Source: Thermodesulfovibrionales bacterium (GTDB taxonomy: Bacteria; Nitrospirota; Thermodesulfovibrionia; Thermodesulfovibrionales; UBA6898). From it: a DNA stretch of 64,000 nt. The position numbers were made by a program, and so were the translations under genes. The stretch covers positions 15,189 through 79,188 of the forward strand of contig JBIOIY010000007.1 in the NCBI GenBank assembly GCA_044450345.1. Reading direction: 5' to 3'. Under the pieces are notes generated by a model. The model saw only the letters and a program-made list of their open reading frames with translations, was not told the DNA's origin and searched no databases. Positions 1-64,000 of this stretch are shown in pieces; position 1 is the first letter of the stretch; every line of letters starts with the position of its first letter.

Positions 1-1
1 T

Positions 2-637
2 CAGTTTTCGTTTGAGGTGAAAAGGGAATCATCCGCTAAAATGGATGATATGCAAGTCTTCATCACTGACGAAGACCTTCATACCTTTGCCCACGTCAGG
101 CCTGTAATTAGCGGTGCCGGCAAGTATTCATTCAATTTCGCTGCGCCCGATGCTGGCAAATATCGTTTCGAGATGGTCTTCAGGACAGATGCGAGTTGGG
201 TAAATCTTCGGCAGGACATAAGGTTGAAAAAAGCCGCAGGTAAGGTGGAACCCGCTTTGAAGCCCGGTGATGAGGACTACGATGTTAAGGTAAAGCTTTA
301 TCCCAAGAAGATCTATGCGGATCACGTCGGTACCTTTCTTTACGAGATAAGCTACAAGGGTAAGCCTCTAAAGGATATCGAAAAGATAGACGGCTCCGAC
401 ATGCAGGTTGCTGCGTGGGATGAGGACCTTAAAGAATTTATTCATATGACGCCCAAGCAGAACCTCGGTGGTCCCGATGTTGCCGTCAGCGTCGTGTTTA
501 CGAGGCCGGGCAAACATGCTGTCTTTGCGGAGTTTAGACATAATGGTATAACGAGGAGGGTCGATTTCGTCGTCAATGTCTACAGGGAGCCGAGCCAGGA
601 CAAAGGATCTCTTCCCTATCTCGGACCCTCGGAGTGA
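2..637 (+). CDS. 5'-truncated metal-cluster-associated protein with an internally duplicated domain
   Basis: The frame is open to the window edge. Two similar segments, MQVFITDEDLHTFAHVRP and MQVAAWDEDLKEFIHMTP, are each followed by a GKY/GKH beta-rich stretch. Confidence 0.55.
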   Translation, partial: QFSFEVKRESSAKMDDMQVFITDEDLHTFAHVRPVISGAGKYSFNFAAPDAGKYRFEMVFRTDASWVNLRQDIRLKKAAGKVEPALKPGDEDYDVKVKLYPKKIYADHVGTFLYEISYKGKPLKDIEKIDGSDMQVAAWDEDLKEFIHMTPKQNLGGPDVAVSVVFTRPGKHAVFAEFRHNGITRRVDFVVNVYREPSQDKGSLPYLGPSE

Positions 638-737
638 ACGGGCGGTGTTGTTGATGTGGGCAGTAGGTAGTGATAAAGTTTTATTATCTCACGAAGGCTT
701 AGACACAGCGCTCTGATTTACCAAGGAGGTGGTCGGT

Positions 738-986
738 ATGCACTGGGGCGATTACGGTTGGGGTATGGGAAATGGCTGGGGGATGGGGTTCGGATGGCTA
801 CTTATGATTATTTTCTGGCTGTTGATAATATTTGGGGTCGTTTATCTCATCAAATTGATTGCTGGAGGAGGCAAGAAAGAACAGCTTGAGGAGGCGCCCC
901 TCGATATCCTGAAGAAACGCTACGCAAAGGGAGAAATATCAAGGGAAGAGTTTGAGAAGATAAGAGAGGATCTCACCAAGAGTTGA
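738..986 (+). CDS. Small membrane protein with C-terminal SHOCT domain
   Basis: AAGGAGG RBS at 723-729; GWGMG-rich N-terminus, one TM helix, and LDILKKRYAKGEISREEF (SHOCT-type motif). Confidence 0.8.
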   Translation: MHWGDYGWGMGNGWGMGFGWLLMIIFWLLIIFGVVYLIKLIAGGGKKEQLEEAPLDILKKRYAKGEISREEFEKIREDLTKS

Positions 987-1192
987 GGGTAGTCAGAAAG
1001 GCATTCCAACAATAATGAGAGACGTTCTCGATGTAGCAGAAAACGGCTTAACCTTTTAGAAATGGGCTACGCAAAGCAAATACATGCGGTAAAGGGTGGC
1101 TTATAATAAGAAGGGTAAGCCGCACCTTTGTCAGTGGTTCGACTGATGCGCATTGGGCCGGGAAAGACTACCCGGTCGCCGAGGGGTGAGAC

Positions 1193-2728
1193 ATGAAATT
1201 TGGAATCCTTGCAATCCTTCCTTTATTTATTCCTTCCACTGCATGGGCTTTTGTGCCGCACTCCTACGCAGAGACCTACATCCATCAGATGGGGCATATA
1301 TACTTCATCTTCTCATGCATATTCATTATATGGGTAATCAGGCATCATAATTTACAGGATAAAAGGGGCTGGCGATATATATTCCTCTCCGAAATATTTT
1401 TCATTCTTTGGAATATGGACGCTTTTGTCGGCCATCTAACAGAATTCTGGATCAAGCCTTCACAGATAACCGGTGGGAGTGCGGGCTGGGATTACTTCTT
1501 CAGACATGTTTCATTACAGGGCTGGGAATCCCTTTATTATGTGACGAGATACGATCATTTTTTGTGTATCCCCGCGATGTTCTTTTTTGTTCTGGGACTA
1601 AGAGAGCTTTTGGCGGAAGAGGAAAAAAGCCCGGTTGCCGCTGTCCTCTTGCCTTTGTTTCCCATCATGTTGGCCGACATGGCAGGCGGCCTTGTCATGA
1701 TCGTTTTATCACTGATGTGCCTTTATACCGCCGTAAAACTTTACAACACAAATAGAGAAAACACCCTCTGGAACTATCTGTTGTGGCTTTCGTTGGCACA
1801 TTTTGTCTTTTCCTTTTCGCGGTCAGCTGGTCATATCCTCCAGCGTGTTCTCATACCAACCGGTTACGGACACATTTGGAGGTATCTGGAGCCATATAGT
1901 GGAAGTCTGAATACCTTCACCTTTATCGTGATAGGCTCTGTGAGCCTGTTTTTCTTCAGGACGTATGAGACCTATCTGAAGATATCGGATGACAACAGAA
2001 AAATAGAGGGCATCAATGCGGATCTGACGGAACTTAACCAGGAGCTTGAGACGATGGTTGCAGAAAGGACGATGAGCCTCATGGCGTTGACTGTGGCCGA
2101 CAGGGTAAGAAACCCTGCCGCAGTGATTGGTTGGACGTGCAAAAAGATCCTTGAAAAGGAAGGGGACCCCGAGATAATTAAGGAAGGACTGAAAGATGTG
2201 CTCGATGAATCGAAAAAGCTGGAGTCCATAGTCAGAGACTTTGAGACGCTGTTGAAGAGCAAGCAGTCCATGTTCAGGTATGAGGATATAAATGAGATTG
2301 TAAGAGGGATTGTCCCTATTGTGGAAAAAGAGACCGAAGAGAGGGGCATAAGGTTCGATATTAATCTCTCTAACGATCCCCTGAAGATAAATACTCAAAA
2401 GAATTTGCTGAGGGCGGCAATTTTCCATCTTGTCAGAAATTCCATTGAGGCGACACCCCAGGGCGGCAGAGTAGCAGTTACAACCGCCGGAGACGGCGAC
2501 AAGGTCATCCTGACGGTTTCAGATACGGGTTCGGGCGTTCCAGAGGAGGACATCGATAAAATATTTGACCCATTTTACAGCACCAAGCGTCTCAGGTTCG
2601 GAATGGGGCTGCCATTGGTGAAACAGATAATATCGGAGCATCTTGGGGAGATAATAATTGAAACTGCCCCCGGAAAGGGCACGACGTTCAAGATACTGTT
2701 TCCGGTCAGATGGCTCGGGAAGAAGTGA
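1193..2728 (+). CDS. Multi-TM sensor histidine kinase-like protein; H-box His replaced by Asp
   Basis: Many TM segments and a coiled coil; H-box reads VADRVRNP; N box VRNSIEA, G1 DTGSG, F box IFDPFYSTK, G2 GMGL. Confidence 0.85.
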   Translation: MKFGILAILPLFIPSTAWAFVPHSYAETYIHQMGHIYFIFSCIFIIWVIRHHNLQDKRGWRYIFLSEIFFILWNMDAFVGHLTEFWIKPSQITGGSAGWDYFFRHVSLQGWESLYYVTRYDHFLCIPAMFFFVLGLRELLAEEEKSPVAAVLLPLFPIMLADMAGGLVMIVLSLMCLYTAVKLYNTNRENTLWNYLLWLSLAHFVFSFSRSAGHILQRVLIPTGYGHIWRYLEPYSGSLNTFTFIVIGSVSLFFFRTYETYLKISDDNRKIEGINADLTELNQELETMVAERTMSLMALTVADRVRNPAAVIGWTCKKILEKEGDPEIIKEGLKDVLDESKKLESIVRDFETLLKSKQSMFRYEDINEIVRGIVPIVEKETEERGIRFDINLSNDPLKINTQKNLLRAAIFHLVRNSIEATPQGGRVAVTTAGDGDKVILTVSDTGSGVPEEDIDKIFDPFYSTKRLRFGMGLPLVKQIISEHLGEIIIETAPGKGTTFKILFPVRWLGKK

Positions 2729-2740
2729 CATCCATTTACT

Positions 2741-3793
2741 TCAGAGGTCGATTTCATCAGGATCACATACGGCCCATACAAAAAAATGAGGTCCCCTCTT
2801 ATGTCCAACGCCTATGGCGCCTTTGGTGAGATACAAGGCCCATGCCCAGTCTGGCTCGAACATGCTGGTTGTAGATGACCAGTAGGATTCCTGTATGCAC
2901 TCGAAGGGATGTCCGGATGGCAATGCAGGACTGTGCATTCCGCAATCCACGAGCGATTCGAGTTCATTGATATTGGGTAGTCGCCATCCGACCTTCCCTG
3001 TCGCCCTTTGATTAAGCTGGGCCACCTCCTTGAGCGCATCAAGCCAGGTAACGGGGCCACCGGCAAGGTCTGCGCGCTTTGCCCAGCAGAGTGCCGTCAG
3101 ACGGTCAATAACGACATCGTCTATGACTTCAAAGCGGGGTTCAGGCCAGGGACGTCCGAAACGGAATTCGCCGTCCTGTCCCGAACCTTCACAGTGAATA
3201 CATCGTCCGTTAGAATCATAACATTGCGTCTGTCCTGTGGCAGGCAGGATAGAGTGCCCTCCGGCTCTGACCGGCCAAAGCAGAGAGAACTGCTCCTTGT
3301 TTCCGTAAAACATGCGGGCGCCTTCCATATGGACATACCAGGCGTACGCAGGATTGATCACCGAAGTTGTGGATGTCCAGTACCACCCGATAAAGATATT
3401 GGTAAAAGGGTGGCCTTTGGGCAGTGCCGGTTTATTCGTCTGATGACTCACGAGACTTCGCAGTTCGCGACGGTTGGGGAGACGCCAGTCCGAATAGCCG
3501 AATGCCTTTTCTTGATTCATGCCTGAAATGTAATCCAAAGCCTCCTGCCAGGTCAAAGGGAATTCAGCAGGGTTTGCGTTTCGCGTCCATATCAGTCCCG
3601 TGAGGCGATCCAGAACGACTCCTTCAAGTTGCTTAAAGCGCGGCGCAGGCCATGCGATGCCCCTTTTAAATTCCGCATCCTGCCCGCTGCCCCGGCAGGG
3701 AATCTCGTCGCCTTCCGTGTCGTGACAAGTTATCTGACCCGTCTGGAGATAACAACTTGCTCTAATTTCCTGATTATGACTTTCCATATTCAA
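2741..3793 (-). CDS. Tandem DUF1566 (Lcl C-terminal-like) domain protein
   Basis: Two repeats of TGQ..C.D..G....GSGQD.EF..G..WP.PRF ... DRLT.L.W ... WRLPN..EL.SLV ... YW(T/S)STTS. Confidence 0.8.
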   Translation of the reverse strand: MNMESHNQEIRASCYLQTGQITCHDTEGDEIPCRGSGQDAEFKRGIAWPAPRFKQLEGVVLDRLTGLIWTRNANPAEFPLTWQEALDYISGMNQEKAFGYSDWRLPNRRELRSLVSHQTNKPALPKGHPFTNIFIGWYWTSTTSVINPAYAWYVHMEGARMFYGNKEQFSLLWPVRAGGHSILPATGQTQCYDSNGRCIHCEGSGQDGEFRFGRPWPEPRFEVIDDVVIDRLTALCWAKRADLAGGPVTWLDALKEVAQLNQRATGKVGWRLPNINELESLVDCGMHSPALPSGHPFECIQESYWSSTTSMFEPDWAWALYLTKGAIGVGHKRGPHFFVWAVCDPDEIDL

Positions 3794-4133
3794 GAAAACC
3801 GCGACTTTACGGTTACACTTTCCCTTCCCGTTAAAATAATTTATTTTATCACCAACAGATGACTGGAAGAACCAGCCAGCGAGACTTTGGGGATCTCGAT
3901 GGTGCCGAGCGGATTGACACTCCTGAAAAAAGAGGGATGATTAAGATAGCAACAAAAGTCCTCCCTATTGGGAAAGAGAAGAACTTGAGGCAGAGGAGGT
4001 GACAACAATTGCATTGTGACCTTGGACGGGCTGGGTTGTTGGCAGCCGTCCCGAATCCAGGGAAAAATTGGTGAGATTTTCTAAAGTAAAATCATGCTTT
4101 AGTAGAGAATGTCACCCGCAAAGAGGAGGTTCA

Positions 4134-4538
4134 ATGATGAGAAAAGTATTCTTGATTGGATGCATCATGGTTCTGGCACTATCGGCTTCCTACAGCTTTG
4201 CCCAGATGGGAGACCAGCAGAAGGAAGGAATGGGCTCGTCGGAAATGAAGGGCGGCCAAATGATGAGCCGCGATATGATGGTAAACATGACGGATATGAT
4301 GAAGCAGATGAACGAGATGATGGAGAGGCTGTCTCATCCCATGCACCATATGACTGTAACAGACCATAAACAAATGTATGACTTGGGCAAAGTTATGCGT
4401 AAGATGGCGGCTGAAATGAACGAGATGGCTGCACACATGGAAAAGGGCGAGATGGACGCGGCAACAGTCAAAAAGATGCAGAAAAGAATGAAGGCCATCA
4501 ACCAGGAGGTAGAAGTCTTGAAGAAGGAAAACAAGTGA
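4134..4538 (+). CDS. Secreted Met-rich helical protein, putative Cu/Ag-binding
   Basis: GAGGAGG RBS before ATG 4134; signal peptide ending SFA-QMG; Met/His-rich body. Confidence 0.7.
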   Translation: MMRKVFLIGCIMVLALSASYSFAQMGDQQKEGMGSSEMKGGQMMSRDMMVNMTDMMKQMNEMMERLSHPMHHMTVTDHKQMYDLGKVMRKMAAEMNEMAAHMEKGEMDAATVKKMQKRMKAINQEVEVLKKENK

Positions 4539-4823
4539 GAGTAGACGACGCGTGAATGATGAACGAACTATTCATTAAGCGTTGTCCACTGCCGTCTTCA
4601 AAAAGAAAAACCTTGAAAGCAAAGCACCGGACGAGCGAATGCGCGCCCGCAATATTTCTTTATTTGAGAAAGCGCTTGCAGTTGCACTCTGCTGTGATAG
4701 ACTGATAGCAATAGCAGAACTTGCTTAATCCTTTCGGAATTCTTGCTGCGGGGCTCCGCAACACCTTTTCTTGCACTTTCTGCGAATACGCTGAAACTGT
4801 CCGCGATAATTGAAGTGATGCTT

Positions 4824-6314
4824 ATGAGAACGATGCTCAATAGATATCGCAGCGCGGCAGCGTTCATTTTTCTGTTTGTAGGCGCCTCTACCCTTTGTTC
4901 GAAAGCTGAAGCTTTCGGGGATGGTTATATTGGAGCTGAAAAATGTGCCGTTTGCCACAGGGGAGAATATGATGGCTGGCAGAAATCCGGCCATGCCCTC
5001 ATCCTTCGCAAGCCGATAGATTCAACAGCCAGTGGAATTCCCCTTCCTTCAGGTTTCGGGCGGAATGATATTTCATATGTAATCGGCGGACACAGATGGA
5101 AGGCGCTTTTCGTTGATAAAAACGGATATCTGATAACCTCCAACATCTCCGGCAAAGGAAAAAATCAATATAACCTAAAAAGTAGGAAGTGGGCAGATTA
5201 TCTTCCTGGTCAAAAGACTCCGTATGACTGCGGCGGCTGTCACACGACAGGCTATTCGCCTGATGGTCATCAGAATGGGCTCGAAGGCATTGTAGGCACG
5301 TGGCAGCTTGAGGGAGTTCAGTGCGAGGGATGTCATGGGCCGGGCTCCGCCCACGCGGAATCGACGAAAAAATCGGACATTAAGATCATCAAAGCTGTTT
5401 GTGCCGGGTGTCATGGGATAAAACCATTCGATTCAATCCGACTGAAGGGTGTCTTCATCGAACCATACACGGAAGCAAATCAGCTTTCGAAGAGCGGGAT
5501 GAAAAATCTTTCGTGCACCGATTGCCACAATCCTCATCTCGATGCTGGAAAGTCCATAAAGCAAAGCTGCGAATCATGCCACCGGAAAGCCTCTGAGAGA
5601 TATCGGGGAAGCTATATGTTTCAAAAGGGTGTTGTTTGCACGGATTGTCACATGCCTCCCGCTGGCATAGTCGCCACAGGGGATCCAAAGCTATTTCGCG
5701 GAGATCTGAAAAGCCATATCTTCGTGATCGACCATCGCAAGGACTTTCCGTCCATGACCGTAAACGGGGAGACTGTGAATCCAGGGTACTTGAGTGTCGA
5801 TTACGCCTGCACGCCCTGTCACAACATTTTCGAAAACAGACAGTGGGCTGTCAGTTTCGGGGCTGTATCGCACAGGATAAAGATAACTACAAACATCAAA
5901 ATTATGCGTCTTCAGTTGTCACTGGCCCTGCTCGGCTTTCTTTCTTCCCTTGTGGCCCTCGGTTCCGCCCTCTCCCTCAAGCAATGGATTCTTCCTTCTC
6001 TCAACAAAAAAAGAATGCTTAGCATCCATAAGCATGCGGCCTGGATCACTTTTGCGCTCTACGTCTTCATTTCCATTATGTGCATCTACTTCCATTTCCC
6101 GCTTAACGCTCCCCAAAAGGCCCTCGCGATGGGCTGGTTTTTGATTCATCCGATAAACGGAGCGCTCGGGGTCATAATCTATAGTGGAAAGATCGTAGCA
6201 GTCAGAAAATTCAAAAAGGGTTGGGCTACGCCGGGTCTCACTTGGGGGATAGGACTTTCGGTGTTCTGGCTTTTACAGTACGCTACAGCCGTATTTTCCT
6301 ATTTTGGGAGGTGA
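4824..6314 (+). CDS. Octaheme c-type cytochrome with C-terminal ~4-TM membrane domain
   Basis: Eight CxxCH motifs (CAVCH, CGGCH, CEGCH, CAGCH, CTDCH, CESCH, CTDCH, CTPCH), a signal peptide and a hydrophobic C-terminus. Start uncertain (4818-4833). Confidence 0.85.
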   Translation: MRTMLNRYRSAAAFIFLFVGASTLCSKAEAFGDGYIGAEKCAVCHRGEYDGWQKSGHALILRKPIDSTASGIPLPSGFGRNDISYVIGGHRWKALFVDKNGYLITSNISGKGKNQYNLKSRKWADYLPGQKTPYDCGGCHTTGYSPDGHQNGLEGIVGTWQLEGVQCEGCHGPGSAHAESTKKSDIKIIKAVCAGCHGIKPFDSIRLKGVFIEPYTEANQLSKSGMKNLSCTDCHNPHLDAGKSIKQSCESCHRKASERYRGSYMFQKGVVCTDCHMPPAGIVATGDPKLFRGDLKSHIFVIDHRKDFPSMTVNGETVNPGYLSVDYACTPCHNIFENRQWAVSFGAVSHRIKITTNIKIMRLQLSLALLGFLSSLVALGSALSLKQWILPSLNKKRMLSIHKHAAWITFALYVFISIMCIYFHFPLNAPQKALAMGWFLIHPINGALGVIIYSGKIVAVRKFKKGWATPGLTWGIGLSVFWLLQYATAVFSYFGR

Positions 6315-6366
6315 CTTCATATTCCCTTCATATGAAAGGATAATTATAAGCGAAAGGAGAAATGCT

Positions 6367-6570
6367 ATGGACTGGTTACGCGAGAATTGGTTTTTCGTCG
6401 TGATCTGGCTCCTCTTTATCGGCATGCACCTCTTCGGCCACGGTATGCACGGAGGCGGCTGCGGAGGACACGACGGTCACAATAGAGAGAAAGAAGGCGG
6501 TGAACATGGAGAGCACGGTGAGCACTCGCAGGACACGAAGGAGCAGAAAGGAGGCCACGGATGTTGCTAA
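6367..6570 (+). CDS. Small His/Gly-rich membrane protein (DUF2933-like)
   Basis: AAAGGAGA RBS; MDWLRENWFF..MHLFGHGMHGGGCGGH..GGHGCC. Confidence 0.7.
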   Translation: MDWLRENWFFVVIWLLFIGMHLFGHGMHGGGCGGHDGHNREKEGGEHGEHGEHSQDTKEQKGGHGCC

Positions 6571-6824
6571 ATACAAAAATAGTAAGCTGGTCTTTGGGCA
6601 TATTCTTCGCGATATCTTTCATGCTGTGTGTCCTTTATGGGCTTGTCGTCCCCCCCAAGCTCCACGGCATGTCTGCATTTCTTGAGGCTGTCCTTCCGGC
6701 TTTTAAGTGGATAACATTCGGAGGATTCATTCTCGGCCTTATCGAGAGCTTTCTTTACGGAGTTTATATCGGCATTGTGTTTGTGCCGATATATAACTTC
6801 ATTAACAAAAGATGGGGAGCATGA
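6561..6824 (+). CDS. Small membrane protein (DUF5676-like)
   Basis: Hydrophobic; LPAFKWITFGGFILGLIESFLYG motif typical of copper-cluster small proteins. Confidence 0.65.
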   Translation: MLLNTKIVSWSLGIFFAISFMLCVLYGLVVPPKLHGMSAFLEAVLPAFKWITFGGFILGLIESFLYGVYIGIVFVPIYNFINKRWGA

Positions 6825-6913
6825 GGGGAAAATAAGATGCACGGCGAAGACATAACCTATGCCTATGGCTTCTGGAGCCTTATTCGCGGGGAAGGCCGAC
6901 GCGAGGAGGGAAA

Positions 6914-7630
6914 TTGACAGAAACCTATGTATGGTTTGTATGGTCGCTCGGTCTTCTTTTAATCTGGCTTGCTGTCTTAACCTTCTACCGCACGGCGCGA
7001 CGGAGAATGCTTTGGGCGAGTTTTCTTACCATGCTATTCGGTTTTTCTGAGCCTCTTTTTGTTCCCGAATACTGGAACCCGCCGTCGCTGTTCGACCTGG
7101 CCCGCCGAACAGGCTTCGATATCGAAAGCCTTATCTTCTGCTTTGCCATAGGTGGGCTTTGCCTGGTTTTGTACGACCTCATCTTCAAGGTGGAACATGA
7201 AAAAACGACCTGGACCGAGCGTCATAACCGGCATCACCGCTTCCATTTCTGGACGCTCATATCTCCCTTTATCGTCTTCCCGCTTCTCCATTTCTTTACG
7301 CACTTTAACCCGATATACGATTCAAGCATCTCAATGTTCCTGGGCGGTCTCGCAGCGTTATGGTGCAGGCCGGACCTAAAGACGAAAATCTGGGTAAGCG
7401 GCGTCATTTTCACGCTTTTCTACTTTGTGTATTTTCTTCCGTTAGTGCTATTCATTCCGGGGTTTGTCGAGCGTGTCTGGAGGCTCTCTGCCATTTCGGG
7501 AATCCTGATTGCCGGAATACCGTTAGAGGAGCTGATGTTTGCTTTCACCTTCGGGATGCTATGGTCCAGCTATTATGAGCATCTCACATGGCACAAGATA
7601 AAGGGCCAGTCGCATGGTATTAGGAATTGA
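6914..7630 (+). CDS. Lycopene-cyclase-domain-like integral membrane protein
   Basis: GAGGAGG RBS with TTG start; EPLFVPEYWNPP..DIESLIF and GIPLEELMFAF motifs; multiple TM helices. Confidence 0.65.
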   Translation: MTETYVWFVWSLGLLLIWLAVLTFYRTARRRMLWASFLTMLFGFSEPLFVPEYWNPPSLFDLARRTGFDIESLIFCFAIGGLCLVLYDLIFKVEHEKTTWTERHNRHHRFHFWTLISPFIVFPLLHFFTHFNPIYDSSISMFLGGLAALWCRPDLKTKIWVSGVIFTLFYFVYFLPLVLFIPGFVERVWRLSAISGILIAGIPLEELMFAFTFGMLWSSYYEHLTWHKIKGQSHGIRN

Positions 7631-7797
7631 GGCCCTGTAAGCCGGCTGATATGCCGCCTCTATCGCCGCTTGGCAAAGCGGGAGAAAGGTGAGATGATTA
7701 ATTATTCGGAAAGAATACATGTGCACGTATTGAAAGAACTCGGATGTTTTATATCCAAGTGTCAGGCAAAGGAATTTTTAGAAAAAGGAGGAAGGAA

Positions 7798-8226
7798 ATG
7801 AAAAGATTAGGGATCGCTTTGGCAATCTTGCTTGCTTTTAGTTTTTCGGCAAACGCGGAGATGGGCATGATGGGAGATCAAAAAGGATCGATGAAGCAAC
7901 AGGGAATGATGGACGAGGGGATGACGCCCATGATGAAGCAGATGATGGGTCAGGGCATGATGATGAAGGATATGATGCAGATGATGATGGACATGATGAA
8001 GATGCAGAAAAAGATGATGAAAGGTATGGGGCCTGCTGAGAAAAAAGAGATGATGATGGATCTGGATAAAATGATGTCTCAAGTGGACACGATGATGTCT
8101 GATATGAGGCTCATGATGATGCAAAAATGTATGGACACTTCGGGTGGGGAGTCCAAAAAAGAAGAGCAAAAAAAAGAAACGCCAGGAAAAGAACCCGCAC
8201 CCGAGGGCCATCAGCATAAACGTTAA
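7798..8226 (+). CDS. Secreted extremely Met-rich protein (38 Met of 142 aa)
   Basis: AGGAGG RBS; signal peptide ending ANA-EMG; MM/MMM runs; C-terminal HQH. Confidence 0.8.
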   Translation: MKRLGIALAILLAFSFSANAEMGMMGDQKGSMKQQGMMDEGMTPMMKQMMGQGMMMKDMMQMMMDMMKMQKKMMKGMGPAEKKEMMMDLDKMMSQVDTMMSDMRLMMMQKCMDTSGGESKKEEQKKETPGKEPAPEGHQHKR

Positions 8227-8266
8227 ACCAGGGAAATATATGGAATAGTCAGAGAAGATAACTACC

Positions 8267-10507
8267 TTGAAAGAAAAAGAAGTCACCTACACCTGCCCGA
8301 TGCATCCTGAGATAAGGCAGCCGGGGCCTGGCACCTGTCCAAAATGCGGCATGGCACTGGAGCCGGTGCAACCGTCAATTCCGGCCGTCAAGACAGAATG
8401 GACCTGTCCGATGCATCCTGAAATTGTCCGCGACGCTCCGGGCAGTTGTCCTATCTGCGGCATGGCGCTGGAACCTAAAATGATCACTGCCGGAGAAGAG
8501 GAAAACCCCGAACTGCTCGATATGACGCGGCGGTTCAAGGTAAGCGTCATACTAACGATCCCCTTGGTCTTAATTGCCATGCGCCACTATATTCCGGGTC
8601 TCTCAATAATCGACCGCGTTATTCCCACCGGCGTCATGAAATGGATGGAATTGGTTCTTGCCACACCTGTGGTACTTTGGGGGGCATGGCCGTTCTTTGT
8701 CAGGGGTTGGCGGTCGGTCGTCACCTGGAATCCGAACATGTTTACCCTCATCGGGCTGGGCGTCGGCGTCGCATACGTTTACAGTCTTGTCGCGGCGCTT
8801 TTCCCCGGGCTCTTCCCGGCGTCGTTTCGTGGTGAAAGCGGTGAAGTGGGCATGTATTTCGAGGCTGCTGCTGTTATCGTTACGCTTGTGCTGGTCGGCC
8901 AAGTGATGGAATTGAGGGCGAGGACACGGACCGGCGCAGCGATTAAGGCCCTTCTCGGCCTTGCGCCAAAAACAGCCCGCCGCATACGGAACGGAAATGA
9001 AGAGGATGTTCCCCTTGAGCAGATCCAGGCGGGTGATCTTCTCCGTGTAAGACCGGGCGAAAAGATCCCGGTTGACGGCGCGGTCACTGAAGGATCAAGC
9101 AGCGTAGATGAATCAATGATTTCCGGTGAGTCGATCCCGGTGATGAAGCAGTCGGGGGACAGTGTCATCGGCGCAACAGTGAATGGTACCGGTACAATGA
9201 TAATGAAGGCAGAAAAGGTCGGGGCCGAAACACTTCTGGCGCAGATAGTAAATATGGTGGCTGAAGCCCAGCGTAGCCGTGCGCCGATCCAGAAGCTTGC
9301 CGACACCGTGGCGGGATATTTTGTCCAGATCGTCGTCAGTATCGCTGTTATTACATTTGTCGCATGGGCCTGGCTGGGGCCTGAGCCCCGTATGGCCTAT
9401 GCCCTTGTCAACGCAGTTGCAGTGCTGATCATCGCCTGCCCATGTGCGCTTGGTCTGGCAACTCCTATGTCGATCATGGTTGCGATGGGCAAGGGGGCAA
9501 CAGGCGGCGTGCTTTTTAAGAACGCAGAGGCTATCGAGGTGATGAAGACCGTCGATACCCTTGTTACGGATAAAACCGGCACGCTCACCGAAGGAAAGCC
9601 GAAACTGGTGAGCGTGGTCCCCGCAGCCGGAGTCGATGAGAAGACGCTTCTTCATTTTGCCGCGAGCATCGAGATGGGAAGCGAGCACCCCCTTGCAGCA
9701 GCGATCGTCGCCGGAGCAAAAGAAAAGGATATCTCACCTTCAAAGGTTGATTCCTTTGAATCGCTCACCGGACGCGGGGTAACGGGTCTGATTGACGGAA
9801 GAAAGGTCGCCCTTGGAAACCGGAAGCTTATTGAAGAGCTCGGCATAGCGCCGGGAGAACTTCCGGACAAGGCAGAGTCCATGCGCACGGAGGGACAGAC
9901 AGTCATGTTTGTTGCCTTAGACGGAAAGGCTGCGGGGCTCCTTGGTGTGGCAGACCCGATCAAGGCGACGACAGCCGAGGCGATAGAGAAACTTCATCAG
10001 GAAGGGATAAGAGTCGTTATGCTCACGGGAGACAACAAGACCACTGCCGAGGCTGTCGGAAAGAAACTCGGCATCGATGAGGTGATCGCCGAGGTCCTGC
10101 CGGACCAGAAAGCAGAGATGGTCAAACGATTGCAGGGGGAGGGAAAAATTGTGGCAATGGCAGGAGATGGCATCAATGACGCGCCGGCCCTAGCACAGGC
10201 ACACGTCGGTGTAGCAATGGGGACCGGGACGGACGTGGCGATGCAGAGCGCTGGGGTGACCCTGGTGAAAGGCGATCTTCGCGGGATCGTACGGGCGAGA
10301 AGGTTAAGCAGAGCTACGATGCGCAATATTAAACAAAACCTCTTCTGGGCCTTTGCTTACAACGCTCTTGGTGTTCCTATCGCGGCAGGCGTACTTTATC
10401 CCTTTGTGGGCATCCTCCTCAGCCCCATATTTGCAGCTGCGGCAATGAGCTTCAGTTCGGTTTCCGTGGTGGGAAACGCGTTGAGGCTGAGAAGGGTTAA
10501 GCTGTAA
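8267..10507 (+). CDS. copA: Cu(I)/Ag(I)-translocating P1B-1 ATPase
   Basis: Two TCPMHP..CP.CGM metal-binding domains; SGES, CPC, DKTGT, SEHP, GDGIND, YN and MSFSS motifs. Confidence 0.93.
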
Positions 10508-10525
10508 TCGTTCGTTTGACGGCAC

Positions 10526-11587
10526 TCACTTCTTCTTCAAGTTCAATATATACTGCCTCGCGGCGAGGGCCGCCTTGGCCCCCTCTCCCGAAGCGATAAC
10601 GATCCTTTTGCCGAAAGCATTGGTGACATCGCCCGCGGCGAATACTCCGGGACAAGAGGTAGAGCAGTCGGAATCGATAACTATTTCACCACGCTCGTTC
10701 AGTTCTACGAGATCGGTAACAAGAGACGCGTTGGGCTGAAGGCCGATTGCGATGAATATTCCCTTTACCGGCAGTTTGACTGTTTCTTCTTCCGCCAACT
10801 TTCTTATGGAGATTTCAGAGACCGCGTCTTCGCCTGAAAATGCGACTACCTTGAATCCCTCGTACTTCACGAGATTCTCAAACTGAGAGACTCTTTCGAC
10901 TATCGACGCGTCTGCGTTAAGCTTTGAATCGGAAATGAGAGAAATGCTCTTTGTAACGATATGAAGGTTTTCGACGATCTGCATCGCCGAATTTCCGCCT
11001 CCGATCACAGCCACATCAGCTCCCTGAACAAAAGAGAGGTCTTGAATGTTCCCGTAAAAAACGCCTTTTCTCTGGAGCCGCTCCTCGCCTTCCACGTGCA
11101 GCTTTCTTCTTGTCATTCCCGTCGCCAGAATGACTGTTATAGCGAAATAGGAGTTGAGATCGGATGTTACTACATTGAATCCTCCATGAACCGGCTCGAT
11201 TTTCTCCACGTCGCTGAGAAGATGGTCTATATAATGAGAGTGGATCAGCTGATATTGGAACTTCTCCACAAGTTCGGGGCCGGTTATGAAATCAAACCCC
11301 ATATAATTCTCTATCTTTGTACTATCGACTGCCTGGCCACCGAGGTCTTTGGCAATGAGAAAGGCCTCCATCTTCAGTGTCGCTGCATATACCGCCGCTG
11401 TCAGACCCGCAGGCCCGCCGCCGATGACAATGAGGTCATACGAAGTGCGGGGAAGCTTGCAGGACCTTTCCTTAATAAATTTGTCCCTGCATCCTTCAGA
11501 GCAAAAATAATAGCGTTCTCCGTCACAATCCGCCGTTACGGCTGTCTTTTCGTCAACCACCATATGGCATACAGGGTCTTTCTTCAT
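10526..11587 (-). CDS. YHS domain fused to a thioredoxin-reductase-fold flavoprotein lacking CxxC
   Basis: DPVCHM..YYFCSEGC (YHS); GGGPAG, ATG, GGGNSA and GVFAAGD motifs; GVFYGNIQD where TrxB has GVSYCATCD. Confidence 0.85.
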   Translation of the reverse strand: MKKDPVCHMVVDEKTAVTADCDGERYYFCSEGCRDKFIKERSCKLPRTSYDLIVIGGGPAGLTAAVYAATLKMEAFLIAKDLGGQAVDSTKIENYMGFDFITGPELVEKFQYQLIHSHYIDHLLSDVEKIEPVHGGFNVVTSDLNSYFAITVILATGMTRRKLHVEGEERLQRKGVFYGNIQDLSFVQGADVAVIGGGNSAMQIVENLHIVTKSISLISDSKLNADASIVERVSQFENLVKYEGFKVVAFSGEDAVSEISIRKLAEEETVKLPVKGIFIAIGLQPNASLVTDLVELNERGEIVIDSDCSTSCPGVFAAGDVTNAFGKRIVIASGEGAKAALAARQYILNLKKK

Positions 11588-11877
11588 TTTGAAATCCTCA
11601 TATTCGAGTAAGTCTTAGCCGCAGGAAATCTTCAGCCTATCTCCGTGACTTCCTTATCTCAGTTATATCATGAAAAATAAGGCAAGTCTTTACTATTTCG
11701 GCGATTATCCTATTCTTTGTATCTTTGTTTTTGGCCAAAACTCTTGTCTGGAAAAATGGATAAAAAAACAGAGCACAAGCCAGTGATTGAATCAATAATG
11801 GAAGAATGATCGGAAGCGGGCCCGCAGATAGCGACTGAATTGAATGCAGGAGTTAAACAGTAAGGCGAAGAATACTT

Positions 11878-12615
11878 TTATCCGCTGTCTTGAGCTTTGC
11901 CGGCGATAATTATTGTTGGTATGCTAAAGCCTGGATAATTTTGATCTACGTTTCCTATTCCGAGACCGAGAATTCTGTTGCTTGAGAAAATCTGAAGTGT
12001 ATCAAAGAAATCATCATGGCCATAGGGAGCAAAATCATAATCCGCGAGTATCATGAACGGTAATTTTCTTTCGCTCATCATGTCCGGAATATGAGTATGA
12101 GTTATGCAGAGAAACTGTAAACCTTCAAGGCCGCATCCGGTGACAGAATTAAAATAAGTACGGACCTGAGACACCGTCATTCTCTGAAATCTTTCCCCCG
12201 TCTGAATTTTTCCAAAATAGAAACCTTGTGGCCTTGGAGGAGCTCCTGGTCGCAGCCGGAAATAATCAGGTTTATCAAAATTAATATGCGGACTCTGCCA
12301 CACTTTATTTTTTAATCGCTTAAGAGCACAATCCCAGGCGATCTTCCCGGAGAGAACAGAATCTGCGTGGCCTGAGCCGTCGTCACCTACGCCGTAAAAA
12401 AGGGCAACGCCAACAAACCCTTGCTCCAAATCACTGTTAGTCAACGAAGGAGGTGCACCAATCCCGTTAAATTCTTTTTCGCCGATATGCCATTTCATTT
12501 CTTTGTTAGCGCCGCGCCAGGCCTTGATCTGCTCTTCTATGGGAAGCATCACACGATCTGTAAATTCAGATTTCTTCGGAAAAAATAAACGACTCAGCCA
12601 TTTAACAGGCGTCAC
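11878..12615 (-). CDS. Hypothetical protein
   Basis: 245-aa ORF with no competing ORF; no family recognised. Confidence 0.55.
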   Translation of the reverse strand: MTPVKWLSRLFFPKKSEFTDRVMLPIEEQIKAWRGANKEMKWHIGEKEFNGIGAPPSLTNSDLEQGFVGVALFYGVGDDGSGHADSVLSGKIAWDCALKRLKNKVWQSPHINFDKPDYFRLRPGAPPRPQGFYFGKIQTGERFQRMTVSQVRTYFNSVTGCGLEGLQFLCITHTHIPDMMSERKLPFMILADYDFAPYGHDDFFDTLQIFSSNRILGLGIGNVDQNYPGFSIPTIIIAGKAQDSG

Positions 12616-12979
12616 AATTCCATCCCTTTACAGCATCAATTATAGGATATGACATAGCCACAGCACCTTCAACAGTTCGTTAGAGAGACTTTTTACTGAC
12701 TCAGTAATTCCTCATAGAAAAACTTTATCACGCTACAGCGGCCACATCAATTTATCATGAAAGATTGCTGAGGGTAATAATGATTGAAGAACGCATTTAA
12801 AGCCAAGCGGTGCAATGGAACAAAAAAATACGATAGAAAAGTTGCGAGTAGGGAGATTGTCTGAGATAGTCTTATACATATAAGAATTCTTGAAAGGAGG
12901 TGCCTATACAAATATCACGGAAGAAAGGTATGACCTGCAATGGCAATAAATGATGTCGAATAAAAGGAGGAGTTCAGAG

Positions 12980-13126
12980 ATGAAAAAGACATTATTCATT
13001 ATTTCCGCGTGTTTGTTGCTTTTTGCATTATCAGGTTGCGGTCTTGCCCAGATGGGCGGTGGCATGATGGGTGGTCAACAGGGTCAGATAATGGCGCCCA
13101 GCCAAGGTGAAAGATATTGTCGATAA
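12980..13126 (+). CDS. 48-aa secreted or lipoprotein-like Met/Gly-rich peptide, possibly a truncated paralog
   Basis: Not in the ORF track. AGGAGG RBS; MKKTLFIISACLLLFALSGCGLAQMGGGMMGGQQGQIMAPSQGERYCR*. Confidence 0.55.
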   Translation: MKKTLFIISACLLLFALSGCGLAQMGGGMMGGQQGQIMAPSQGERYCR

Positions 13127-13242
13127 GAAAACGCTCGATATGTTGAATGTGTTGCGATATAATTTGACAGAAATCAGACGGGCTCATGGTAATTCCCATC
13201 GTGGATCCATACAAACCGCCTGAAGTACTCGGAGGTCTGATT

Positions 13243-13581
13243 ATGAAAATGGTCACAGCGGTAGTTAGGTCGGTTGGGCTTGAGCGGATAGTCAAGGCAC
13301 TCGAAGATGAGGGGATTATGGGTCTGACCTTCTTCGAGGTGAAAGGAACCGGGGAGCAGGTCAATGTATTCAGACAATATTCCATACACAAGAAGATCGA
13401 GGTTATCGTCCCGGACGAGAGGGCAGAAGGAGTAGCCAGGATAATTTTTGAGCAGGGACATACGGGATTTGCAGGGGATGGGCTCATAGCAATACTCCCC
13501 GTCGAGTGCGTAATAAAGATAAAAAAGAAGGCAATGATGTGCGATCTTGATTTCAAAGGAATGAAGGAGGTAAACCTCTAA
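13243..13581 (+). CDS. P-II (GlnB-like) family protein
   Basis: GGAGG RBS; MKMVTAVVR..EVKGTG..KIEVIV..HTGFAGDGLIAILPV; short T-loop. Confidence 0.85.
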   Translation: MKMVTAVVRSVGLERIVKALEDEGIMGLTFFEVKGTGEQVNVFRQYSIHKKIEVIVPDERAEGVARIIFEQGHTGFAGDGLIAILPVECVIKIKKKAMMCDLDFKGMKEVNL

Positions 13582-13629
13582 GCTTTGTTGGAAAGGAATT
13601 TGAATCATAACGCTAAAGGGAGAGAGAAG

Positions 13630-14016
13630 ATGGTAAAGAAAATCGTATTTTTCACTTTTTTTATACTGCTGACAGCCGGCCTTGTCTACGCCAAAGAGTA
13701 TAACGTTGTCAAGAAGGCCGGACCATATCAGGTGACGCTCAAGATGGACAAAGATCCGGCCGCGGTCGGCGAGAATAATGCCATTATTGAGGTAAAGAAT
13801 CCAGCCGGAGAGTCCGTGACTCACGCTGGCGTGGAGGTCTCATATTTAATGCCCTCAATGCAGTCGATGAAGTATGTTGAAAAGGGCGAACCAGCGGGAA
13901 ATGTTTATACCGCTACCATCAAACCGTCGATGCCCGGTAAATGGAGAGCGACAGTGACGATCAAGGAGGAGAGGGGAAAGTCGCACAAGGTAAGTTTTGA
14001 TTTCGAGGCCAAGTGA
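13630..14016 (+). CDS. Secreted FixH/YtkA-like protein
   Basis: Signal peptide; YLMPSM..M and SMPGKW motifs; directly upstream of the RND operon. Confidence 0.7.
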   Translation: MVKKIVFFTFFILLTAGLVYAKEYNVVKKAGPYQVTLKMDKDPAAVGENNAIIEVKNPAGESVTHAGVEVSYLMPSMQSMKYVEKGEPAGNVYTATIKPSMPGKWRATVTIKEERGKSHKVSFDFEAK

Positions 14017-14065
14017 AAATAAGAATGAGGGCTTTTAAAATTTGGACAAGGCAAGACGGCTTGAG

Positions 14066-15337
14066 ATGAAATCGTCAACAGCCTTATCCCTCATCATGAT
14101 GCTGCTGTTCGTCACTACAGGCTCTGCCGAGGCCGCCCAGGTCCCTGTCGCCAGTCTCGATGCCCTTATCGATGAGGCGTTGCGCAACAACTCTGAGCTA
14201 AAGGCAACGGAAGACAAAGTAGACGTGTTCAGCGAAAGGCCTTCCCAGGAGGAATCTTTGGAAAATCCGAGGCTGGGATTCGGTATTCTCAATCTGCCAG
14301 TGAATTCATTCAGCTTTGACCAGGAGCCGATGACGCAAAAACAAGTCTCCGTCCTGCAAAGGATTCCTTTCCCGGGGAAACTTCCCTTGAAAGGCGCGAT
14401 CGCAAGGAAGGACGTCGACATCGCAAAGGAGGAGGTTGCGGAAAAACGGAACAATGTGATCCTGCAGGTCAAGATAGTTTACCGGAATCTCCTTTTGGTT
14501 GACAAGACGATAACGGTAACAAAAGAGAACAGGGATCTCTTGAGGGATTTTGTCAAAACGGCGGAAGCGAAGTATTCGGTCGGCATGGGAATCCAACAGG
14601 ATGTGCTGAAAGCACGGGTGGAGCTGTCGAAAATGATAGACATGCTTATATCGCTGGAGGAGAAAAAAGAAAGCCTCCTTGCGCGACTGAATTCGCTCCT
14701 TTATCGCCGTTCAGGCGAAAGGCTGAAGGACATAACTTGGCAAGACCTGGACTCGCTGAAGCCGACACCGTTTCCGTATACGGTGGAGGAACTGGAAAAC
14801 ATGGCGATGGAAAACCGCCCGATGCTCGCCTCAGCAAAACAGAGGATAGAGAGGTCCCGGCTGGGCGTGATGCTGGCAAAGAGGAATTACTATCCCGATT
14901 TCGATGTGGCGGTCAGTTATGGCCAGCGCGACAAAATGCCCGATTTTGTCTCCGGTTCGGTCATGATCACGATACCTCTTTGGTACAAGACGAAAGAGAA
15001 CAGAAAGCTGGCGGAGGAGCGGGCAAGGACGAGGCAGGTCGAGGAGGAGTATAATTCCCTGAAAAATGATATCTTCTTCCGGCTGCGGGATTCAGTTCTG
15101 GAAATAAACAAATATAAAGACCAGTTGGATCTGTACAAGACTGGCCTGATACCGCAGGGGAGAGCCGCCCTCGAATCGGCAATGGCCGGATACGGAGTGA
15201 ATAAGGTGGATTTCGTAACGCTGGTAAACAACCAGATTACTTTGTATAACTACCGGATAGAGTATTACAAGGTTCTTACCGGTTTTGAAAACACCATCTC
15301 TGATATCGAAGCGGCAATAGGTAAAAGATTTTATTAG
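14066..15337 (+). CDS. TolC-family outer-membrane efflux protein (CusC-like)
   Basis: OEP repeats (QRIPFPGKL, YYPDFDV, ITIPLW); operon with the adaptor and CusA. Confidence 0.88.
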   Translation: MKSSTALSLIMMLLFVTTGSAEAAQVPVASLDALIDEALRNNSELKATEDKVDVFSERPSQEESLENPRLGFGILNLPVNSFSFDQEPMTQKQVSVLQRIPFPGKLPLKGAIARKDVDIAKEEVAEKRNNVILQVKIVYRNLLLVDKTITVTKENRDLLRDFVKTAEAKYSVGMGIQQDVLKARVELSKMIDMLISLEEKKESLLARLNSLLYRRSGERLKDITWQDLDSLKPTPFPYTVEELENMAMENRPMLASAKQRIERSRLGVMLAKRNYYPDFDVAVSYGQRDKMPDFVSGSVMITIPLWYKTKENRKLAEERARTRQVEEEYNSLKNDIFFRLRDSVLEINKYKDQLDLYKTGLIPQGRAALESAMAGYGVNKVDFVTLVNNQITLYNYRIEYYKVLTGFENTISDIEAAIGKRFY

Positions 15338-15416
15338 CGCTATAAACAGGAGGAAAGCCGAGATCCATTTATGAAAGAAAAGAAATTGTCCGAAAAACCG
15401 AAAAGTTATACCTTAA

Positions 15417-17237
15417 ATGAGGGGTTGGCAATACGTGAACAAAAAAATCGCTAAATCTCTTGCTGTGGCGGTCGCGGTAGTATTGGTCCTTTGGTGGCTT
15501 TTCTCTCCGGTCAGCGAAAGAAAGTCCTCGCAGGGTATTCCCGGCGCAAAGACCGGCGCTCCCTCACAAGCCGGGAAGAAGGAAAGAAAGATCAAGTATT
15601 GGGTTGCCCCAATGGACCCGACTTATATAAGGGACAAGCCTGGAAAATCTCCGATGGGTATGGACCTTGTCCCGGTGTATGAAGATGAAGAGCCGACAGC
15701 CGAAGGCGTGATAAGAATAGATCCGGTTACGATTCAGAATATCGGCGTGAAAACAACGAAAGTAACTAAAGGAGCCCTCATCGCCGATATCCGTACGGTA
15801 GGGCATGTCGCTTACAACGAGGGAAGAGTAGACCATATTCATACCAAGGTATCGGGATGGGTCGAGCGGCTTTTTGTCGATACTACCGGGCAGGACGTGC
15901 GCAAAGGTGAGAAGCTCCTTACTATTTATTCCCCCGAACTGGTCGCGACCCAAGAGGAATATCTTCAGGCACTCGAGTACGCCAAGCGGACTGAGGGGTC
16001 AAAGTTCAACGATATCTCCGGCAGCGGAAAGTCCCTTATCGATGCTACGAGGAGAAGACTTCTCCTAATGGACATCAATCCCGGACAGATCGAGGCCCTT
16101 GAAAAAAGCGGTGAGATCCAGAAGACAATGGCGCTCTATTCGCCCACGAACGGCATAGTAATCGACAAGAAGGTGCTTGCGGGCATGAAGGTGACCCCCG
16201 GCACGGAGCTGTACACCCTGGCTGACCTTTCGAATGTCTGGATTCTTGGCTCCATTTACGAATACGAGCTGCCTTTCGTGGAAAAGGGCCAGGAGGCGGA
16301 GGTCATTCTTCCCTATGAGCCGGGCGTGGTATACAAGGGCCGTATTTCGTTTATCTACCCATATCTGTCCGCCGCTACCAGGACGGTACAGGTTCGCATC
16401 GACTTTAAAAATCCCCGTTTGAAACTTAAACCGGATATGTATGTGGATTTGTCGATCAAAAGCAAGACGGCGAGAAACGTTCTGCAGGTGCCCTCCGATG
16501 CGGTCATCAGGACCGGGACGCGCAATGTTGTCATTACCGCACTGGGGAATGGAAAGTTCCTTCCCAAAGAAGTGGAGCTCGGTCCGCAGGGACAGGGAAT
16601 GGTGGAGATAAAATCGGGGCTTGTCGAGGGCGAGACGGTCGTCAGTTCGGGGCAGTTCCTGATAGATTCGGAGAGCAATCTGAAACAGGCCGTCACCAGG
16701 ATGATCGAGGCTCCGCTGCAGGCCGGCGCGGCAAAGACGTCAACTCCGAAAACCAAGCCCGACGCTGAAAAGGGGAAGAAAGAAGAAACGCCTCCTGCCC
16801 TTACTGTCCAACTGAGCAGTGACCAGAAGCATATCATGTCCAGCATTATGGATACGTACATAAAGATACACCAGGCCCTCATAGCTGATGCGATAAACGG
16901 GGTCACATCGAATGCGAAGACTCTCTCCGATCTCGTATACAAACTGCGGCTGACCGACCTACAAGGGAAACTCGGTGAGCTCACGGAACCCATGACGAAG
17001 TCGGTGGAAGGTCTATCATCCGGCGATCTCAAAAGGGCCAAGGACGCCTTCGCGCCATTGAGCAGGGTTCTTGTTGCCTATGTGAAAGGGACCGGGCGCG
17101 AAGAGGCGCATGCCGCGGGCATAAAGGTATTTTATTGTCCGATGAAAAAAGAACCCTGGCTCCAGAAGGGCGCCGCTGTAAAGAACCCTTATCTCGGAAA
17201 GGAAATGATTCTCTGCGGCAATGAGATAAAGTACTGA
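15417..17237 (+). CDS. cusB: CusB-like RND periplasmic adaptor with N-terminal Met metal site and C-terminal DUF3347-like domain
   Basis: YWVAPMDP..PGKSPMGMDLVP; YSPEL..QEEYL; LKPDMY; C-terminal FYCPM..W..NPYLG..M..CG. Confidence 0.85.
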   Translation: MRGWQYVNKKIAKSLAVAVAVVLVLWWLFSPVSERKSSQGIPGAKTGAPSQAGKKERKIKYWVAPMDPTYIRDKPGKSPMGMDLVPVYEDEEPTAEGVIRIDPVTIQNIGVKTTKVTKGALIADIRTVGHVAYNEGRVDHIHTKVSGWVERLFVDTTGQDVRKGEKLLTIYSPELVATQEEYLQALEYAKRTEGSKFNDISGSGKSLIDATRRRLLLMDINPGQIEALEKSGEIQKTMALYSPTNGIVIDKKVLAGMKVTPGTELYTLADLSNVWILGSIYEYELPFVEKGQEAEVILPYEPGVVYKGRISFIYPYLSAATRTVQVRIDFKNPRLKLKPDMYVDLSIKSKTARNVLQVPSDAVIRTGTRNVVITALGNGKFLPKEVELGPQGQGMVEIKSGLVEGETVVSSGQFLIDSESNLKQAVTRMIEAPLQAGAAKTSTPKTKPDAEKGKKEETPPALTVQLSSDQKHIMSSIMDTYIKIHQALIADAINGVTSNAKTLSDLVYKLRLTDLQGKLGELTEPMTKSVEGLSSGDLKRAKDAFAPLSRVLVAYVKGTGREEAHAAGIKVFYCPMKKEPWLQKGAAVKNPYLGKEMILCGNEIKY

Positions 17238-20200
17238 TGCTCGAAAAGATCATAGACGCATCAATCCGGAACAGGTTCCTCATTATTATCGCAGCGGTTT
17301 TCGTAATACTTGGGGGGCTTTATATGTTGTCGCAGACGCCCCTCGACGCGATCCCCGACCTCTCCGACGTCCAGGTTATCGTATATACGGATTATCCGGG
17401 GCAGGCCCCGCAGGTAGTCGAGCAGCAGGTTACCTATCCTCTGACTACCGCTATGCTTGCGGTCCCCGGGTCCAAGGTGGTAAGAGGGTATTCTTTTTTC
17501 GGCTCGTCTTTCGTCTATGTCATATTCGAGGACGGCACGGACCTTTATTGGGCGCGCAGCAGGGTGCTCGAATATCTTAATTACGTTTCGGGCCGTTTAC
17601 CGCAAGGCGTGCGGCCGTCCCTCGGTCCGGACGCAACTGGCGTGGGATGGATTTACGAATATGCGCTGGTCGACAAGACCGGAAAGCGTGACCTTGCGCA
17701 GTTAAGGTCGATCCAGGACTGGTATCTCCGGTACCAGCTCACTTCCGTCGAGGGCGTCTCCGAAGTCGCTTCCGTCGGAGGATTCGTAAAGCAATACCAG
17801 GTCGACATCGACCCGAATAAGCTTCTCGGGTACGGCATCCCTCTTTCAAAGGTGAAGGCCGCGATCCAGCGCTCCAACAAGGATGTCGGAGGGCGCCTGA
17901 TCGAGATGGCGGAGACGGAATATATGGTTCGCGGGCTCGGCTACATAAAATCAGTTAAAGACATCGAAGGCGTGCCGTTGGGTGTCGACAAAAACGGGAC
18001 GCCTATAATGGTCAGGGATGTGGCGAATGTGCACCTCGGGCCTGAACTGCGGCGCGGCTTGACTGAACTGGATGGGCAGGGGGAGACCGTCGGTGGCGTG
18101 GTCATCATGCGGTACGGCCAAAACGCCCTCGCGACCATAGAAGGGGTAAAGGCGAAGCTGCAGAGCCTTAAGGCCGGCATTCCCGAAGGGGTGGAGATCG
18201 TCCCGGTCTACGACCGCGCCGGCCTGATCGAGCGGGCAGTCCATACCCTCAACGAAAAGCTTGTCGAGGAGTCGATTGTAGTGGCCCTGGTTTGCATGCT
18301 TTTCCTCTTGCATTTCAGGTCAGCTTTTGTTGCGATTTTTACGCTTCCTCTCGGCATTCTCATGGCCTTTATCGTCATGAGATTCCAGGGCCTCAATGCC
18401 AATATTATGTCGCTCGGAGGGATCGCCATCGCAATAGGCGCGATGATCGACGCCGCTATCGTTATGATTGAAAACGCCCATAAGCACCTTGAAAAAAGCG
18501 GAGGGGAGAAAAAGCATTGGGATATTATCGCAATGTCCGCCAAGCAGGTGGGGCCCGCGCTCTTCTTTTCCCTTCTCATCATCACTTTTTCATTTCTGCC
18601 GATTTTTACGCTCCAGGCCCAGGAGGGCAGGCTCTTCCGGCCTCTGGCGTTTACGAAGACCTATTCCATGGGCGCTGCGGCCTTACTGTCCATTACGATT
18701 GTGCCGGTTATGATGGGCTATTTCATTAGGACTACGCTGCTGCCCGCAGTCTGGAGCAGGCGAAAACAGCGGGTTGTGTCGGCGGCAGCGGCCTTGGGAG
18801 TCTTTGGGGTGTTCCGGCTTGGATCGAGATTTTTCCCCTACTCTATCTTGGGGACATTCGGACTGTCGATTGCAATCATTTTGGGAACACTTACGTTTCT
18901 GACTCTATGGCCGCAGGAAGTCAGCCCCGAGGAGAAAAACCCTGTAAACAGGTTCCTTATCAGGATATACAAGCCGGTAATCTTCTGGGTTCTGAAGCAC
19001 AAGGCGGTGACGATCCTTGTCGCTGTCCTGGTTATGTTGACCCTCCTTCCTTTCCGCAGCCTCGTGGCCAACAAGGTCCCGGAGGGCCCGCTCAGGAACG
19101 CAGCCGAGCGAATCGACAGACTTTTCCCCTTCGAAAAAATAGGCGGTGAGTTCATGCCGCCGCTTTATGAGGGCGACCTCCTTTACATGCCCACTACACT
19201 TCCGGGCGTCTCGATAACTACCGCCAGGGCAATCCTGCAGCAGACGGACGAGATCATAAAGACATTCCCCGAAGTCCAATCCGTTTTCGGGAAAATCGGG
19301 CGCGCCGAAACCGCGACCGATCCGGCGCCGCTCTCGATGATAGAGACCACGATCAGGCTGAAACCGGAGAGCGAGTGGCCGATAGTGCCGGTAAAGAGGT
19401 TTTTTTCCGGGTGGCCCGAAATTCTCCAGCGGCCGTTTCTAAAGATATGGCCGAACGAAAGACGAATCACTCCGCAGGAGCTCACTGCCCAGATGAACAA
19501 GGCAATCCATTTCCCGGGCCTGACAAATGCATGGACCATGCCTATCAAAACACGCATCGACATGCTGGCAACCGGAATAAAGACGCCTGTGGGCATAAAG
19601 GTTATGGGAAACGACCTCCAAACATTGTCCACTCTGGGCGAGCAGATCGAGGCGGTCGTCAAGAAGGTTCCCGGCACTCTCTCTGCCTATTCCGAGAGAG
19701 TCGTCGGCGGATATTATTTCGATTACGACATTAACCGTGACGCCGCCGCAAGGTACGGCCTTACTGTGGGCGACGTGCAGGATGTGATACAGTCGGCAAT
19801 AGGTGGCATGGATATCGGCGAAACCGTCGAGGGGCTGGAGAGATATCCGGTAAATGTCAGGTACGGGCGTGAGCTGAGAGAATCGATGGCCGATCTGCAA
19901 CGCGTGCTTATCTCGACTCCTGCGGGGGCCCAGATCCCCATTGCGCAGGTTGCGAATATCAGGATTCATCAGGGGCCGCCTGTGATCAAGACGGAGAATT
20001 CGAGACCGAATGTTTGGATCTATGTCGATCTCGAAGGGGTCGACGTGGCTACTTATGTGAAAACTGCGAAGAAGGCGGTGGAGGCGAATGTGAAGATGCC
20101 TCCTGGATACAATCTTGTATGGTCGGGACAGTTTGAGTATATGGAGAGGGCTAACAAACGGCTCTCGGTGGTCGTGCCCGTGACACTTCTGATCATCTTT

Positions 20201-20704
20201 CTCCTCCTCTATCTCAATTTCAAGAATGTTGCGGAATCTCTCATAGTCATGCTCTCCCTCCCATTTGCCATCGTAGGAGGCGTCTGGTTCATCTATCTCC
20301 TTGGATACGACATGAGTATTGCCGTCGGCGTCGGATTTATTGCACTTGCCGGAGTTGCTGCTGAAACAGGCGTGGTGATGCTCATCTATCTCGACGAAGC
20401 GCTTTCGGAAACAATGATTGAGAAATCAAATTCTATAACACGAAAGGACCTGTACGAAGCGATCATTTTCGGCGCAGTCGAGAGGGTCAGGCCGAAAATG
20501 ATGACCGTTACGGCAATTATGGCAGGACTTTTACCAATATTCTGGGGCGAGGGGGCCGGCGCGGACACCATGAGAAGGATCGCCGCGCCGATGATCGGAG
20601 GCATGGTCTCCTCGACCATCCTCACTTTGATTGTGATACCGGCCATTTACGCCTTCTGGAAAGGCGTGACAATCAAATTCAGGGCGGAAGAGGACCCTCA
20701 GTAA
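17237..20704 (+). CDS. cusA: CusA-family heavy-metal RND efflux pump
   Basis: DAIPDLSDVQVIV, GPDATGVGW, NAWTMPIKTRIDML and ERVRPKMMT motifs. Confidence 0.93.
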   Translation: MLEKIIDASIRNRFLIIIAAVFVILGGLYMLSQTPLDAIPDLSDVQVIVYTDYPGQAPQVVEQQVTYPLTTAMLAVPGSKVVRGYSFFGSSFVYVIFEDGTDLYWARSRVLEYLNYVSGRLPQGVRPSLGPDATGVGWIYEYALVDKTGKRDLAQLRSIQDWYLRYQLTSVEGVSEVASVGGFVKQYQVDIDPNKLLGYGIPLSKVKAAIQRSNKDVGGRLIEMAETEYMVRGLGYIKSVKDIEGVPLGVDKNGTPIMVRDVANVHLGPELRRGLTELDGQGETVGGVVIMRYGQNALATIEGVKAKLQSLKAGIPEGVEIVPVYDRAGLIERAVHTLNEKLVEESIVVALVCMLFLLHFRSAFVAIFTLPLGILMAFIVMRFQGLNANIMSLGGIAIAIGAMIDAAIVMIENAHKHLEKSGGEKKHWDIIAMSAKQVGPALFFSLLIITFSFLPIFTLQAQEGRLFRPLAFTKTYSMGAAALLSITIVPVMMGYFIRTTLLPAVWSRRKQRVVSAAAALGVFGVFRLGSRFFPYSILGTFGLSIAIILGTLTFLTLWPQEVSPEEKNPVNRFLIRIYKPVIFWVLKHKAVTILVAVLVMLTLLPFRSLVANKVPEGPLRNAAERIDRLFPFEKIGGEFMPPLYEGDLLYMPTTLPGVSITTARAILQQTDEIIKTFPEVQSVFGKIGRAETATDPAPLSMIETTIRLKPESEWPIVPVKRFFSGWPEILQRPFLKIWPNERRITPQELTAQMNKAIHFPGLTNAWTMPIKTRIDMLATGIKTPVGIKVMGNDLQTLSTLGEQIEAVVKKVPGTLSAYSERVVGGYYFDYDINRDAAARYGLTVGDVQDVIQSAIGGMDIGETVEGLERYPVNVRYGRELRESMADLQRVLISTPAGAQIPIAQVANIRIHQGPPVIKTENSRPNVWIYVDLEGVDVATYVKTAKKAVEANVKMPPGYNLVWSGQFEYMERANKRLSVVVPVTLLIIFLLLYLNFKNVAESLIVMLSLPFAIVGGVWFIYLLGYDMSIAVGVGFIALAGVAAETGVVMLIYLDEALSETMIEKSNSITRKDLYEAIIFGAVERVRPKMMTVTAIMAGLLPIFWGEGAGADTMRRIAAPMIGGMVSSTILTLIVIPAIYAFWKGVTIKFRAEEDPQ

Positions 20705-21551
20705 TGAGTCCGAAATCACTTTTGTTGGCCTTGTAATCACCTCGAAAACCCGGCAAACAGACCGTAGTCCGAGGCACTCATAGGGCGACCAAGTTTTTGG
20801 GGGATGCGGACAGTCTCACAATATCGGGATCTTATCATTCTTTTTCCGTGACTGTGACGCAATCATCAAGGATGCCAAAAAATTAAAAGCTGAATATTTT
20901 AACTTTGCAAAATGGCACCGTATGCGCGCGAAGAATTGAAAGGGAAATAAGACTGCAATGGTAGGGGGGCAAGGACCTGACTTGCCTTCCCTATAGGCTT
21001 TTTGAGCTTTTTATTCCGCCGGGATTGATGCCTCTTATGGTGCTCCTATATTCCCGTCAACGATCCAAGAAGTAAAGCAAGGGCGGTTATGACGTGAGGA
21101 TTTTGTTCAGCCGCATTCTGGTTTTTCCGCTGTCGTCACATGAGAAGCAGTAGAACTTTCGAAGCCGCCGTCAGATTGCTTTTATCTGCGAGACTGATTC
21201 TTTTGTGGTGAAAGCTGTCATTTTAGACGTTAGGGCTCCAGGGTTAATTTTAGGGAGGAGCCAAAAGATAATAGAACTCGAAACTCCGCAGGGTTACGAC
21301 CAGAAAACACGCGCTTCAGTCTGAGTTCAAATATTCTTTTCAGCCACACACATTTAGAGGAAGTCGCACATCAGACTTAGCAGAGTAATTCACGATTTAC
21401 AGATGAAGTAATGCTTACGAGAAAATCGACTTTCCCTTTGAGTCCACGTCGAGCCCACAGCCTTGAGGTTAATATTGCCGTCTTAGACACTATCCTGCAG
21501 GAGTAAATAGTCTTTAAAAAGTTCTGAGAGAAATGTTATTTCCTAAAAAGG

Positions 21552-21601
21552 TTGACAAAAAGAATTATCATCTGTTACTCTTGATAAGAGTTATCATTAT
21601 C
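21552..21601 (+). promoter_or_regulatory. Sigma70-type promoter with Fur-box-like palindrome upstream of fur
   Basis: TTGACA at 21552-21557; TGnTACTCT near 21573-21581; TGATAA-GAG-TTATCA at 21582-21596 followed by TTATCA. Confidence 0.7.
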
Positions 21602-21611
21602 AACGACAATT

Positions 21612-22043
21612 ATGATTACGAACAAGGCAAAAGATATTTTCAGAAACTATATTAGAGAGAAGGGACTGCGCAATACCCGGCAAAGAGAAGAAATTCTTAA
21701 TGCTTTCCTCTCTTCAGAGAAACATATTACCGTCGAAGACCTATTTAATGCGATAAAGGTGAAAGATCCCGAAATAGGTTACGCCACAGTCCACCGAAAT
21801 TTGAGCTTGTTGTGTGAATGCGGTCTTGCTGATGAAATAAAGATCGGCAAACAAAAGACCAGATACGAACCTAAATTCGGGCAGGAGCATCATGATCATC
21901 TTATCTGTTTAAAATGCGGCCGGTTCATCGAGGTCAATGACACAAAGATCGAAAAACTCCAGGATAAGCTCGCTGAAGCAAACGATTTTATTCCAGTGAG
22001 GCACAAGCTGGAGATATACGGCATCTGCAAACAGTGTAAGTAA
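21612..22043 (+). CDS. fur: Fur-family metalloregulator
   Basis: GLRNTRQR, ATVHRNL, HHDHLICLKCG and C-terminal CKQC. Confidence 0.92.
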   Translation: MITNKAKDIFRNYIREKGLRNTRQREEILNAFLSSEKHITVEDLFNAIKVKDPEIGYATVHRNLSLLCECGLADEIKIGKQKTRYEPKFGQEHHDHLICLKCGRFIEVNDTKIEKLQDKLAEANDFIPVRHKLEIYGICKQCK

Positions 22044-22061
22044 TTTTTTTTGCTCTCTTCA

Positions 22062-22080
22062 TGATATTGCATATCATTAT
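22062..22080 (+). promoter_or_regulatory. Second Fur-box-like palindrome
   Basis: TGATAT-TGC-ATATCA-TTAT upstream of the beta-barrel/feo genes. Confidence 0.65.
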
Positions 22081-22134
22081 AAACAAAGACGGGTGGTAGC
22101 CTTTAGAAAATGGAATCACGAAAGGAGAAGATAG

Positions 22135-22899
22135 GTGCTTAGAAGTTTAATCGTGGCAGCGGCTATTGTTCTCGTCGCGGTGGGACAAACCTTTGCTGCC
22201 CATCCGCTAATAACCGACGACACTGGAACGCAGGGCAAGGGGAAATTTCAGCTTGAAATTATTGGAGAATATCAGCATGAAAGCAAGGATGGGATCACAA
22301 TTGACAGCGTAGTGGTTCCAACCATCCCGGTGCTCTCCTATGGAATAACCGATACTTCAGATATCGTTCTTGGGATTTCATACCAGCATGTAAGAACCAG
22401 TGATTCCCAAAAAACCACAACAGCAGATGGACTTTCAGATACATCTGTTGAGCTGAAGTGGCGCTTCTATGACAAGGATGGCCTGAGCTTTGCCCTGAAG
22501 CCCGGCATCAGCATTCCGACAGGAAACGATGAAAAAGGGTTCGGTGCCGGAAAAATAACCTACCATCTCTTTTTGATTGCCACAAAAGAGATAAAACCCT
22601 GGGCATTTCATCTCAATCTTGGTTACATCAGAAATGAAAATAAGATTAATGAAAGAAATGACATATGGCATTCATCACTCGCCGGAGAAGTTGAGTTTAT
22701 CAAAAATCTTAAAGCAGTTGCAAATGTCGGCATAGAGAGAGATCGCGATAAGGCTTCGAATACGATTCCAGCTTTTATTTTGGGTGGGCTCATCTATTCG
22801 ATCTCAACGAACCTGGACATCGATATCGGGATTAAGAAAGGGATTAATAATCGTGGTAACGATTATTCTATCCCCGCAGGAATAACATGGAGATTTTAG
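22135..22899 (+). CDS. Putative outer-membrane beta-barrel transporter
   Basis: Signal peptide; AHPLITDDTGTQGKG..QLE start; alternating beta strands; terminal WRF. Confidence 0.75.
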   Translation: MLRSLIVAAAIVLVAVGQTFAAHPLITDDTGTQGKGKFQLEIIGEYQHESKDGITIDSVVVPTIPVLSYGITDTSDIVLGISYQHVRTSDSQKTTTADGLSDTSVELKWRFYDKDGLSFALKPGISIPTGNDEKGFGAGKITYHLFLIATKEIKPWAFHLNLGYIRNENKINERNDIWHSSLAGEVEFIKNLKAVANVGIERDRDKASNTIPAFILGGLIYSISTNLDIDIGIKKGINNRGNDYSIPAGITWRF

Positions 22900-22910
22900 G
22901 AGGTTGTGAT

Positions 22911-23177
22911 ATGTTGCCCCTTGGACTTTTAATCAGTGGAGAACAGGCCGAAATCCTGGAGATAAAGAACTGGAAAAGAGCTTATTCTCCGGATCTCAAA
23001 AGAGAGAAGGCCGACGATGAGCAGGGGAGAATTGAGGATATGGGTATCCGGGTAGGAAAGAGTGTGCAGATGCTCAACAACAGGGGGTGCGGCCCCCTAC
23101 TTTTAAAGGTCGACGAATCGAGGATCGCCATGGGACGCGGGATGGCGATGAAGATAATGGTGAGGAGGAAAGAATAA
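22911..23177 (+). CDS. feoA: FeoA family protein
   Basis: RIEDMGIRVG..SRIAMGRGMAMKIMV; AGGAGG RBS. Confidence 0.85.
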   Translation: MLPLGLLISGEQAEILEIKNWKRAYSPDLKREKADDEQGRIEDMGIRVGKSVQMLNNRGCGPLLLKVDESRIAMGRGMAMKIMVRRKE

Positions 23178-23404
23178 TGAATTTAGCGATGTTAAAACCA
23201 GGTGAAAACGGAAGAATAACGAAGATGGGAGCGGTTGGTCCGCTAAAAAGAAGGCTGATGGATATGGGGGTACTGACAGGAGAAAAGATAAAGGTCGAAA
23301 AGATTGCCCCCCTCGGAGACCCCATTGAAGTGACAATAAAAAACTATAACCTCTCCCTCAGGAAAAAAGAGGCTGAGGGAATTGAAGTGGAGGTGGTGAG
23401 ATGA
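23177..23404 (+). CDS. feoA: FeoA family protein
   Basis: RRLMDMGV..APLGDPIEV..LSLRKKEA; TAATG coupling to the previous gene. Confidence 0.9.
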   Translation: MNLAMLKPGENGRITKMGAVGPLKRRLMDMGVLTGEKIKVEKIAPLGDPIEVTIKNYNLSLRKKEAEGIEVEVVR

Positions 23405-25635
23405 GCGCACAGACGATGGAAATCAAAAATCAGAATGCGGACCACAGGCCACACGATGAGAAAAAGATCATGACCGTTGCGGTAGCCGGCAACCCTAACT
23501 CCGGCAAGTCGACCCTGATAAATGCGCTTGCAGGGACCAGGCTATCAGTCGGTAATTGGCCCGGGGTCACGGTGGAGAAGAAATCGGCGATATTCGAATA
23601 TAAAGGCACAAAAATCAGGCTGGTAGATCTTCCCGGCACATACAGCCTGAGCCCTTATACGCAGGAAGAGATCATAGCACGGGACTATCTGGTCCATGAG
23701 AACCCTGATCTTGTCATAAATGTGGTGGATGCCACAAACCTTGAAAGGAACCTCTATCTTACGGTCCAACTGATGGAGCTGGGGATACCGGTCATTGTCG
23801 CCATGAATATCTATGACGAGGCGGTAAATAAGGGTTACGAGATCGACATAAAAACGATGGAAGAGGTGCTCGGTGTCAGAGTCATTCCGACAGTCGCAAC
23901 AAAAAAAACAGGACTTGACGACCTGTTAAAGGCAGTCACGGATATTGGAGATGGCCGACTCAGCCTTCAGCCAAAGAGATTGCATTACGGAGCTGACATA
24001 GAATCTGCCGCCTCGGCAGTTGAGGTGCGGACCAGAAACATATACCCGAAGCTTGCAGAAAAGTACCCAGTGAGATGGCTTACCTTCAAATTAATGGAGA
24101 AGGACAGCCATGCAATGGAAGAGATTAATATTGGAGACGCTGCCTCCTTTGTCGATGAAGCGACAGAACATATCAGAAAGGCACATGGTGAGGATATTGA
24201 ATCCATCATGGCAGATGAAAGATATGCCCTGGCGTCAGGACTTGCCCATGAAGTCTTAAAAAAGCCCGAATTCAGAAAAATGGAGATAACGGAAAAGATA
24301 GACAAGATAGCCCTCAACAGGTTTCTGGGCATCCCCCTGTTTCTTGCCGCCATGTGGATAATGTTCAAGCTGACGTTCGATATGTCAAAGCCCTTTTCCG
24401 ACTGGATCGGCGTGATGATCTCGGGCCCGTTCAAAAGACTCGCGATAGCCCTGATCGGACTCATACACGCGCCGGACTGGACTGCTTCCCTTATCACTGA
24501 CGGGATCATCGCCGGGGTAGGGAACGTACTTGTATTTGTCCCAGTGATATTTGCGATGATGTTCTTCATCACCTTTCTCGAAGGAAGCGGCTATATGGCA
24601 AGGGCGGCCTTTGTTATGGACAGGGCCATGCATGCAATCGGACTTCACGGGAAATCGTTCATACCAATGCTCTTGGGCTTTGGCTGCAACGTCCCTGCCA
24701 TTTATGCAACACGCACACTCGAAAACCCAAGGGACAAGGCGCTAACAGCCCTGCTTATACCTTTGATGTCCTGCGGCGCAAGACTGCCTGTATATGTGGT
24801 TTTCATTGGCGCCCTCTTTTCAGCGCACGCCGGCACCGTCCTCTGGTCCCTCTACGTGATGGGCATAGCGCTGGCGATTGTGATGGGGGTCATTTTTAAG
24901 AGGACCCTGTTCAGGGGCGAAGCCCCGATGTTCATAATGGAACTGCCTCCCTACAGGATGCCGTCTTTCAAAAGTCTGATGATACACACTTGGGAAAAGG
25001 GGAAGCACTTTCTGATCAAGGCCGGCACTTACATCCTTGCAGTATCTGTAATCGTATGGTTTCTCCTTAACCTTCCGTGGGGTATCGAGAACAAAAAAGA
25101 TTCCTACCTGGGCAAAGTGGGGCAGGTCACCGCTCCGATCCTGGAGCCGCTCGGATTCGGGAACTGGGAGGCCGCATCGTCATTGATTGCAGGCGTAATC
25201 GCAAAGGAGATAGTAGTGGGGACGATGGGTGAAATATATGTCCCGAAAGAAGAGAAGAAGGAGGAACCTCCCGCATTCAAAGAGGAGCTGAAAGTGATCG
25301 GGACATCCTTTGGCCGTGCAGCTAAGGACTCTTTTCTAAACGTCTTCTCGGCCTTTGGAATCGCGAGCCTATCACCTGAAGAATCAGCTGAAAAAGCGGC
25401 AGAGCGGGTGCCGCTTCGGGACGTGCTGAAAAAACAGTTCACTCCCCTCAGCGCTTATGCCTTCATAGTGTTCGTGCTCCTCTATATGCCCTGCGTTGTG
25501 GTTGCAATAGCGATGAGGCAGGAGTTCGGGACATGGAAATGGTTTGGAATATCATTCGTCTACCAGATGTCTCTGGCGTGGGGTGTGGCGTTTCTCGTAT
25601 ATCAGGGCGGCAAATTGCTCGGGATAGGAGGTTGA
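23401..25635 (+). CDS. feoB: Ferrous iron transporter FeoB
   Basis: GNPNSGKS, NWPGVTVE, DLPGTY, GFGCNVPA, MSCGARLP and MELPPY motifs. Confidence 0.95.
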   Translation: MSAQTMEIKNQNADHRPHDEKKIMTVAVAGNPNSGKSTLINALAGTRLSVGNWPGVTVEKKSAIFEYKGTKIRLVDLPGTYSLSPYTQEEIIARDYLVHENPDLVINVVDATNLERNLYLTVQLMELGIPVIVAMNIYDEAVNKGYEIDIKTMEEVLGVRVIPTVATKKTGLDDLLKAVTDIGDGRLSLQPKRLHYGADIESAASAVEVRTRNIYPKLAEKYPVRWLTFKLMEKDSHAMEEINIGDAASFVDEATEHIRKAHGEDIESIMADERYALASGLAHEVLKKPEFRKMEITEKIDKIALNRFLGIPLFLAAMWIMFKLTFDMSKPFSDWIGVMISGPFKRLAIALIGLIHAPDWTASLITDGIIAGVGNVLVFVPVIFAMMFFITFLEGSGYMARAAFVMDRAMHAIGLHGKSFIPMLLGFGCNVPAIYATRTLENPRDKALTALLIPLMSCGARLPVYVVFIGALFSAHAGTVLWSLYVMGIALAIVMGVIFKRTLFRGEAPMFIMELPPYRMPSFKSLMIHTWEKGKHFLIKAGTYILAVSVIVWFLLNLPWGIENKKDSYLGKVGQVTAPILEPLGFGNWEAASSLIAGVIAKEIVVGTMGEIYVPKEEKKEEPPAFKEELKVIGTSFGRAAKDSFLNVFSAFGIASLSPEESAEKAAERVPLRDVLKKQFTPLSAYAFIVFVLLYMPCVVVAIAMRQEFGTWKWFGISFVYQMSLAWGVAFLVYQGGKLLGIGG

Positions 25636-25636
25636 T

Positions 25637-25786
25637 ATGGGACTTAAAGATGTTTTATTGATGGCGTTGATTATTGGTGGAGCAGTATATCTTCTGTACC
25701 GTTCCATATGGAAGAATAAAGGTCATTGTTCCGGCTGCGGCTCGGAGACATGCAATCTCAAAAAGACAAAGGGGGGCTGCAGCTGA
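25637..25786 (+). CDS. FeoB-associated Cys-rich small membrane protein (49 aa)
   Basis: Not in the ORF track. MGLKDVLLMALIIGGAVYLLYRSIWKNKGHCSGCGSETCNLKKTKGGCS*. Confidence 0.8.
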   Translation: MGLKDVLLMALIIGGAVYLLYRSIWKNKGHCSGCGSETCNLKKTKGGCS

Positions 25787-25869
25787 GAGTAATACCCATG
25801 TTCTTTAATGTCATGATAAGGTGATTTTTGGAATAAAGGGGCTGTCAGATAAAAGTGCTACAATAAAAA

Positions 25870-26544
25870 ATGGACACGATCCTGCTCAATCCTGGTAAAA
25901 GCATCTCAACCTTTTACAAATGGGCAACCGCCCTTGCCCTCATTACTATTCTCTACAATTTCATTGAGGGCACGGTTTCTGTTTTATTTGGTGTTGAAGA
26001 CGGAACGGTCTCCCTTTTCGGTTTTGGACTCGATTCTTTCGTAGAGGTGATTTCAGGAATCGGAATATGGCATATGATAAAGCGGATGAAAAAGAGTAGC
26101 GATGAAAGTCACGACAGATTTGAAAGAACGTCACTTAAGGTGACGGGGACAGCTTTCTATATTCTCACTATAGGCCTGATAATTACTTCCCTGGTAAATG
26201 TCTATAAGGGATATAAACCAGAAACTACTTTGTGGGGCATTATCGTAGCAGTCATTTCAATTCTCGCGATGTGGGTGCTTATTCATTACAAGTTAAAGAT
26301 CGGTAGACGGTTCAACTCCCGGGCGCTGCTTGCCGATGCGGCCTGCTCTAAGACTTGCTTGTACCTTTCCATCGTTCTTCTAATTGCAAGCGTCGGCTAT
26401 GAAGTAACGGGCATCGGCTTGGTTGATTCCCTTGGTGCGGTCGGCATAGCGCTTTTCTCTTTTAAGGAAGGACGTGAGGCGTTTGATAAAGCGAAAGGTA
26501 AGTCATGTAGTTGCGGGACCGAATGTAATCAAGGCTCTAAATAA
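25870..26544 (+). CDS. CDF-like cation transporter
   Basis: YNFIEG..SLFGFGLDSFVE..ALLADA motifs; several TM helices; Cys-rich tail. Confidence 0.75.
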   Translation: MDTILLNPGKSISTFYKWATALALITILYNFIEGTVSVLFGVEDGTVSLFGFGLDSFVEVISGIGIWHMIKRMKKSSDESHDRFERTSLKVTGTAFYILTIGLIITSLVNVYKGYKPETTLWGIIVAVISILAMWVLIHYKLKIGRRFNSRALLADAACSKTCLYLSIVLLIASVGYEVTGIGLVDSLGAVGIALFSFKEGREAFDKAKGKSCSCGTECNQGSK

Positions 26545-26910
26545 CGAGTAAAGCTTTTTATTCTATTGTCTTACATTTCCAATCATACTTTTTTCAAGAT
26601 ATCATGGCATGACTTTGAGGAAGAATTCCGTAATTATCTATATCCTGCCGCTGAGAACTTTTCTATGAAGGTCTTATGAGCGGCCTTAGCATTTCGGGAT
26701 GAAAGTTGTCATCACTGAAGAGGGGGTATGGTTGCGGTGTATAGGGAGTACTTCTCGCCGGCTGAGTCCCCCTATTTTGCGGAGTTTGAATGGGAATAAA
26801 CAGTTTCAGCAAATCGAAATTCGTGCGGATTCCAGGAAGGACACCTTTCTGAGTGTTTCGGGGCGAAAGAGACTCACCACGACCACCTATCAGTGGGCAA
26901 ACCCGAAACA

Positions 26911-27007
26911 GGTGGCCGGAATGTAACGGAATTGCCGGTCGGAATCAATCGGAATCAGTGGCCGGAATGAAACGGAATGACCGGCCCGGAATAGTCCGGA
27001 ATATGCC
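26911..27007. mobile_element. Isolated IS21-family-like terminal repeat region
   Basis: Eight CGGAAT copies with spacers of 4,7,4,7,4,8,4 nt (~23-bp units), ending CGGAATATGC; no istA or istB nearby. Confidence 0.6.
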
Positions 27008-27286
27008 CTCTGTGCTTCCCCAGCAGCCCTGCCTCCCCCCTCACCCAAATTTCCTCTCTTCCTTATTTTCCCCTTTTCCCGGGGTCCTCGTCGTCCCCGC
27101 CGTCGCCGTGATGGGGCCGGGCTGGTCCAGGTCATTCCCGCCCGCGTGGGATCGCGAGGATCGCAGGGGAGGCAGGGAAAGGAGCTGGGTAAGATGAAAA
27201 AAAGGGAATGAAGATGGTGAGGGGTGTGGTGCTCAGAGGAGCATGACTCTGGGAAAAAAGATGAAAGAAATAGATAATGGTCCGGA

Positions 27287-28126
27287 CTACGCTAATAATG
27301 CCTCAAGACGGGGCTTAAGTCGGGCAGCAAGGGCAGTAAGTCCTTCCCGGTTGTTCAGGTAGGGCACGTAACGTAAATGACGCAAATCAAAAGGGATGTC
27401 CTCATCAGACTGGGTGATGAGGATGACCTCGCGACCCAATGTGTGCGCGATTCCTATCTCGTAGAAAACGTTCGGGTTGCGAGTGGAACAGTCACAGATG
27501 ATGATGTGCGAGCGGTCGATAAGCGACACAACATCCTGAATGACTGCCGGGTTCTCCCAAATGTCATCAGCGCGCCGGCAGTGCAGGCCTGCATTTTTGG
27601 CCGTGCGTAGGAGCACTTTATAGACCCGGTTGAAATCGGGATGAAAAGGCATCATCACCGATACCAGCGTAGGCTCAATAGCTTCCGGATCCGCTAACTG
27701 GAAAACCGTTGGTCGATTCCGGCGCGGCTGCATGTTGCGTAGCAGGGTTCTGAAGAGATCTGCGTCCTTGACGGACCAATGCGTGCGTGTGAACTGAAAG
27801 TCATGGATGTCAAGTTCCCCTGCCAAGGTCTGCAGAAACCGATTTGGGATAGGCGGCACGCCAGGGTCGTAAACGTACTCCATCGATACAACACGCCCAT
27901 TTATTTTCGCCCGAACGATAGTGCCGACCCTCGCCACTTGATCTCCCTGTCCGTACGTTTCCTCTACAAACAGCGTGGGCAAGGCCATCAAAGCCGTCAG
28001 ATCGAGGCGACCCTTTGGCTTAAAACGATTGATGAGGCTCTGATCAGTATACTCAAAAATTCGACCACTGGGTATAGTGTCGCCGGCGGCGGCCCACGCA
28101 TTACCCTTTACCAAAAAGTTAAACAC
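27287..28126 (-). CDS. Candidate defence protein with C-terminal nucleoside-2-deoxyribosyltransferase/TIR-like domain
   Basis: VMMPF..RRADD..IICDCSTRNPNVFYEIGIAH..IPFDLRHLRY. Confidence 0.7.
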   Translation of the reverse strand: MFNFLVKGNAWAAAGDTIPSGRIFEYTDQSLINRFKPKGRLDLTALMALPTLFVEETYGQGDQVARVGTIVRAKINGRVVSMEYVYDPGVPPIPNRFLQTLAGELDIHDFQFTRTHWSVKDADLFRTLLRNMQPRRNRPTVFQLADPEAIEPTLVSVMMPFHPDFNRVYKVLLRTAKNAGLHCRRADDIWENPAVIQDVVSLIDRSHIIICDCSTRNPNVFYEIGIAHTLGREVILITQSDEDIPFDLRHLRYVPYLNNREGLTALAARLKPRLEALLA

Positions 28127-28259
28127 GGGCTACTCCCTGCAGATTTATGACTTTCGCCCTTCTCTGCGAGTCCTTCATCTTCACTAATCCCCACCTTTTA
28201 ACGGATAGCAATATTACAACCTATTCCTTTCAAAGAAACAATCAATATTGAGAGTGAGA

Positions 28260-28481
28260 CTAAGGGTTAAGAAAATGCCAAATGCCTTGATCGGATAGTT
28301 CAATGCCGAATTCCTGGCACAGATCGAGGATTATCTCCCGACGCAGGTCTTCACCGATGCTTGCCCGTATTAACCGCTTCGATACCACCCGCAATAAGCC
28401 CGCCCGCATATCAACTGGCCCCATCGCAGGGTCAATATCTTTGTAGATGCCGTTTATATACCCTTTCTCGTCGGTTCCCAT
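28260..28481 (-). CDS. Hypothetical protein
   Basis: 73-aa ORF with an AGGA RBS-like site, directly downstream of the ERCC4 gene. Confidence 0.45.
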   Translation of the reverse strand: MGTDEKGYINGIYKDIDPAMGPVDMRAGLLRVVSKRLIRASIGEDLRREIILDLCQEFGIELSDQGIWHFLNP

Positions 28482-28499
28482 ATTGGCCGTCTTTCCTGT

Positions 28500-29174
28500 T
28501 CACTTATTTTCCCACAATGCATGCACTACCTCCCGGATGCGCCTTGCAATCTCTTTCCCGATCCCAGGCACCTTCGAAAGTTCTGAATTTTCAGCCACAA
28601 ATATTGCATGCGGAGATCCGAAATGTGACAAAAGCGCCTTTGCTTTGCTGCCGGCAATGCCGGGCAATCCCTCTATAAGAAATTGCTGCAATGTTCGGAC
28701 GTCCTTGGGCTTATCATGTCTAAGGGCAATTTCGTAACCAAGGCCCTCCTGACTATGCCGAGCCATGGTAGCTAACAATTGGGCCGTCCGCCGTTCTCCG
28801 TCTGAGAAAAGAACACTAATCCCTTCCTCTGCAACAAGCCAGCTAAGAGCTCCGATCAGCGCAACTTGTTCTATCCCACTATTTAAGAGAAAAATATTAC
28901 CCTCCAGAATTATAACTGGCTTACTAAACTCCGCTTTCAGCTTTCTGGCCTGGGAAAAAAGCCTGCGGTCCATTATTGACGCGGCAAAATCGGTGGCTGT
29001 TTTGCGTTCAACACAAAGACACTCGGATAGAATGTAATCGCCTTCGAGGAGCTCCTTGAAATCGAGGCTAATGCGAGGTAGCCTAGCAAGATGATCCGGC
29101 ACGTATGAGTTTTGTTCGTGGAAATCGCAGGTGATATAAATGTCTGATTTTAAAGCAGTCGGATTATCGTTCAT
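28500..29174 (-). CDS. XPF/ERCC4-family structure-specific nuclease with tandem HhH
   Basis: GDY..VERKTATD (ERKx3D), IILEG, then GLPGIAG..LLSHFGS..KVPGIG. Confidence 0.85.
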   Translation of the reverse strand: MNDNPTALKSDIYITCDFHEQNSYVPDHLARLPRISLDFKELLEGDYILSECLCVERKTATDFAASIMDRRLFSQARKLKAEFSKPVIILEGNIFLLNSGIEQVALIGALSWLVAEEGISVLFSDGERRTAQLLATMARHSQEGLGYEIALRHDKPKDVRTLQQFLIEGLPGIAGSKAKALLSHFGSPHAIFVAENSELSKVPGIGKEIARRIREVVHALWENK

Positions 29175-29282
29175 ATGTATTTATTAAGTATTTTTGTGCG
29201 GAAAAAAGCAAGAAGATAGACGTTTTTATTTCCATCCACGTCGAAACAGTGCAAGGGGCCCCATAATAGCCTCCTCCTGTTG

Positions 29283-29963
29283 TTATTTCTTTGTTTTCTT
29301 CGCATAGTCAATCATTTTTTCAATAGGAACATTTTTTCCCCTTATAAATTTAACAAGCTCTTTTTCTTTATCGCTGAGGACATCAGCAAAGGCATCCTCT
29401 ATCATCGACTCAACAAGATCTCGGGAATAATGGGCTATATCAGAAAAAGTATGAGGGCTGGCAATATTAGGACTATCAAAGCACTCTTTTTCTGTTACGC
29501 GCACCTTTCCTTCAGCCTGCTTCCCAATATATTCAAAAACCGTTTTGAATAATAAAGGAATCTCGACGGATATAAGGAACACAGAATCTTTATCGTCCTT
29601 GACGCAAGCCGCAACAACGTTGTCACTTTTTCTTCGAAGAAGAAGTAACAACTTAATATTTTCCGAATAAGTAATAAGAAGGTTGAGCCAGCCGAGCGGG
29701 CTTATGCGGTTTTTCAAACCTTTAACATGAAATATAGAAAAACTATTAGGCAGAAAAGGATAACTTGTTTTTCCACTCAAAAAGGCCTCGTTAACTGACA
29801 GCATGGCGCATATCTGAGGTATATAATCATCTGACAATGCGGGGATACCTGCTTCTTTCCTGGCAACAGAAGAGCCATTAACCCCCAGCCTTACGGCAAC
29901 CTCGGCTTTCGTAATCCCCAACAGGTTACGAATTTCCGCAAGAGCTGTCCATTGGTGAATCAT
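29283..29963 (-). CDS. XRE-family HTH protein
   Basis: IRNLLGITKAEVAVRLGV..SSVARKEAG. Confidence 0.75.
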   Translation of the reverse strand: MIHQWTALAEIRNLLGITKAEVAVRLGVNGSSVARKEAGIPALSDDYIPQICAMLSVNEAFLSGKTSYPFLPNSFSIFHVKGLKNRISPLGWLNLLITYSENIKLLLLLRRKSDNVVAACVKDDKDSVFLISVEIPLLFKTVFEYIGKQAEGKVRVTEKECFDSPNIASPHTFSDIAHYSRDLVESMIEDAFADVLSDKEKELVKFIRGKNVPIEKMIDYAKKTKK

Positions 29964-29990
29964 GTAAATAGCCTCCCTTAAGGGGCGTCT

Positions 29991-30668
29991 CTATTTAAGC
30001 CCCATTCCCTTTAAAAAAGGGATAATATCTTTTATCTCAGTTTTATTCCTAACAAGGTCTATCAGCATTTTCTCCAAATATGACGTCTGTCTTCGTTGAC
30101 CAGCAAAACAATAAAGAACATCGTCTTTTTTAACAACATCTATATCCCTCAGTTTCTCAGATAAAGCATCTGAGATAGGTAATACCCTCATTGCAATGTT
30201 TTCCCGATCTACTCCTGGACCATTTAGGATTCTCGCAATAGCGTCATCCAGTTTTAAATTGAAAACTATTTCCATCACAAAAATACTGTTAAGTTCATCT
30301 TTGGCAAGGACATATTCTACTTTAGATTTGTTCACCAGGTATACGATAGCGAGTTTTTGCGTATTAAGTATTATTGGCAACGGCATACTTGAACCGCCCA
30401 CGATATCAATATTGTGTCTCATCTTCAGCCTTAAGAAACTTTCCGGAAGAAATGCATTATCTGTCCTGCCATCAATAAAATCAGGATTTATTCTGAATAG
30501 AAAGGCTATCTTTTTTATTACGTCTTGTGACAGAGCGGGGACGCCCGATTCAATTTTAGAAATACTGGATCGCTCAACATTTAATCGTTCCGCAACATGG
30601 CTTTGTTTCAAACCGCTTGCTTTCCGTAGTTCTTTTATAAGGGCTCCTACGTTTCTTGCTGTTTTCAT
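29991..30668 (-). CDS. XRE-family HTH protein, paralog of its neighbour
   Basis: IKELRKASGLKQSHVAERLNVERSSISKIESG. Confidence 0.8.
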   Translation of the reverse strand: MKTARNVGALIKELRKASGLKQSHVAERLNVERSSISKIESGVPALSQDVIKKIAFLFRINPDFIDGRTDNAFLPESFLRLKMRHNIDIVGGSSMPLPIILNTQKLAIVYLVNKSKVEYVLAKDELNSIFVMEIVFNLKLDDAIARILNGPGVDRENIAMRVLPISDALSEKLRDIDVVKKDDVLYCFAGQRRQTSYLEKMLIDLVRNKTEIKDIIPFLKGMGLK

Positions 30669-30696
30669 AGAATAATTGTGGCGCGTTCTACCTGAT

Positions 30697-31248
30697 CTAT
30701 TCCACCTTAGCTGGCAAAGCCGCGGCTGGTACCGACAACAGTCTGAACTTGATCACTTTGACGGGCGTTTTTGGTCCCACGGGTTTACGGTAATAACGGG
30801 AATATGTGCGGTAGATGTCATCGTCGGAGGCAAACGGGGCGTGAAATTTTTTATCTTCTGCCGAAAGTAACCCCATACTCGTTTGTTTGACCCAAAGCAC
30901 CTCTGCGACCCCGAAGACCTCCCCAGGGGTAGTGGCGTCCGTATCATTGGTCGCCAGCTTAATTACGTCCCCAGCTTCGATCCCCTTTTCATCATCGATT
31001 CTCCAGGTAATTTGCTTATCCCCCGCTAAAATCTCAGGAGGAATCCTATGTGCAAACTTAAGAACCTTGAACCGCCGGTTCGGTGCTGTTTCGGATATCG
31101 ACTCAAGGTATGAGGGCATTACAGACTCGGTACGCCCATCGCTATGCTTTACTAGGGCCATGTCGCAGCCGTCGCATGTATGAATAATCTCCACTTCCTT
31201 CTTTTCCTCGCTCCCTGGGAACAAAACCCGCAAAGCTCGCTTATTCAT
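30697..31248 (-). CDS. ASCH/PUA-like domain protein
   Basis: ILAGDKQITWRI..GDVI..YY...VKVIKF; AGGAGG RBS. Confidence 0.7.
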   Translation of the reverse strand: MNKRALRVLFPGSEEKKEVEIIHTCDGCDMALVKHSDGRTESVMPSYLESISETAPNRRFKVLKFAHRIPPEILAGDKQITWRIDDEKGIEAGDVIKLATNDTDATTPGEVFGVAEVLWVKQTSMGLLSAEDKKFHAPFASDDDIYRTYSRYYRKPVGPKTPVKVIKFRLLSVPAAALPAKVE

Positions 31249-31463
31249 AAGTAAAGACCTCCTTTACAGGATATGCTTCTTTTAAGATATTACCGAGACT
31301 CTTTTGCACTGCACAGATATGCGCAATCTGACACACCCCGCCACCACGCCGCAGCAGCAGCAATCCGACAAAAAACCGGCCACTGGCGAAAAGGCAAAAA
31401 AGGGTAACAAAAACAGTAAGTTACATAAACTCAGGATAAAAGATACGGATGTCGCTGTAAGAT

Positions 31464-31754
31464 TCAATATCTCTTTCTTCGTAAGGGCCAGCCGTCGGCG
31501 GCAAAACTGGCGAACGCCTCCTCTGCTGTTATCTCGACATAGGCAGACTCGGGATCTTCCGAATTCGGCATGTACTTATAAAATCGGCCCTGATTATCTA
31601 TATTGAGATAAGATCTCCTAACATCGTGCTTATACAGACATATTTCCCTGCCACCAGCGGTTATGCATGTTGACATGTACATAAAATTCCGACAATCAGC
31701 ATCTTCCAAAACCAAATGAAGCGGTCTCCAATTAGTTGAACAAACTTCTTTCAC
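31464..31754 (-). CDS. Hypothetical protein
   Basis: AGGAGG RBS with GTG start; FMYM..LYKH..RRSYLNID motif. Confidence 0.6.
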   Translation of the reverse strand: MKEVCSTNWRPLHLVLEDADCRNFMYMSTCITAGGREICLYKHDVRRSYLNIDNQGRFYKYMPNSEDPESAYVEITAEEAFASFAADGWPLRRKRY

Positions 31755-31785
31755 TCTCTTCCTCCTGATAAATTTCTAAATAGAA

Positions 31786-31821
31786 GGGACGCCGGCGGAA
31801 TAATAAAATTGCCGGCGTCCC
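31786..31821 (-). terminator. GC-rich hairpin after the primase gene
   Basis: GGGACGCCGGC / GCCGGCGTCCC perfect 11-bp stem followed by a T-rich tract on the minus strand. Confidence 0.55.
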
Positions 31822-31827
31822 ACAAAC

Positions 31828-33213
31828 CTATTTCTCTATTGCTTCACTGTACTGTTTCTTCAGTTTGAGATACCTCTTAAGCATCTTAGCCGCTTGCTGT
31901 TTGTAGTCTTCCGCCATATCCTCGTGAAACTTGAAACCGCCCGAGGAAAAAAGCGCGAGCAGGCTCTCATTCATCCTGACCTCAACGCCGTCTTTCCGAA
32001 CAACCATTGAAGTCTTGGGAAACAACTTTCCCATGGTAAGCCTTGCCGACATTTCGGCTGTCATGCGTCTCTCTTCGGGAGAGCTTTCGTGTGCAAGAAA
32101 CTCCGAGGCCTCCAGAGGACTCCTGAAGAGTAGGTGATCAAGGATACGCCGGCGGATATGGGGCGCGTTCATCCATAAACAAACAGAAAACGGAAGCGCA
32201 GAGTTCACGAGAGCACCCAGATCCCCTCCTTTCCTCAGAAAAGAATCCAAGTCCTCGCCATCTGGAAGGACGATTATCCCCCCGGAGCACTTTTCTTTAA
32301 AAAGAAAGTGGGCGGACTTAACAGCAGCCCTCTTTCCAGCCGCATCTCCGTCAAAGACAGGGTATATCCGCTTGCAGTATTTCATAAGGAGCTTCACCTG
32401 GTCCATCGTTAACGCCGTCCCCAGAGGAGCGACGGTATTGGTGTGGCCGTGCTGATGGGCTGTAACGATATCAAAATACCCTTCCGTGATGAATGCATAC
32501 CCCTTTTCCTTGATCCCGGATGGTTTCAGGCCGTAGAGGATATCCTTTTTGGAAAATAAAGGGGTTGCGGCCGTATTCAGGTACTTCGGCGCTGACTCAT
32601 CGAGAACTCTTCCTCCGAACCCTTTCACAGAGCCCTGAAAAGAGATTGGGAACATTACCCGGTTAAAGAAGTAGTCATACAGATGGCTCTCCTTCCTCTT
32701 GGCAAGCCCCGCCTCGATAATGTCCTTTTCTCTATATCCCTTCCCTCTCAGATAACTCCATACCGACGTGCCGTTTGTACAGCCGATACCGAAGCTCTCA
32801 ATGGACTCATCGGTCAGGCCCCGGGTCTTTTTCAGGTAGTCCTGTATGCGGGGGTTCTTTTTCAAGTTGCCTTTATAAAACTCCGCCGCAGCAGCATTTA
32901 CCTGGCATAGCCGACCATTACTCCCGTTGTTCTTTGATAACTCTACCCCTGCCCTCTTGGCAAGCAAATCGAGGGCCTGCGGAAATTCGAGGTTCTGATG
33001 CTTCATCACAAAGGTAAAGACGTCACCCCCGGCTCCGCAGCCGAAACAGTGAAAGGTCTGTTTGCTTGGGGTAACCATAAAGGATGCCGTCTTTTCCTGA
33101 TGGAACGGACAGCAGCCCGTAAAGAGGTTCCCCTTTTGTACCAACGGCACATACTCGCCCACAAGGTCCACGATGTCTGTCTTACTCTTTACTTCCTCAC
33201 TGGCTTCACCCAT
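31828..33213 (-). CDS. dnaG: DnaG-type DNA primase
   Basis: CPFH..CFGC zinc finger; RVMFPI, GFGGR, PKYLN, EGYFD and FDGDAAG (TOPRIM). Confidence 0.92.
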   Translation of the reverse strand: MGEASEEVKSKTDIVDLVGEYVPLVQKGNLFTGCCPFHQEKTASFMVTPSKQTFHCFGCGAGGDVFTFVMKHQNLEFPQALDLLAKRAGVELSKNNGSNGRLCQVNAAAAEFYKGNLKKNPRIQDYLKKTRGLTDESIESFGIGCTNGTSVWSYLRGKGYREKDIIEAGLAKRKESHLYDYFFNRVMFPISFQGSVKGFGGRVLDESAPKYLNTAATPLFSKKDILYGLKPSGIKEKGYAFITEGYFDIVTAHQHGHTNTVAPLGTALTMDQVKLLMKYCKRIYPVFDGDAAGKRAAVKSAHFLFKEKCSGGIIVLPDGEDLDSFLRKGGDLGALVNSALPFSVCLWMNAPHIRRRILDHLLFRSPLEASEFLAHESSPEERRMTAEMSARLTMGKLFPKTSMVVRKDGVEVRMNESLLALFSSGGFKFHEDMAEDYKQQAAKMLKRYLKLKKQYSEAIEK

Positions 33214-33466
33214 GTGCCATCACCTCCTCTCTCATTTTTTTCGTGCGACAACGCCTGCACTTAAATTTCCCGCTTCCCATAAGCTCTGCCTCCGCTGCGG
33301 GGTCCACCAGCTGCCGGCCGCACTTAAAACAAGCGTCTATCCTTTCTTCAGATATTAGATATTTCTTATCGCACTTTGGACAGTAATAGCTCCCCCGCCT
33401 GGTAAGAGCCTTCAGGCGGTGGGAACCACAAGCCGGGCATACGTGATATTTTTCTATCATTGACAC
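33206..33466 (-). CDS. Small zinc-ribbon protein
   Basis: Four CxxC pairs; overlaps the primase start. Confidence 0.6.
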   Translation of the reverse strand: MSMIEKYHVCPACGSHRLKALTRRGSYYCPKCDKKYLISEERIDACFKCGRQLVDPAAEAELMGSGKFKCRRCRTKKMREEVMAHG

Positions 33467-33484
33467 TCTTCTCCATTGTGGCTT

Positions 33485-34078
33485 TTAATGTCGCGGTGCC
33501 AGCGGTTGTGATTCCTGCCACATTTTGGCCCAGTTCTGCTCAAACCTAGCAGCCAGCTCTGGCACTTCCCTTACAACGAGGACACACTCTGAATTTCTAT
33601 CCCTAGCACTTGCTGTAAAATTAAACGAACCGAGCTCAACGCTCCTACTATCGACAGTAATGACCTTCTGGTGCTGGATCGCATACATGCTATCCACTCT
33701 GACAGGAACATTCTGGTTAGCAAGATATATCGCGGCAGTATATTTCTCGCCGAGCTGACTCTTATCAACAACAACCCGGACGTCCAATCCCTTGCGGGCC
33801 GCCTGTACCAGGGCGCCTGCGATTTCCTTCGACGTGAAAGAATAGGCTGCGACATGCACCGATGCCCGGGCCTCGCCGATGAAGCGTACAATAGCCGCCT
33901 CTGACTCAGGGGATGGTGAAAACGCGACTTCGAACGAAGCCGTCTCGGGCACTGCGGTCTTTGAAGGGTGATTCATCAGGCGAGCCATGTCAAAAGCGGT
34001 CGCTTCCGAAGCTAATAACGCGACACAAATGGTAAGAAAGAAAACAAGCGATGCAGCTACATAACGATAGCGTTTCAT
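33485..34078 (-). CDS. Secreted phospholipase D-family nuclease (Nuc-like)
   Basis: AGGAG RBS; signal peptide; FSP, AAYSFTS, HQKVITVD (HKD), GSFNFT and NSE motifs. Confidence 0.85.
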   Translation of the reverse strand: MKRYRYVAASLVFFLTICVALLASEATAFDMARLMNHPSKTAVPETASFEVAFSPSPESEAAIVRFIGEARASVHVAAYSFTSKEIAGALVQAARKGLDVRVVVDKSQLGEKYTAAIYLANQNVPVRVDSMYAIQHQKVITVDSRSVELGSFNFTASARDRNSECVLVVREVPELAARFEQNWAKMWQESQPLAPRH

Positions 34079-34269
34079 GGAATATCTCCTATGGTAGTTT
34101 TTTGCGAAGCAATGGATACTCACATTCGTATCAAGAACGTATGCTTTTTTCACGTTACACCTCCGGTTAATAACATTTGCTATAGAGATATTACCTGCCA
34201 CTACCGTACCCCCCCTGCCCCGCAAGCTCATGGCCTAGTGGCAGCTTTGCATCGGGGGGGGTAACAGGA

Positions 34270-34695
34270 TCAAGATCTTCGCCTCTTACTTTTTGATGGT
34301 TTCGCAATATGCTCCTCGACCGTAACCTTAACCTTGAATCCGCCATCACCGCCGGTGTCTAACACAAAGGCCCTGAGTTCCGGGAATTTAGACAGAGAGC
34401 CCGTCACGCTGAGAAATTTATCAAATTTGTCATACACTCCGGTAAAGCTATAACACACATCTCCCACAACGATCGTATCAGACTGCATCTTTATTAGCGC
34501 CATCTTGTAGATAGTGCCGTTCCATGTGTTAATGACAGTGGCTTTAACTTTATACGTCTTACCTTTTGTCATCGGGATGCAACGCTGGAACGCTGAAATA
34601 GCACCGCCATGCTTCTGAATATACTTAAGGTCGGCGACAGTAATATTACCGGCATCTACGGAAAGCTCCTCAAAATCAAATACAGTTTTTTTCAC
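34270..34695 (-). CDS. Hypothetical protein
   Basis: AGGAGG RBS with GTG start; 141 aa. Confidence 0.6.
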   Translation of the reverse strand: MKKTVFDFEELSVDAGNITVADLKYIQKHGGAISAFQRCIPMTKGKTYKVKATVINTWNGTIYKMALIKMQSDTIVVGDVCYSFTGVYDKFDKFLSVTGSLSKFPELRAFVLDTGGDGGFKVKVTVEEHIAKPSKSKRRRS

Positions 34696-34865
34696 CTTGT
34701 ACCCTCCTTTAATCAGGTGGCCGAGACAACGCTCATTCTTGTTAATCCTACTCCTCTGGAAACGGACATTGTCTTCCGCATTCTTGCCATTCTCTTTAAA
34801 AAGGTAAAGAACCTGGGCGAAGATAGAGCGAACTCCGCCCAGGGCACTTGCTAAATCGGAACGTC

Positions 34866-35999
34866 TTAAGCGGCTGCGGACTCTTCAGTGGACGTTTTCT
34901 TGTACTTCAGTTGGCTTACGACACACTCGTCTTCGGAGACATCGTACCTAATTCCCTTATATTGAGGCTGGAAGAGGCAGCCGCCACCGGCGTAGGCGTA
35001 AAGGTATTTGACATCGCAGATACTGCCCACTTTCGGTACATCATGATTAGGCGGAATCGTCACATTACCGATGGGCAACAGCTTGCCGTCCGCGTAGACA
35101 GACATTTGTACGCTCCGTTTGTCGTTTAACTGCGTAATAATAACGGAAGCGTCTGCCGTAAACTTGAATTTTCTCTGACTACCTAATGACGCTGGCCGAC
35201 CCGGGGAATAGCATGCTGACAGGAGTTTAAAAACAATGCCTTCGCCGTTCTCTTTTTTGACTCTTTCGTAGAGCGCCCTTTTCTCCTGTGCTGTTACGGC
35301 AAGAGGTACGACTTCAAGGCCGTTGCCTGTATGGTCGCGGAGGACTTCGCTGAGAGTCTCGTGGACTTTTACATAAGGCTTTCTTCTGAGATCTATCCCG
35401 CCGTACTCTAATAACCCGAACGTGCAGAGTCTGTCACCCATGTTTTCACCGTCCAAAAAGATATTGCGGTTGAGACGCAGTACCGCATCCGCGATGACTG
35501 GAGAAACCGGAACGAGGTACCCCTTTTTGTTGATGCCCTCCAAGACACCGTTCACTCTTACCGCCAGCCGATCGCCATCGAACTTTTCCTGCGCACCAAA
35601 GCTCGGGTTCTCTATTAACAGATCGACTTCTTCTGCCTCGATCGCGTTCAGCAGCTGAGGCACGTGCCCCGAGTTCTTCTTTATCTCGGGAAGCGAAACC
35701 AACGAAGATTCTCCGCTTACTGCATCGGGAGCACCCTCGAATACCTTGCCACTTACGCCGGGATTTGAATCATAGGGCGGGCTGGATTGAAGTTTCTCCT
35801 TGAGCAAGCCCTCATATATCTTTTCACCCTTTTCCTGGGAAACCCCACGGCCCTTGTTGCCGTATGTGAGTGCCCTGCCGCGTTTGCCATAAGCCGTAAG
35901 AACGTTGAACCCATCCTCCGTTTTTTCGAGGGCAATGTGATAGACTTTGTCAGTGCCGTTCTCCGTCTTACAATGCAGATCAATCGTTTTTACTATCAT
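34866..35999 (-). CDS. WGR domain fused to an ATP-dependent DNA-ligase-like domain
   Basis: TDKVYHI..YGKRG (WGR); QEKFDGDR (motif I), LDGE, EGIVFK, KFKF; OB-like C-terminus. Confidence 0.8.
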   Translation of the reverse strand: MIVKTIDLHCKTENGTDKVYHIALEKTEDGFNVLTAYGKRGRALTYGNKGRGVSQEKGEKIYEGLLKEKLQSSPPYDSNPGVSGKVFEGAPDAVSGESSLVSLPEIKKNSGHVPQLLNAIEAEEVDLLIENPSFGAQEKFDGDRLAVRVNGVLEGINKKGYLVPVSPVIADAVLRLNRNIFLDGENMGDRLCTFGLLEYGGIDLRRKPYVKVHETLSEVLRDHTGNGLEVVPLAVTAQEKRALYERVKKENGEGIVFKLLSACYSPGRPASLGSQRKFKFTADASVIITQLNDKRSVQMSVYADGKLLPIGNVTIPPNHDVPKVGSICDVKYLYAYAGGGCLFQPQYKGIRYDVSEDECVVSQLKYKKTSTEESAAA

Positions 36000-36214
36000 A
36001 TGTTCTCCCTCTCTAAAGTAGTATTGTTGGCGTCGGTCTCACACATGGTCTCCTCCAAAATATCCCTGACGTCAATAATCGCGCCGGCTGTTCTGCCCTT
36101 TTTACGGATTAACTCATCCTGCAGCTTTTGTCTGTCAAGCCATTTCCTGTGGTCGTTCATCTGCTTGATGGAGGAAAAACCTAATGCCTTTGCTATTTCG
36201 TGTGTGTCACTCAT
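35996..36214 (-). CDS. Hypothetical protein
   Basis: GAGGAG RBS; ATGA overlap with the ligase gene. Confidence 0.5.
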   Translation of the reverse strand: MSDTHEIAKALGFSSIKQMNDHRKWLDRQKLQDELIRKKGRTAGAIIDVRDILEETMCETDANNTTLERENI

Positions 36215-36305
36215 GCTGTCAATCTCCTCTGCGCTTTGTCGTAAGAAATATTTGCGGCTTCGATAACATATTTATCACGCCAATACGTGTCCAACCCGCC
36301 GGAGT

Positions 36306-36584
36306 TCATGCTTGAACGTCTCTGATCTCCACCAGGTCGTACACGGGGATGGAGAGCTCGCTGGCCGGCGCACAGTTGGTATACAGGATCTTGTCTCCGT
36401 CCACTTCGACTCTCCCCTTCAAAGGAATGCGGGAAGAAAAAACACAGCAGGGAATGGTCCTGAGCCTTTTCTCCATCCCCTTAAATACCCGGCGCGTCGC
36501 TCTTGAATGCGACTTGTCATTGTTTCGGTGCCTTACGACATAGATTGTGCCCTCTTTGAGAGCAGCTACATCTATTACTTTCAT
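36306..36584 (-). CDS. Hypothetical protein
   Basis: GAGGAGG RBS; 92 aa. Confidence 0.55.
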   Translation of the reverse strand: MKVIDVAALKEGTIYVVRHRNNDKSHSRATRRVFKGMEKRLRTIPCCVFSSRIPLKGRVEVDGDKILYTNCAPASELSIPVYDLVEIRDVQA

Positions 36585-36660
36585 TGTTGACCTCCTCAGA
36601 AAAAAGGAGGGCCAGAGCCTTGTGCGCGTCTGGCCCCATGATTGTTATGCTGCGTTTTCC

Positions 36661-36879
36661 TTATCCTTCTTCTTCTGAACGAAGAAAAGACGGGATATCG
36701 CCCTCTGCCAGAGCGGCGTCCTCGACTGTGACTATCTCGTTGTGGACAGCACCCTCCCCATCGTGGAAAACCAGCTGTATGAGGTTTTCGATGATGTCCT
36801 CTGTTGCCCTATCGACCATCTCTTTGTCGTCGAGATCAACGATATTGCCGATGACGAACTGCACTCTTCCGAGTCGCAT
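36661..36879 (-). CDS. Acidic hypothetical protein
   Basis: GGAGG RBS immediately after the ThiF stop. Confidence 0.55.
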   Translation of the reverse strand: MRLGRVQFVIGNIVDLDDKEMVDRATEDIIENLIQLVFHDGEGAVHNEIVTVEDAALAEGDIPSFLRSEEEG

Positions 36880-36889
36880 ATTGTCCTCC

Positions 36890-37771
36890 TTATGCCGCCT
36901 TTCTGGCCGGCATCTTTTTGGGTTTCGATTTTCGTTGCGTAAGACACTGAGCAGGATCCCATCCCATCCCCTTCCACACAGCCGGGTTTATAACCAGCGG
37001 GCTTGTTCGCTTAGTCTGCAGATTGATGAAGACGCCGTGTTGTGTAAGGAAGCCGTTTCTGAAAGCGTCCCACAAAAGTGTCAGCGCAAAGGTTGAGACG
37101 ACGGTGTTTATTAGGAGGTCTTGACGCTCAATGGCCTCACGGATTCCGCATGACGGACCCTGATAGGACTTTGCTTCTTCTTTTCTTAAATTTGGATAGA
37201 GGTCTATTACGGTGGGGAGATGCCCGATACAGTCGCCCAAGTTTTTCGGCTGTTTGATATAATCCCCTGTTCCAAGGATACACTGGCCCACATTCTTCGT
37301 GTTCCCCATATCGAGGTGGTAGATCGGTTCGTTCTTAACTGCCTTGTGGACCAGTTCCCTCGCAGCAACGTTATCTACCGCCGTAATGACTATGTCTACC
37401 CCTTTTTTCGAAATCTCATCGACGTGATGTTTCTCGAAATCAAAAGGGAGAGCTTTCCAGCGCAGGCCGAAGAAATGGTTCACCCTCGTAACGAGACACT
37501 CCGCTTTGTTCCTCGATATATCGCTGGGCGAAAATAACTGGCGGCCGACGTTTTCCGGGCCGACAATGTCTTTGTCCATGACCCTGAGATTCAGGCCGCC
37601 ATGTCCCAGCGCTCTGAGGGCGAAATCCATGCGCGCAAGTCCCGTGATCATGGGTCCCCCGTTGCCCCCGACGCCGATAAGAAGTATCTCGACGGCCTCG
37701 TTCCCACTTGTCACGAGGTCAGCGGGCAGGTAATGCTTGAAATTGCTAGAGATAGGACTAACTTTCTGCAT
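36890..37771 (-). CDS. PRTRC system ThiF/E1-like protein
   Basis: IGVGGNG, DKDIVGPENVGRQLF, NKA, AVDNVAAR, LDMGN and PSC..AIERQDLLIN motifs; GAGGAGG RBS. Confidence 0.88.
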   Translation of the reverse strand: MQKVSPISSNFKHYLPADLVTSGNEAVEILLIGVGGNGGPMITGLARMDFALRALGHGGLNLRVMDKDIVGPENVGRQLFSPSDISRNKAECLVTRVNHFFGLRWKALPFDFEKHHVDEISKKGVDIVITAVDNVAARELVHKAVKNEPIYHLDMGNTKNVGQCILGTGDYIKQPKNLGDCIGHLPTVIDLYPNLRKEEAKSYQGPSCGIREAIERQDLLINTVVSTFALTLLWDAFRNGFLTQHGVFINLQTKRTSPLVINPAVWKGMGWDPAQCLTQRKSKPKKMPARKAA

Positions 37772-38444
37772 GGCAATCCTCCTCATCGACAGAGAATATA
37801 TCGGCGCTGGGGCCATTAACGAAGAAAAACCCTTCAACGCAGTACCGGGCTGTCCAGTCGAATAACGGCCTGCCTTCCGCCGATCGGTAGTTTCCGACGA
37901 CGACTGAAATTTTGACTCTTCCTCTGTCGCTGATGTCGTCGAGTTGTGAGAAGCGTGGCTCCATCACGTGATGACTGTGTATGTCCGCAACAATGGAATG
38001 CCCGGGGGCAAGTTCACGTTGAAGACAATCCAGAAAGTCGACCGTGACAGAAGTAGACGTATAGGCCAGCTTCACCGGCAGGAACGCCGCGCCGTCCCAG
38101 ACCACAAAACCGGCCCATTCTTTCTTTCTTTCCGCATACGCCGCTGCTTCTTCGATCATGTGCTCTTTAAAAAGAGGCATCACGTAATCATGGAGGACAG
38201 GGAGAAAGTCGTCGCGCTCCTCGATAGAGCCATACGGCAAAGGGGGAAGCTGCCTCGGGCAGTCCCAGAGTTTACGCACCAGGCCGCCGAAAGCACACCT
38301 GGTTTCGATGTAGAGACCGTCTGAAGCCATCAGCAAGCGCGTCTGACCCTCCTTACAAGGGGCCAGCTCAGACTTTTTGGGCACCATGATAGTCGGAAAA
38401 ACTGTTTGTAGCGCGCGGTCAAAGAGGTTAAGCTCAGTAATCAT
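37758..38444 (-). CDS. PRTRC system protein A (JAB/MPN metallopeptidase)
   Basis: KEWAGFVVW and DIHSHH..FSQLDDISD (JAMM motif). Confidence 0.85.
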   Translation of the reverse strand: MITELNLFDRALQTVFPTIMVPKKSELAPCKEGQTRLLMASDGLYIETRCAFGGLVRKLWDCPRQLPPLPYGSIEERDDFLPVLHDYVMPLFKEHMIEEAAAYAERKKEWAGFVVWDGAAFLPVKLAYTSTSVTVDFLDCLQRELAPGHSIVADIHSHHVMEPRFSQLDDISDRGRVKISVVVGNYRSAEGRPLFDWTARYCVEGFFFVNGPSADIFSVDEEDCHAES

Positions 38445-39174
38445 TAGCGCTCCTTTTGTAGAGATCTCTCACCTTGCCGGCTTTCACTAGACACTCGCAA
38501 GGGAATTCTGTTTTACCGCTTCCCACAAGGGACTTCCAGAGGCCATCTCCGGTGGTGCCTTCGAGTGTAGGCGGGTTATGAAACGTGAATGCACTTCTAA
38601 AAAAGAGATCCTCCAACTTAGCGGTATCCGAGGGAGTGGGGTGTTCCGGAAGCTTCACGTTCCCCATGCACTGCCAGTTAAAAAACGGCGTGTAGTACAT
38701 CTCGGTGTCAGGCGTCGGCCGCTTGTTCTCCTTTAGGGCAAAAGTCGATAGCCCGCTTCCGTTGAAGCGGAAGAGGAGAGCAGGCAGCGGCGCTTTCCCC
38801 GAGGGGATCCCAGTGCTCTTATCAAAAAAGAGATGTCTTGTTTCGGCGGGCCGCCACCAAAGCATTGTGGTATTGAAAGAGGTGTAGCCGATCACGTGAT
38901 CGGGAAGAAACGCCATCTGATCGTTGAGCGAGGGCATAACCCGTTTGAGGAGCTTCATAAGCTTTCTCTTACTGATGGGTGAGCCCTCGCACGCTTTCCC
39001 GCTACGGAACTTGTGAAGAGAGAGAAAATGACTCGGGGCCGAAGGACCGGCGTTGTAATATGCCTCATACCCCTTTTCCTCTCTTACGTCACCGTCTCTG
39101 AGCCCGTAGACTACCAAAGCAGCCTCCGCCTCGTAGCTCATACGTTCGAGGTCTTTTATCCCTTCGTATTCCAT
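38434..39174 (-). CDS. PRTRC system protein B (prokaryotic E2-like)
   Basis: WWRPA..R..FF, P.LLF..FALK..RP..T..Y.TPFFN..CMGN, and FFRSAFT motifs. Confidence 0.82.
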   Translation of the reverse strand: MEYEGIKDLERMSYEAEAALVVYGLRDGDVREEKGYEAYYNAGPSAPSHFLSLHKFRSGKACEGSPISKRKLMKLLKRVMPSLNDQMAFLPDHVIGYTSFNTTMLWWRPAETRHLFFDKSTGIPSGKAPLPALLFRFNGSGLSTFALKENKRPTPDTEMYYTPFFNWQCMGNVKLPEHPTPSDTAKLEDLFFRSAFTFHNPPTLEGTTGDGLWKSLVGSGKTEFPCECLVKAGKVRDLYKRSANDY

Positions 39175-40163
39175 ATTGAATAACCTCCCGACATGACACT
39201 CTCAAGGAGCACAAAGGAACGAATCGCTTCCTTTACGGCCTCGAGGTTTCTTTTGTTTTTTACTGCGAAAGCTATGCAAGGGGCGGACAAATTGCCGCAA
39301 TCCTGGCTCCACACTTCCAACTCGTCCTGGATGGCTCCGTGAGTGCTCCACATCAAGTTGAAGAAGTTCTCCATAGAATTCCGGTCTCCTGAGTCGTCAT
39401 GGATCACATCAACCTTCTTAGCGTCCCATCTCGGCCAGGACTCGAAAAGCTCGATAGCCGTTGCGACAAACCAGTTCTCCTTGTCCGTCAGCTCCCACGC
39501 CGTCTTCTTATGAAGAGACTTGATCTTGCGGACGAGTCCGGGGTAGGACCCCTTCATGTGTATTACGTGTTTTTCGTAGTTGTCCGCCTCTTCCTCGGCC
39601 ATCGTCAGGGTATCATCTCTGTCTTCGGAGTCATAGCCTTCCGACTTGTCCATCTCATGGTTGTCCCGCATCGTTTCTAAAAAGTCGGAGGCTGACGTCC
39701 TTGGCGATATAATGTCGAGCAGATGGAAGATGGTTCGCATAAGGGGATAGATATTGGGGCGTTCCTCTTTGAGCTCTAGAAGAAACTCGGCATAAAAAGA
39801 GTAGATTACCGCCACCTCGAGAGTCACCGAAAGGAGTGGCTCTTCGGACTGCAGACCGAAGAAGTTGTACTGGATGGAATGATAGACAGACAAGCCATAT
39901 TCCTCCTGATAGTCACGGAGACCGGGGTTCCGATCAAAAAGTTCGTCGAAGACCGAGGCGAACTGGACTTCCAACAGCCCTTTGATCTCTTTCCTTAAGG
40001 CTGTGATATCGCCTGCCCTGTAGCACCCGGAGGATTTACTTCCTCCGAGTGACAGGTAAAGCTTTTTCAGGTCCTCTTTTGCCTCCTCGATCCGCGCGTT
40101 CAAGCCACAGGCAACGGCCAGCGGCACTGAAAAGGGTATTTTCGCGAAACTGGGGAGTTTCAT
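39156..40163 (-). CDS. Probable PRTRC system protein F
   Basis: Called from its position between C and B and its size; motif evidence is weak. Confidence 0.55.
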   Translation of the reverse strand: MKLPSFAKIPFSVPLAVACGLNARIEEAKEDLKKLYLSLGGSKSSGCYRAGDITALRKEIKGLLEVQFASVFDELFDRNPGLRDYQEEYGLSVYHSIQYNFFGLQSEEPLLSVTLEVAVIYSFYAEFLLELKEERPNIYPLMRTIFHLLDIISPRTSASDFLETMRDNHEMDKSEGYDSEDRDDTLTMAEEEADNYEKHVIHMKGSYPGLVRKIKSLHKKTAWELTDKENWFVATAIELFESWPRWDAKKVDVIHDDSGDRNSMENFFNLMWSTHGAIQDELEVWSQDCGNLSAPCIAFAVKNKRNLEAVKEAIRSFVLLESVMSGGYSIWNTKG

Positions 40164-40492
40164 TAAATTACCTCCAGGGCCTCCGAAGGAGTAAGCTCGG
40201 GATCCTCGTCGTCTTCCTCCAGGATGATGCGGGCAATACCCTCCATAAATACAAAATCGGGGCCCGTTCCCCGTTCCCCTCCCTTCGTACCGACCTTGGT
40301 AACGAAGGTATAGACAAGGGCGTCAGAGTCCTGTGAGAGTTCAGGCCCCTCCACGTTTGCGCCTATGAGAGCCGGATACGCCTCGCTATAGGCCGCCATT
40401 ATCTCCTCCGGTGTGGCATCGCTGTCGATATCGTCCAAAATTAACTGCTCATAGCGAAATTTTCTGGGCAGTGCTTCGGTTGTCTTTTCCAT
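40163..40492 (-). CDS. PRTRC system protein C (ubiquitin-like) with C-terminal extension
   Basis: RKFRY..L.D.....TPEE....YS..YP.L..A.VEGPE..YTF..KVGTKGG followed by ~37 more residues. Confidence 0.85.
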   Translation of the reverse strand: MEKTTEALPRKFRYEQLILDDIDSDATPEEIMAAYSEAYPALIGANVEGPELSQDSDALVYTFVTKVGTKGGERGTGPDFVFMEGIARIILEEDDEDPELTPSEALEVI

Positions 40493-41086
40493 TTAGGCTG
40501 CCTCCTCCTCAAGCTCCTCAGACCCTGGGGCCTCTTCCTCTTCAGCGTTGCCCGCCGCTTCTGTACCCGAAGCGGAACCGGTAGTGGCAGTTGTGTCCTT
40601 TTTCTCTGCGACATCTTCGCTCGTGATAGAGCCAAATAGACCACCTTCCGGTTCGCTCTTACCTTTTTCCGGTTTCTTTGCATCCTTAGCGTCAGCCTTT
40701 ACTGCTGGCTTCGCTGTCGTCGCCGGTTTCTTGTTTTTCAGCGACTTGAGCGTCTCATTAAGGGCCTCGGTGCTCTCGTTGATCGCGTCTTCCAGGCTCT
40801 TCGCCGTCTGGAACCTCTTGCTGATTTTCTCCTCGAATGTCTCGGTGAGGACCTCCGGGGATTCAGCGAAGGCGAGCACCTTATCCAGCTCCTTCGATGC
40901 CTTATCAATCGCCTCGATAGACGCCTTGGCGTCCTTGTCGTTGCTGTAGGAACTTTCTTTCTTGATAAGGCTGTGGGTGTTTTTGTACATAACGCCAAGC
41001 CTGCCGTCCTTGTTCTTTTTGACGGTGATGCTGATGCTGCCGTCGTCGGGGATATAGTTCTGCAAAAGGGTAAAGTTGATAAGCAT
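40493..41086 (-). CDS. Probable PRTRC system protein E
   Basis: First gene of the module; AESPEVL segment, Lys/Ala-rich linker, GLFG motif and acidic tail. Confidence 0.65.
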   Translation of the reverse strand: MLINFTLLQNYIPDDGSISITVKKNKDGRLGVMYKNTHSLIKKESSYSNDKDAKASIEAIDKASKELDKVLAFAESPEVLTETFEEKISKRFQTAKSLEDAINESTEALNETLKSLKNKKPATTAKPAVKADAKDAKKPEKGKSEPEGGLFGSITSEDVAEKKDTTATTGSASGTEAAGNAEEEEAPGSEELEEEAA

Positions 41087-41364
41087 GCTGTTTCCTCCTG
41101 AAAATTACAAATTCGTTTAATGAAAGTGCCCCGCGGGTCGTCAAAGACGCACGCCACGGGGCCTTTATGGGGACTGTTACGATGACTGATGAGATTGAAA
41201 AAACTGATCTGCTGAGGCTACTGGATTGTGATGGTATCGCCGCTATTTGCCGGATTATCAGAGACTATGTAGCCTCCGAAAAGCAAAGCAGCCTCTTCGC
41301 GAGGTTTTGCCCTCCACTTATTGGGGCCTTTGCATGCGTCCTTGCGTCCGTGAAACAATCTCAC

Positions 41365-42640
41365 TTGACATCCTCCCCATCCTAAAAACGAGGATTCCAG
41401 GGAAGCGGCTTATGCCGCTTCCTTTCGGGTTCCTGCTTCATCGAGGGGCCTTACTGCGCCGACCTCTCCACAGGCTAACACGGCATGCCCTGCCGCTAAA
41501 ATATTCAGTGCAGCTACATAGTCGGCGTTCGCCGTATAGCGACATCTGAGACATCTAAAAACAGATTGTGAGCTTCGATTATTGGGGTGGATGTGTCCGC
41601 ACTCCGGACATCTCTGGGATGTATGCTGAGGTGGTACCACCACAAGGTGTCCGCCTCTCCACCATTGCTTGTAATCGAGCATTCTTCGGAACTCATACCA
41701 GCCTTGATCGAGTATCGCCTTATTCAGGGCAGACTTCTGCCTGACCTTCTTCCCAGGATTCTCCTTTGTTCCCCTTGCCGTAGACGACATGTTGATTACC
41801 TTCAGGGCCTCCATTGCGACCAGAGCGTGGTTTTTGCTTATGGTCGTACTGATTTTGTGAAGGTAATCTTTCCTCGCAGCGGCTATGCGTGCGTGAACTG
41901 CATTGACCCTGGCCCTCTGCTTATGCCAGTTCTTCGAGAACTTCACCTTTTGAAACAACTTCCGCTGTTGCTTGGCCAGTTTCGTCCCGAGTGTCTTAAG
42001 ACTGTTTAGCGGCTCGAAGAACGTTCCATTGGACAGAGTGGCAAATCTGGTAACGCCCATGTCGATACCAACCGCATTTTTAGAGGGGTGCACTGGGTCT
42101 GCAACTTCGATCTCGACTTGGATGGCTACATACCAGTGCTTCCCATGACGTGAAACGGTAATGTTCTTAGGGGTCCCCTCGATCTCTCTACTCTTAAAGA
42201 AAGGCACCCAGCCTATCTTCGGCAAATAGATGACATTTCCATTAATCACAAAACTCTGCGGATATCGGAAGGAATCATGGGTGCCTTTCTTCTTGAACTT
42301 TGGGAATCTCGACGTCTTATCAAAAGCATCCCGGATTGCCCTATAGAGATCCTTCAGTGTCTGTTGAAGCGGCTGTGAGTGAACCGCACTCAGAAAGCAG
42401 AGGTCCCTGTCTTTTTTCCAATCCACCAACAACCCGGCCAGTTCGTTATAAGATAGATAAAACTGTTTGTTTGCCAGGCGCTCTTTTTGTATGGCAAGAG
42501 CTTTATTCCAGACAAATCGGCTACAGCCGGAAGACTGCCGCAGCTTCGCTTCATGGTGAGGTTTAGGTTTAAGACAAAATCTATAGCCTTTTCGTATCAG
42601 CATCTTGGTTATTTAATGGAATCGGTTCCTGTTTGTCAAG
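41365..42640 (-). mobile_element. tnpB-only IS200/IS605-family element (left boundary approximate)
   Basis: Right end reads GGAATCCTCGTTTTTAGGATGGGGAGGATGTCAA on the minus strand, ending at 41365; no tnpA. Confidence 0.7.
41410..42603 (-). CDS. tnpB: RNA-guided endonuclease TnpB
   Basis: N-terminal HTH (GCSRFVWN); RuvC D (GIDMG), E (AMEAL) and D (NADYVAALNI); CPEC..CLRC zinc ribbon. Confidence 0.93.
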   Translation of the reverse strand: MLIRKGYRFCLKPKPHHEAKLRQSSGCSRFVWNKALAIQKERLANKQFYLSYNELAGLLVDWKKDRDLCFLSAVHSQPLQQTLKDLYRAIRDAFDKTSRFPKFKKKGTHDSFRYPQSFVINGNVIYLPKIGWVPFFKSREIEGTPKNITVSRHGKHWYVAIQVEIEVADPVHPSKNAVGIDMGVTRFATLSNGTFFEPLNSLKTLGTKLAKQQRKLFQKVKFSKNWHKQRARVNAVHARIAAARKDYLHKISTTISKNHALVAMEALKVINMSSTARGTKENPGKKVRQKSALNKAILDQGWYEFRRMLDYKQWWRGGHLVVVPPQHTSQRCPECGHIHPNNRSSQSVFRCLRCRYTANADYVAALNILAAGHAVLACGEVGAVRPLDEAGTRKEAA

Positions 42641-42839
42641 GGGCAACGGACGGGCAACGGACACATTTTATATTCCCTTCCCTTGAAGAAACGGGGTCTT
42701 GCGATGCTACCACGATAAATAGGCATTACTGATCTCCTTTCACTGTGTGGTTAGCGAAAAAAGTCTAAGGCGGTAAGGCAACGCATCTTGACAAGCTTAT
42801 GGATGTTACATCCATTAAGGATGCTGCGCAGCTTCGCTC

Positions 42840-43004
42840 TTATCGCCAGACTTCCTGCGCTATTAAGACTCTCAAAAAGGTTTCTTTGGGCCAGCTGTCT
42901 TCCGATGTACAAAGGGTTTCCAAAAGAAACTGTTCGGTCAACTTCCGCGCATTACGGTGGTCTTTGCTGTTGATCAGCTCTACAATCTCTAATGTTCCGC
43001 GCAT
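42840..43004 (-). CDS. Small hypothetical protein
   Basis: Not in the ORF track. GGAGG RBS; MRGTLEIVELINSKDH..VLIAQEVWR*. Confidence 0.4.
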   Translation of the reverse strand: MRGTLEIVELINSKDHRNARKLTEQFLLETLCTSEDSWPKETFLRVLIAQEVWR

Positions 43005-43037
43005 ACTGCTTCCCTCCATAATAACGCCCGCCCTCTG

Positions 43038-44147
43038 TTATTTCCGAACGGGCATAATAAGGCAGATATAGTCCAGTGACCCATTGTTTGTCATGAGCGC
43101 CGGTGTCAGGGGCTGAGCAAAAGACAATGTCACCTTCTCGGTGCCGGATTTCTCGAACATGGCGGCTGCATCAAGTAAAAACCCGGGATCGAAAGCGGTT
43201 TCAAAAGCCGCGCCGCCGTATTCAACGTCCAAGCTGTCTGTTGCCTCACCGACTTCATTCGACCCCGTTGAGATATTAAGTTTCTTCTCGCTGATGTCGA
43301 GCGAAACCGCCCTTTTGCCCTCTTTTGTCAGGATCATCGCCTTACGAAGCGAACCGGCCAGCGCCGCAGGCTCGACCACGACCTTCTTGTCGTTGTCGGC
43401 AGGTATCACCGCCTGATAATTTGGATATGACCCCTCGATAAGACGGCCGAGAACATCGACCTCTCCCGTTTTGAACAATATGTGGTTCTTGCTGAAATTG
43501 CAGGTGATGACAGTTTCCTCGTCAAGAAATTTTCGCAGTTCTATCGCGGCTTTCCTTGGGACAATGAGTTTCCTTTCATCCCCTTCGGCCACAACATCTT
43601 TGGTCATAAGGGCCAGCCTATGCCCGTCTGTTCCGACGATGGTCAGCTGCTTCTGGTTCGGGGTCAGGTGAAAGAGCAGTCCATTAAGGGCGTATCTGGT
43701 ATCGCTTTGCCCTGTGCAAAAGACGGTTTGCTCAAGCATCGTTGCGATTTCACCGGCCTTTAGCGAGAAACTACCCTCTTCCTTCATATTCGGCCAGGAA
43801 GGGAAGTCCTTAGGAGGCAGGCATGCAAGTTTGAATTTGCTTTTCCCGATCGACACTGCCAGCCATTCAGGCTCCTTGGACTCAAGGGTAATGTCTCCCG
43901 CATCCATTTCTTTGATGATCTCCAACAGCTTGCGAGCCGGTGGGCAGGTCTGCCCTTCTTCTATCACTGTGGCTGTCAAGGGTTCGCGGACCCCGACGTT
44001 AAGATCTGTTGCCCTGATTGTCGTTTTGCCTCCCCGCGCTGTTAAAAGAAAGTGAGAGAGTATCGGCTTGGTCGAGCCTTTGTCGACTATATTTGCGATA
44101 CCTCCGAGTGCCGTGCGAAGATCGTCTTTTGTTACCGTGATTTTCAA
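43038..44147 (-). CDS. dnaN: DNA polymerase III beta sliding clamp
   Basis: PILSH, ATDL, TRYALNG, VGTDGHRLA, LIEGSYPNY and terminal LIMPVR; AGGAGG RBS with TTG start. Confidence 0.93.
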   Translation of the reverse strand: MKITVTKDDLRTALGGIANIVDKGSTKPILSHFLLTARGGKTTIRATDLNVGVREPLTATVIEEGQTCPPARKLLEIIKEMDAGDITLESKEPEWLAVSIGKSKFKLACLPPKDFPSWPNMKEEGSFSLKAGEIATMLEQTVFCTGQSDTRYALNGLLFHLTPNQKQLTIVGTDGHRLALMTKDVVAEGDERKLIVPRKAAIELRKFLDEETVITCNFSKNHILFKTGEVDVLGRLIEGSYPNYQAVIPADNDKKVVVEPAALAGSLRKAMILTKEGKRAVSLDISEKKLNISTGSNEVGEATDSLDVEYGGAAFETAFDPGFLLDAAAMFEKSGTEKVTLSFAQPLTPALMTNNGSLDYICLIMPVRK

Positions 44148-44212
44148 TGTGGGAACCTCCTGTTTAATAGTGGAATAGTGCCTTCTGTGTATCAGTATGC
44201 TCGGACAGAAGG

Positions 44213-44353
44213 CTATTTCTGTTTTGCGGGAGTCTTCTCCCTGCGTGTTCTTTGCTCTCTCGCCTTGGAAAGAACCTTTTTGGCTTCAATATCAATCGCA
44301 AAGTTTGAGAGCTCTTTCCTGGTCTCTTTCGTAATGACTGTTGAAAATCTCAT
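44213..44353 (-). CDS. Small basic hypothetical protein
   Basis: AGGAGG RBS before MRFSTVITKE. Confidence 0.45.
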   Translation of the reverse strand: MRFSTVITKETRKELSNFAIDIEAKKVLSKAREQRTRREKTPAKQK

Positions 44354-44370
44354 GTAGCCCTCCTTTGTTT

Positions 44371-44559
44371 TTAGATAGGCAGCCCGAATGTAAAGCCAAG
44401 CCGCCAGCATCCGGCTTTGTCACTGCCGATGGGATGAGGATTGTCGGGAAGCGCCGAAGCATGACGCAACCCCAGTGAAACCAGCCGATAATGCTTCTTA
44501 CATGCGGCCTCACCCTGGCAAAAAGCTGTTTCGTCAAATTGTTCTTTGATGTATTCCAT
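44371..44559 (-). CDS. Hypothetical protein
   Basis: AAGGAG RBS; 62 aa. Confidence 0.45.
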   Translation of the reverse strand: MEYIKEQFDETAFCQGEAACKKHYRLVSLGLRHASALPDNPHPIGSDKAGCWRLGFTFGLPI

Positions 44560-44592
44560 AGAGTCTCCTTTTGTGATGGCGCTCGGCAGTGG

Positions 44593-44964
44593 CTAGGTTT
44601 TCCAATGGAAGTCGGGGCAAAGGAGCGAGCTTAGACTGTATATCTCCGCCCCAGCTGAGGTACACTCGACGGATAGTTTGCAGTCACCGCAAGCAGGCTG
44701 CCGCATGCGCACCACACGCACGATGTTAAGCTCCAGACTAAAGTCGCAGACATCGCAATACAGCTTCTCGATCACGGTCTCTCCCTGCTGGTCGGTCGGG
44801 ACAGTGAAAGATGCCGGTGGTGATATGGGCGCACTCTTATGCGTTAATACGCGCACCTTCATCTGCCCTAGCCGTTTGCACCTTGGGCACACGAATTCAG
44901 AGGGCAGCAACAAGGCATTCGACTGAGCTGAGGAGGCCCCTTCAAAAGTTATGGAACGAAACAC
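44593..44964 (-). CDS. Cys-rich hypothetical protein
   Basis: GAGGTG RBS; several CxxC motifs. Confidence 0.5.
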   Translation of the reverse strand: MFRSITFEGASSAQSNALLLPSEFVCPRCKRLGQMKVRVLTHKSAPISPPASFTVPTDQQGETVIEKLYCDVCDFSLELNIVRVVRMRQPACGDCKLSVECTSAGAEIYSLSSLLCPDFHWKT

Positions 44965-45018
44965 TACATATCACCTCTTTTCGCAGTAATTTCCCGGGGG
45001 ATAATCACACAGATAGCC

Positions 45019-45306
45019 TCATCCTCTTATCCTGCGCTGGGGACACTTCTGAAACCGGCAAGTGTTGTCGGTCCCAAGCGCAGCTGACACAAGGTTCGTT
45101 TTGAGAGTTTCCAAGCGGTCCGCACTGACTTTCGGCTCTTCCTTTTCCCAAATGATCGAGGCGCTTTTTACACAGCCATCGTTGGGAACTGCCACGTGCC
45201 CCTTGAAACGCCGGCATTTATGGATGACGCTGAAAGGGACAGTGACAACATCTCCTGCTGCAGTTTCGTTGATCCCCTTTTTTCCTTGCTCGACAGAAAC
45301 GACCAT
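45019..45306 (-). CDS. Hypothetical protein
   Basis: GGGAG RBS; co-oriented with its neighbours. Confidence 0.4.
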   Translation of the reverse strand: MVVSVEQGKKGINETAAGDVVTVPFSVIHKCRRFKGHVAVPNDGCVKSASIIWEKEEPKVSADRLETLKTNLVSAALGTDNTCRFQKCPQRRIRG

Positions 45307-45460
45307 ACTTATCTCCCTTCCGCCGCCTCTATGGCAGCATTAACCATTTCTATGACTTCTTTTCCGTACTTTAGATTTCGGGTGCCGCTCATGGATGCTG
45401 CGTTTTCAAATGTGGATTTTTCCATGGCGACACCCCCACCTAAATATTACTTTTTGACTG

Positions 45461-46639
45461 CTATGCTGCTACCTTTTGCAGAGTTTCCTGGACGGACGGC
45501 CGACCATAATAACTACGAAGATCGTCAAGGTCTTTGGCACAGGATCTTGCGAGTTTAGATGTGTCAGAGGCCAATGACCCTATAATCCTGATCTTTTTGT
45601 CATTCCAAAGTGGATCATGGATATAGTAGTCCGTCTCCGTTTGCTGCTTTGCCGATGGCGCGTAACCGTCTTTCAAAAGAGTTATTGGACGAAATCTGGA
45701 ATGAACAAGGCCAATTCTCAGCTTGCTCAGGTGGAGCAACTTTCTGACAATTATTTCGAAAGGCTCATTATGGTTATAGAGAACGAAGCATCTGATGTTG
45801 CGTACATTATATCCCTGCTTATCCAGTCCCTCCACGCATTTGTCCACCATCGGAGCCATATCGTATGACCCGTCCCAAGCAATCCGGATATTGGTCACTC
45901 TGCATGCCTTCAGTAAGGGAATAAGATGAAGTTTCTTCGAAAGTATCCTTACGTCAAAGCCCCCTTGTATCTCGATAGACGATAGGGGCTTTCCGTTGAG
46001 TTTAAAGTCGGCGAGGTTCCCGAGAAACGTTTCGACATCGCTTCGGGCAACAATGTTATTGTCGTTAAGTATGAGTTTCCTCATCTTAATCCTCTTTGAG
46101 AAGTACTCCCACGGATACTCTTCATATCCAAATCGCCATCCATAGCAGAAACTACATTTTCTGATACATCCGGAACTTGCTGCGTCTATCTGGGTTCTGA
46201 CTGTCGACGGAAGCAGATCATAGGCAGGGGTGACGGCCTCTGCATCTTTTAGTTTCCCAATGTGAACATCTGCGTAAGGGAACGCTTCACGGTAAAGATC
46301 AGGGTCCAAACTTGCATGCACACCCCCAATTCTTATTGTCGCCGCCGGATAAAGATTATGATACTTCTCGATGCACGGCTTTACATAGTCCTGAAACCAC
46401 CATGAAAAAACCGTAGTGATACCAATCAGATCAGGAACAAAGGGTATCCCCTCCCTCAAGAATAAATTGCCTTCCTTCTCCGGGTACAAGACATTGCCAT
46501 CGTCGAAATGTAAATGGACGTTATCGCCTTGCTCTCTGTGATAGGCGGCCAGTTTCAATAAGGGATACGGGAAATACTTAGCCGGATCCTTTAGTTTTTT
46601 GGGCTTAGGCCAGTCTGGCACAACAAGTAAAACATTCAT
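45461..46639 (-). CDS. Radical SAM protein with N-terminal cobalamin-binding-like domain
   Basis: PYPLLKLAAY, DLIGIT.VF and GGVHAS, then GCIRKCSFC (CxxxCxxC) and LNDNN; AAGGAG RBS at 46639 (alternative start 46681). Confidence 0.8.
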   Translation of the reverse strand: MNVLLVVPDWPKPKKLKDPAKYFPYPLLKLAAYHREQGDNVHLHFDDGNVLYPEKEGNLFLREGIPFVPDLIGITTVFSWWFQDYVKPCIEKYHNLYPAATIRIGGVHASLDPDLYREAFPYADVHIGKLKDAEAVTPAYDLLPSTVRTQIDAASSGCIRKCSFCYGWRFGYEEYPWEYFSKRIKMRKLILNDNNIVARSDVETFLGNLADFKLNGKPLSSIEIQGGFDVRILSKKLHLIPLLKACRVTNIRIAWDGSYDMAPMVDKCVEGLDKQGYNVRNIRCFVLYNHNEPFEIIVRKLLHLSKLRIGLVHSRFRPITLLKDGYAPSAKQQTETDYYIHDPLWNDKKIRIIGSLASDTSKLARSCAKDLDDLRSYYGRPSVQETLQKVAA

Positions 46640-46815
46640 TACGACTCCTTCCTGATAAATTTTGCGTTCGGGCTTCTTCATATCGGCAATTATTTTCAGG
46701 CCGACAATATTTCGGAGTTATTTCACCCACCCGACTCTAAGAGGCAAAGCGATATCTGGAACCCTCAACATACTGCTTGATAATTTCCGAGGTCGTATCC
46801 ATATTCCTCCTTCCC

Positions 46816-48456
46816 TCACGCTGCCTCTTCAATCGGGGCGTTGCCGAGGTTTAGCATTTTCTCCCCGTCTTTGGTGATTATTTTCACATGGGCTGTGCCG
46901 GGCTCCCAGATGATGCCGAGTATATTCCACGGGGATATCTTCGCGGTCCAGAAGCCCTTAAAAAGGTCGTCCCGCTGATATTTTCCGCTTATGTTCTGCA
47001 GATCATCCGATATCTCCTCGTTGAAGCTATTTTGCTGTGTCTCCCAGCTGTCTCCTTCATCGCTGCGGACCTTCTCAAAGACAAAGGTGTCGAGCCCGAG
47101 ATTGCGGAAGTCATCCGCCGCCAGCGAGTAGTAAATCGCTCCATCGCACCAGTTGTCGATCGCCGCAACGACAGGCACGCTCTTTCCTACGCACGAGATT
47201 GTTGCTTTTGCCCAACTGTAGTTACCCTGAAACTGGCCTGCGGTATCGGTGGTATCGATATCGATGTGCACCGTGCGTTCCTTCACTTCAACCCAGCCGG
47301 GCCGCCGGTCGCATACTGTGCGTTCAGTGACAGCCCTTTCGGGGAGGGCGATGATCGTATCTACCTCATGTAACTGTTCGCCATCGACTACAAGATCAAT
47401 GACCTCGTTTTCAAGAGCCCTTTTCTCTTCTTTCCCGATCAGGACAAGTTCCTTGCTTGGTCCCCACTCTTTCCCGGCATATGGCTCGTCCTGTAAATAA
47501 TAAAAACGGCTCAGGGAGTTCAGTTGCTCCTGTGTCCCGAAAACAGAGAGAAACTTCATGCGCTTCGCGAGGTCCTCTACGTTATTATTCGAACGGTCGT
47601 TTATATACGACACGCAGTACTCCGCTGTTTGTTCGCGGACAAAATCCAGAAACGTGTTCCAGCTGTCATCCCGCTTCATTTTCTCTCTAAAGGGCAGGAC
47701 GGGCGTCAGAGGACTCCCCGTTGTTATGTCGAGGATAACGCTGCGGCGACAGTCATTTCTTTCGTGCGGGATTTTGATGCCGTACCAGATAACGAGGGGC
47801 AAGGCGGCATTCTCGATATCGCTGCCGGAGTAATACCGAACGTCTGAAAGTATCGATTCTTTAATGCCAAGGAAATTATCTTTATATGTCGTCTTAATGA
47901 TGAATTCCCCGTCACTGGCGTGTTTCCGCTCGACGGCCTCCCCGTTGAGGGTTATGTCCATCGGGAAATACTTCAGCTGCGCCCTGTGCAGATTCAGATC
48001 AACTTTGTCCGACAGCACAATCTTTACGAAGAAGCCTTCGCATGTGTCTTCGCGGTTGACTCTGCCTAAAATGGACTCGCGATAGGGCTTGTCGTTTAGC
48101 AAACGGGTAGCATCTACCGTCACACTCCCAAAAAGGCTACGGAAGATGATCTCCGTTGCTATTGATACCAAGTGGAAGATACCAAATCCGGCAGGATTCT
48201 GGTCCCGCACAGTTTCTTCATCCCAGCCCGTATCCGCGAGCACAAAAAGCGGTTCTGCATGTTTCGCGCCCCGCCCATTGTCCACCGCGGTAAGCACGTT
48301 GTCTTTAAGTGTAATCGTGAGTTGACTGGCACGAGCGCGATGCGAATTCTGAGCTATTTCCACAAGAGAAGTCGATGGGTCACTGAAAAAGCATGGTAAC
48401 AACTTAAATAGTCTATCTGCATTGATCATATGCATCTCCTCTTTTGATTTGTTCAT
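46816..48456 (-). CDS. GHKL-type ATPase domain protein
   Basis: EIAQNSHRA, DNGRG and GFGIF boxes at the N-terminus; long unknown C-terminus. Confidence 0.75.
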   Translation of the reverse strand: MNKSKEEMHMINADRLFKLLPCFFSDPSTSLVEIAQNSHRARASQLTITLKDNVLTAVDNGRGAKHAEPLFVLADTGWDEETVRDQNPAGFGIFHLVSIATEIIFRSLFGSVTVDATRLLNDKPYRESILGRVNREDTCEGFFVKIVLSDKVDLNLHRAQLKYFPMDITLNGEAVERKHASDGEFIIKTTYKDNFLGIKESILSDVRYYSGSDIENAALPLVIWYGIKIPHERNDCRRSVILDITTGSPLTPVLPFREKMKRDDSWNTFLDFVREQTAEYCVSYINDRSNNNVEDLAKRMKFLSVFGTQEQLNSLSRFYYLQDEPYAGKEWGPSKELVLIGKEEKRALENEVIDLVVDGEQLHEVDTIIALPERAVTERTVCDRRPGWVEVKERTVHIDIDTTDTAGQFQGNYSWAKATISCVGKSVPVVAAIDNWCDGAIYYSLAADDFRNLGLDTFVFEKVRSDEGDSWETQQNSFNEEISDDLQNISGKYQRDDLFKGFWTAKISPWNILGIIWEPGTAHVKIITKDGEKMLNLGNAPIEEAA

Positions 48457-48511
48457 TAATGAAGGAATGTTAGATACCGGCTATCTTCAATACAATCTAA
48501 CGAGCAGGTGT

Positions 48512-49504
48512 TTAGGCGGCCTCACATAGCGGGGGTTCTGTCGCCATCAGAGCGTCCCTATAATCCATCTGTCCGCTGATAGAGAGAAATTCGTCGACAG
48601 CGTCTTCTTCTTTTGCCCTGGCAAAGCCCTCCTGAAAGGTGACAATATCCTTAAAGGTGTGATGCCAGATGTAATCAACTTCTTCGGCGGGTAAAAGCTT
48701 CTTCTCTCTTATATACTTCGTCATCGATCCGGGTCGCGCAATCCCTCCCCTTGTTCCCTTGACCGTGCTTCTCCAGAGGCCTTCGCAGCTTCTCAGGCGT
48801 GGGTGCGCTCTCGCTTCGAGTCTCACTATTCGCCTTAGAAGATCCAAAGGATATCCATCAAGTTCATGGGGCTTAACCGCAACGCAGAAAAAACAACTGC
48901 TCTTAATCGGTAACGGAAGACCAGCCCGCTGTATCTGTTTTTTACATTCCTCTCTGTCCCATCCCCATTCCTGAAGTGGCATACGATACTCGTAGAGATG
49001 CGTGTCTTTGGGGTTAGCCGAATACGTGCGCCGGCGGTCCGCCGGACTATCGTCAAAGCCGATCAATTTGATAACCCTCATATGAACCGACCAGGCAAGA
49101 CGAGCAGGATCCCATTTCTTTATGTAGTCATGTTGTGGCCCTTGCTTCCACTTGGATGAACAACTGGCCGGTCCGAATGACACCCCGGGCAACGTTCCGT
49201 TAGTCAAGAGATTAGTTTCAAGATTGTGATAAGGCGGATAATTCTTGAAATTCTTCGCTTGGTATTTGACCGTAACAATAGGCGGGAAGCCCTCTTTTTT
49301 AAGCCACTCTTGTATGACGGGCTTGAAATCGTATGTCTCGCGCCGCTCAGCACCCGTATCTGCGAAAAGGATGAGATCGGGCCGCTGTCCACACATGACC
49401 AGGCCTGCCAGTAAGGCTGTGCTGTCTATGCCCATGCCATAAGCTACGACGACTGGAGCTTTGATGTCCTTATACAACATTGCAAGCTGTTTCAGTTTGT
49501 TCAC
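48512..49504 (-). CDS. PAPS-reductase-like (PP-loop) protein
   Basis: AYGMGIDST, LFADTG.E..ETY, SCSSKWK, PLQEWGWDR and SSCFFC. Confidence 0.8.
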   Translation of the reverse strand: MNKLKQLAMLYKDIKAPVVVAYGMGIDSTALLAGLVMCGQRPDLILFADTGAERRETYDFKPVIQEWLKKEGFPPIVTVKYQAKNFKNYPPYHNLETNLLTNGTLPGVSFGPASCSSKWKQGPQHDYIKKWDPARLAWSVHMRVIKLIGFDDSPADRRRTYSANPKDTHLYEYRMPLQEWGWDREECKKQIQRAGLPLPIKSSCFFCVAVKPHELDGYPLDLLRRIVRLEARAHPRLRSCEGLWRSTVKGTRGGIARPGSMTKYIREKKLLPAEEVDYIWHHTFKDIVTFQEGFARAKEEDAVDEFLSISGQMDYRDALMATEPPLCEAA

Positions 49505-49615
49505 CTCCTTTCCTTAAATTCAGTCACCCTAATGACTCTCTCTCCCGGGGTACGGGAAAGGCGCTCCCGTATCCCGGCTTTATCATTGGTGTGCCAGAAT
49601 TTGTGAGAGCTTTTC

Positions 49616-50056
49616 CTACTGGAGAGCGGCTGCTTCCCGAGCGTCCTCATCCGAACAGCCCCGGGCCTTTGCTTCCTTGTAACGAAGCTGCCAATCAAAC
49701 CATCTGAGGTGATCTTTTTTGTCTTCTTCGTCGGTGATAAGATCAAGACGGGGGTTACCCGGGATGATGCAAACTGACTGCACAACATGCATCCTTGCCC
49801 TCCGTTCCGCCTCTTTCTTACTCTCATACCCCGAATGAGCGCACTGAGGTGTGAATTCGCCTCCTATAAGCTGGTATTGCCAGGAGTGCTTGATACGGGA
49901 GAACACAACTGCGATCGTGTCGACCATGACAATGGTAGGCCCACCTTCTGCGTCCTTGATAAAAGACTGCATTTGCCTGGAAGCCTCGGATTTGGCTTCT
50001 TTCACAGTCCTTCCCTTTCCTGTAAATCCGTAATACTCCATGCTGATGGTTTTCAT
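49616..50056 (-). CDS. Hypothetical protein
   Basis: AAGGAGG RBS before MKTISMEYYG. Confidence 0.6.
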   Translation of the reverse strand: MKTISMEYYGFTGKGRTVKEAKSEASRQMQSFIKDAEGGPTIVMVDTIAVVFSRIKHSWQYQLIGGEFTPQCAHSGYESKKEAERRARMHVVQSVCIIPGNPRLDLITDEEDKKDHLRWFDWQLRYKEAKARGCSDEDAREAAALQ

Positions 50057-50084
50057 ATGAACCTCCTTCGGTGAAAAGTGAGCG

Positions 50085-50447
50085 CTATTGAGGGCTGAAA
50101 AGACAGGGCTGTGAAGCGCTAGAAGAGTTGGCGGATGTGATCGCAGATGTCCCTTCCCTTTGCTGATGGGCAAGAAGTACTGCTGCGCGTGCAGTCCCAC
50201 TATTAGGGCCGCACCCTTCAATCCCCTCGTGGTCGTAAAAACCCATTTCGAGCGCCTTAAGGTCTCTTTCTGAGTGAAAGTCCACAAAAGGACCTGAGTG
50301 CCCACTGGGGCGGCGGCAATAAGTCCCTGGTGCCGCATGGCAGTTTGGACACTCTACTTCAAACGGCGGGTCTTGCGGGAACTCGTGGCAACAAACAGTA
50401 CAGCGGACAGGATGACGCGGTTTCCCAGCAGGTTTAAGTTTTCCCAT
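50085..50447 (-). CDS. Zinc-finger protein
   Basis: CTVC; CPNCHAAPGTYC..H..FH motif; AGGAG RBS. Confidence 0.6.
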   Translation of the reverse strand: MGKLKPAGKPRHPVRCTVCCHEFPQDPPFEVECPNCHAAPGTYCRRPSGHSGPFVDFHSERDLKALEMGFYDHEGIEGCGPNSGTARAAVLLAHQQREGTSAITSANSSSASQPCLFSPQ

Positions 50448-50471
50448 AGATCTCTCCTATTGTTGGGTCTA

Positions 50472-51188
50472 TTAACGACGAACCTCGGTGAAGTTGCGTA
50501 AGATGTATTCCCTATCGTCGAAAGACAAGGATATCTTCACGCAGTACTTCGCGTCGGGGGCCACCTCGGTTATGTCATAAAGCTCGGGGTCAAGATCGGG
50601 CACATCGAGATTCATCTCGGCTATCGCAGGGAGAAAACGCTTTGGTAGGCGAAAAGCCTGGAGCAAACACGTCTTCACGTAAAGGCGGTGCTGTCGCCCG
50701 TCGCGTCCCATGCCGAAGACGTTATCTCCCACGGCCAAGTGCAGTCCTATTACCATCAGTCCCTCTACCGGATGCCTGAGAATCAACGCATTGTCAGAGA
50801 GGACCTTGATGATCTTAATGATGTCTTCGGTGGTGTAGTAGCTCCCGCACAAAACATATCGCATCAACTTACGTGCGTCCTTCTTCGCCCTTTGTTTGAG
50901 GCAAAAGGAGTGCAGCTTCTTCCCCAGCTCGCCTCCCAGCTCGGCAATTTCCTTATGTTCTGCCTTCTTGCTATTGAACGTATAACAGTACGATGACGAC
51001 AGGAGCCCCTTAAGCCGCTTGCCTTCAAGATAATCCTTAAAGGATTTTACAGAGAGAGTCCTGACCTTTTCTGCCAGCTTCTCTTTGTTGCTGATTACTT
51101 CCTCCTCCGCTTTCACGTAATCCGGCACCGTCACTCCGGCCAAGCCAGCCGACAGCTCATTGGCGAAAGATGTGCTTTCATTTAACAT
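50472..51188 (-). CDS. Hypothetical protein
   Basis: AGGAGG RBS; 238 aa. Confidence 0.6.
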   Translation of the reverse strand: MLNESTSFANELSAGLAGVTVPDYVKAEEEVISNKEKLAEKVRTLSVKSFKDYLEGKRLKGLLSSSYCYTFNSKKAEHKEIAELGGELGKKLHSFCLKQRAKKDARKLMRYVLCGSYYTTEDIIKIIKVLSDNALILRHPVEGLMVIGLHLAVGDNVFGMGRDGRQHRLYVKTCLLQAFRLPKRFLPAIAEMNLDVPDLDPELYDITEVAPDAKYCVKISLSFDDREYILRNFTEVRR

Positions 51189-51253
51189 CGAAACCTCCTA
51201 AAGGGAATAGTTAACGAGACAGGACCTCTCAGGAGACCCTGTCTCGTCTGACA

Positions 51254-51487
51254 CTAAACGAACGGGCCGCGGATGGGATATTTGCGATGCGACTTGACCA
51301 TCACCAATTTCCCTTTAACTCGGCCTTCGGAGTCCATTTTCCCAAAGCGTATCCCGTGGGCGTAGCCGGTATTGACGGCTCGCCGGTACGCTCTATTGGC
51401 CTCCTCTAAGGCCTCCGCGCGGGTGGCGTAAGGCTCTGAGGTCAGTAAGGGAAAACCAGACCCGTGGACAGCGACGAACCCGTACAT
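51254..51487 (-). CDS. Hypothetical protein
   Basis: GGAGG RBS; TGATG coupling to the upstream gene. Confidence 0.55.
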   Translation of the reverse strand: MYGFVAVHGSGFPLLTSEPYATRAEALEEANRAYRRAVNTGYAHGIRFGKMDSEGRVKGKLVMVKSHRKYPIRGPFV

Positions 51488-51918
51488 CAGACCACCTCCT
51501 CCTGCTCCCTGAAATCGGCAGCAAAAGCAGCATGCAGTTCTGATATTTGGGCCTCAACCACAGCAAGCCTGCGAAGTGCCTCGTCCCCGGATTCACAGCC
51601 CTCGGACTCGGATATTTCCCTGACTAAAAAAGCAAGGAGCCCGTCCCCATAAGTCTGTAACTCCTTCTTCTTTGTGATGTATGAGCCTTCTCCATCGCTA
51701 TAGTTAGCGAGGACGAACCTCTGATAACGATCGAAAGTACTCGGGGCAACTTCGGCCCTGGGCGTACAATCTGCAGCGTCAAGGCGGGGATCCCATAATT
51801 CTTGTATCCCTTGGGCGCCAGCCTCTTTCTTTGTGCCGGCGCTGATAGTGGTCTGGCCAAGTTCGAATTCTTCGTTCTTGCCGCCCATCGCAATAACTTT
51901 TACAAAGTAGTAGGGCAT
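51487..51918 (-). CDS. Hypothetical protein
   Basis: AAGGAGG RBS; 143 aa. Confidence 0.6.
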   Translation of the reverse strand: MPYYFVKVIAMGGKNEEFELGQTTISAGTKKEAGAQGIQELWDPRLDAADCTPRAEVAPSTFDRYQRFVLANYSDGEGSYITKKKELQTYGDGLLAFLVREISESEGCESGDEALRRLAVVEAQISELHAAFAADFREQEEVV

Positions 51919-51949
51919 GAAACCTCCTTTTCATTGACAGATGGATTTA

Positions 51950-52846
51950 TCAGGCAGCGGCGGCTTTGATCTCCCAGACACCGCGCTCAACATTCGAGAA
52001 GAATCGCTGGAGGACCTGCCTTACCTTCGCCTGCCAGTTGGGGTTGAGGCGGGTCCGTTCATTTGCTGCTTCCGCTACAGCCTCGTATATCGATGGCAGA
52101 CTTGCTCTTCCCCCAAGTTTAGTGAGCGCCCAGCCAATAACTGCCTTCCACGTCGCGTTGGAGAGTGAGACAAGATTTTCACTGGTTGCGACTGCGGCAT
52201 CAAGAATCCCAAACACCACGCGCTCTTTCCTTGCCTGGATGCAATATTCATGCATTATAGGAATAAACTTACCCGAGTATGTGGTCTCGTTGCTTCGGCA
52301 GTTGTGTTGCTCTTTGATTACAACCGATGTAACAACTCCGGGCATCATCTTAATAAGGTCCGCCTGTATCGACCAAAATTGACCACTCTTTCTTACATCC
52401 CCGATTAAGACGGAGTAATTACCTTCGGGAGCAAGGGCGTCATAAATGTTGTAGAGACAGAGCTGCATTTTCGATAAAAATTCTTCTTTTGATTTGCAGT
52501 GGGAAAGGTCATCTGGATGTGGGGTGTTACCCCAGACGCTGCCGGAATACGGTATGCAATTATGATACGGTGGATGAGCCCAGATATATTGAGGCCTGTC
52601 CCCTCCAAGCCGCTCAATGAGGCTATCTCGCACGAGGTTGAACCCCGAGTGCAGGTCCAAACCGACGAACCGTATCCCGAGATCTCGCGCAACATCAGCA
52701 CTTGTCCCGCCGCCTAAGAAAACGTCGACGAAAAAGTCCGGTTTGAAGAACTTCAACAGATCAACCAATAAATGCCCGGAACAATTTCCTCTCCACTTTG
52801 GATTACCCCACGGCCCTCGGTCTGGATATGAAACGATCGACTTCAT
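51950..52846 (-). CDS. Amino (N4C/N6A) DNA methyltransferase
   Basis: DVFLGGGT (SAM-binding) and HPPY (catalytic-type); SYPDRGPWG..RGNCSG N-terminus. Confidence 0.8.
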   Translation of the reverse strand: MKSIVSYPDRGPWGNPKWRGNCSGHLLVDLLKFFKPDFFVDVFLGGGTSADVARDLGIRFVGLDLHSGFNLVRDSLIERLGGDRPQYIWAHPPYHNCIPYSGSVWGNTPHPDDLSHCKSKEEFLSKMQLCLYNIYDALAPEGNYSVLIGDVRKSGQFWSIQADLIKMMPGVVTSVVIKEQHNCRSNETTYSGKFIPIMHEYCIQARKERVVFGILDAAVATSENLVSLSNATWKAVIGWALTKLGGRASLPSIYEAVAEAANERTRLNPNWQAKVRQVLQRFFSNVERGVWEIKAAAA

Positions 52847-53088
52847 TTTGTAGGTCCCTCCTGTTCGCTAGCATTGCCCGGGAGTGAAGACTCACCGGCG
52901 AGCACTTCCGGCATATTACCTCCGCATTTGATACAGAAGAGGCCGTTTTTGTTGCGGATATCGCTCGCCACATGGTGGCCGCACTGCTCGCATTTATACT
53001 GCCACCATTTGCGAACGTCTTCGGGGTCGGCTTCCTGAAGCTCTCTTTTTAAGGTTTCTAACTTCTCAATCTCGACAATAATTGGCAA
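52843..53088 (-). CDS. Small zinc-ribbon protein
   Basis: CEQC..CIKC; AGGAGG RBS; ATGA overlap with the methylase. Confidence 0.55.
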   Translation of the reverse strand: MPIIVEIEKLETLKRELQEADPEDVRKWWQYKCEQCGHHVASDIRNKNGLFCIKCGGNMPEVLAGESSLPGNASEQEGPTK

Positions 53089-53218
53089 GATATCCTCCTT
53101 TTGGTACTCCTTGATTTTGTTTGTACGAAAAAAGCAGAGCCCGCCTCTCCTTGCAGCAATCCGCAGGAATGATGACGGGCTCTCTCCTTATCGATAGCGT
53201 GAAATTAACTCTGCCTCT

Positions 53219-54637
53219 TTACACGACGACGTGTCTCATAAAGAACCTTCTTAGAAACAGTGCCACCATACGGCCAATATTCTGATCCAGTTGCTCGGAG
53301 TAGAAATTTCGTTCGAACACATCCTCCAGACTGTTTCCCTGCATTCCAACATAGCCGGCGCCGACTTTTGCACGCTTGCTCAACTGCTGCACGTACTCCT
53401 GGTCCTCTTGAGCGACCTGGGCATCTGTGAGAAAAAGGGTAAAGGAATAGTCGCAGGGACGGTTGCCGGCGGAAAGATAGTTTTCCCCTCCGCCCCAAGC
53501 GGCGAACCGGCACAAGATATCGATATCCTTGAGAGGCACATAGATAGGATCACGGCTATCGGTCGTAGTGATCAGGAGGTCCACGTCAAAGACTTCCGAC
53601 AGGATGTACGCGATGGTCGAGCCATTTTGAAAAGGGTCGCCCTGCATCGAACCGCTGCCATCCAATATGAGCAACAAACGCTTTAGTTTCAATACGGAAA
53701 ACGTCTCGACTGCCTTACGAAACGGGGCAAGCGGAGGGTTATCAATCCTTCGCGGGTCGAACCTCCTGCCCGACAGCGCAAACTCCATCTCAGTGCGACT
53801 CTTCACATTGAGCAGTCTTCTCAGTATCCGGGCCTGCTCAGCGATATAGGCCAGATCCCATGAAAACCATGCCTCCCCGAAGTGTTCCTCGGCATCCGTG
53901 ATTTCTGTGGAGCTGCTGCCGCTTCCGTAAGGGTTCTCGGCGGACGGCTCACCTTCTCCTACGGCCGCAGCGGCTGATTTCTCTATACTGCCCAGTCCAG
54001 AACCGCCCGATTCGTAGTTGTCAAAGAGAAATCTCCACTTATCGTAGAGGTCCTTGGCATACCCACAGACAATCAAGGTCGAGTCGGCTTCGATGCTTCG
54101 ATCAATGAAGTAGTCCCAGTCTTCGCAAAATTCGGCATACTGTGTCTCCGAAAGCTTTTCAGGCCTCGCCGTGGTAGTTTCCAGACCGCTTCGGCGCCAC
54201 CTCAGCAAGATGCCGATGTTAAACGGGTTTGAGAACTTCTCGGCGTCCTCATCAGAGAGATAGTGTCTGTTGTAGGAGTGTGAATGGAGAGGGAAAAAAT
54301 TGCAGTTCCGCTTTGGCTCAATCCTGGCGTCTTCAAGGATATTCAGGAGTGAAAACGGAAACGACAGCGTCGTACCGTTTATCCCTCTGCTTGTGTGAAG
54401 CACGTGCGATATCTCATGCTCCATCAACAGGTCGGCAATCTCACTGAGTTGCTCCTCTTCGACACCCTCGACCCCAAGCTGTATGGAACGCCGCTTGTGG
54501 TCCCACCAGGACTCATCGCTTTTTGCGGTGACTCTAAGAGAGAACCTCTCGTCTCCCGTGAGAAACCCTGCTGTGAGTTCCAGCCGTTTCTGAAGGGATT
54601 GAAGCGACAAAGGCGCTATGGTTACCAAGGCGCTCAT
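53219..54637 (-). CDS. vWA-domain protein with N-terminal HExxH motif
   Basis: HEISH..NILEDARIE; LILDGSGSM (MIDAS); FLTD. Confidence 0.8.
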   Translation of the reverse strand: MSALVTIAPLSLQSLQKRLELTAGFLTGDERFSLRVTAKSDESWWDHKRRSIQLGVEGVEEEQLSEIADLLMEHEISHVLHTSRGINGTTLSFPFSLLNILEDARIEPKRNCNFFPLHSHSYNRHYLSDEDAEKFSNPFNIGILLRWRRSGLETTTARPEKLSETQYAEFCEDWDYFIDRSIEADSTLIVCGYAKDLYDKWRFLFDNYESGGSGLGSIEKSAAAAVGEGEPSAENPYGSGSSSTEITDAEEHFGEAWFSWDLAYIAEQARILRRLLNVKSRTEMEFALSGRRFDPRRIDNPPLAPFRKAVETFSVLKLKRLLLILDGSGSMQGDPFQNGSTIAYILSEVFDVDLLITTTDSRDPIYVPLKDIDILCRFAAWGGGENYLSAGNRPCDYSFTLFLTDAQVAQEDQEYVQQLSKRAKVGAGYVGMQGNSLEDVFERNFYSEQLDQNIGRMVALFLRRFFMRHVVV

Positions 54638-55848
54638 GCTGCCTGTAACAGATCGCTGATGGCCTCCAGTTGACCTGCCTCCGGGTATCCCATAGGGTCG
54701 CGCTCAAGAACGCGAAACAACCATGTCATAGCCGCGGCCTCTGCGAGGTCGACGCCCCGCGATATCACATCGGCCCACTCAAGGAGAGACCCTGTATCAA
54801 GCGGAACCGGAAGCCTGCCCTGACGGTACTGTTCTCTAATACCCTTTGTTAGCTTGGCCAGCCGCTTGGCGGTGTCTGCTCCGACTTTTCGCTCGAGTAA
54901 TTCCTTTTCTTTTGCAACATCGTAATCCATAAAAACAAAGACGGGGAAACGACGAGCGAGAGCCGGATCGAGTTCGCTGGTGTCAGAGTAGCCCAAATTC
55001 GCCGTTGCAAAGAAAAGGAGATTCCCGACCGGGACCCTTATGCGTTCGCCGGTCGTGATGTCATGAAGCGTATAAAAGCCCGCCTCATTATCCAAGGCCT
55101 TCACCAATAGATTGCGAAGGGAGCGACTGCTTCTCATCACCTCTTCAAGAATGACAACCACCTTCTTTTTCGTGGCTGCATCAAAAGCAGCCCTGAGTTC
55201 CCCCACTAAGCGGGTCCAGCCCTTTTCTTTGTCCGGAAGGAGTTTCTGCAATAAGTCAACGTCTTCAAGGCCGTCTGTAATGTTGATGGCATGAATCTCA
55301 TATCCGGAGGCGTTTAATAACTCGCGCACCGCATGAGTCTTCCCGCTGCCGGTCGGGCCAAAGGCGAAGGCCGATTTCCATAACTCAAGGGCCATGGCTA
55401 GTCTCGTGCCGTTGGCAACCTGAGGTACGCCTTCATCCAGGATCTTGTGGATCTGTGCGCGTTTTGTGGAATTAAGATCCTGAAAAACAAGGCAGCAGTG
55501 TTTGCACATGTACTCGTCTGACCCCGAGGTCTTGCGTTTCTTCCAGTACTCACACTTGCTTTCAGTTTCTTTATCGCTTTTTACGACCGATGTGTCGCCA
55601 CACCAAATTGTGAGAAGCCCGGTCTTGCGGTCCTTCGCGATCAGCACGTTATGCAGAGACGGCCCGCCGTTGCTTGCGTCCTTATTGACGACCTTGAAGC
55701 AGATCGCTGGCTGCTCCGTGGTTTCTCCTATAAACTTAACCGGGACGGTCTTCTCTTCCCTTATGAACATTGACGCCAGTTTTTTACTGTGGGCGCCACT
55801 ATGCAAGGCATATAAATTATCGAGATGTTCCCAAATCTTTTTTGCCAT
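54634..55848 (-). CDS. MoxR/CbbQ-like AAA+ ATPase with N-terminal SWIM-like Zn finger
   Basis: C..CKH; GPTGSGKT; ILEE (Walker B); ATAN; LDPALARRF. Confidence 0.85.
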   Translation of the reverse strand: MAKKIWEHLDNLYALHSGAHSKKLASMFIREEKTVPVKFIGETTEQPAICFKVVNKDASNGGPSLHNVLIAKDRKTGLLTIWCGDTSVVKSDKETESKCEYWKKRKTSGSDEYMCKHCCLVFQDLNSTKRAQIHKILDEGVPQVANGTRLAMALELWKSAFAFGPTGSGKTHAVRELLNASGYEIHAINITDGLEDVDLLQKLLPDKEKGWTRLVGELRAAFDAATKKKVVVILEEVMRSSRSLRNLLVKALDNEAGFYTLHDITTGERIRVPVGNLLFFATANLGYSDTSELDPALARRFPVFVFMDYDVAKEKELLERKVGADTAKRLAKLTKGIREQYRQGRLPVPLDTGSLLEWADVISRGVDLAEAAAMTWLFRVLERDPMGYPEAGQLEAISDLLQAA

Positions 55849-55930
55849 AAATTGTGAAACCTCCTTGTCCAGTGTTGATGATAGGAGCCGAGCTGCTTTA
55901 TCTCCGGCCCCTATCAGACACAGGACCGTC

Positions 55931-56614
55931 CTACAGCTCCTCGAAATTCACAGGCAGCTTTGACCCAGCCGCACTCTCCCCTATAGCAGGGTTCACCTTC
56001 CCGCCATCCATAACGTGATCAAAATGCGTGATGGGCACGCCCATGAAAACGCCAGGCTGGTAATCGTATTCCACTTCTGTCATGCCCTGAGGGAAAACCG
56101 TGTAGACCGTATCACCCAGTTTCCGCTGGTTAAGCCCTGAGTTTGGAGGAGCGATGTTATAGGAGTGCCCCAGGCAACACTCCTTCGACTCTTCAAGATG
56201 CTCGGTCTTTATCTTCGGGCAGTACTCCGGCAGGGGAAGCAGCTCGTGCTCCTTCACGATTGCTTTTGGATGAACCAAAAACAGCATGGAGCCGGGTTCC
56301 AGTTTCGACAGGTCGAAGTTATTGGGGATGCGCTTGGACACTCCGAAGTTGCGGATTTCTTCAACCATATCCGAGGGCCATGGATAATGCTCTGCTCCCA
56401 CCCACAGCATAACGTGGTTCTTCCCTTCCTTCTCGAAGATGAGCGGAGCCCTGAAAGGTTCCGTGTCATAGGCGATGGGGGGGTCGATAATGAAATGCTC
56501 GATCGGGGTCCCGTAAGGTGCAAGGCCGCTACAGACGTAGAGCCCTCCCGGGACGCGTTTCCCGCATCCTCTGATAATACCGACGATGCTCTTTGCCGCG
56601 CCTGACGCTTCCAT
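55931..56614 (-). CDS. Hypothetical protein
   Basis: TAATG coupling to parB; AGGAGG RBS; RGCG..GGLY and WVGAEHYP motifs. Confidence 0.65.
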   Translation of the reverse strand: MEASGAAKSIVGIIRGCGKRVPGGLYVCSGLAPYGTPIEHFIIDPPIAYDTEPFRAPLIFEKEGKNHVMLWVGAEHYPWPSDMVEEIRNFGVSKRIPNNFDLSKLEPGSMLFLVHPKAIVKEHELLPLPEYCPKIKTEHLEESKECCLGHSYNIAPPNSGLNQRKLGDTVYTVFPQGMTEVEYDYQPGVFMGVPITHFDHVMDGGKVNPAIGESAAGSKLPVNFEEL

Positions 56615-57390
56615 TATTTTTCCTCCTTCAGGATCTTCAAGGCCTTCTGAAGTTTTCCCTTCCGGCCGTTGGTCGTAATCTCCACGGCCCGCTCGAGTGT
56701 CGCAATCGCCCCTTTGATCATCGTCTCCACCGTATCGGCCTCGGAGGGCGCGGGCAGTTTAAACAGCTCAACAGGCAATAGATTGGTGAGCCGCTCCTCC
56801 CTCAACGTCGCCGCTGCAATCTTCCCGGTCAGCTTATCCACATCCAGAAGATCGCGCTGTTTGTCCTTTGTGAGCTTACGGAGCGCCTTTGCCGCATTAA
56901 GGTTTATCTTCCCTTCCTTAAGCTGCATCAGAAACTCCGGGATAAGGTCCAGCAATTTAACCCGGGAGCGCACATGCGATACCGGGATACCGAGATGGTC
57001 GGCAACGTCCTGCTCGGTCCAGTTAAACGCCGACATTATGGTGGAAAGCTTTTCGGCCTCTACTCCTGGATTGGCCGATCTTGTCATATTCTCAGCTATG
57101 GTCAACATGGCAAGGATCTCATCCGGTGTCCCTGATTCAAACACCAACGCAGGTATTGTGGTATGCCCTGCTTCTTTGGCGGCCTGTACGCGCCTCCTGC
57201 CGGCCACGATCTTGTAGCCCTCTCCCTCTGCTCGCAAGACTATCTCCTGAAAGACCATGCCAAGATGTGCAACGGCTTTCATGGTCCCGCGACACAGACT
57301 GCCCTCGAGGAGCTCCTCCGCTGCTATCTTGCCGATCTCCACGCTCTCGCGCTTCCAGGTTTCCGGAATCTGAAATGAAAGCTGCGTCAT
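56614..57390 (-). CDS. parB: ParB-family protein
   Basis: YKIVAGRRRVQAA, IAENMTR, followed by an HTH; GGAGGAGG RBS. Confidence 0.85.
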   Translation of the reverse strand: MTQLSFQIPETWKRESVEIGKIAAEELLEGSLCRGTMKAVAHLGMVFQEIVLRAEGEGYKIVAGRRRVQAAKEAGHTTIPALVFESGTPDEILAMLTIAENMTRSANPGVEAEKLSTIMSAFNWTEQDVADHLGIPVSHVRSRVKLLDLIPEFLMQLKEGKINLNAAKALRKLTKDKQRDLLDVDKLTGKIAAATLREERLTNLLPVELFKLPAPSEADTVETMIKGAIATLERAVEITTNGRKGKLQKALKILKEEK

Positions 57391-57517
57391 GTTACAATCC
57401 TCCTCCGGTACCCGAACGCCCGAGTCCGCACAAGGCGAAACTCTGGCGCAGCGGATACCTTTTAAAAGTTGATAAGTGAAACTGAACAAATGATGGTGAT
57501 GCGGTGGGTGGGATAAA

Positions 57518-60500
57518 TCAGGCGGCTTCTTTCAGCGCAAAGGACTCCTCCTCAGCCTCCACTGTCTCGGTCGTCTCTTCTGCCGTGTCCCTGTTATCAA
57601 CGTCCAGTTCCTTGTTTATCTCAGCCTGCCTGAGCAGCTGATGCCTAAGTTGCTCTTCCATTGGGAAAGGCTGACCGACTTCAAGGGAAAGACCTTCAAG
57701 GCGTTTCTTCATGTCCCCAAGGTCCTTGACATAGTGGGCATGCCGTTCCTCTATCGTGCGCACGGCGTATTCGAGACTTGATATGGTGCCTATGTCGCTG
57801 TCGGAGACATTGCCCTTGTGCTCAGCCAAGCCTCTGGCGATAATCTGAGGAATGGCAGAGTAGCCAAAAGGAAACGTCCTCAGGTAAAGTTCAAAACCGG
57901 CATAACTGCCGATGAGGTCATAGGCATCACTCCCTTTCCGCCCGGAAGCCATCCGAACGATTGCATCTCCTGCGGCTTTCCTTTCGGAATAGACAGAGCC
58001 GTCGACTTTGATACTGAAAGGCTCGGGAGTTTCCCTCACGGCAATATCGGCCTCATAGTTTGCTGCGATCTCCGTATACCGCTCTATGCGTGCCTCAAGG
58101 GAGGCCATCTCCCGTTTGAGCCGCCATTGCTCGGATGCATGCTGGGAACGAAGCGTCTCCAGCCTGTCACACTCGATATCCACCTTGAACTTCTCCATGA
58201 CCAGTGGATTACCTGAACTCAGCGCCTTAACCTCGGCATATGACAGGACCACCCCCTCAATATCTTCCGCAACGCGAGCCGTCGAATCGCCACTACGTAT
58301 CTGGGCAATGAAACGTGATTTAGCCTCAATCAACTGCCAAATATAAGCGTCGAACGAACCGCGCGTGACGTACCTGAAGATCGAAACGGTCTTATTGGTG
58401 TTACCCTGTCTGAGGATTCTGCCTTCCCGCTGATCCACATCCCTTGGCCTCCACGGCGCGTCAAGGTGATGAAGCGCCACGCACAGCCGCTGTACGTTGG
58501 TGCCCGCACCCATTTTCTCCGTGCTGCCCATCAGAATGCGGACCTTACCGAAATTCACCTTCGTCCAGAGGACCTTCTTCTTTGCGTCTGTATCGGCCTC
58601 ATGGACAAAGACAATCTCCTGCTTAGGAACACCACGCTTTACTAACTTTTCCCGAATGTCCCGGTAGACGTTGAACCCCGCCTTTTTGGGAGTGGAGAGG
58701 TCGCAAAACACCAGCTGTGTCCCACGGGAGTCTTCTGTATCACTCCAAATGTCGTAGATCTGCTGCACAGCCATGTTCACTTTACTATCGGGAAAGTCGG
58801 TAGCGGGCGGGTCCACGAGTCGGAGGTCGAGTCCGGCTTTACGACCGTCCCCGGTTATCTTGAGCATGTTGTCTTCCCTCGGATCCACGCGCTCCTTTTT
58901 GAGACGTTCGGCCCTTTCCACAAGAGACTGGACGTATTCCTCCTGGGCCTCACTCGGGGGAGCGACAATCACAATCGGCTTGCCGTCTTCCATCTCCGGC
59001 TTTTCAAGGCCGAGCACATCGTCGTCATGCTGCACGTCCGCAGTCTGCCGGTACATCTGCAACAGTTCAGGCACATTGACGAACTTCGCAAAGCGGCTGC
59101 GCATCCTGTAACCGGCCCCTGTAGGAGTAATTTCGAGGGATGTGACTACTTCGCCAAACGTGGCTGCCCAGGAATCAAAGTGGGAAAGGTTGTACTGGGC
59201 AAGGAGATGGGGCTGCAGATACCGTTGAACCGTATACATCTCGGCCAACGTGTTTGAGATCGGGGTACCGGTAGAAAATACGACGGACTTCTCCTGACTG
59301 TTTAACAATCTCGCCTTCATGTACATATCAAACGCCCTTTTACTATCAGCGTTTGGCAGACCGGCGATACGGTCCATCTTGGTCACGAAGTACAAATTTT
59401 TATAGAGGTCGGATTCGTCGGTCGCAAGGAAATCGATCCCGAGATCTTCGAAGGTCAGACCGTTATCCTTTTTCTCTTCGTTGGCCCGCTCCTTGAGTTT
59501 CGCTTCAAGGCGCCGTTTAGCCTTTTGCAACTGTTTGACAATCTTACTGTCGCTCTTATTGCTCTGGGCTGCCAGCACTGCGTCTTCTAAGTCTGCGATT
59601 TGGAGAGAGATGAACTCCTCGATAGCCTCCTGCGATAACGGGATTCTTTCGAAGCTGCTGTGCCCTATGATAACCGCATCCCAGTTGTTGGTAGCGATCT
59701 TCCCAATGAAGGCCTTTCGCTTCTGCGCAGTGAAATCGTCATGACCCGTGATCAGGATATTAGCTAACGGGTAGAGCCGTAAGAATTCTGCAGCCCATTG
59801 CTCGATAAGGTGGTTGGGTACCACAATAACAGGCTTCGAAACTAACCCCAGACGCCTCATCTCCATTGCCGCCGCTGTAATGCAAAACGTCTTGCCGGCT
59901 CCGACCTTATGGTCAAGGAGAGTGTTACCGCTTTGGATGATTCTCCAGATAGCGTCTTTCTGGTGGGGTTTCAACTCAAGGTGATTTGACATCCCGGGAA
60001 GCGTAAGGTGACTGCCGTCGAATGTGCGCGGGCGAAGACAGTTGAAAGTCTCGTTGTATAACTTAGCAAGGCGTTCACGTCTATCCGCGTCCTCCCATAT
60101 CCACGTCCTGAAACGTTCCTTGATAAACAGTTGCTTCTCACGCGCCGCCTCGGTCTCCTTGACGTTGACAACTTCTTTCTCCTCACCTTTTACCCTGATG
60201 GTGTCCTTGATCGTGGGTATGCGGTTGTTGAGGACCAAGCGAATCAGAGTGACAGCGTCGCACCTGGCCGTGCCGAACTTCGTCGTGTTATTAACGCTGT
60301 CGAGGACCTCAGACGTTAACATCCGCGTAGGCTCAAGTGTCCAAGACCCGATCACCGGCGAGAACTCGACCTCACAGCCGCCGGGGACATCTATCAGGTA
60401 GTTCACAAACAGCTCGACATCTTTCGGCGGTATCCACGCGGCGCCAAGGTTAGCATGAATCTCGGTGAAGTCGAGGTCCTTCGGCTGTACGGTCTTAAGC

Positions 60501-62503
60501 GCCGTAACATTACGATGAAATTCTGGGTCTACCAAAACGGCCAGCTCCGCTGCTTCGAGTTTTTTACGCACATTACCGCTTAAGTATGCGTCGGCCGCCT
60601 CCCACATGCCGCCTTCGGGGTTTCTGAATATTATCCCCTCAAGCTCTGTCCGGAGTTCCTCTTCCGAAAGATCGCTCAACTCAGCCATCCTTTCGAAGTC
60701 AACAACGCCTCTTTCGTTCATGGTGACCAGGAACGCTTCTTTGGCGCTGGCGACGTGCGAGACCCTCTTGACGGGGTGGATCACCCTGCGGGAGAATATC
60801 TCCGCCTTCTCCGCAGTTTTCGTCTCGTCGTCGTAGACCTCAAGCGACAAAAGAAGCGGATAATCAGGATCCTCGCGAAACGCTGCCCTGTTAGCCTTTA
60901 AGCTGAGAAAGCCGAACTTCTTAACAAAGGAGTCGTAAGTAGTGTTAAGACCGCCTCGCAGGAAATCGACCCCGGCATCATCGCCCGTTGTCAGCTCGTC
61001 ATGGAGCAGTTTTCGTACGATGTCACGAATCTGTATCATACTCTCAACACGCCGAGCGGTCATGACCGGCAGCTCCTGAAGTACTAACTCATCTGCCATA
61101 CTTCTATAAAGCTTTCCCTCATGGACTACGTAGGCCCCTTCTTTAACGTGATCAGGTGCCGGGATACACTGCTCTACCGCTACGCCTAGAACCGTCTCTG
61201 TGGGCTTCACAACGCCGTCAGGCAGAAGCGGAAGGACCCCAGCAAGGGCATCTTTGAGGTCGCGTTTATCGGGGGCGAGCTCCACATCATATCTGCCGTA
61301 CATTCCGGTTGCCCAGATAAGCTTGCCAAGCATCAGCTGCGGCCTTTGAGCAAAGTACTCGTTGATCTCGGCATCGCATTCATCCTTTCCCATCGGGAAA
61401 GGCACTATCTCGGTCCAGTTGATTGCGGCAGGCACCGCCCCGGCCTCCCTTTTCTGGAAAAAGAGGATATCCGCGGTCACTTCCGTATTGGCGTTTTTCT
61501 TAAACGCAGAGGACGGCAGTCTTACTGCACCCAGGAGATCAGCCCTCTCGGCGATGTACTTACGAGTCTTGGTATCCTTTTTGTCCATGAGATAGCGGCT
61601 TGTGATGAAAGCCACAATCCCGCCGGGCCTGACAATGTCGAGGGCTTTTGCGAAGAAGTACTCATGAATACTGAATTTGTGTTTGTTGTACGCAGGATCA
61701 TGGATTTTATAGTCGCCGAAGGGGACATTGCTAATCGCAACATCAAAGAAGTTCCGGGGGAACCGGCAGTTTTCAAAACCGCTTATGCGGATATCCGCAT
61801 CGGGGTGGAGCTGTTTGGCTATCCTCCCGGATATTGAATCCAGCTCCACACCAGACAGTTTGCTGTGCGCATGCAAAGCTTCGGGCATCAGACCGAAGAA
61901 GTGGCCGATGCCAAGCGCCGGCTCGATGAAGCGCCCTCCTTTGACACCCAGCCGCTCGATCGCATCATACATAAACTCAATTACGGTGGCTGAAGTGTAA
62001 TGGGCATTCAGGGTGCTTGTCTCTGCGCTTTCGTACTCCTCCTCGGTAAGCAGTCCCTTAAGTTCCTCGTATTCTTTGTCCCAGTCATCGTTCCAGCGGT
62101 CGAATGCCTGGGGCATGCCTCCCCATCCAACGTATTTCACAAGAACCGCCTGTTCTTCGGGCGTGGCCGTGCAGTTCTGCCCTTCGAGTTCCTTAAGCAG
62201 CCCGATGGCTGTCACGTTGTCGCGGTATTTGCTCTTAATGTTCCCTACCCCGAGCAGGTCCTTGTCAGTTATGTGGTAATTCCTGCTCACGGGTGTTTTT
62301 ACAGCCGGTGCTGTAGCGGGGACGGGAGTTGCTGCCGGCGGCGTTGTGATTGTCGTCGCTGGCACCGTCAGGAGCCCACCCAATAAGTCTTCAAATGACA
62401 ACTGACTTTCAATCGGCTTGTTTCTTCTTTTCTTCGCAGCGGTCGCGGCCATAAATATCACCGAGCCGCTGCTTTTTCCAAAGGCACCACCAGTTGTGGG
62501 CAT
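57518..62503 (-). CDS. DarB-like adenine DNA methyltransferase-SNF2 helicase fusion
   Basis: NAHYT, EPALGIG, SNVPF; HKVGAGKT, DESD, TGTPISN, GAGTNVQ and QREGRILRQGN motifs. Confidence 0.88.
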   Translation of the reverse strand: MPTTGGAFGKSSGSVIFMAATAAKKRRNKPIESQLSFEDLLGGLLTVPATTITTPPAATPVPATAPAVKTPVSRNYHITDKDLLGVGNIKSKYRDNVTAIGLLKELEGQNCTATPEEQAVLVKYVGWGGMPQAFDRWNDDWDKEYEELKGLLTEEEYESAETSTLNAHYTSATVIEFMYDAIERLGVKGGRFIEPALGIGHFFGLMPEALHAHSKLSGVELDSISGRIAKQLHPDADIRISGFENCRFPRNFFDVAISNVPFGDYKIHDPAYNKHKFSIHEYFFAKALDIVRPGGIVAFITSRYLMDKKDTKTRKYIAERADLLGAVRLPSSAFKKNANTEVTADILFFQKREAGAVPAAINWTEIVPFPMGKDECDAEINEYFAQRPQLMLGKLIWATGMYGRYDVELAPDKRDLKDALAGVLPLLPDGVVKPTETVLGVAVEQCIPAPDHVKEGAYVVHEGKLYRSMADELVLQELPVMTARRVESMIQIRDIVRKLLHDELTTGDDAGVDFLRGGLNTTYDSFVKKFGFLSLKANRAAFREDPDYPLLLSLEVYDDETKTAEKAEIFSRRVIHPVKRVSHVASAKEAFLVTMNERGVVDFERMAELSDLSEEELRTELEGIIFRNPEGGMWEAADAYLSGNVRKKLEAAELAVLVDPEFHRNVTALKTVQPKDLDFTEIHANLGAAWIPPKDVELFVNYLIDVPGGCEVEFSPVIGSWTLEPTRMLTSEVLDSVNNTTKFGTARCDAVTLIRLVLNNRIPTIKDTIRVKGEEKEVVNVKETEAAREKQLFIKERFRTWIWEDADRRERLAKLYNETFNCLRPRTFDGSHLTLPGMSNHLELKPHQKDAIWRIIQSGNTLLDHKVGAGKTFCITAAAMEMRRLGLVSKPVIVVPNHLIEQWAAEFLRLYPLANILITGHDDFTAQKRKAFIGKIATNNWDAVIIGHSSFERIPLSQEAIEEFISLQIADLEDAVLAAQSNKSDSKIVKQLQKAKRRLEAKLKERANEEKKDNGLTFEDLGIDFLATDESDLYKNLYFVTKMDRIAGLPNADSKRAFDMYMKARLLNSQEKSVVFSTGTPISNTLAEMYTVQRYLQPHLLAQYNLSHFDSWAATFGEVVTSLEITPTGAGYRMRSRFAKFVNVPELLQMYRQTADVQHDDDVLGLEKPEMEDGKPIVIVAPPSEAQEEYVQSLVERAERLKKERVDPREDNMLKITGDGRKAGLDLRLVDPPATDFPDSKVNMAVQQIYDIWSDTEDSRGTQLVFCDLSTPKKAGFNVYRDIREKLVKRGVPKQEIVFVHEADTDAKKKVLWTKVNFGKVRILMGSTEKMGAGTNVQRLCVALHHLDAPWRPRDVDQREGRILRQGNTNKTVSIFRYVTRGSFDAYIWQLIEAKSRFIAQIRSGDSTARVAEDIEGVVLSYAEVKALSSGNPLVMEKFKVDIECDRLETLRSQHASEQWRLKREMASLEARIERYTEIAANYEADIAVRETPEPFSIKVDGSVYSERKAAGDAIVRMASGRKGSDAYDLIGSYAGFELYLRTFPFGYSAIPQIIARGLAEHKGNVSDSDIGTISSLEYAVRTIEERHAHYVKDLGDMKKRLEGLSLEVGQPFPMEEQLRHQLLRQAEINKELDVDNRDTAEETTETVEAEEESFALKEAA

Positions 62504-62521
62504 CTATCCTCCTCTCTTTTC

Positions 62522-63184
62522 TTAATTGGTTGAACATCTAATTTTCCGCACCTCTACAGGGGGAATAGCCGGAGGCCGAACCGAAGGCATGCGGATGGCA
62601 GTTCTGTAGACGGGCTTCCCGGAGTTATCTGCCTGTTCAATCAGCCCGGCCGAGACGAGTCCGTCGAAGAGCGACTTAATGAACTCACCCTCTATGGCCT
62701 TCAGCCTGTCTCTCTCCATGTAGCCTATGCCTGCGCTCACATCGTAGTTGTAGGATACAAAGAGATGTTTGCGAGGCGTCCGGTATGCCTGTAGCAGCAA
62801 TGCCTCGATATCCTTTTTTCGCTCCGTCAGAGCCTCGGTCAGTTCAATCTCACTATAGTATTGCCTCTCTTCATAGGTGTCGTAGCTCCTGAGCCTAAAG
62901 GTCTTGGCTGTCTTGAGGACTTCGGCGATCTCCTCAATCCTTTCTTTTTGGATCCAGCCGCTCAGATCCATAGGATGGCAATACAACCGCTCGCACCAAC
63001 CTCTGCACCCTTCCCAAGCCGACGAGCTCGATTTCTTCCAGGATTTAAATCCCAGGGCGTCCAACATCCTAATGACCTCAAAGGCAAACGCCCATCCCAG
63101 CTCGTCCTCAATGCCTTTGCCCCATACGTAGCCCGCCTCAATGCGGTAATAAACTTTCACGTATATTCGTTCGTCCTTTGGCAT
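62522..63184 (-). CDS. Hypothetical protein
   Basis: AAGGAG RBS; VYYRIEAGYVWGKG..LYCHP motif. Confidence 0.6.
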   Translation of the reverse strand: MPKDERIYVKVYYRIEAGYVWGKGIEDELGWAFAFEVIRMLDALGFKSWKKSSSSAWEGCRGWCERLYCHPMDLSGWIQKERIEEIAEVLKTAKTFRLRSYDTYEERQYYSEIELTEALTERKKDIEALLLQAYRTPRKHLFVSYNYDVSAGIGYMERDRLKAIEGEFIKSLFDGLVSAGLIEQADNSGKPVYRTAIRMPSVRPPAIPPVEVRKIRCSTN

Positions 63185-63218
63185 CGGTTCTCCTTTTTTT
63201 AAGTGTTCTCGAAAAGAT

Positions 63219-63258
63219 AGAAGCCCTGCCACTCATTTCAAATGGCAGGGCTTCTTTT
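63219..63258. terminator. Intrinsic terminator-like hairpin
   Basis: AGAAGCCCTGCCA / TGGCAGGGCTTCT 13-bp stem. Confidence 0.6.
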
Positions 63259-63282
63259 CCCAAACATTGTAGACAGCAGCTG

Positions 63283-63536
63283 TCAGAAAAGCGTAGGCGC
63301 GGCAACCTCCTCTTCGTTCTTGGTTAAAAGTTTCTCCTGCACCTCTTCATAGCCCAGTACGACCAATGCGACATTGACCATCGTCCCCTGGTCTTTAAAT
63401 GTGCCCTCCGGGAGATCCTCCCAGTATTCACTCTTCTCCATAAAGGCCTCGCGCTGACGCGGGCCATTACCACATATGGCCACAAGCCGTCCACCAGGCT
63501 TTAACATGGATTGTGCGTGTCTAATGTGTTTAATAT
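63283..63536 (-). pseudogene. 3' remnant of a class I SAM methyltransferase
   Basis: IKHIRHAQSMLKPGGRLVAI..LPEGTFK..GT.V; cut at the MITE edge just after the expected NPPF motif, which is missing. Confidence 0.7.
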
Positions 63537-63740
63537 GGGATCGCTTGACGAAAGGGGAAACATAGTACGCTAAGAAATGGTAACTCGTGAAAAAACAATA
63601 AGTTATTGTAGTCCCAAGGAGGACAACAGCAGCTTGGAAAGTTCTTTCTTTGCGTTCAAGTAACTATTTGAAATCAATAGACACCTAACAAGGCATTTGA
63701 GCCTTAGCGTACTTTAATTGCCCTTTCGTCAAACAACCCC
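63537..63740. mobile_element. 204-bp Tn3-family-derived MITE
   Basis: 38-bp inverted repeats at 63537-63574 and 63703-63740, 31/38 identical, of form GGG..GACGAAAGGG..ACGCTAAG. Confidence 0.85.
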
Positions 63741-63882
63741 ATACTCGACCACAATAGGCGCATTTATTTTCGAAGTACTCCCACAATTCATTACCTTCTT
63801 GCTCCGACGGATAAGGATCAATGATTGCCAGGAGGCTTCGCCGAATTGTATTCTTTGCCATTGATGGCGTATCTTTTGGCAT
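63741..63882 (-). pseudogene. 5' remnant of an HNH-like endonuclease
   Basis: LWEYFENKCAYCG, then the frame runs into the MITE terminal repeat. Confidence 0.6.
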
Positions 63883-63884
63883 TT

Positions 63885-64000
63885 CTACCTCAAGTCTTTC
63901 ATTATCGCCTTATAGCAAGGAACATCCCTAATGTTATCAAAGTCCTTATCCTTTCTAATCCAATCCCAGTCTTTATAACCTTTCTCAATGCTTTTTTGTA
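63885..64000 (-). CDS. 3' end of a TPR-type protein (runs off the window)
   Basis: QKSIEKGYKDWDWIRKDKDFDNIR..* resembles a TPR end-of-group motif. Confidence 0.55.
   Translation of the reverse strand, partial: QKSIEKGYKDWDWIRKDKDFDNIRDVPCYKAIMKDLR

Follow-up and report, generated by a model that had tools for sequence, protein, structure and literature searches.

Organization of the island segment

The genes encoding a PP-loop protein, a GHKL ATPase and a radical SAM enzyme (rSAM) are found side by side in the window, the whole 64,000-nt stretch of DNA that was analyzed and whose numbering is used throughout. They occupy the variable segment of a mobile island of the PRTRC type, where an orphan methylase and a methylase-helicase resembling DarB are also encoded. 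All genes lie on the minus strand, and the relevant features are as follows:

28500-29174: ERCC4 nuclease, island-encoded
33485-34231: PLD-family NucT/DrmC-like nuclease, island-encoded
36890..41086, minus strand: PRTRC cassette (ThiF-like E1, E2 (PRTRC_B), 335-aa protein, Prok_Ub (PRTRC_C) and 197-aa PRTRC_E-like protein)
41410-42603, minus strand: IS605-type TnpB
43038-44147, minus strand: DnaN-like sliding clamp
45461..46681, minus strand: radical SAM enzyme, N-domain B12-binding-like, 406 aa if read as the longest ORF, C-terminus Ala-Ala
46816..48456, minus strand: GHL-type (Hsp90/MORC/MutL-like) GHKL ATPase, 546 aa, C-terminus Ala-Ala
48512..49504, minus strand: PP-loop protein of the PAPS-reductase fold, 330 aa, GTG start preceded by AGGAGG, C-terminus Ala-Ala
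51950..52846, minus strand: orphan amino-methyltransferase, 298 aa, C-terminus AAAA
53219-54637, minus strand: 472-aa partner of the AAA+ ATPase, backbone pair member
54634-55848, minus strand: MoxR/CbbQ-like AAA+ ATPase, backbone pair member
57518..62503, minus strand: DarB-like methylase-helicase, 1661 aa, island backbone gene, C-terminus Ala-Ala

An Ala-Ala C-terminus is present in 10 of 22 island proteins, and the tail is kept in orthologues.

As described in a first-pass annotation of this DNA, the three genes are adjacent and co-oriented. The gaps measure 55 bp (PP-loop/GHKL) and 134 bp (GHKL/rSAM); with Met15 (46639; 392 aa), probably the true start of the rSAM, the second gap becomes 176 bp. 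The orphan methylase, which lies upstream of the PP-loop gene at a distance of 2.4 kb, scores above the Pfam N6_N4_Mtase cut-off (29.8 versus 26.7 bits) and matches PADLOC MTase_II (E 1.2e-17), while the DarB-like protein farther upstream matches phrog_10089 (E 0, 1742 bits); both assignments of that annotation are upheld. Its statement that no restriction nuclease is present holds locally, but not for the island, which encodes the NucT/DrmC-like and ERCC4 nucleases.

The variable segment is bordered upstream by the AAA+ ATPase/472-aa partner pair (53219..55848), with 62/60% and 57/57% identity, respectively, to the nearest islands, L002/L003, and downstream by the PRTRC cassette. Both of these islands also encode DarB-like homologues (66% identity). 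The PRTRC ThiF, protein C and protein B models assign the island to the PRTRC type, the NCBIfam scores being 246 bits for TIGR03736 (cut-off 144.75), 48.7 bits for TIGR03738 (cut-off 45.95) and 125.5 bits for TIGR03737, slightly below its cut-off of 131.45. The island ParB is a shorter, generic ParB that falls below the PRTRC-type model (TIGR03734, 55.3 bits versus a cut-off of 278.6).

In L002/L003, the GHKL gene is a backbone gene immediately upstream of the PRTRC genes, a position at which the window carries an intervening block of DnaN-like clamp, TnpB and rSAM that is absent from L002 and L003. Relative to these islands, the PP-loop and rSAM genes lie in insertions flanking a backbone GHKL gene. 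This layout favors an explanation that we consider unlikely overall, namely that these are three separate accessory or anti-defence genes, adjacent only because the variable segment collects such genes.

Sequence and predicted fold of the three proteins

The PP-loop protein carries YGMGIDS at residues 22-28, with G23, G25 and S28 conserved, and the SSCFFC motif reported in the first-pass annotation at residues 202-207. The motif, in full KSSCFFC, is invariant, with K201, S202, C204 and C207 unchanged throughout a 25-sequence alignment, and four cysteines are conserved (C115, C187, C204 and C207). Its predicted fold (pLDDT 86.0) has PAPS reductase, TtuA and [4Fe-4S] LarE as top Foldseek matches (E 3e-5 to 1e-4). 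Together with the SGGxDS-like motif, the modelled adenine-nucleotide alpha-hydrolase fold places the protein among the PP-loop ATP pyrophosphatases. At the profile level, it matches phrog_424 (E 2.8e-23), Pfam PAPS_reduct below cut-off (E 5.7e-4, 20.4 versus 22.5 bits) and PADLOC SspD weakly (E 1.1e-5, 23.3 bits), and has no NCBIfam match. The family comprises at least 1403 proteins.

The GHKL protein has no Pfam match. Across 22 sequences of its family, E33, N37, D59-x-G61-x-G63, G90 and G92 are invariant, and these catalytic residues (E33, N37, D59, G61, G63, G90 and G92) are all retained in the window protein, whose transducer region contains an invariant PVLPxR. The family profile matches the MutL N-terminus (residues 41-94, E 0.0023). 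The model (pLDDT 83.4) retrieves TRAP1/Hsp90 in Foldseek over ~450 columns (E 8e-12; 8.4e-12 for TRAP1), and VIA comparisons spanning residues ~1-400 give Z scores of 14.4 for TRAP1 (328 aligned, rmsd 5.3), 12.8 for MORC2 and 12.2 for MutL. As modelled, a Bergerat fold precedes a transducer (middle) domain, an arrangement shared with Hsp90, MutL, MORC and GyrB; the C-terminal ~150-250 aa have no match. The earlier calls of a PAPS-reductase-like protein and a GHKL ATPase thus agree with structure prediction, which had been proposed as a check. A word search recovered 22 close family members, and exhaustive HMMER searching yielded 2337 cluster representatives at E<=1e-3, of which 123 reach E<=1e-30.

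The third protein is, by its CxxxCxxC motif (C172/C176/C179, almost invariant) within the predicted radical SAM core, a member of the radical SAM superfamily, and matches phrog_9298 (E 4.8e-26). The earlier annotation designated it a cobalamin-type enzyme, a putative assignment: the N-domain match to Pfam B12-binding (PF02310) is weak and below cut-off (E 1.3e-4, 22.3 versus 32.1 bits), precomputed assignments to PF02310 and/or PF04055 exist for many homologues, and neighboring Atlas clusters are labelled cobalamin-dependent. The sequence has no PDB match, and no NCBIfam or PADLOC model names any of the rSAM proteins tested, from a family of at least 472 members.

Genomic neighborhoods of the three families

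The first-pass annotation had made recurrence of the trio in other genomes the test of its proposal, and by this test the unit fails: no second complete instance was found among 19 GHKL-family loci, 76 viral PP-loop loci and 28 rSAM-family loci (window excluded). The GHKL-family loci contain a PP-loop gene in 0/19 cases and an rSAM in 1/19, with tblastn and HMM searches agreeing on the 18 loci without rSAM. None of the 76 PP-loop loci has an rSAM, and a GHKL relative (hhalign 90%) occurs in one of them, present twice (L030 and its duplicate L031), two genes upstream of the PP-loop gene. Searched with the window query, five whole genomes with GHKL homologues lack the PP-loop gene. The genome of L010, in which a GHKL of the window's own family lies 6 kb from an rSAM, has no PP-loop match. 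We conclude that the three are real genes, yet form no fixed trio.

These observations weigh against the proposal that PP-loop protein, GHKL ATPase and rSAM share a pathway by which the DNA of the element receives a single complex modification, for example through PP-loop-dependent adenylation or thiolation followed by radical methylation. The co-orientation and short gaps would fit such a pathway, as would the four conserved PP-loop cysteines, which are kept as in Fe-S PP-loop sulfur transferases, and the available text of PMC12914056 describes a PAPS-reductase-domain protein paired with an ATPase in known phosphorothioation systems. The window ATPase is, however, of the GHKL rather than the P-loop DndD/SspC/BrxC type, and although a PP-loop gene adjoins the rSAM in L113 (A2 profile E 3.7e-41; 41% identity) and L117 (PAPS_reduct E 1.2e-6; PADLOC SspD E 2.7e-21), it is missing from the other 26/28 rSAM loci. 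Given the unrepeated trio and the L010 genome, we regard a three-gene pathway as very improbable.

The unrepeated trio and the separate occurrence of its genes are, in turn, what unlinked cargo predicts, as is the diversity of phage PP-loop neighbors (terminase small subunit, SNF2, ArdC-N, DUF932, C5 methylase and RusA). Against it stand the PP-loop genes adjoining the rSAMs of L113 and L117, which are themselves divergent, the GHKL relative near the PP-loop gene in L030/L031, and the adjacency of rSAM and GHKL genes, which is far above the motif-control expectation. The PP-loop gene itself is best read as independently mobile and SspD/TdpC-like, mostly stand-alone in phages and a facultative neighbor of a module formed by the other two genes.

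Within two genes of the rSAM, a GHKL protein of ~525-555 aa (Pfam HATPase_c_3) is encoded in 5/28 loci (L108, L111, L126, L127 and L128) and none in 23/28, numbers that come from a small set with ORFs called by a crude longest-ORF caller and with redundancy among L117-L121, L122/L123, L127/L128 and L129/L130. In the window's genome, the GHKL-motif control has a density of 4 ORFs per 3.19 Mb, and in the PP-loop loci one of 2 per 1.0 Mb, so that chance would put 0.21-0.34 GHKL genes no more than 3 kb from the 28 rSAM genes; with the same pattern, 4 are observed (P 7e-5 to 4e-4), or 3 when the related loci L127/L128 are merged (P 0.001-0.005). Since GHKL and rSAM genes both prefer variable 'conflict' regions, chance adjacency is inflated in this comparison.

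Other candidate partners of the NTP-driven kind also occur beside the rSAM. A ParB-domain protein is encoded directly upstream of the rSAM in 2/28 loci. L108 and L109 represent one locus in two congeneric species, sharing DpnI_C, rSAM and MgsA flanks, but where one has a GHKL and a 334-aa gene, the other has a ParB_N protein instead; the ParB-rSAM pair also occurs in another family of the phylum (ParB 54% identity). In a further two of the 28 loci (L129 and L130), the rSAM comes directly after PbeA (E 2.6e-217), a PbeC/DndD-like gene (E 5.9e-163) and a gene for 147-154 aa. No partner gene was seen in the viral loci L115, L116 and L124.

Beyond these candidate partners, C5 methylases and restriction-type genes are common around the rSAM, a setting indicative of DNA modification and restriction. 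They include C5 methylases (L118, L120 and L122, of which L123 is a near copy), DpnI_C/methyl-directed REase-like proteins (L108 and L109), GmrSD_N and Mrr_N (L110), a BglII-like (L131) and a GmrSD_N-like protein (L113). Such a setting would also be compatible with the GHKL-rSAM pair, and its ParB and PbeC versions, being the island's defence or exclusion system against phages or rival elements, which might act by recognizing or damaging foreign DNA or, like viperin-type rSAM enzymes, by producing an antiviral nucleotide. Consistent with this, chromosomal rSAM neighbors are effector-type (PbeA HKD-helicase, PbeC, GmrSD_N/Mrr_N, BglII-like REase, DpnI_C, RES and PIN), and the L126 and L108 GHKLs match PADLOC 'REase_II' N-termini (E 2e-16 and 3e-6). 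We nevertheless hold a defensive weapon to be improbable: the window genes are accompanied by anti-restriction-type genes (DarB-like, orphan methylase) with no adjacent nuclease, viral contigs pair the rSAM with C5 methylases, as expected for self-protection, and PADLOC models recognize none of the rSAM proteins tested.

A candidate two-gene module and its relation to known systems

Taken together, these results lead us to favor tentatively, at slightly less than even confidence, a reading in which GHKL and rSAM constitute a two-gene module of an undescribed class, a radical SAM enzyme plus an NTP-driven DNA-clamp partner, that probably acts on DNA. The window pair looks like one case of a recurring pairing beside DNA restriction/modification genes. 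In this class, a phrog_9298-like rSAM with B12-like N-domain would be combined with an NTP-driven protein of a DNA-clamping or DNA-scanning kind; GHL-type GHKL ATPases, ParB-domain proteins and PbeC/DndD-like ABC ATPases, the last together with a PbeA helicase-nuclease, would fill the partner role. The NTPase would load onto or scan DNA and recruit the rSAM, which would introduce a radical-based, possibly cobalamin-dependent change. Together with the orphan methylase and the DarB-like protein, this change may shield the DNA of the island itself following its entry. The substrate may alternatively be RNA, protein or a small molecule.

Several observations argue against the module: the 134-176 bp gap in the window contrasts with the 4-bp overlaps of the GHKL and rSAM genes in L127/L128, the window's own GHKL family is, as indicated above, nearly always without rSAM (18/19 loci), BLAST links the window GHKL to none of the rSAM-linked GHKLs, and with one of these it has in common the N-terminal GHKL motifs alone (57 columns, E 7e-5). 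The observation of the first-pass annotation is thus confirmed and its interpretation partly supported: linkage of the genes to each other and to DNA modification finds support in the rSAM-GHKL, ParB, Pbe and PP-loop adjacencies and in the methylase and restriction neighbors, but not for the trio as a unit. In line with its remark on the novelty of the three-gene combination, no description of a pairing of this kind was found in the literature searched.

Like the Dnd, Ssp, BREX type 4 and Tdp phosphorothioation systems, the window has a PP-loop protein next to an ATPase in restriction/anti-restriction surroundings, and TdpC alone is reportedly enough for phosphorothioation (available text of PMC12914056, citing An et al. 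2025). The SspD match is weak for the window protein, whereas that of L117 is clear. A DndD/SspC/BrxC-type P-loop ATPase, DndE and a cysteine desulfurase were not found in the island, and a PADLOC scan of 21 island proteins gave no DndD, SspC or BrxC match. The window differs by its GHKL ATPase and radical SAM enzyme, the latter being present in none of these systems.

The window PP-loop protein is also a member of the widespread family of stand-alone phage PAPS-reductase-like genes (phrog_424), seen here at 76 viral loci in variable neighborhoods near terminase and anti-restriction genes. According to the portion of PMC13551039 available, these genes are concentrated in variable regions of phages, and one aids Dnd evasion (citing Piel et al. 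2022). Unlike these, the window gene resides on a PRTRC-type island beside GHKL and rSAM genes.

The PbeABCD/CxC-type ABC ATPase systems are related through L129/L130, where the same rSAM family follows PbeA and PbeC homologues, while Pbe genes are absent from the window. For PbeA, the available text of PMC10853773 gives an HKD nuclease-helicase, and for PbeC an ABC ATPase of the CxC type with a possible role in scanning DNA; it mentions 'radical SAM' solely for DndC, in its introduction.

The GHKL-plus-transducer fold and the conflict-system genomic setting are common to the window protein and to MORC/paraMORC and other GHL ATPases such as Tiamat. MORC-type ATPases are linked to R-M systems. 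Tiamat exemplifies a GHL ATPase linked to restriction-modification or defence, as the accessible part of 10.64898/2026.09.30.754977 describes. The window GHKL differs in having no fused nuclease domain, an unmatched C-terminal third, NxxR instead of NxxD in motif I and a radical SAM enzyme as partner.

Finally, phage thymidine hypermodification and 7-deazaguanine pathways resemble the window in their rSAM chemistry, by which mobile elements alter DNA bases (PMC5889632 and PMC8989533, in the text available). They rely, however, on kinases, aGPT-Pplases or QueC/D/E sets, and the window showed none of these; its rSAM is distinguished by a B12-like N-domain and candidate NTPase partners.

The three genes and their island

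The three neighbouring minus-strand genes that the first-pass annotation had combined with a DNA methylase into a candidate undescribed DNA/nucleotide modification cassette are present as claimed. The features on which the following analysis draws are these:

48512–49504, minus strand, PP-loop protein (330 aa)
46816–48456, minus strand, GHKL ATPase (546 aa)
45461–46681, minus strand, radical SAM enzyme (CxxxCxxC)
51950–52846, orphan methylase
57518–62503, DarB-like methylase-helicase
33485–34231, PLD-type nuclease, downstream of the three genes
28500–29174, ERCC4 nuclease, downstream of the three genes
about 27 kb to the contig end, island genes: ThiF-like E1 (TIGR03736, 246 bits), E2 (PRTRC_B), Prok_Ub (PRTRC_C), ParB, DnaG, DnaN, an ATP-dependent ligase-like protein, a MoxR/CbbQ-like AAA+ ATPase and the DarB-like protein

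The PP-loop protein falls narrowly below the cut-off of Pfam PAPS_reduct (20.4 against 22.5 bits) and clearly matches phrog_424 (E 2.8e-23). Within and around its SSCFFC motif, residues K201, S202, C204 and C207 are invariant among 25 homologues, and its predicted fold (pLDDT 86.0, pTM 0.84) resembles PAPS reductase, TtuA and the [4Fe-4S] LarE (Foldseek E 3.4e-5 to 1.4e-4). Neither its family profile nor that of the radical SAM enzyme matched any PDB sequence. The radical SAM enzyme carries its CxxxCxxC motif at C172/176/179 and matches phrog_9298, annotated 'radical SAM domain protein' (E 4.8e-26); its B12-binding match of 22.3 bits lies below the cut-off of 32.1 bits, and many homologues carry PF02310 and/or PF04055. 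Its start is likely at 46639, since the homologues and the Atlas record begin at Met15.

The GHKL ATPase matched nothing in Pfam, NCBIfam or PHROG. It keeps the GHKL motifs (E33/N37, D59xG61xG63, G90/G92), its family profile matches the MutL N-terminus (E 0.0023), and its model (pLDDT 83.4) matches Hsp90/TRAP1 in Foldseek (E 8.4e-12), with VIA Z scores of 14.4 for TRAP1, 12.8 for MORC2 and 12.2 for MutL. These motif, profile and structural matches identify the middle protein as an ATPase of the GHL type that includes a transducer domain and whose C-terminal part has no match.

The window forms the final 64 kb of a 79-kb contig in a 3.19-Mb assembly (86 contigs, 91% complete). Its first 27,000 nucleotides have a chromosomal look (histidine kinase, multihaem cytochrome, Cus-type RND efflux set, copper P-type ATPase, Fur, FeoAB); strand bias and GC skew change over near 27–28 kb, where the island starts at a border without a tRNA gene, and no tRNA gene was found in the window as a whole. 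From there to the contig end lie genes of a PRTRC-kind mobile island, in which the three genes are part of a long co-oriented minus-strand run. Both methylases are where the first-pass annotation had placed them, and its statement that there is no restriction nuclease holds only locally, given the PLD-type and ERCC4 nucleases downstream.

The ubiquitin-like PRTRC cassette (E1, E2, Prok_Ub, PRTRC_E-like) occupies 36890–41086, 20 kb from the island's ParB gene, and an IS605-type TnpB with OrfB_IS605 and Cas12f1-like TNB domains (41410–42603) sits as an insertion between dnaN and the PRTRC genes; contig C4 carries an ORF of 396 aa (140138–141328), likewise ending in EAA, which may be a second TnpB copy. 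A 13-pair G+C-rich hairpin (49545–49577) occupies part of the 111-bp gap that immediately precedes the PP-loop gene, where the inserted block has its edge. A scan of 44000–54000 for promoters and terminators gave the same counts as shuffled sequence, repeats in the island were uninformative, and the sole match in a genome search for the conjugation marker TraG-D_C was borderline and on a different contig.

Conservation of the three-gene neighbourhood

Megablast of 45000–53000 against phage and plasmid collections returned no near-identical DNA. The closest islands found were those of a Thermodesulfovibrio MAG (L002) and a Geobacteraceae MAG (L003), which share with the window a backbone comprising the DarB-like protein (66%), ParB, a 227-aa protein, AAA+, a 472-aa protein, three small genes, GHKL (34%), PRTRC_E-like, Prok_Ub, E2 and ThiF. 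The MoxR/CbbQ-like AAA+ ATPase and its 472-aa partner (53219–55848) form a conserved backbone pair with 57–62% identity to L002/L003. Compared to this backbone, the window carries two additional blocks, one on each side of the GHKL gene: upstream, from the methylase through the PP-loop gene, and downstream, from the radical SAM gene through DnaN, together with TnpB.

Seen from the GHKL side, a word-based search yielded 22 proteins only, and a genome scan gave 19 loci in MAGs of Nitrospirota, Desulfobacterota-type, Syntrophorhabdaceae and Bacteroidales. Using tblastn and profile HMMs on six-frame ORFs, the PP-loop gene was found in none of these 19 loci and the radical SAM gene in one (L010, 6 kb off). 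Among 44 proteins flanking the GHKL homologues, Pfam likewise gave no PAPS_reduct or Radical_SAM match; it identified DUF6094 methyltransferases (5 loci), RadC (4), SNF2 helicases, LPD domains, PRTRC_E and DnaN. None of five whole genomes with a GHKL homologue contained a PP-loop match. In 10 of the 19 loci the GHKL homologue has a ThiF gene no more than 10 kb away, and the GHKL family may therefore be an unrecognised frequent companion of PRTRC islands. One locus, L017, on a 12-kb MAG contig, also holds a class A beta-lactamase family ORF (5031–5936; Beta-lactamase2, E 8e-39); an LPD28-domain gene and the GHKL homologue follow about 3 kb downstream of it.

The PP-loop gene, as the other starting point, belongs to a large family of at least 1403 proteins, and the 76 viral loci examined for it contained neither the radical SAM gene nor a GHKL of the window's own family. 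The neighbours in these loci vary (terminase small subunit, SNF2, ArdC-N, DUF932, C5 methylase, RusA). Among cellular genomes, the PP-loop gene occurs in 4 of 401 of the window's own phylum, the window's genome counted (E≤1e-10), and in 2 of 401 of another phylum (E≤1e-30). A GHKL-motif scan of the PP-loop loci revealed one GHKL relative, on viral contig L030 (5778–9098; duplicated by L031), a 597-aa protein with an Ala-Ala end encoded two genes upstream of the PP-loop homologue and aligned to the window's GHKL family with an hhalign probability of 90%.

Taken together, no second copy of the three-gene set was found from either side, and the trio is not a conserved cassette.

Radical SAM loci and their NTPase neighbours

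The close clade of the radical SAM enzyme is rare, with 13 relatives at 44–58% identity; for this clade, scans of metagenome and viral contigs returned one distant match each (28% identity). A wider sample was obtained by searching whole genomes with family profiles and viral contigs with a wider-family alignment, giving, with L010, L097 and L098 included, 28 radical SAM loci besides the window. One of them comes from a third phylum (1 of 381 genomes), on a 6-kb contig where two of the three downstream genes matched no PDB sequence. Neighbours were annotated by Pfam and PADLOC in all loci except L097, L125, L132 and L133, some of which are too short. In 5 of the 28 loci, a HATPase_c_3 GHKL gene of about 525–555 aa lies no more than two genes from the radical SAM gene.

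Gene order at the five radical SAM loci with a nearby GHKL gene
L108: DpnI_C, GHKL (552 aa), 334-aa gene, radical SAM
L126: GHKL (543 aa), small ORFs, radical SAM
L127/L128: 392/367-aa and 563/562-aa genes, GHKL (525/524 aa), radical SAM, with 4-bp overlaps
L111: radical SAM, GHKL fragment

To set this association against chance, ORFs of at least 300 aa were scanned with a simple GHKL motif pattern, which detected 4 across the 3.19 Mb of the window's genome; the PP-loop loci (1.0 Mb) gave 2, from one locus present in duplicate, and the radical SAM loci (0.36 Mb) gave 5. Within 3 kb of 28 radical SAM genes, 0.21–0.34 such ORFs would be expected and 4 were observed (Poisson P 7e-5 to 4e-4), or 3 when L127/L128 are counted once (P 0.001–0.005); these figures are rough, as the loci are few and partly related, and as genes of this sort accumulate in conflict islands. 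Over about 370 aa, the GHKLs of L108, L127 and L128 are related to one another (E 1e-24 to 1e-26), and the window's GHKL has no detectable kinship to them beyond the N-terminal motifs. By exhaustive HMMER search, the latter belongs to a wider set of proteins of about 530–650 aa that have their first ~300 residues in common (2337 representatives at E≤1e-3); its Atlas neighbours are 'ATP-binding proteins', some with HATPase_c_3.

Other NTPase-type partners also occur beside the radical SAM gene. A ParB_N protein lies directly upstream of the radical SAM gene in L109 and L110 (485 or 476 aa; 54% mutual identity), and in L129 and L130 PbeA (E 2.6e-217), PbeC/DndD-like (E 5.9e-163) and a 147–154 aa gene directly precede it. 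The latter regions (L129:3963–10309, L130:4163–10382), in which a PbeA (HKD-helicase)/PbeC set is followed by the radical SAM gene, look like a Pbe-like system with a radical SAM enzyme. L108:9439–13790 and L109:7766–10863 are a single chromosomal locus as found in two congeneric species; between DpnI_C and the radical SAM gene, L108 has the 552-aa GHKL and the 334-aa gene, and L109 the 485-aa ParB_N protein instead. The 334-aa gene was rejected as a PP-loop candidate (hhalign probability 0.1%) and has no likeness to the ParB partner of L109. No recognised partner was found in L112, L115, L116 or L124.

Overall, the most economical account of these neighbourhoods is that the radical SAM enzyme works with an NTP-driven partner of the DNA-clamping or -scanning kind, which would be a GHL ATPase, a ParB-type protein or a PbeC/DndD-type ABC ATPase. 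DNA clamping or scanning is established for MORC/MutL, ParB and SMC-like ABC ATPases.

Further neighbours include C5 methylases (L118, L120, L122, and L123 as a near copy of L122), GmrSD_N and Mrr_N (L110) and a BglII-like gene (L131). Methylases, modification-dependent nuclease domains and Pbe genes nearby place the radical SAM enzyme in the conflict between DNA modification and restriction. For the window's island, where the module has the DarB-like protein and the orphan methylase for company, the likeliest role is a predicted protective mark on the element's own DNA. The main alternative, for the module as a class, is a defensive role; restriction-type genes at these loci speak for it, and the two proteins on the island speak against it. 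The first-pass interpretation as a modification cassette is partly supported: the three genes do not form a conserved unit, and what persists is a radical SAM enzyme with an NTPase partner, a module that recurs, has apparently not been described and is tied to contexts of DNA modification and restriction.

The PP-loop gene adjoins the radical SAM gene in two further loci. In L113 (3107–7157), a 555-aa radical SAM protein (hhalign 99.7% to the family) is followed by a 41% identical PP-loop gene, split in two pieces by one in-frame TGA, and by a GmrSD_N-like 172-aa gene (PADLOC NsnA-like, E 6e-17). In L117, which also holds a second radical SAM gene, the PP-loop protein matches PAPS_reduct (E 1.2e-6) and PADLOC SspD (E 2.7e-21). 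The most fitting view of the PP-loop gene is that it is SspD/TdpC-like and moves separately. These two loci and the GHKL relative in L030 leave room for a putative three-part pathway of PP-loop, GHKL and radical SAM proteins.

Ala-Ala tails and comparison with known systems

Of the 22 ORFs that reach 100 aa or more between 34.8 and 62.6 kb (34866–62503, minus strand), 10 have an Ala-Ala C-terminus, compared to 20 of 2700 in the rest of the genome (binomial P 3e-16). The ten encode the ligase-like, ThiF, PRTRC_E-like, TnpB, radical SAM, GHKL, PP-loop, methylase, AAA+ and DarB-like proteins, and the tails do not represent a DNA repeat, since their codons differ. Among orthologues, the ending is found in all complete DarB-like proteins (3/3), in PRTRC_E-like proteins (2/2), in 12 of 19 GHKL and in 2 of 9 ThiF proteins, and in none of the ParB, E2, Ub and DnaN homologues. 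More widely, the ending is shared by 9 of 21 and 11 of 35 GHKL relatives, by 30 of 119 relatives of the PP-loop protein and by 8 of 13 close relatives of the radical SAM enzyme. The idea that the radical SAM enzyme modifies these tails was dropped, as radical SAM loci elsewhere lack them and only 1 of 105 distant radical SAM relatives ends in this way.

A C-terminal -LAA or -AA resembles the ssrA degron read by ClpXP. By this analogy the island tails may be ssrA-like degrons, or they may serve as a transfer or packaging signal; either function, as degron or transfer signal, would matter for the way in which mobile elements control the timing of their establishment proteins. The literature searched for ssrA-like tails on conjugative elements yielded nothing on such elements.

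A broader reading, to which we assign a low probability, is that of a new DNA-marking class in which an interchangeable NTP-driven clamp (GHKL, ParB-type or PbeC/DndD-type ABC) would bring a B12-like radical SAM enzyme to DNA, where the enzyme would place a radical-derived mark not made by any known system. According to this same improbable reading, cells would pair the system with restriction-type effectors and it would shield phages and conjugative islands, and the conserved Ala-Ala tail of the island effectors and the DarB-like protein may time their removal, as an ssrA-like degron, or their transfer.

With respect to known systems, NCBIfam (2026) holds no names for the three proteins, and PADLOC (2023) gave weak sub-family matches only (PP-loop protein to SspD, E 1.1e-5; GHKL to PD-T4-9_A, E 1.9e-4), with no match for any radical SAM protein tested or for the GHKLs of L127 and L128. 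A B12-like radical SAM enzyme paired with GHKL, ParB or PbeC was not found described in full texts, a body that includes few subscription journals and so offers no proof of absence; in the one paper joining radical SAM, GHKL and defense, radical SAM appeared only in a viperin reference. PMC12914056 states that known phosphorothioation requires a PAPS-reductase-domain protein and a P-loop NTPase, and reports that TdpC acts alone. PMC13551039 describes phage PAPS reductases as clustering in variable regions and cites Piel 2022 for one that aids Dnd evasion; their role is considered uncertain in a study of bifidobacterial prophages (10.64898/2026.02.18.706556).

Known systems by which bacteria and phages modify the DNA backbone or bases (methylases, Dnd/Ssp/BREX-4/Tdp, deazaguanine and thymidine hypermodification) underlie restriction, anti-restriction and the epigenetic signals called from sequencing data. 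Beside these, a radical SAM enzyme that recurs next to DNA-clamping NTPases of three kinds, with methylases and modification-dependent nucleases around it, would be a sign of a DNA chemistry that has gone unrecognised. It would, in addition, hint at a general means of directing enzymes to DNA.
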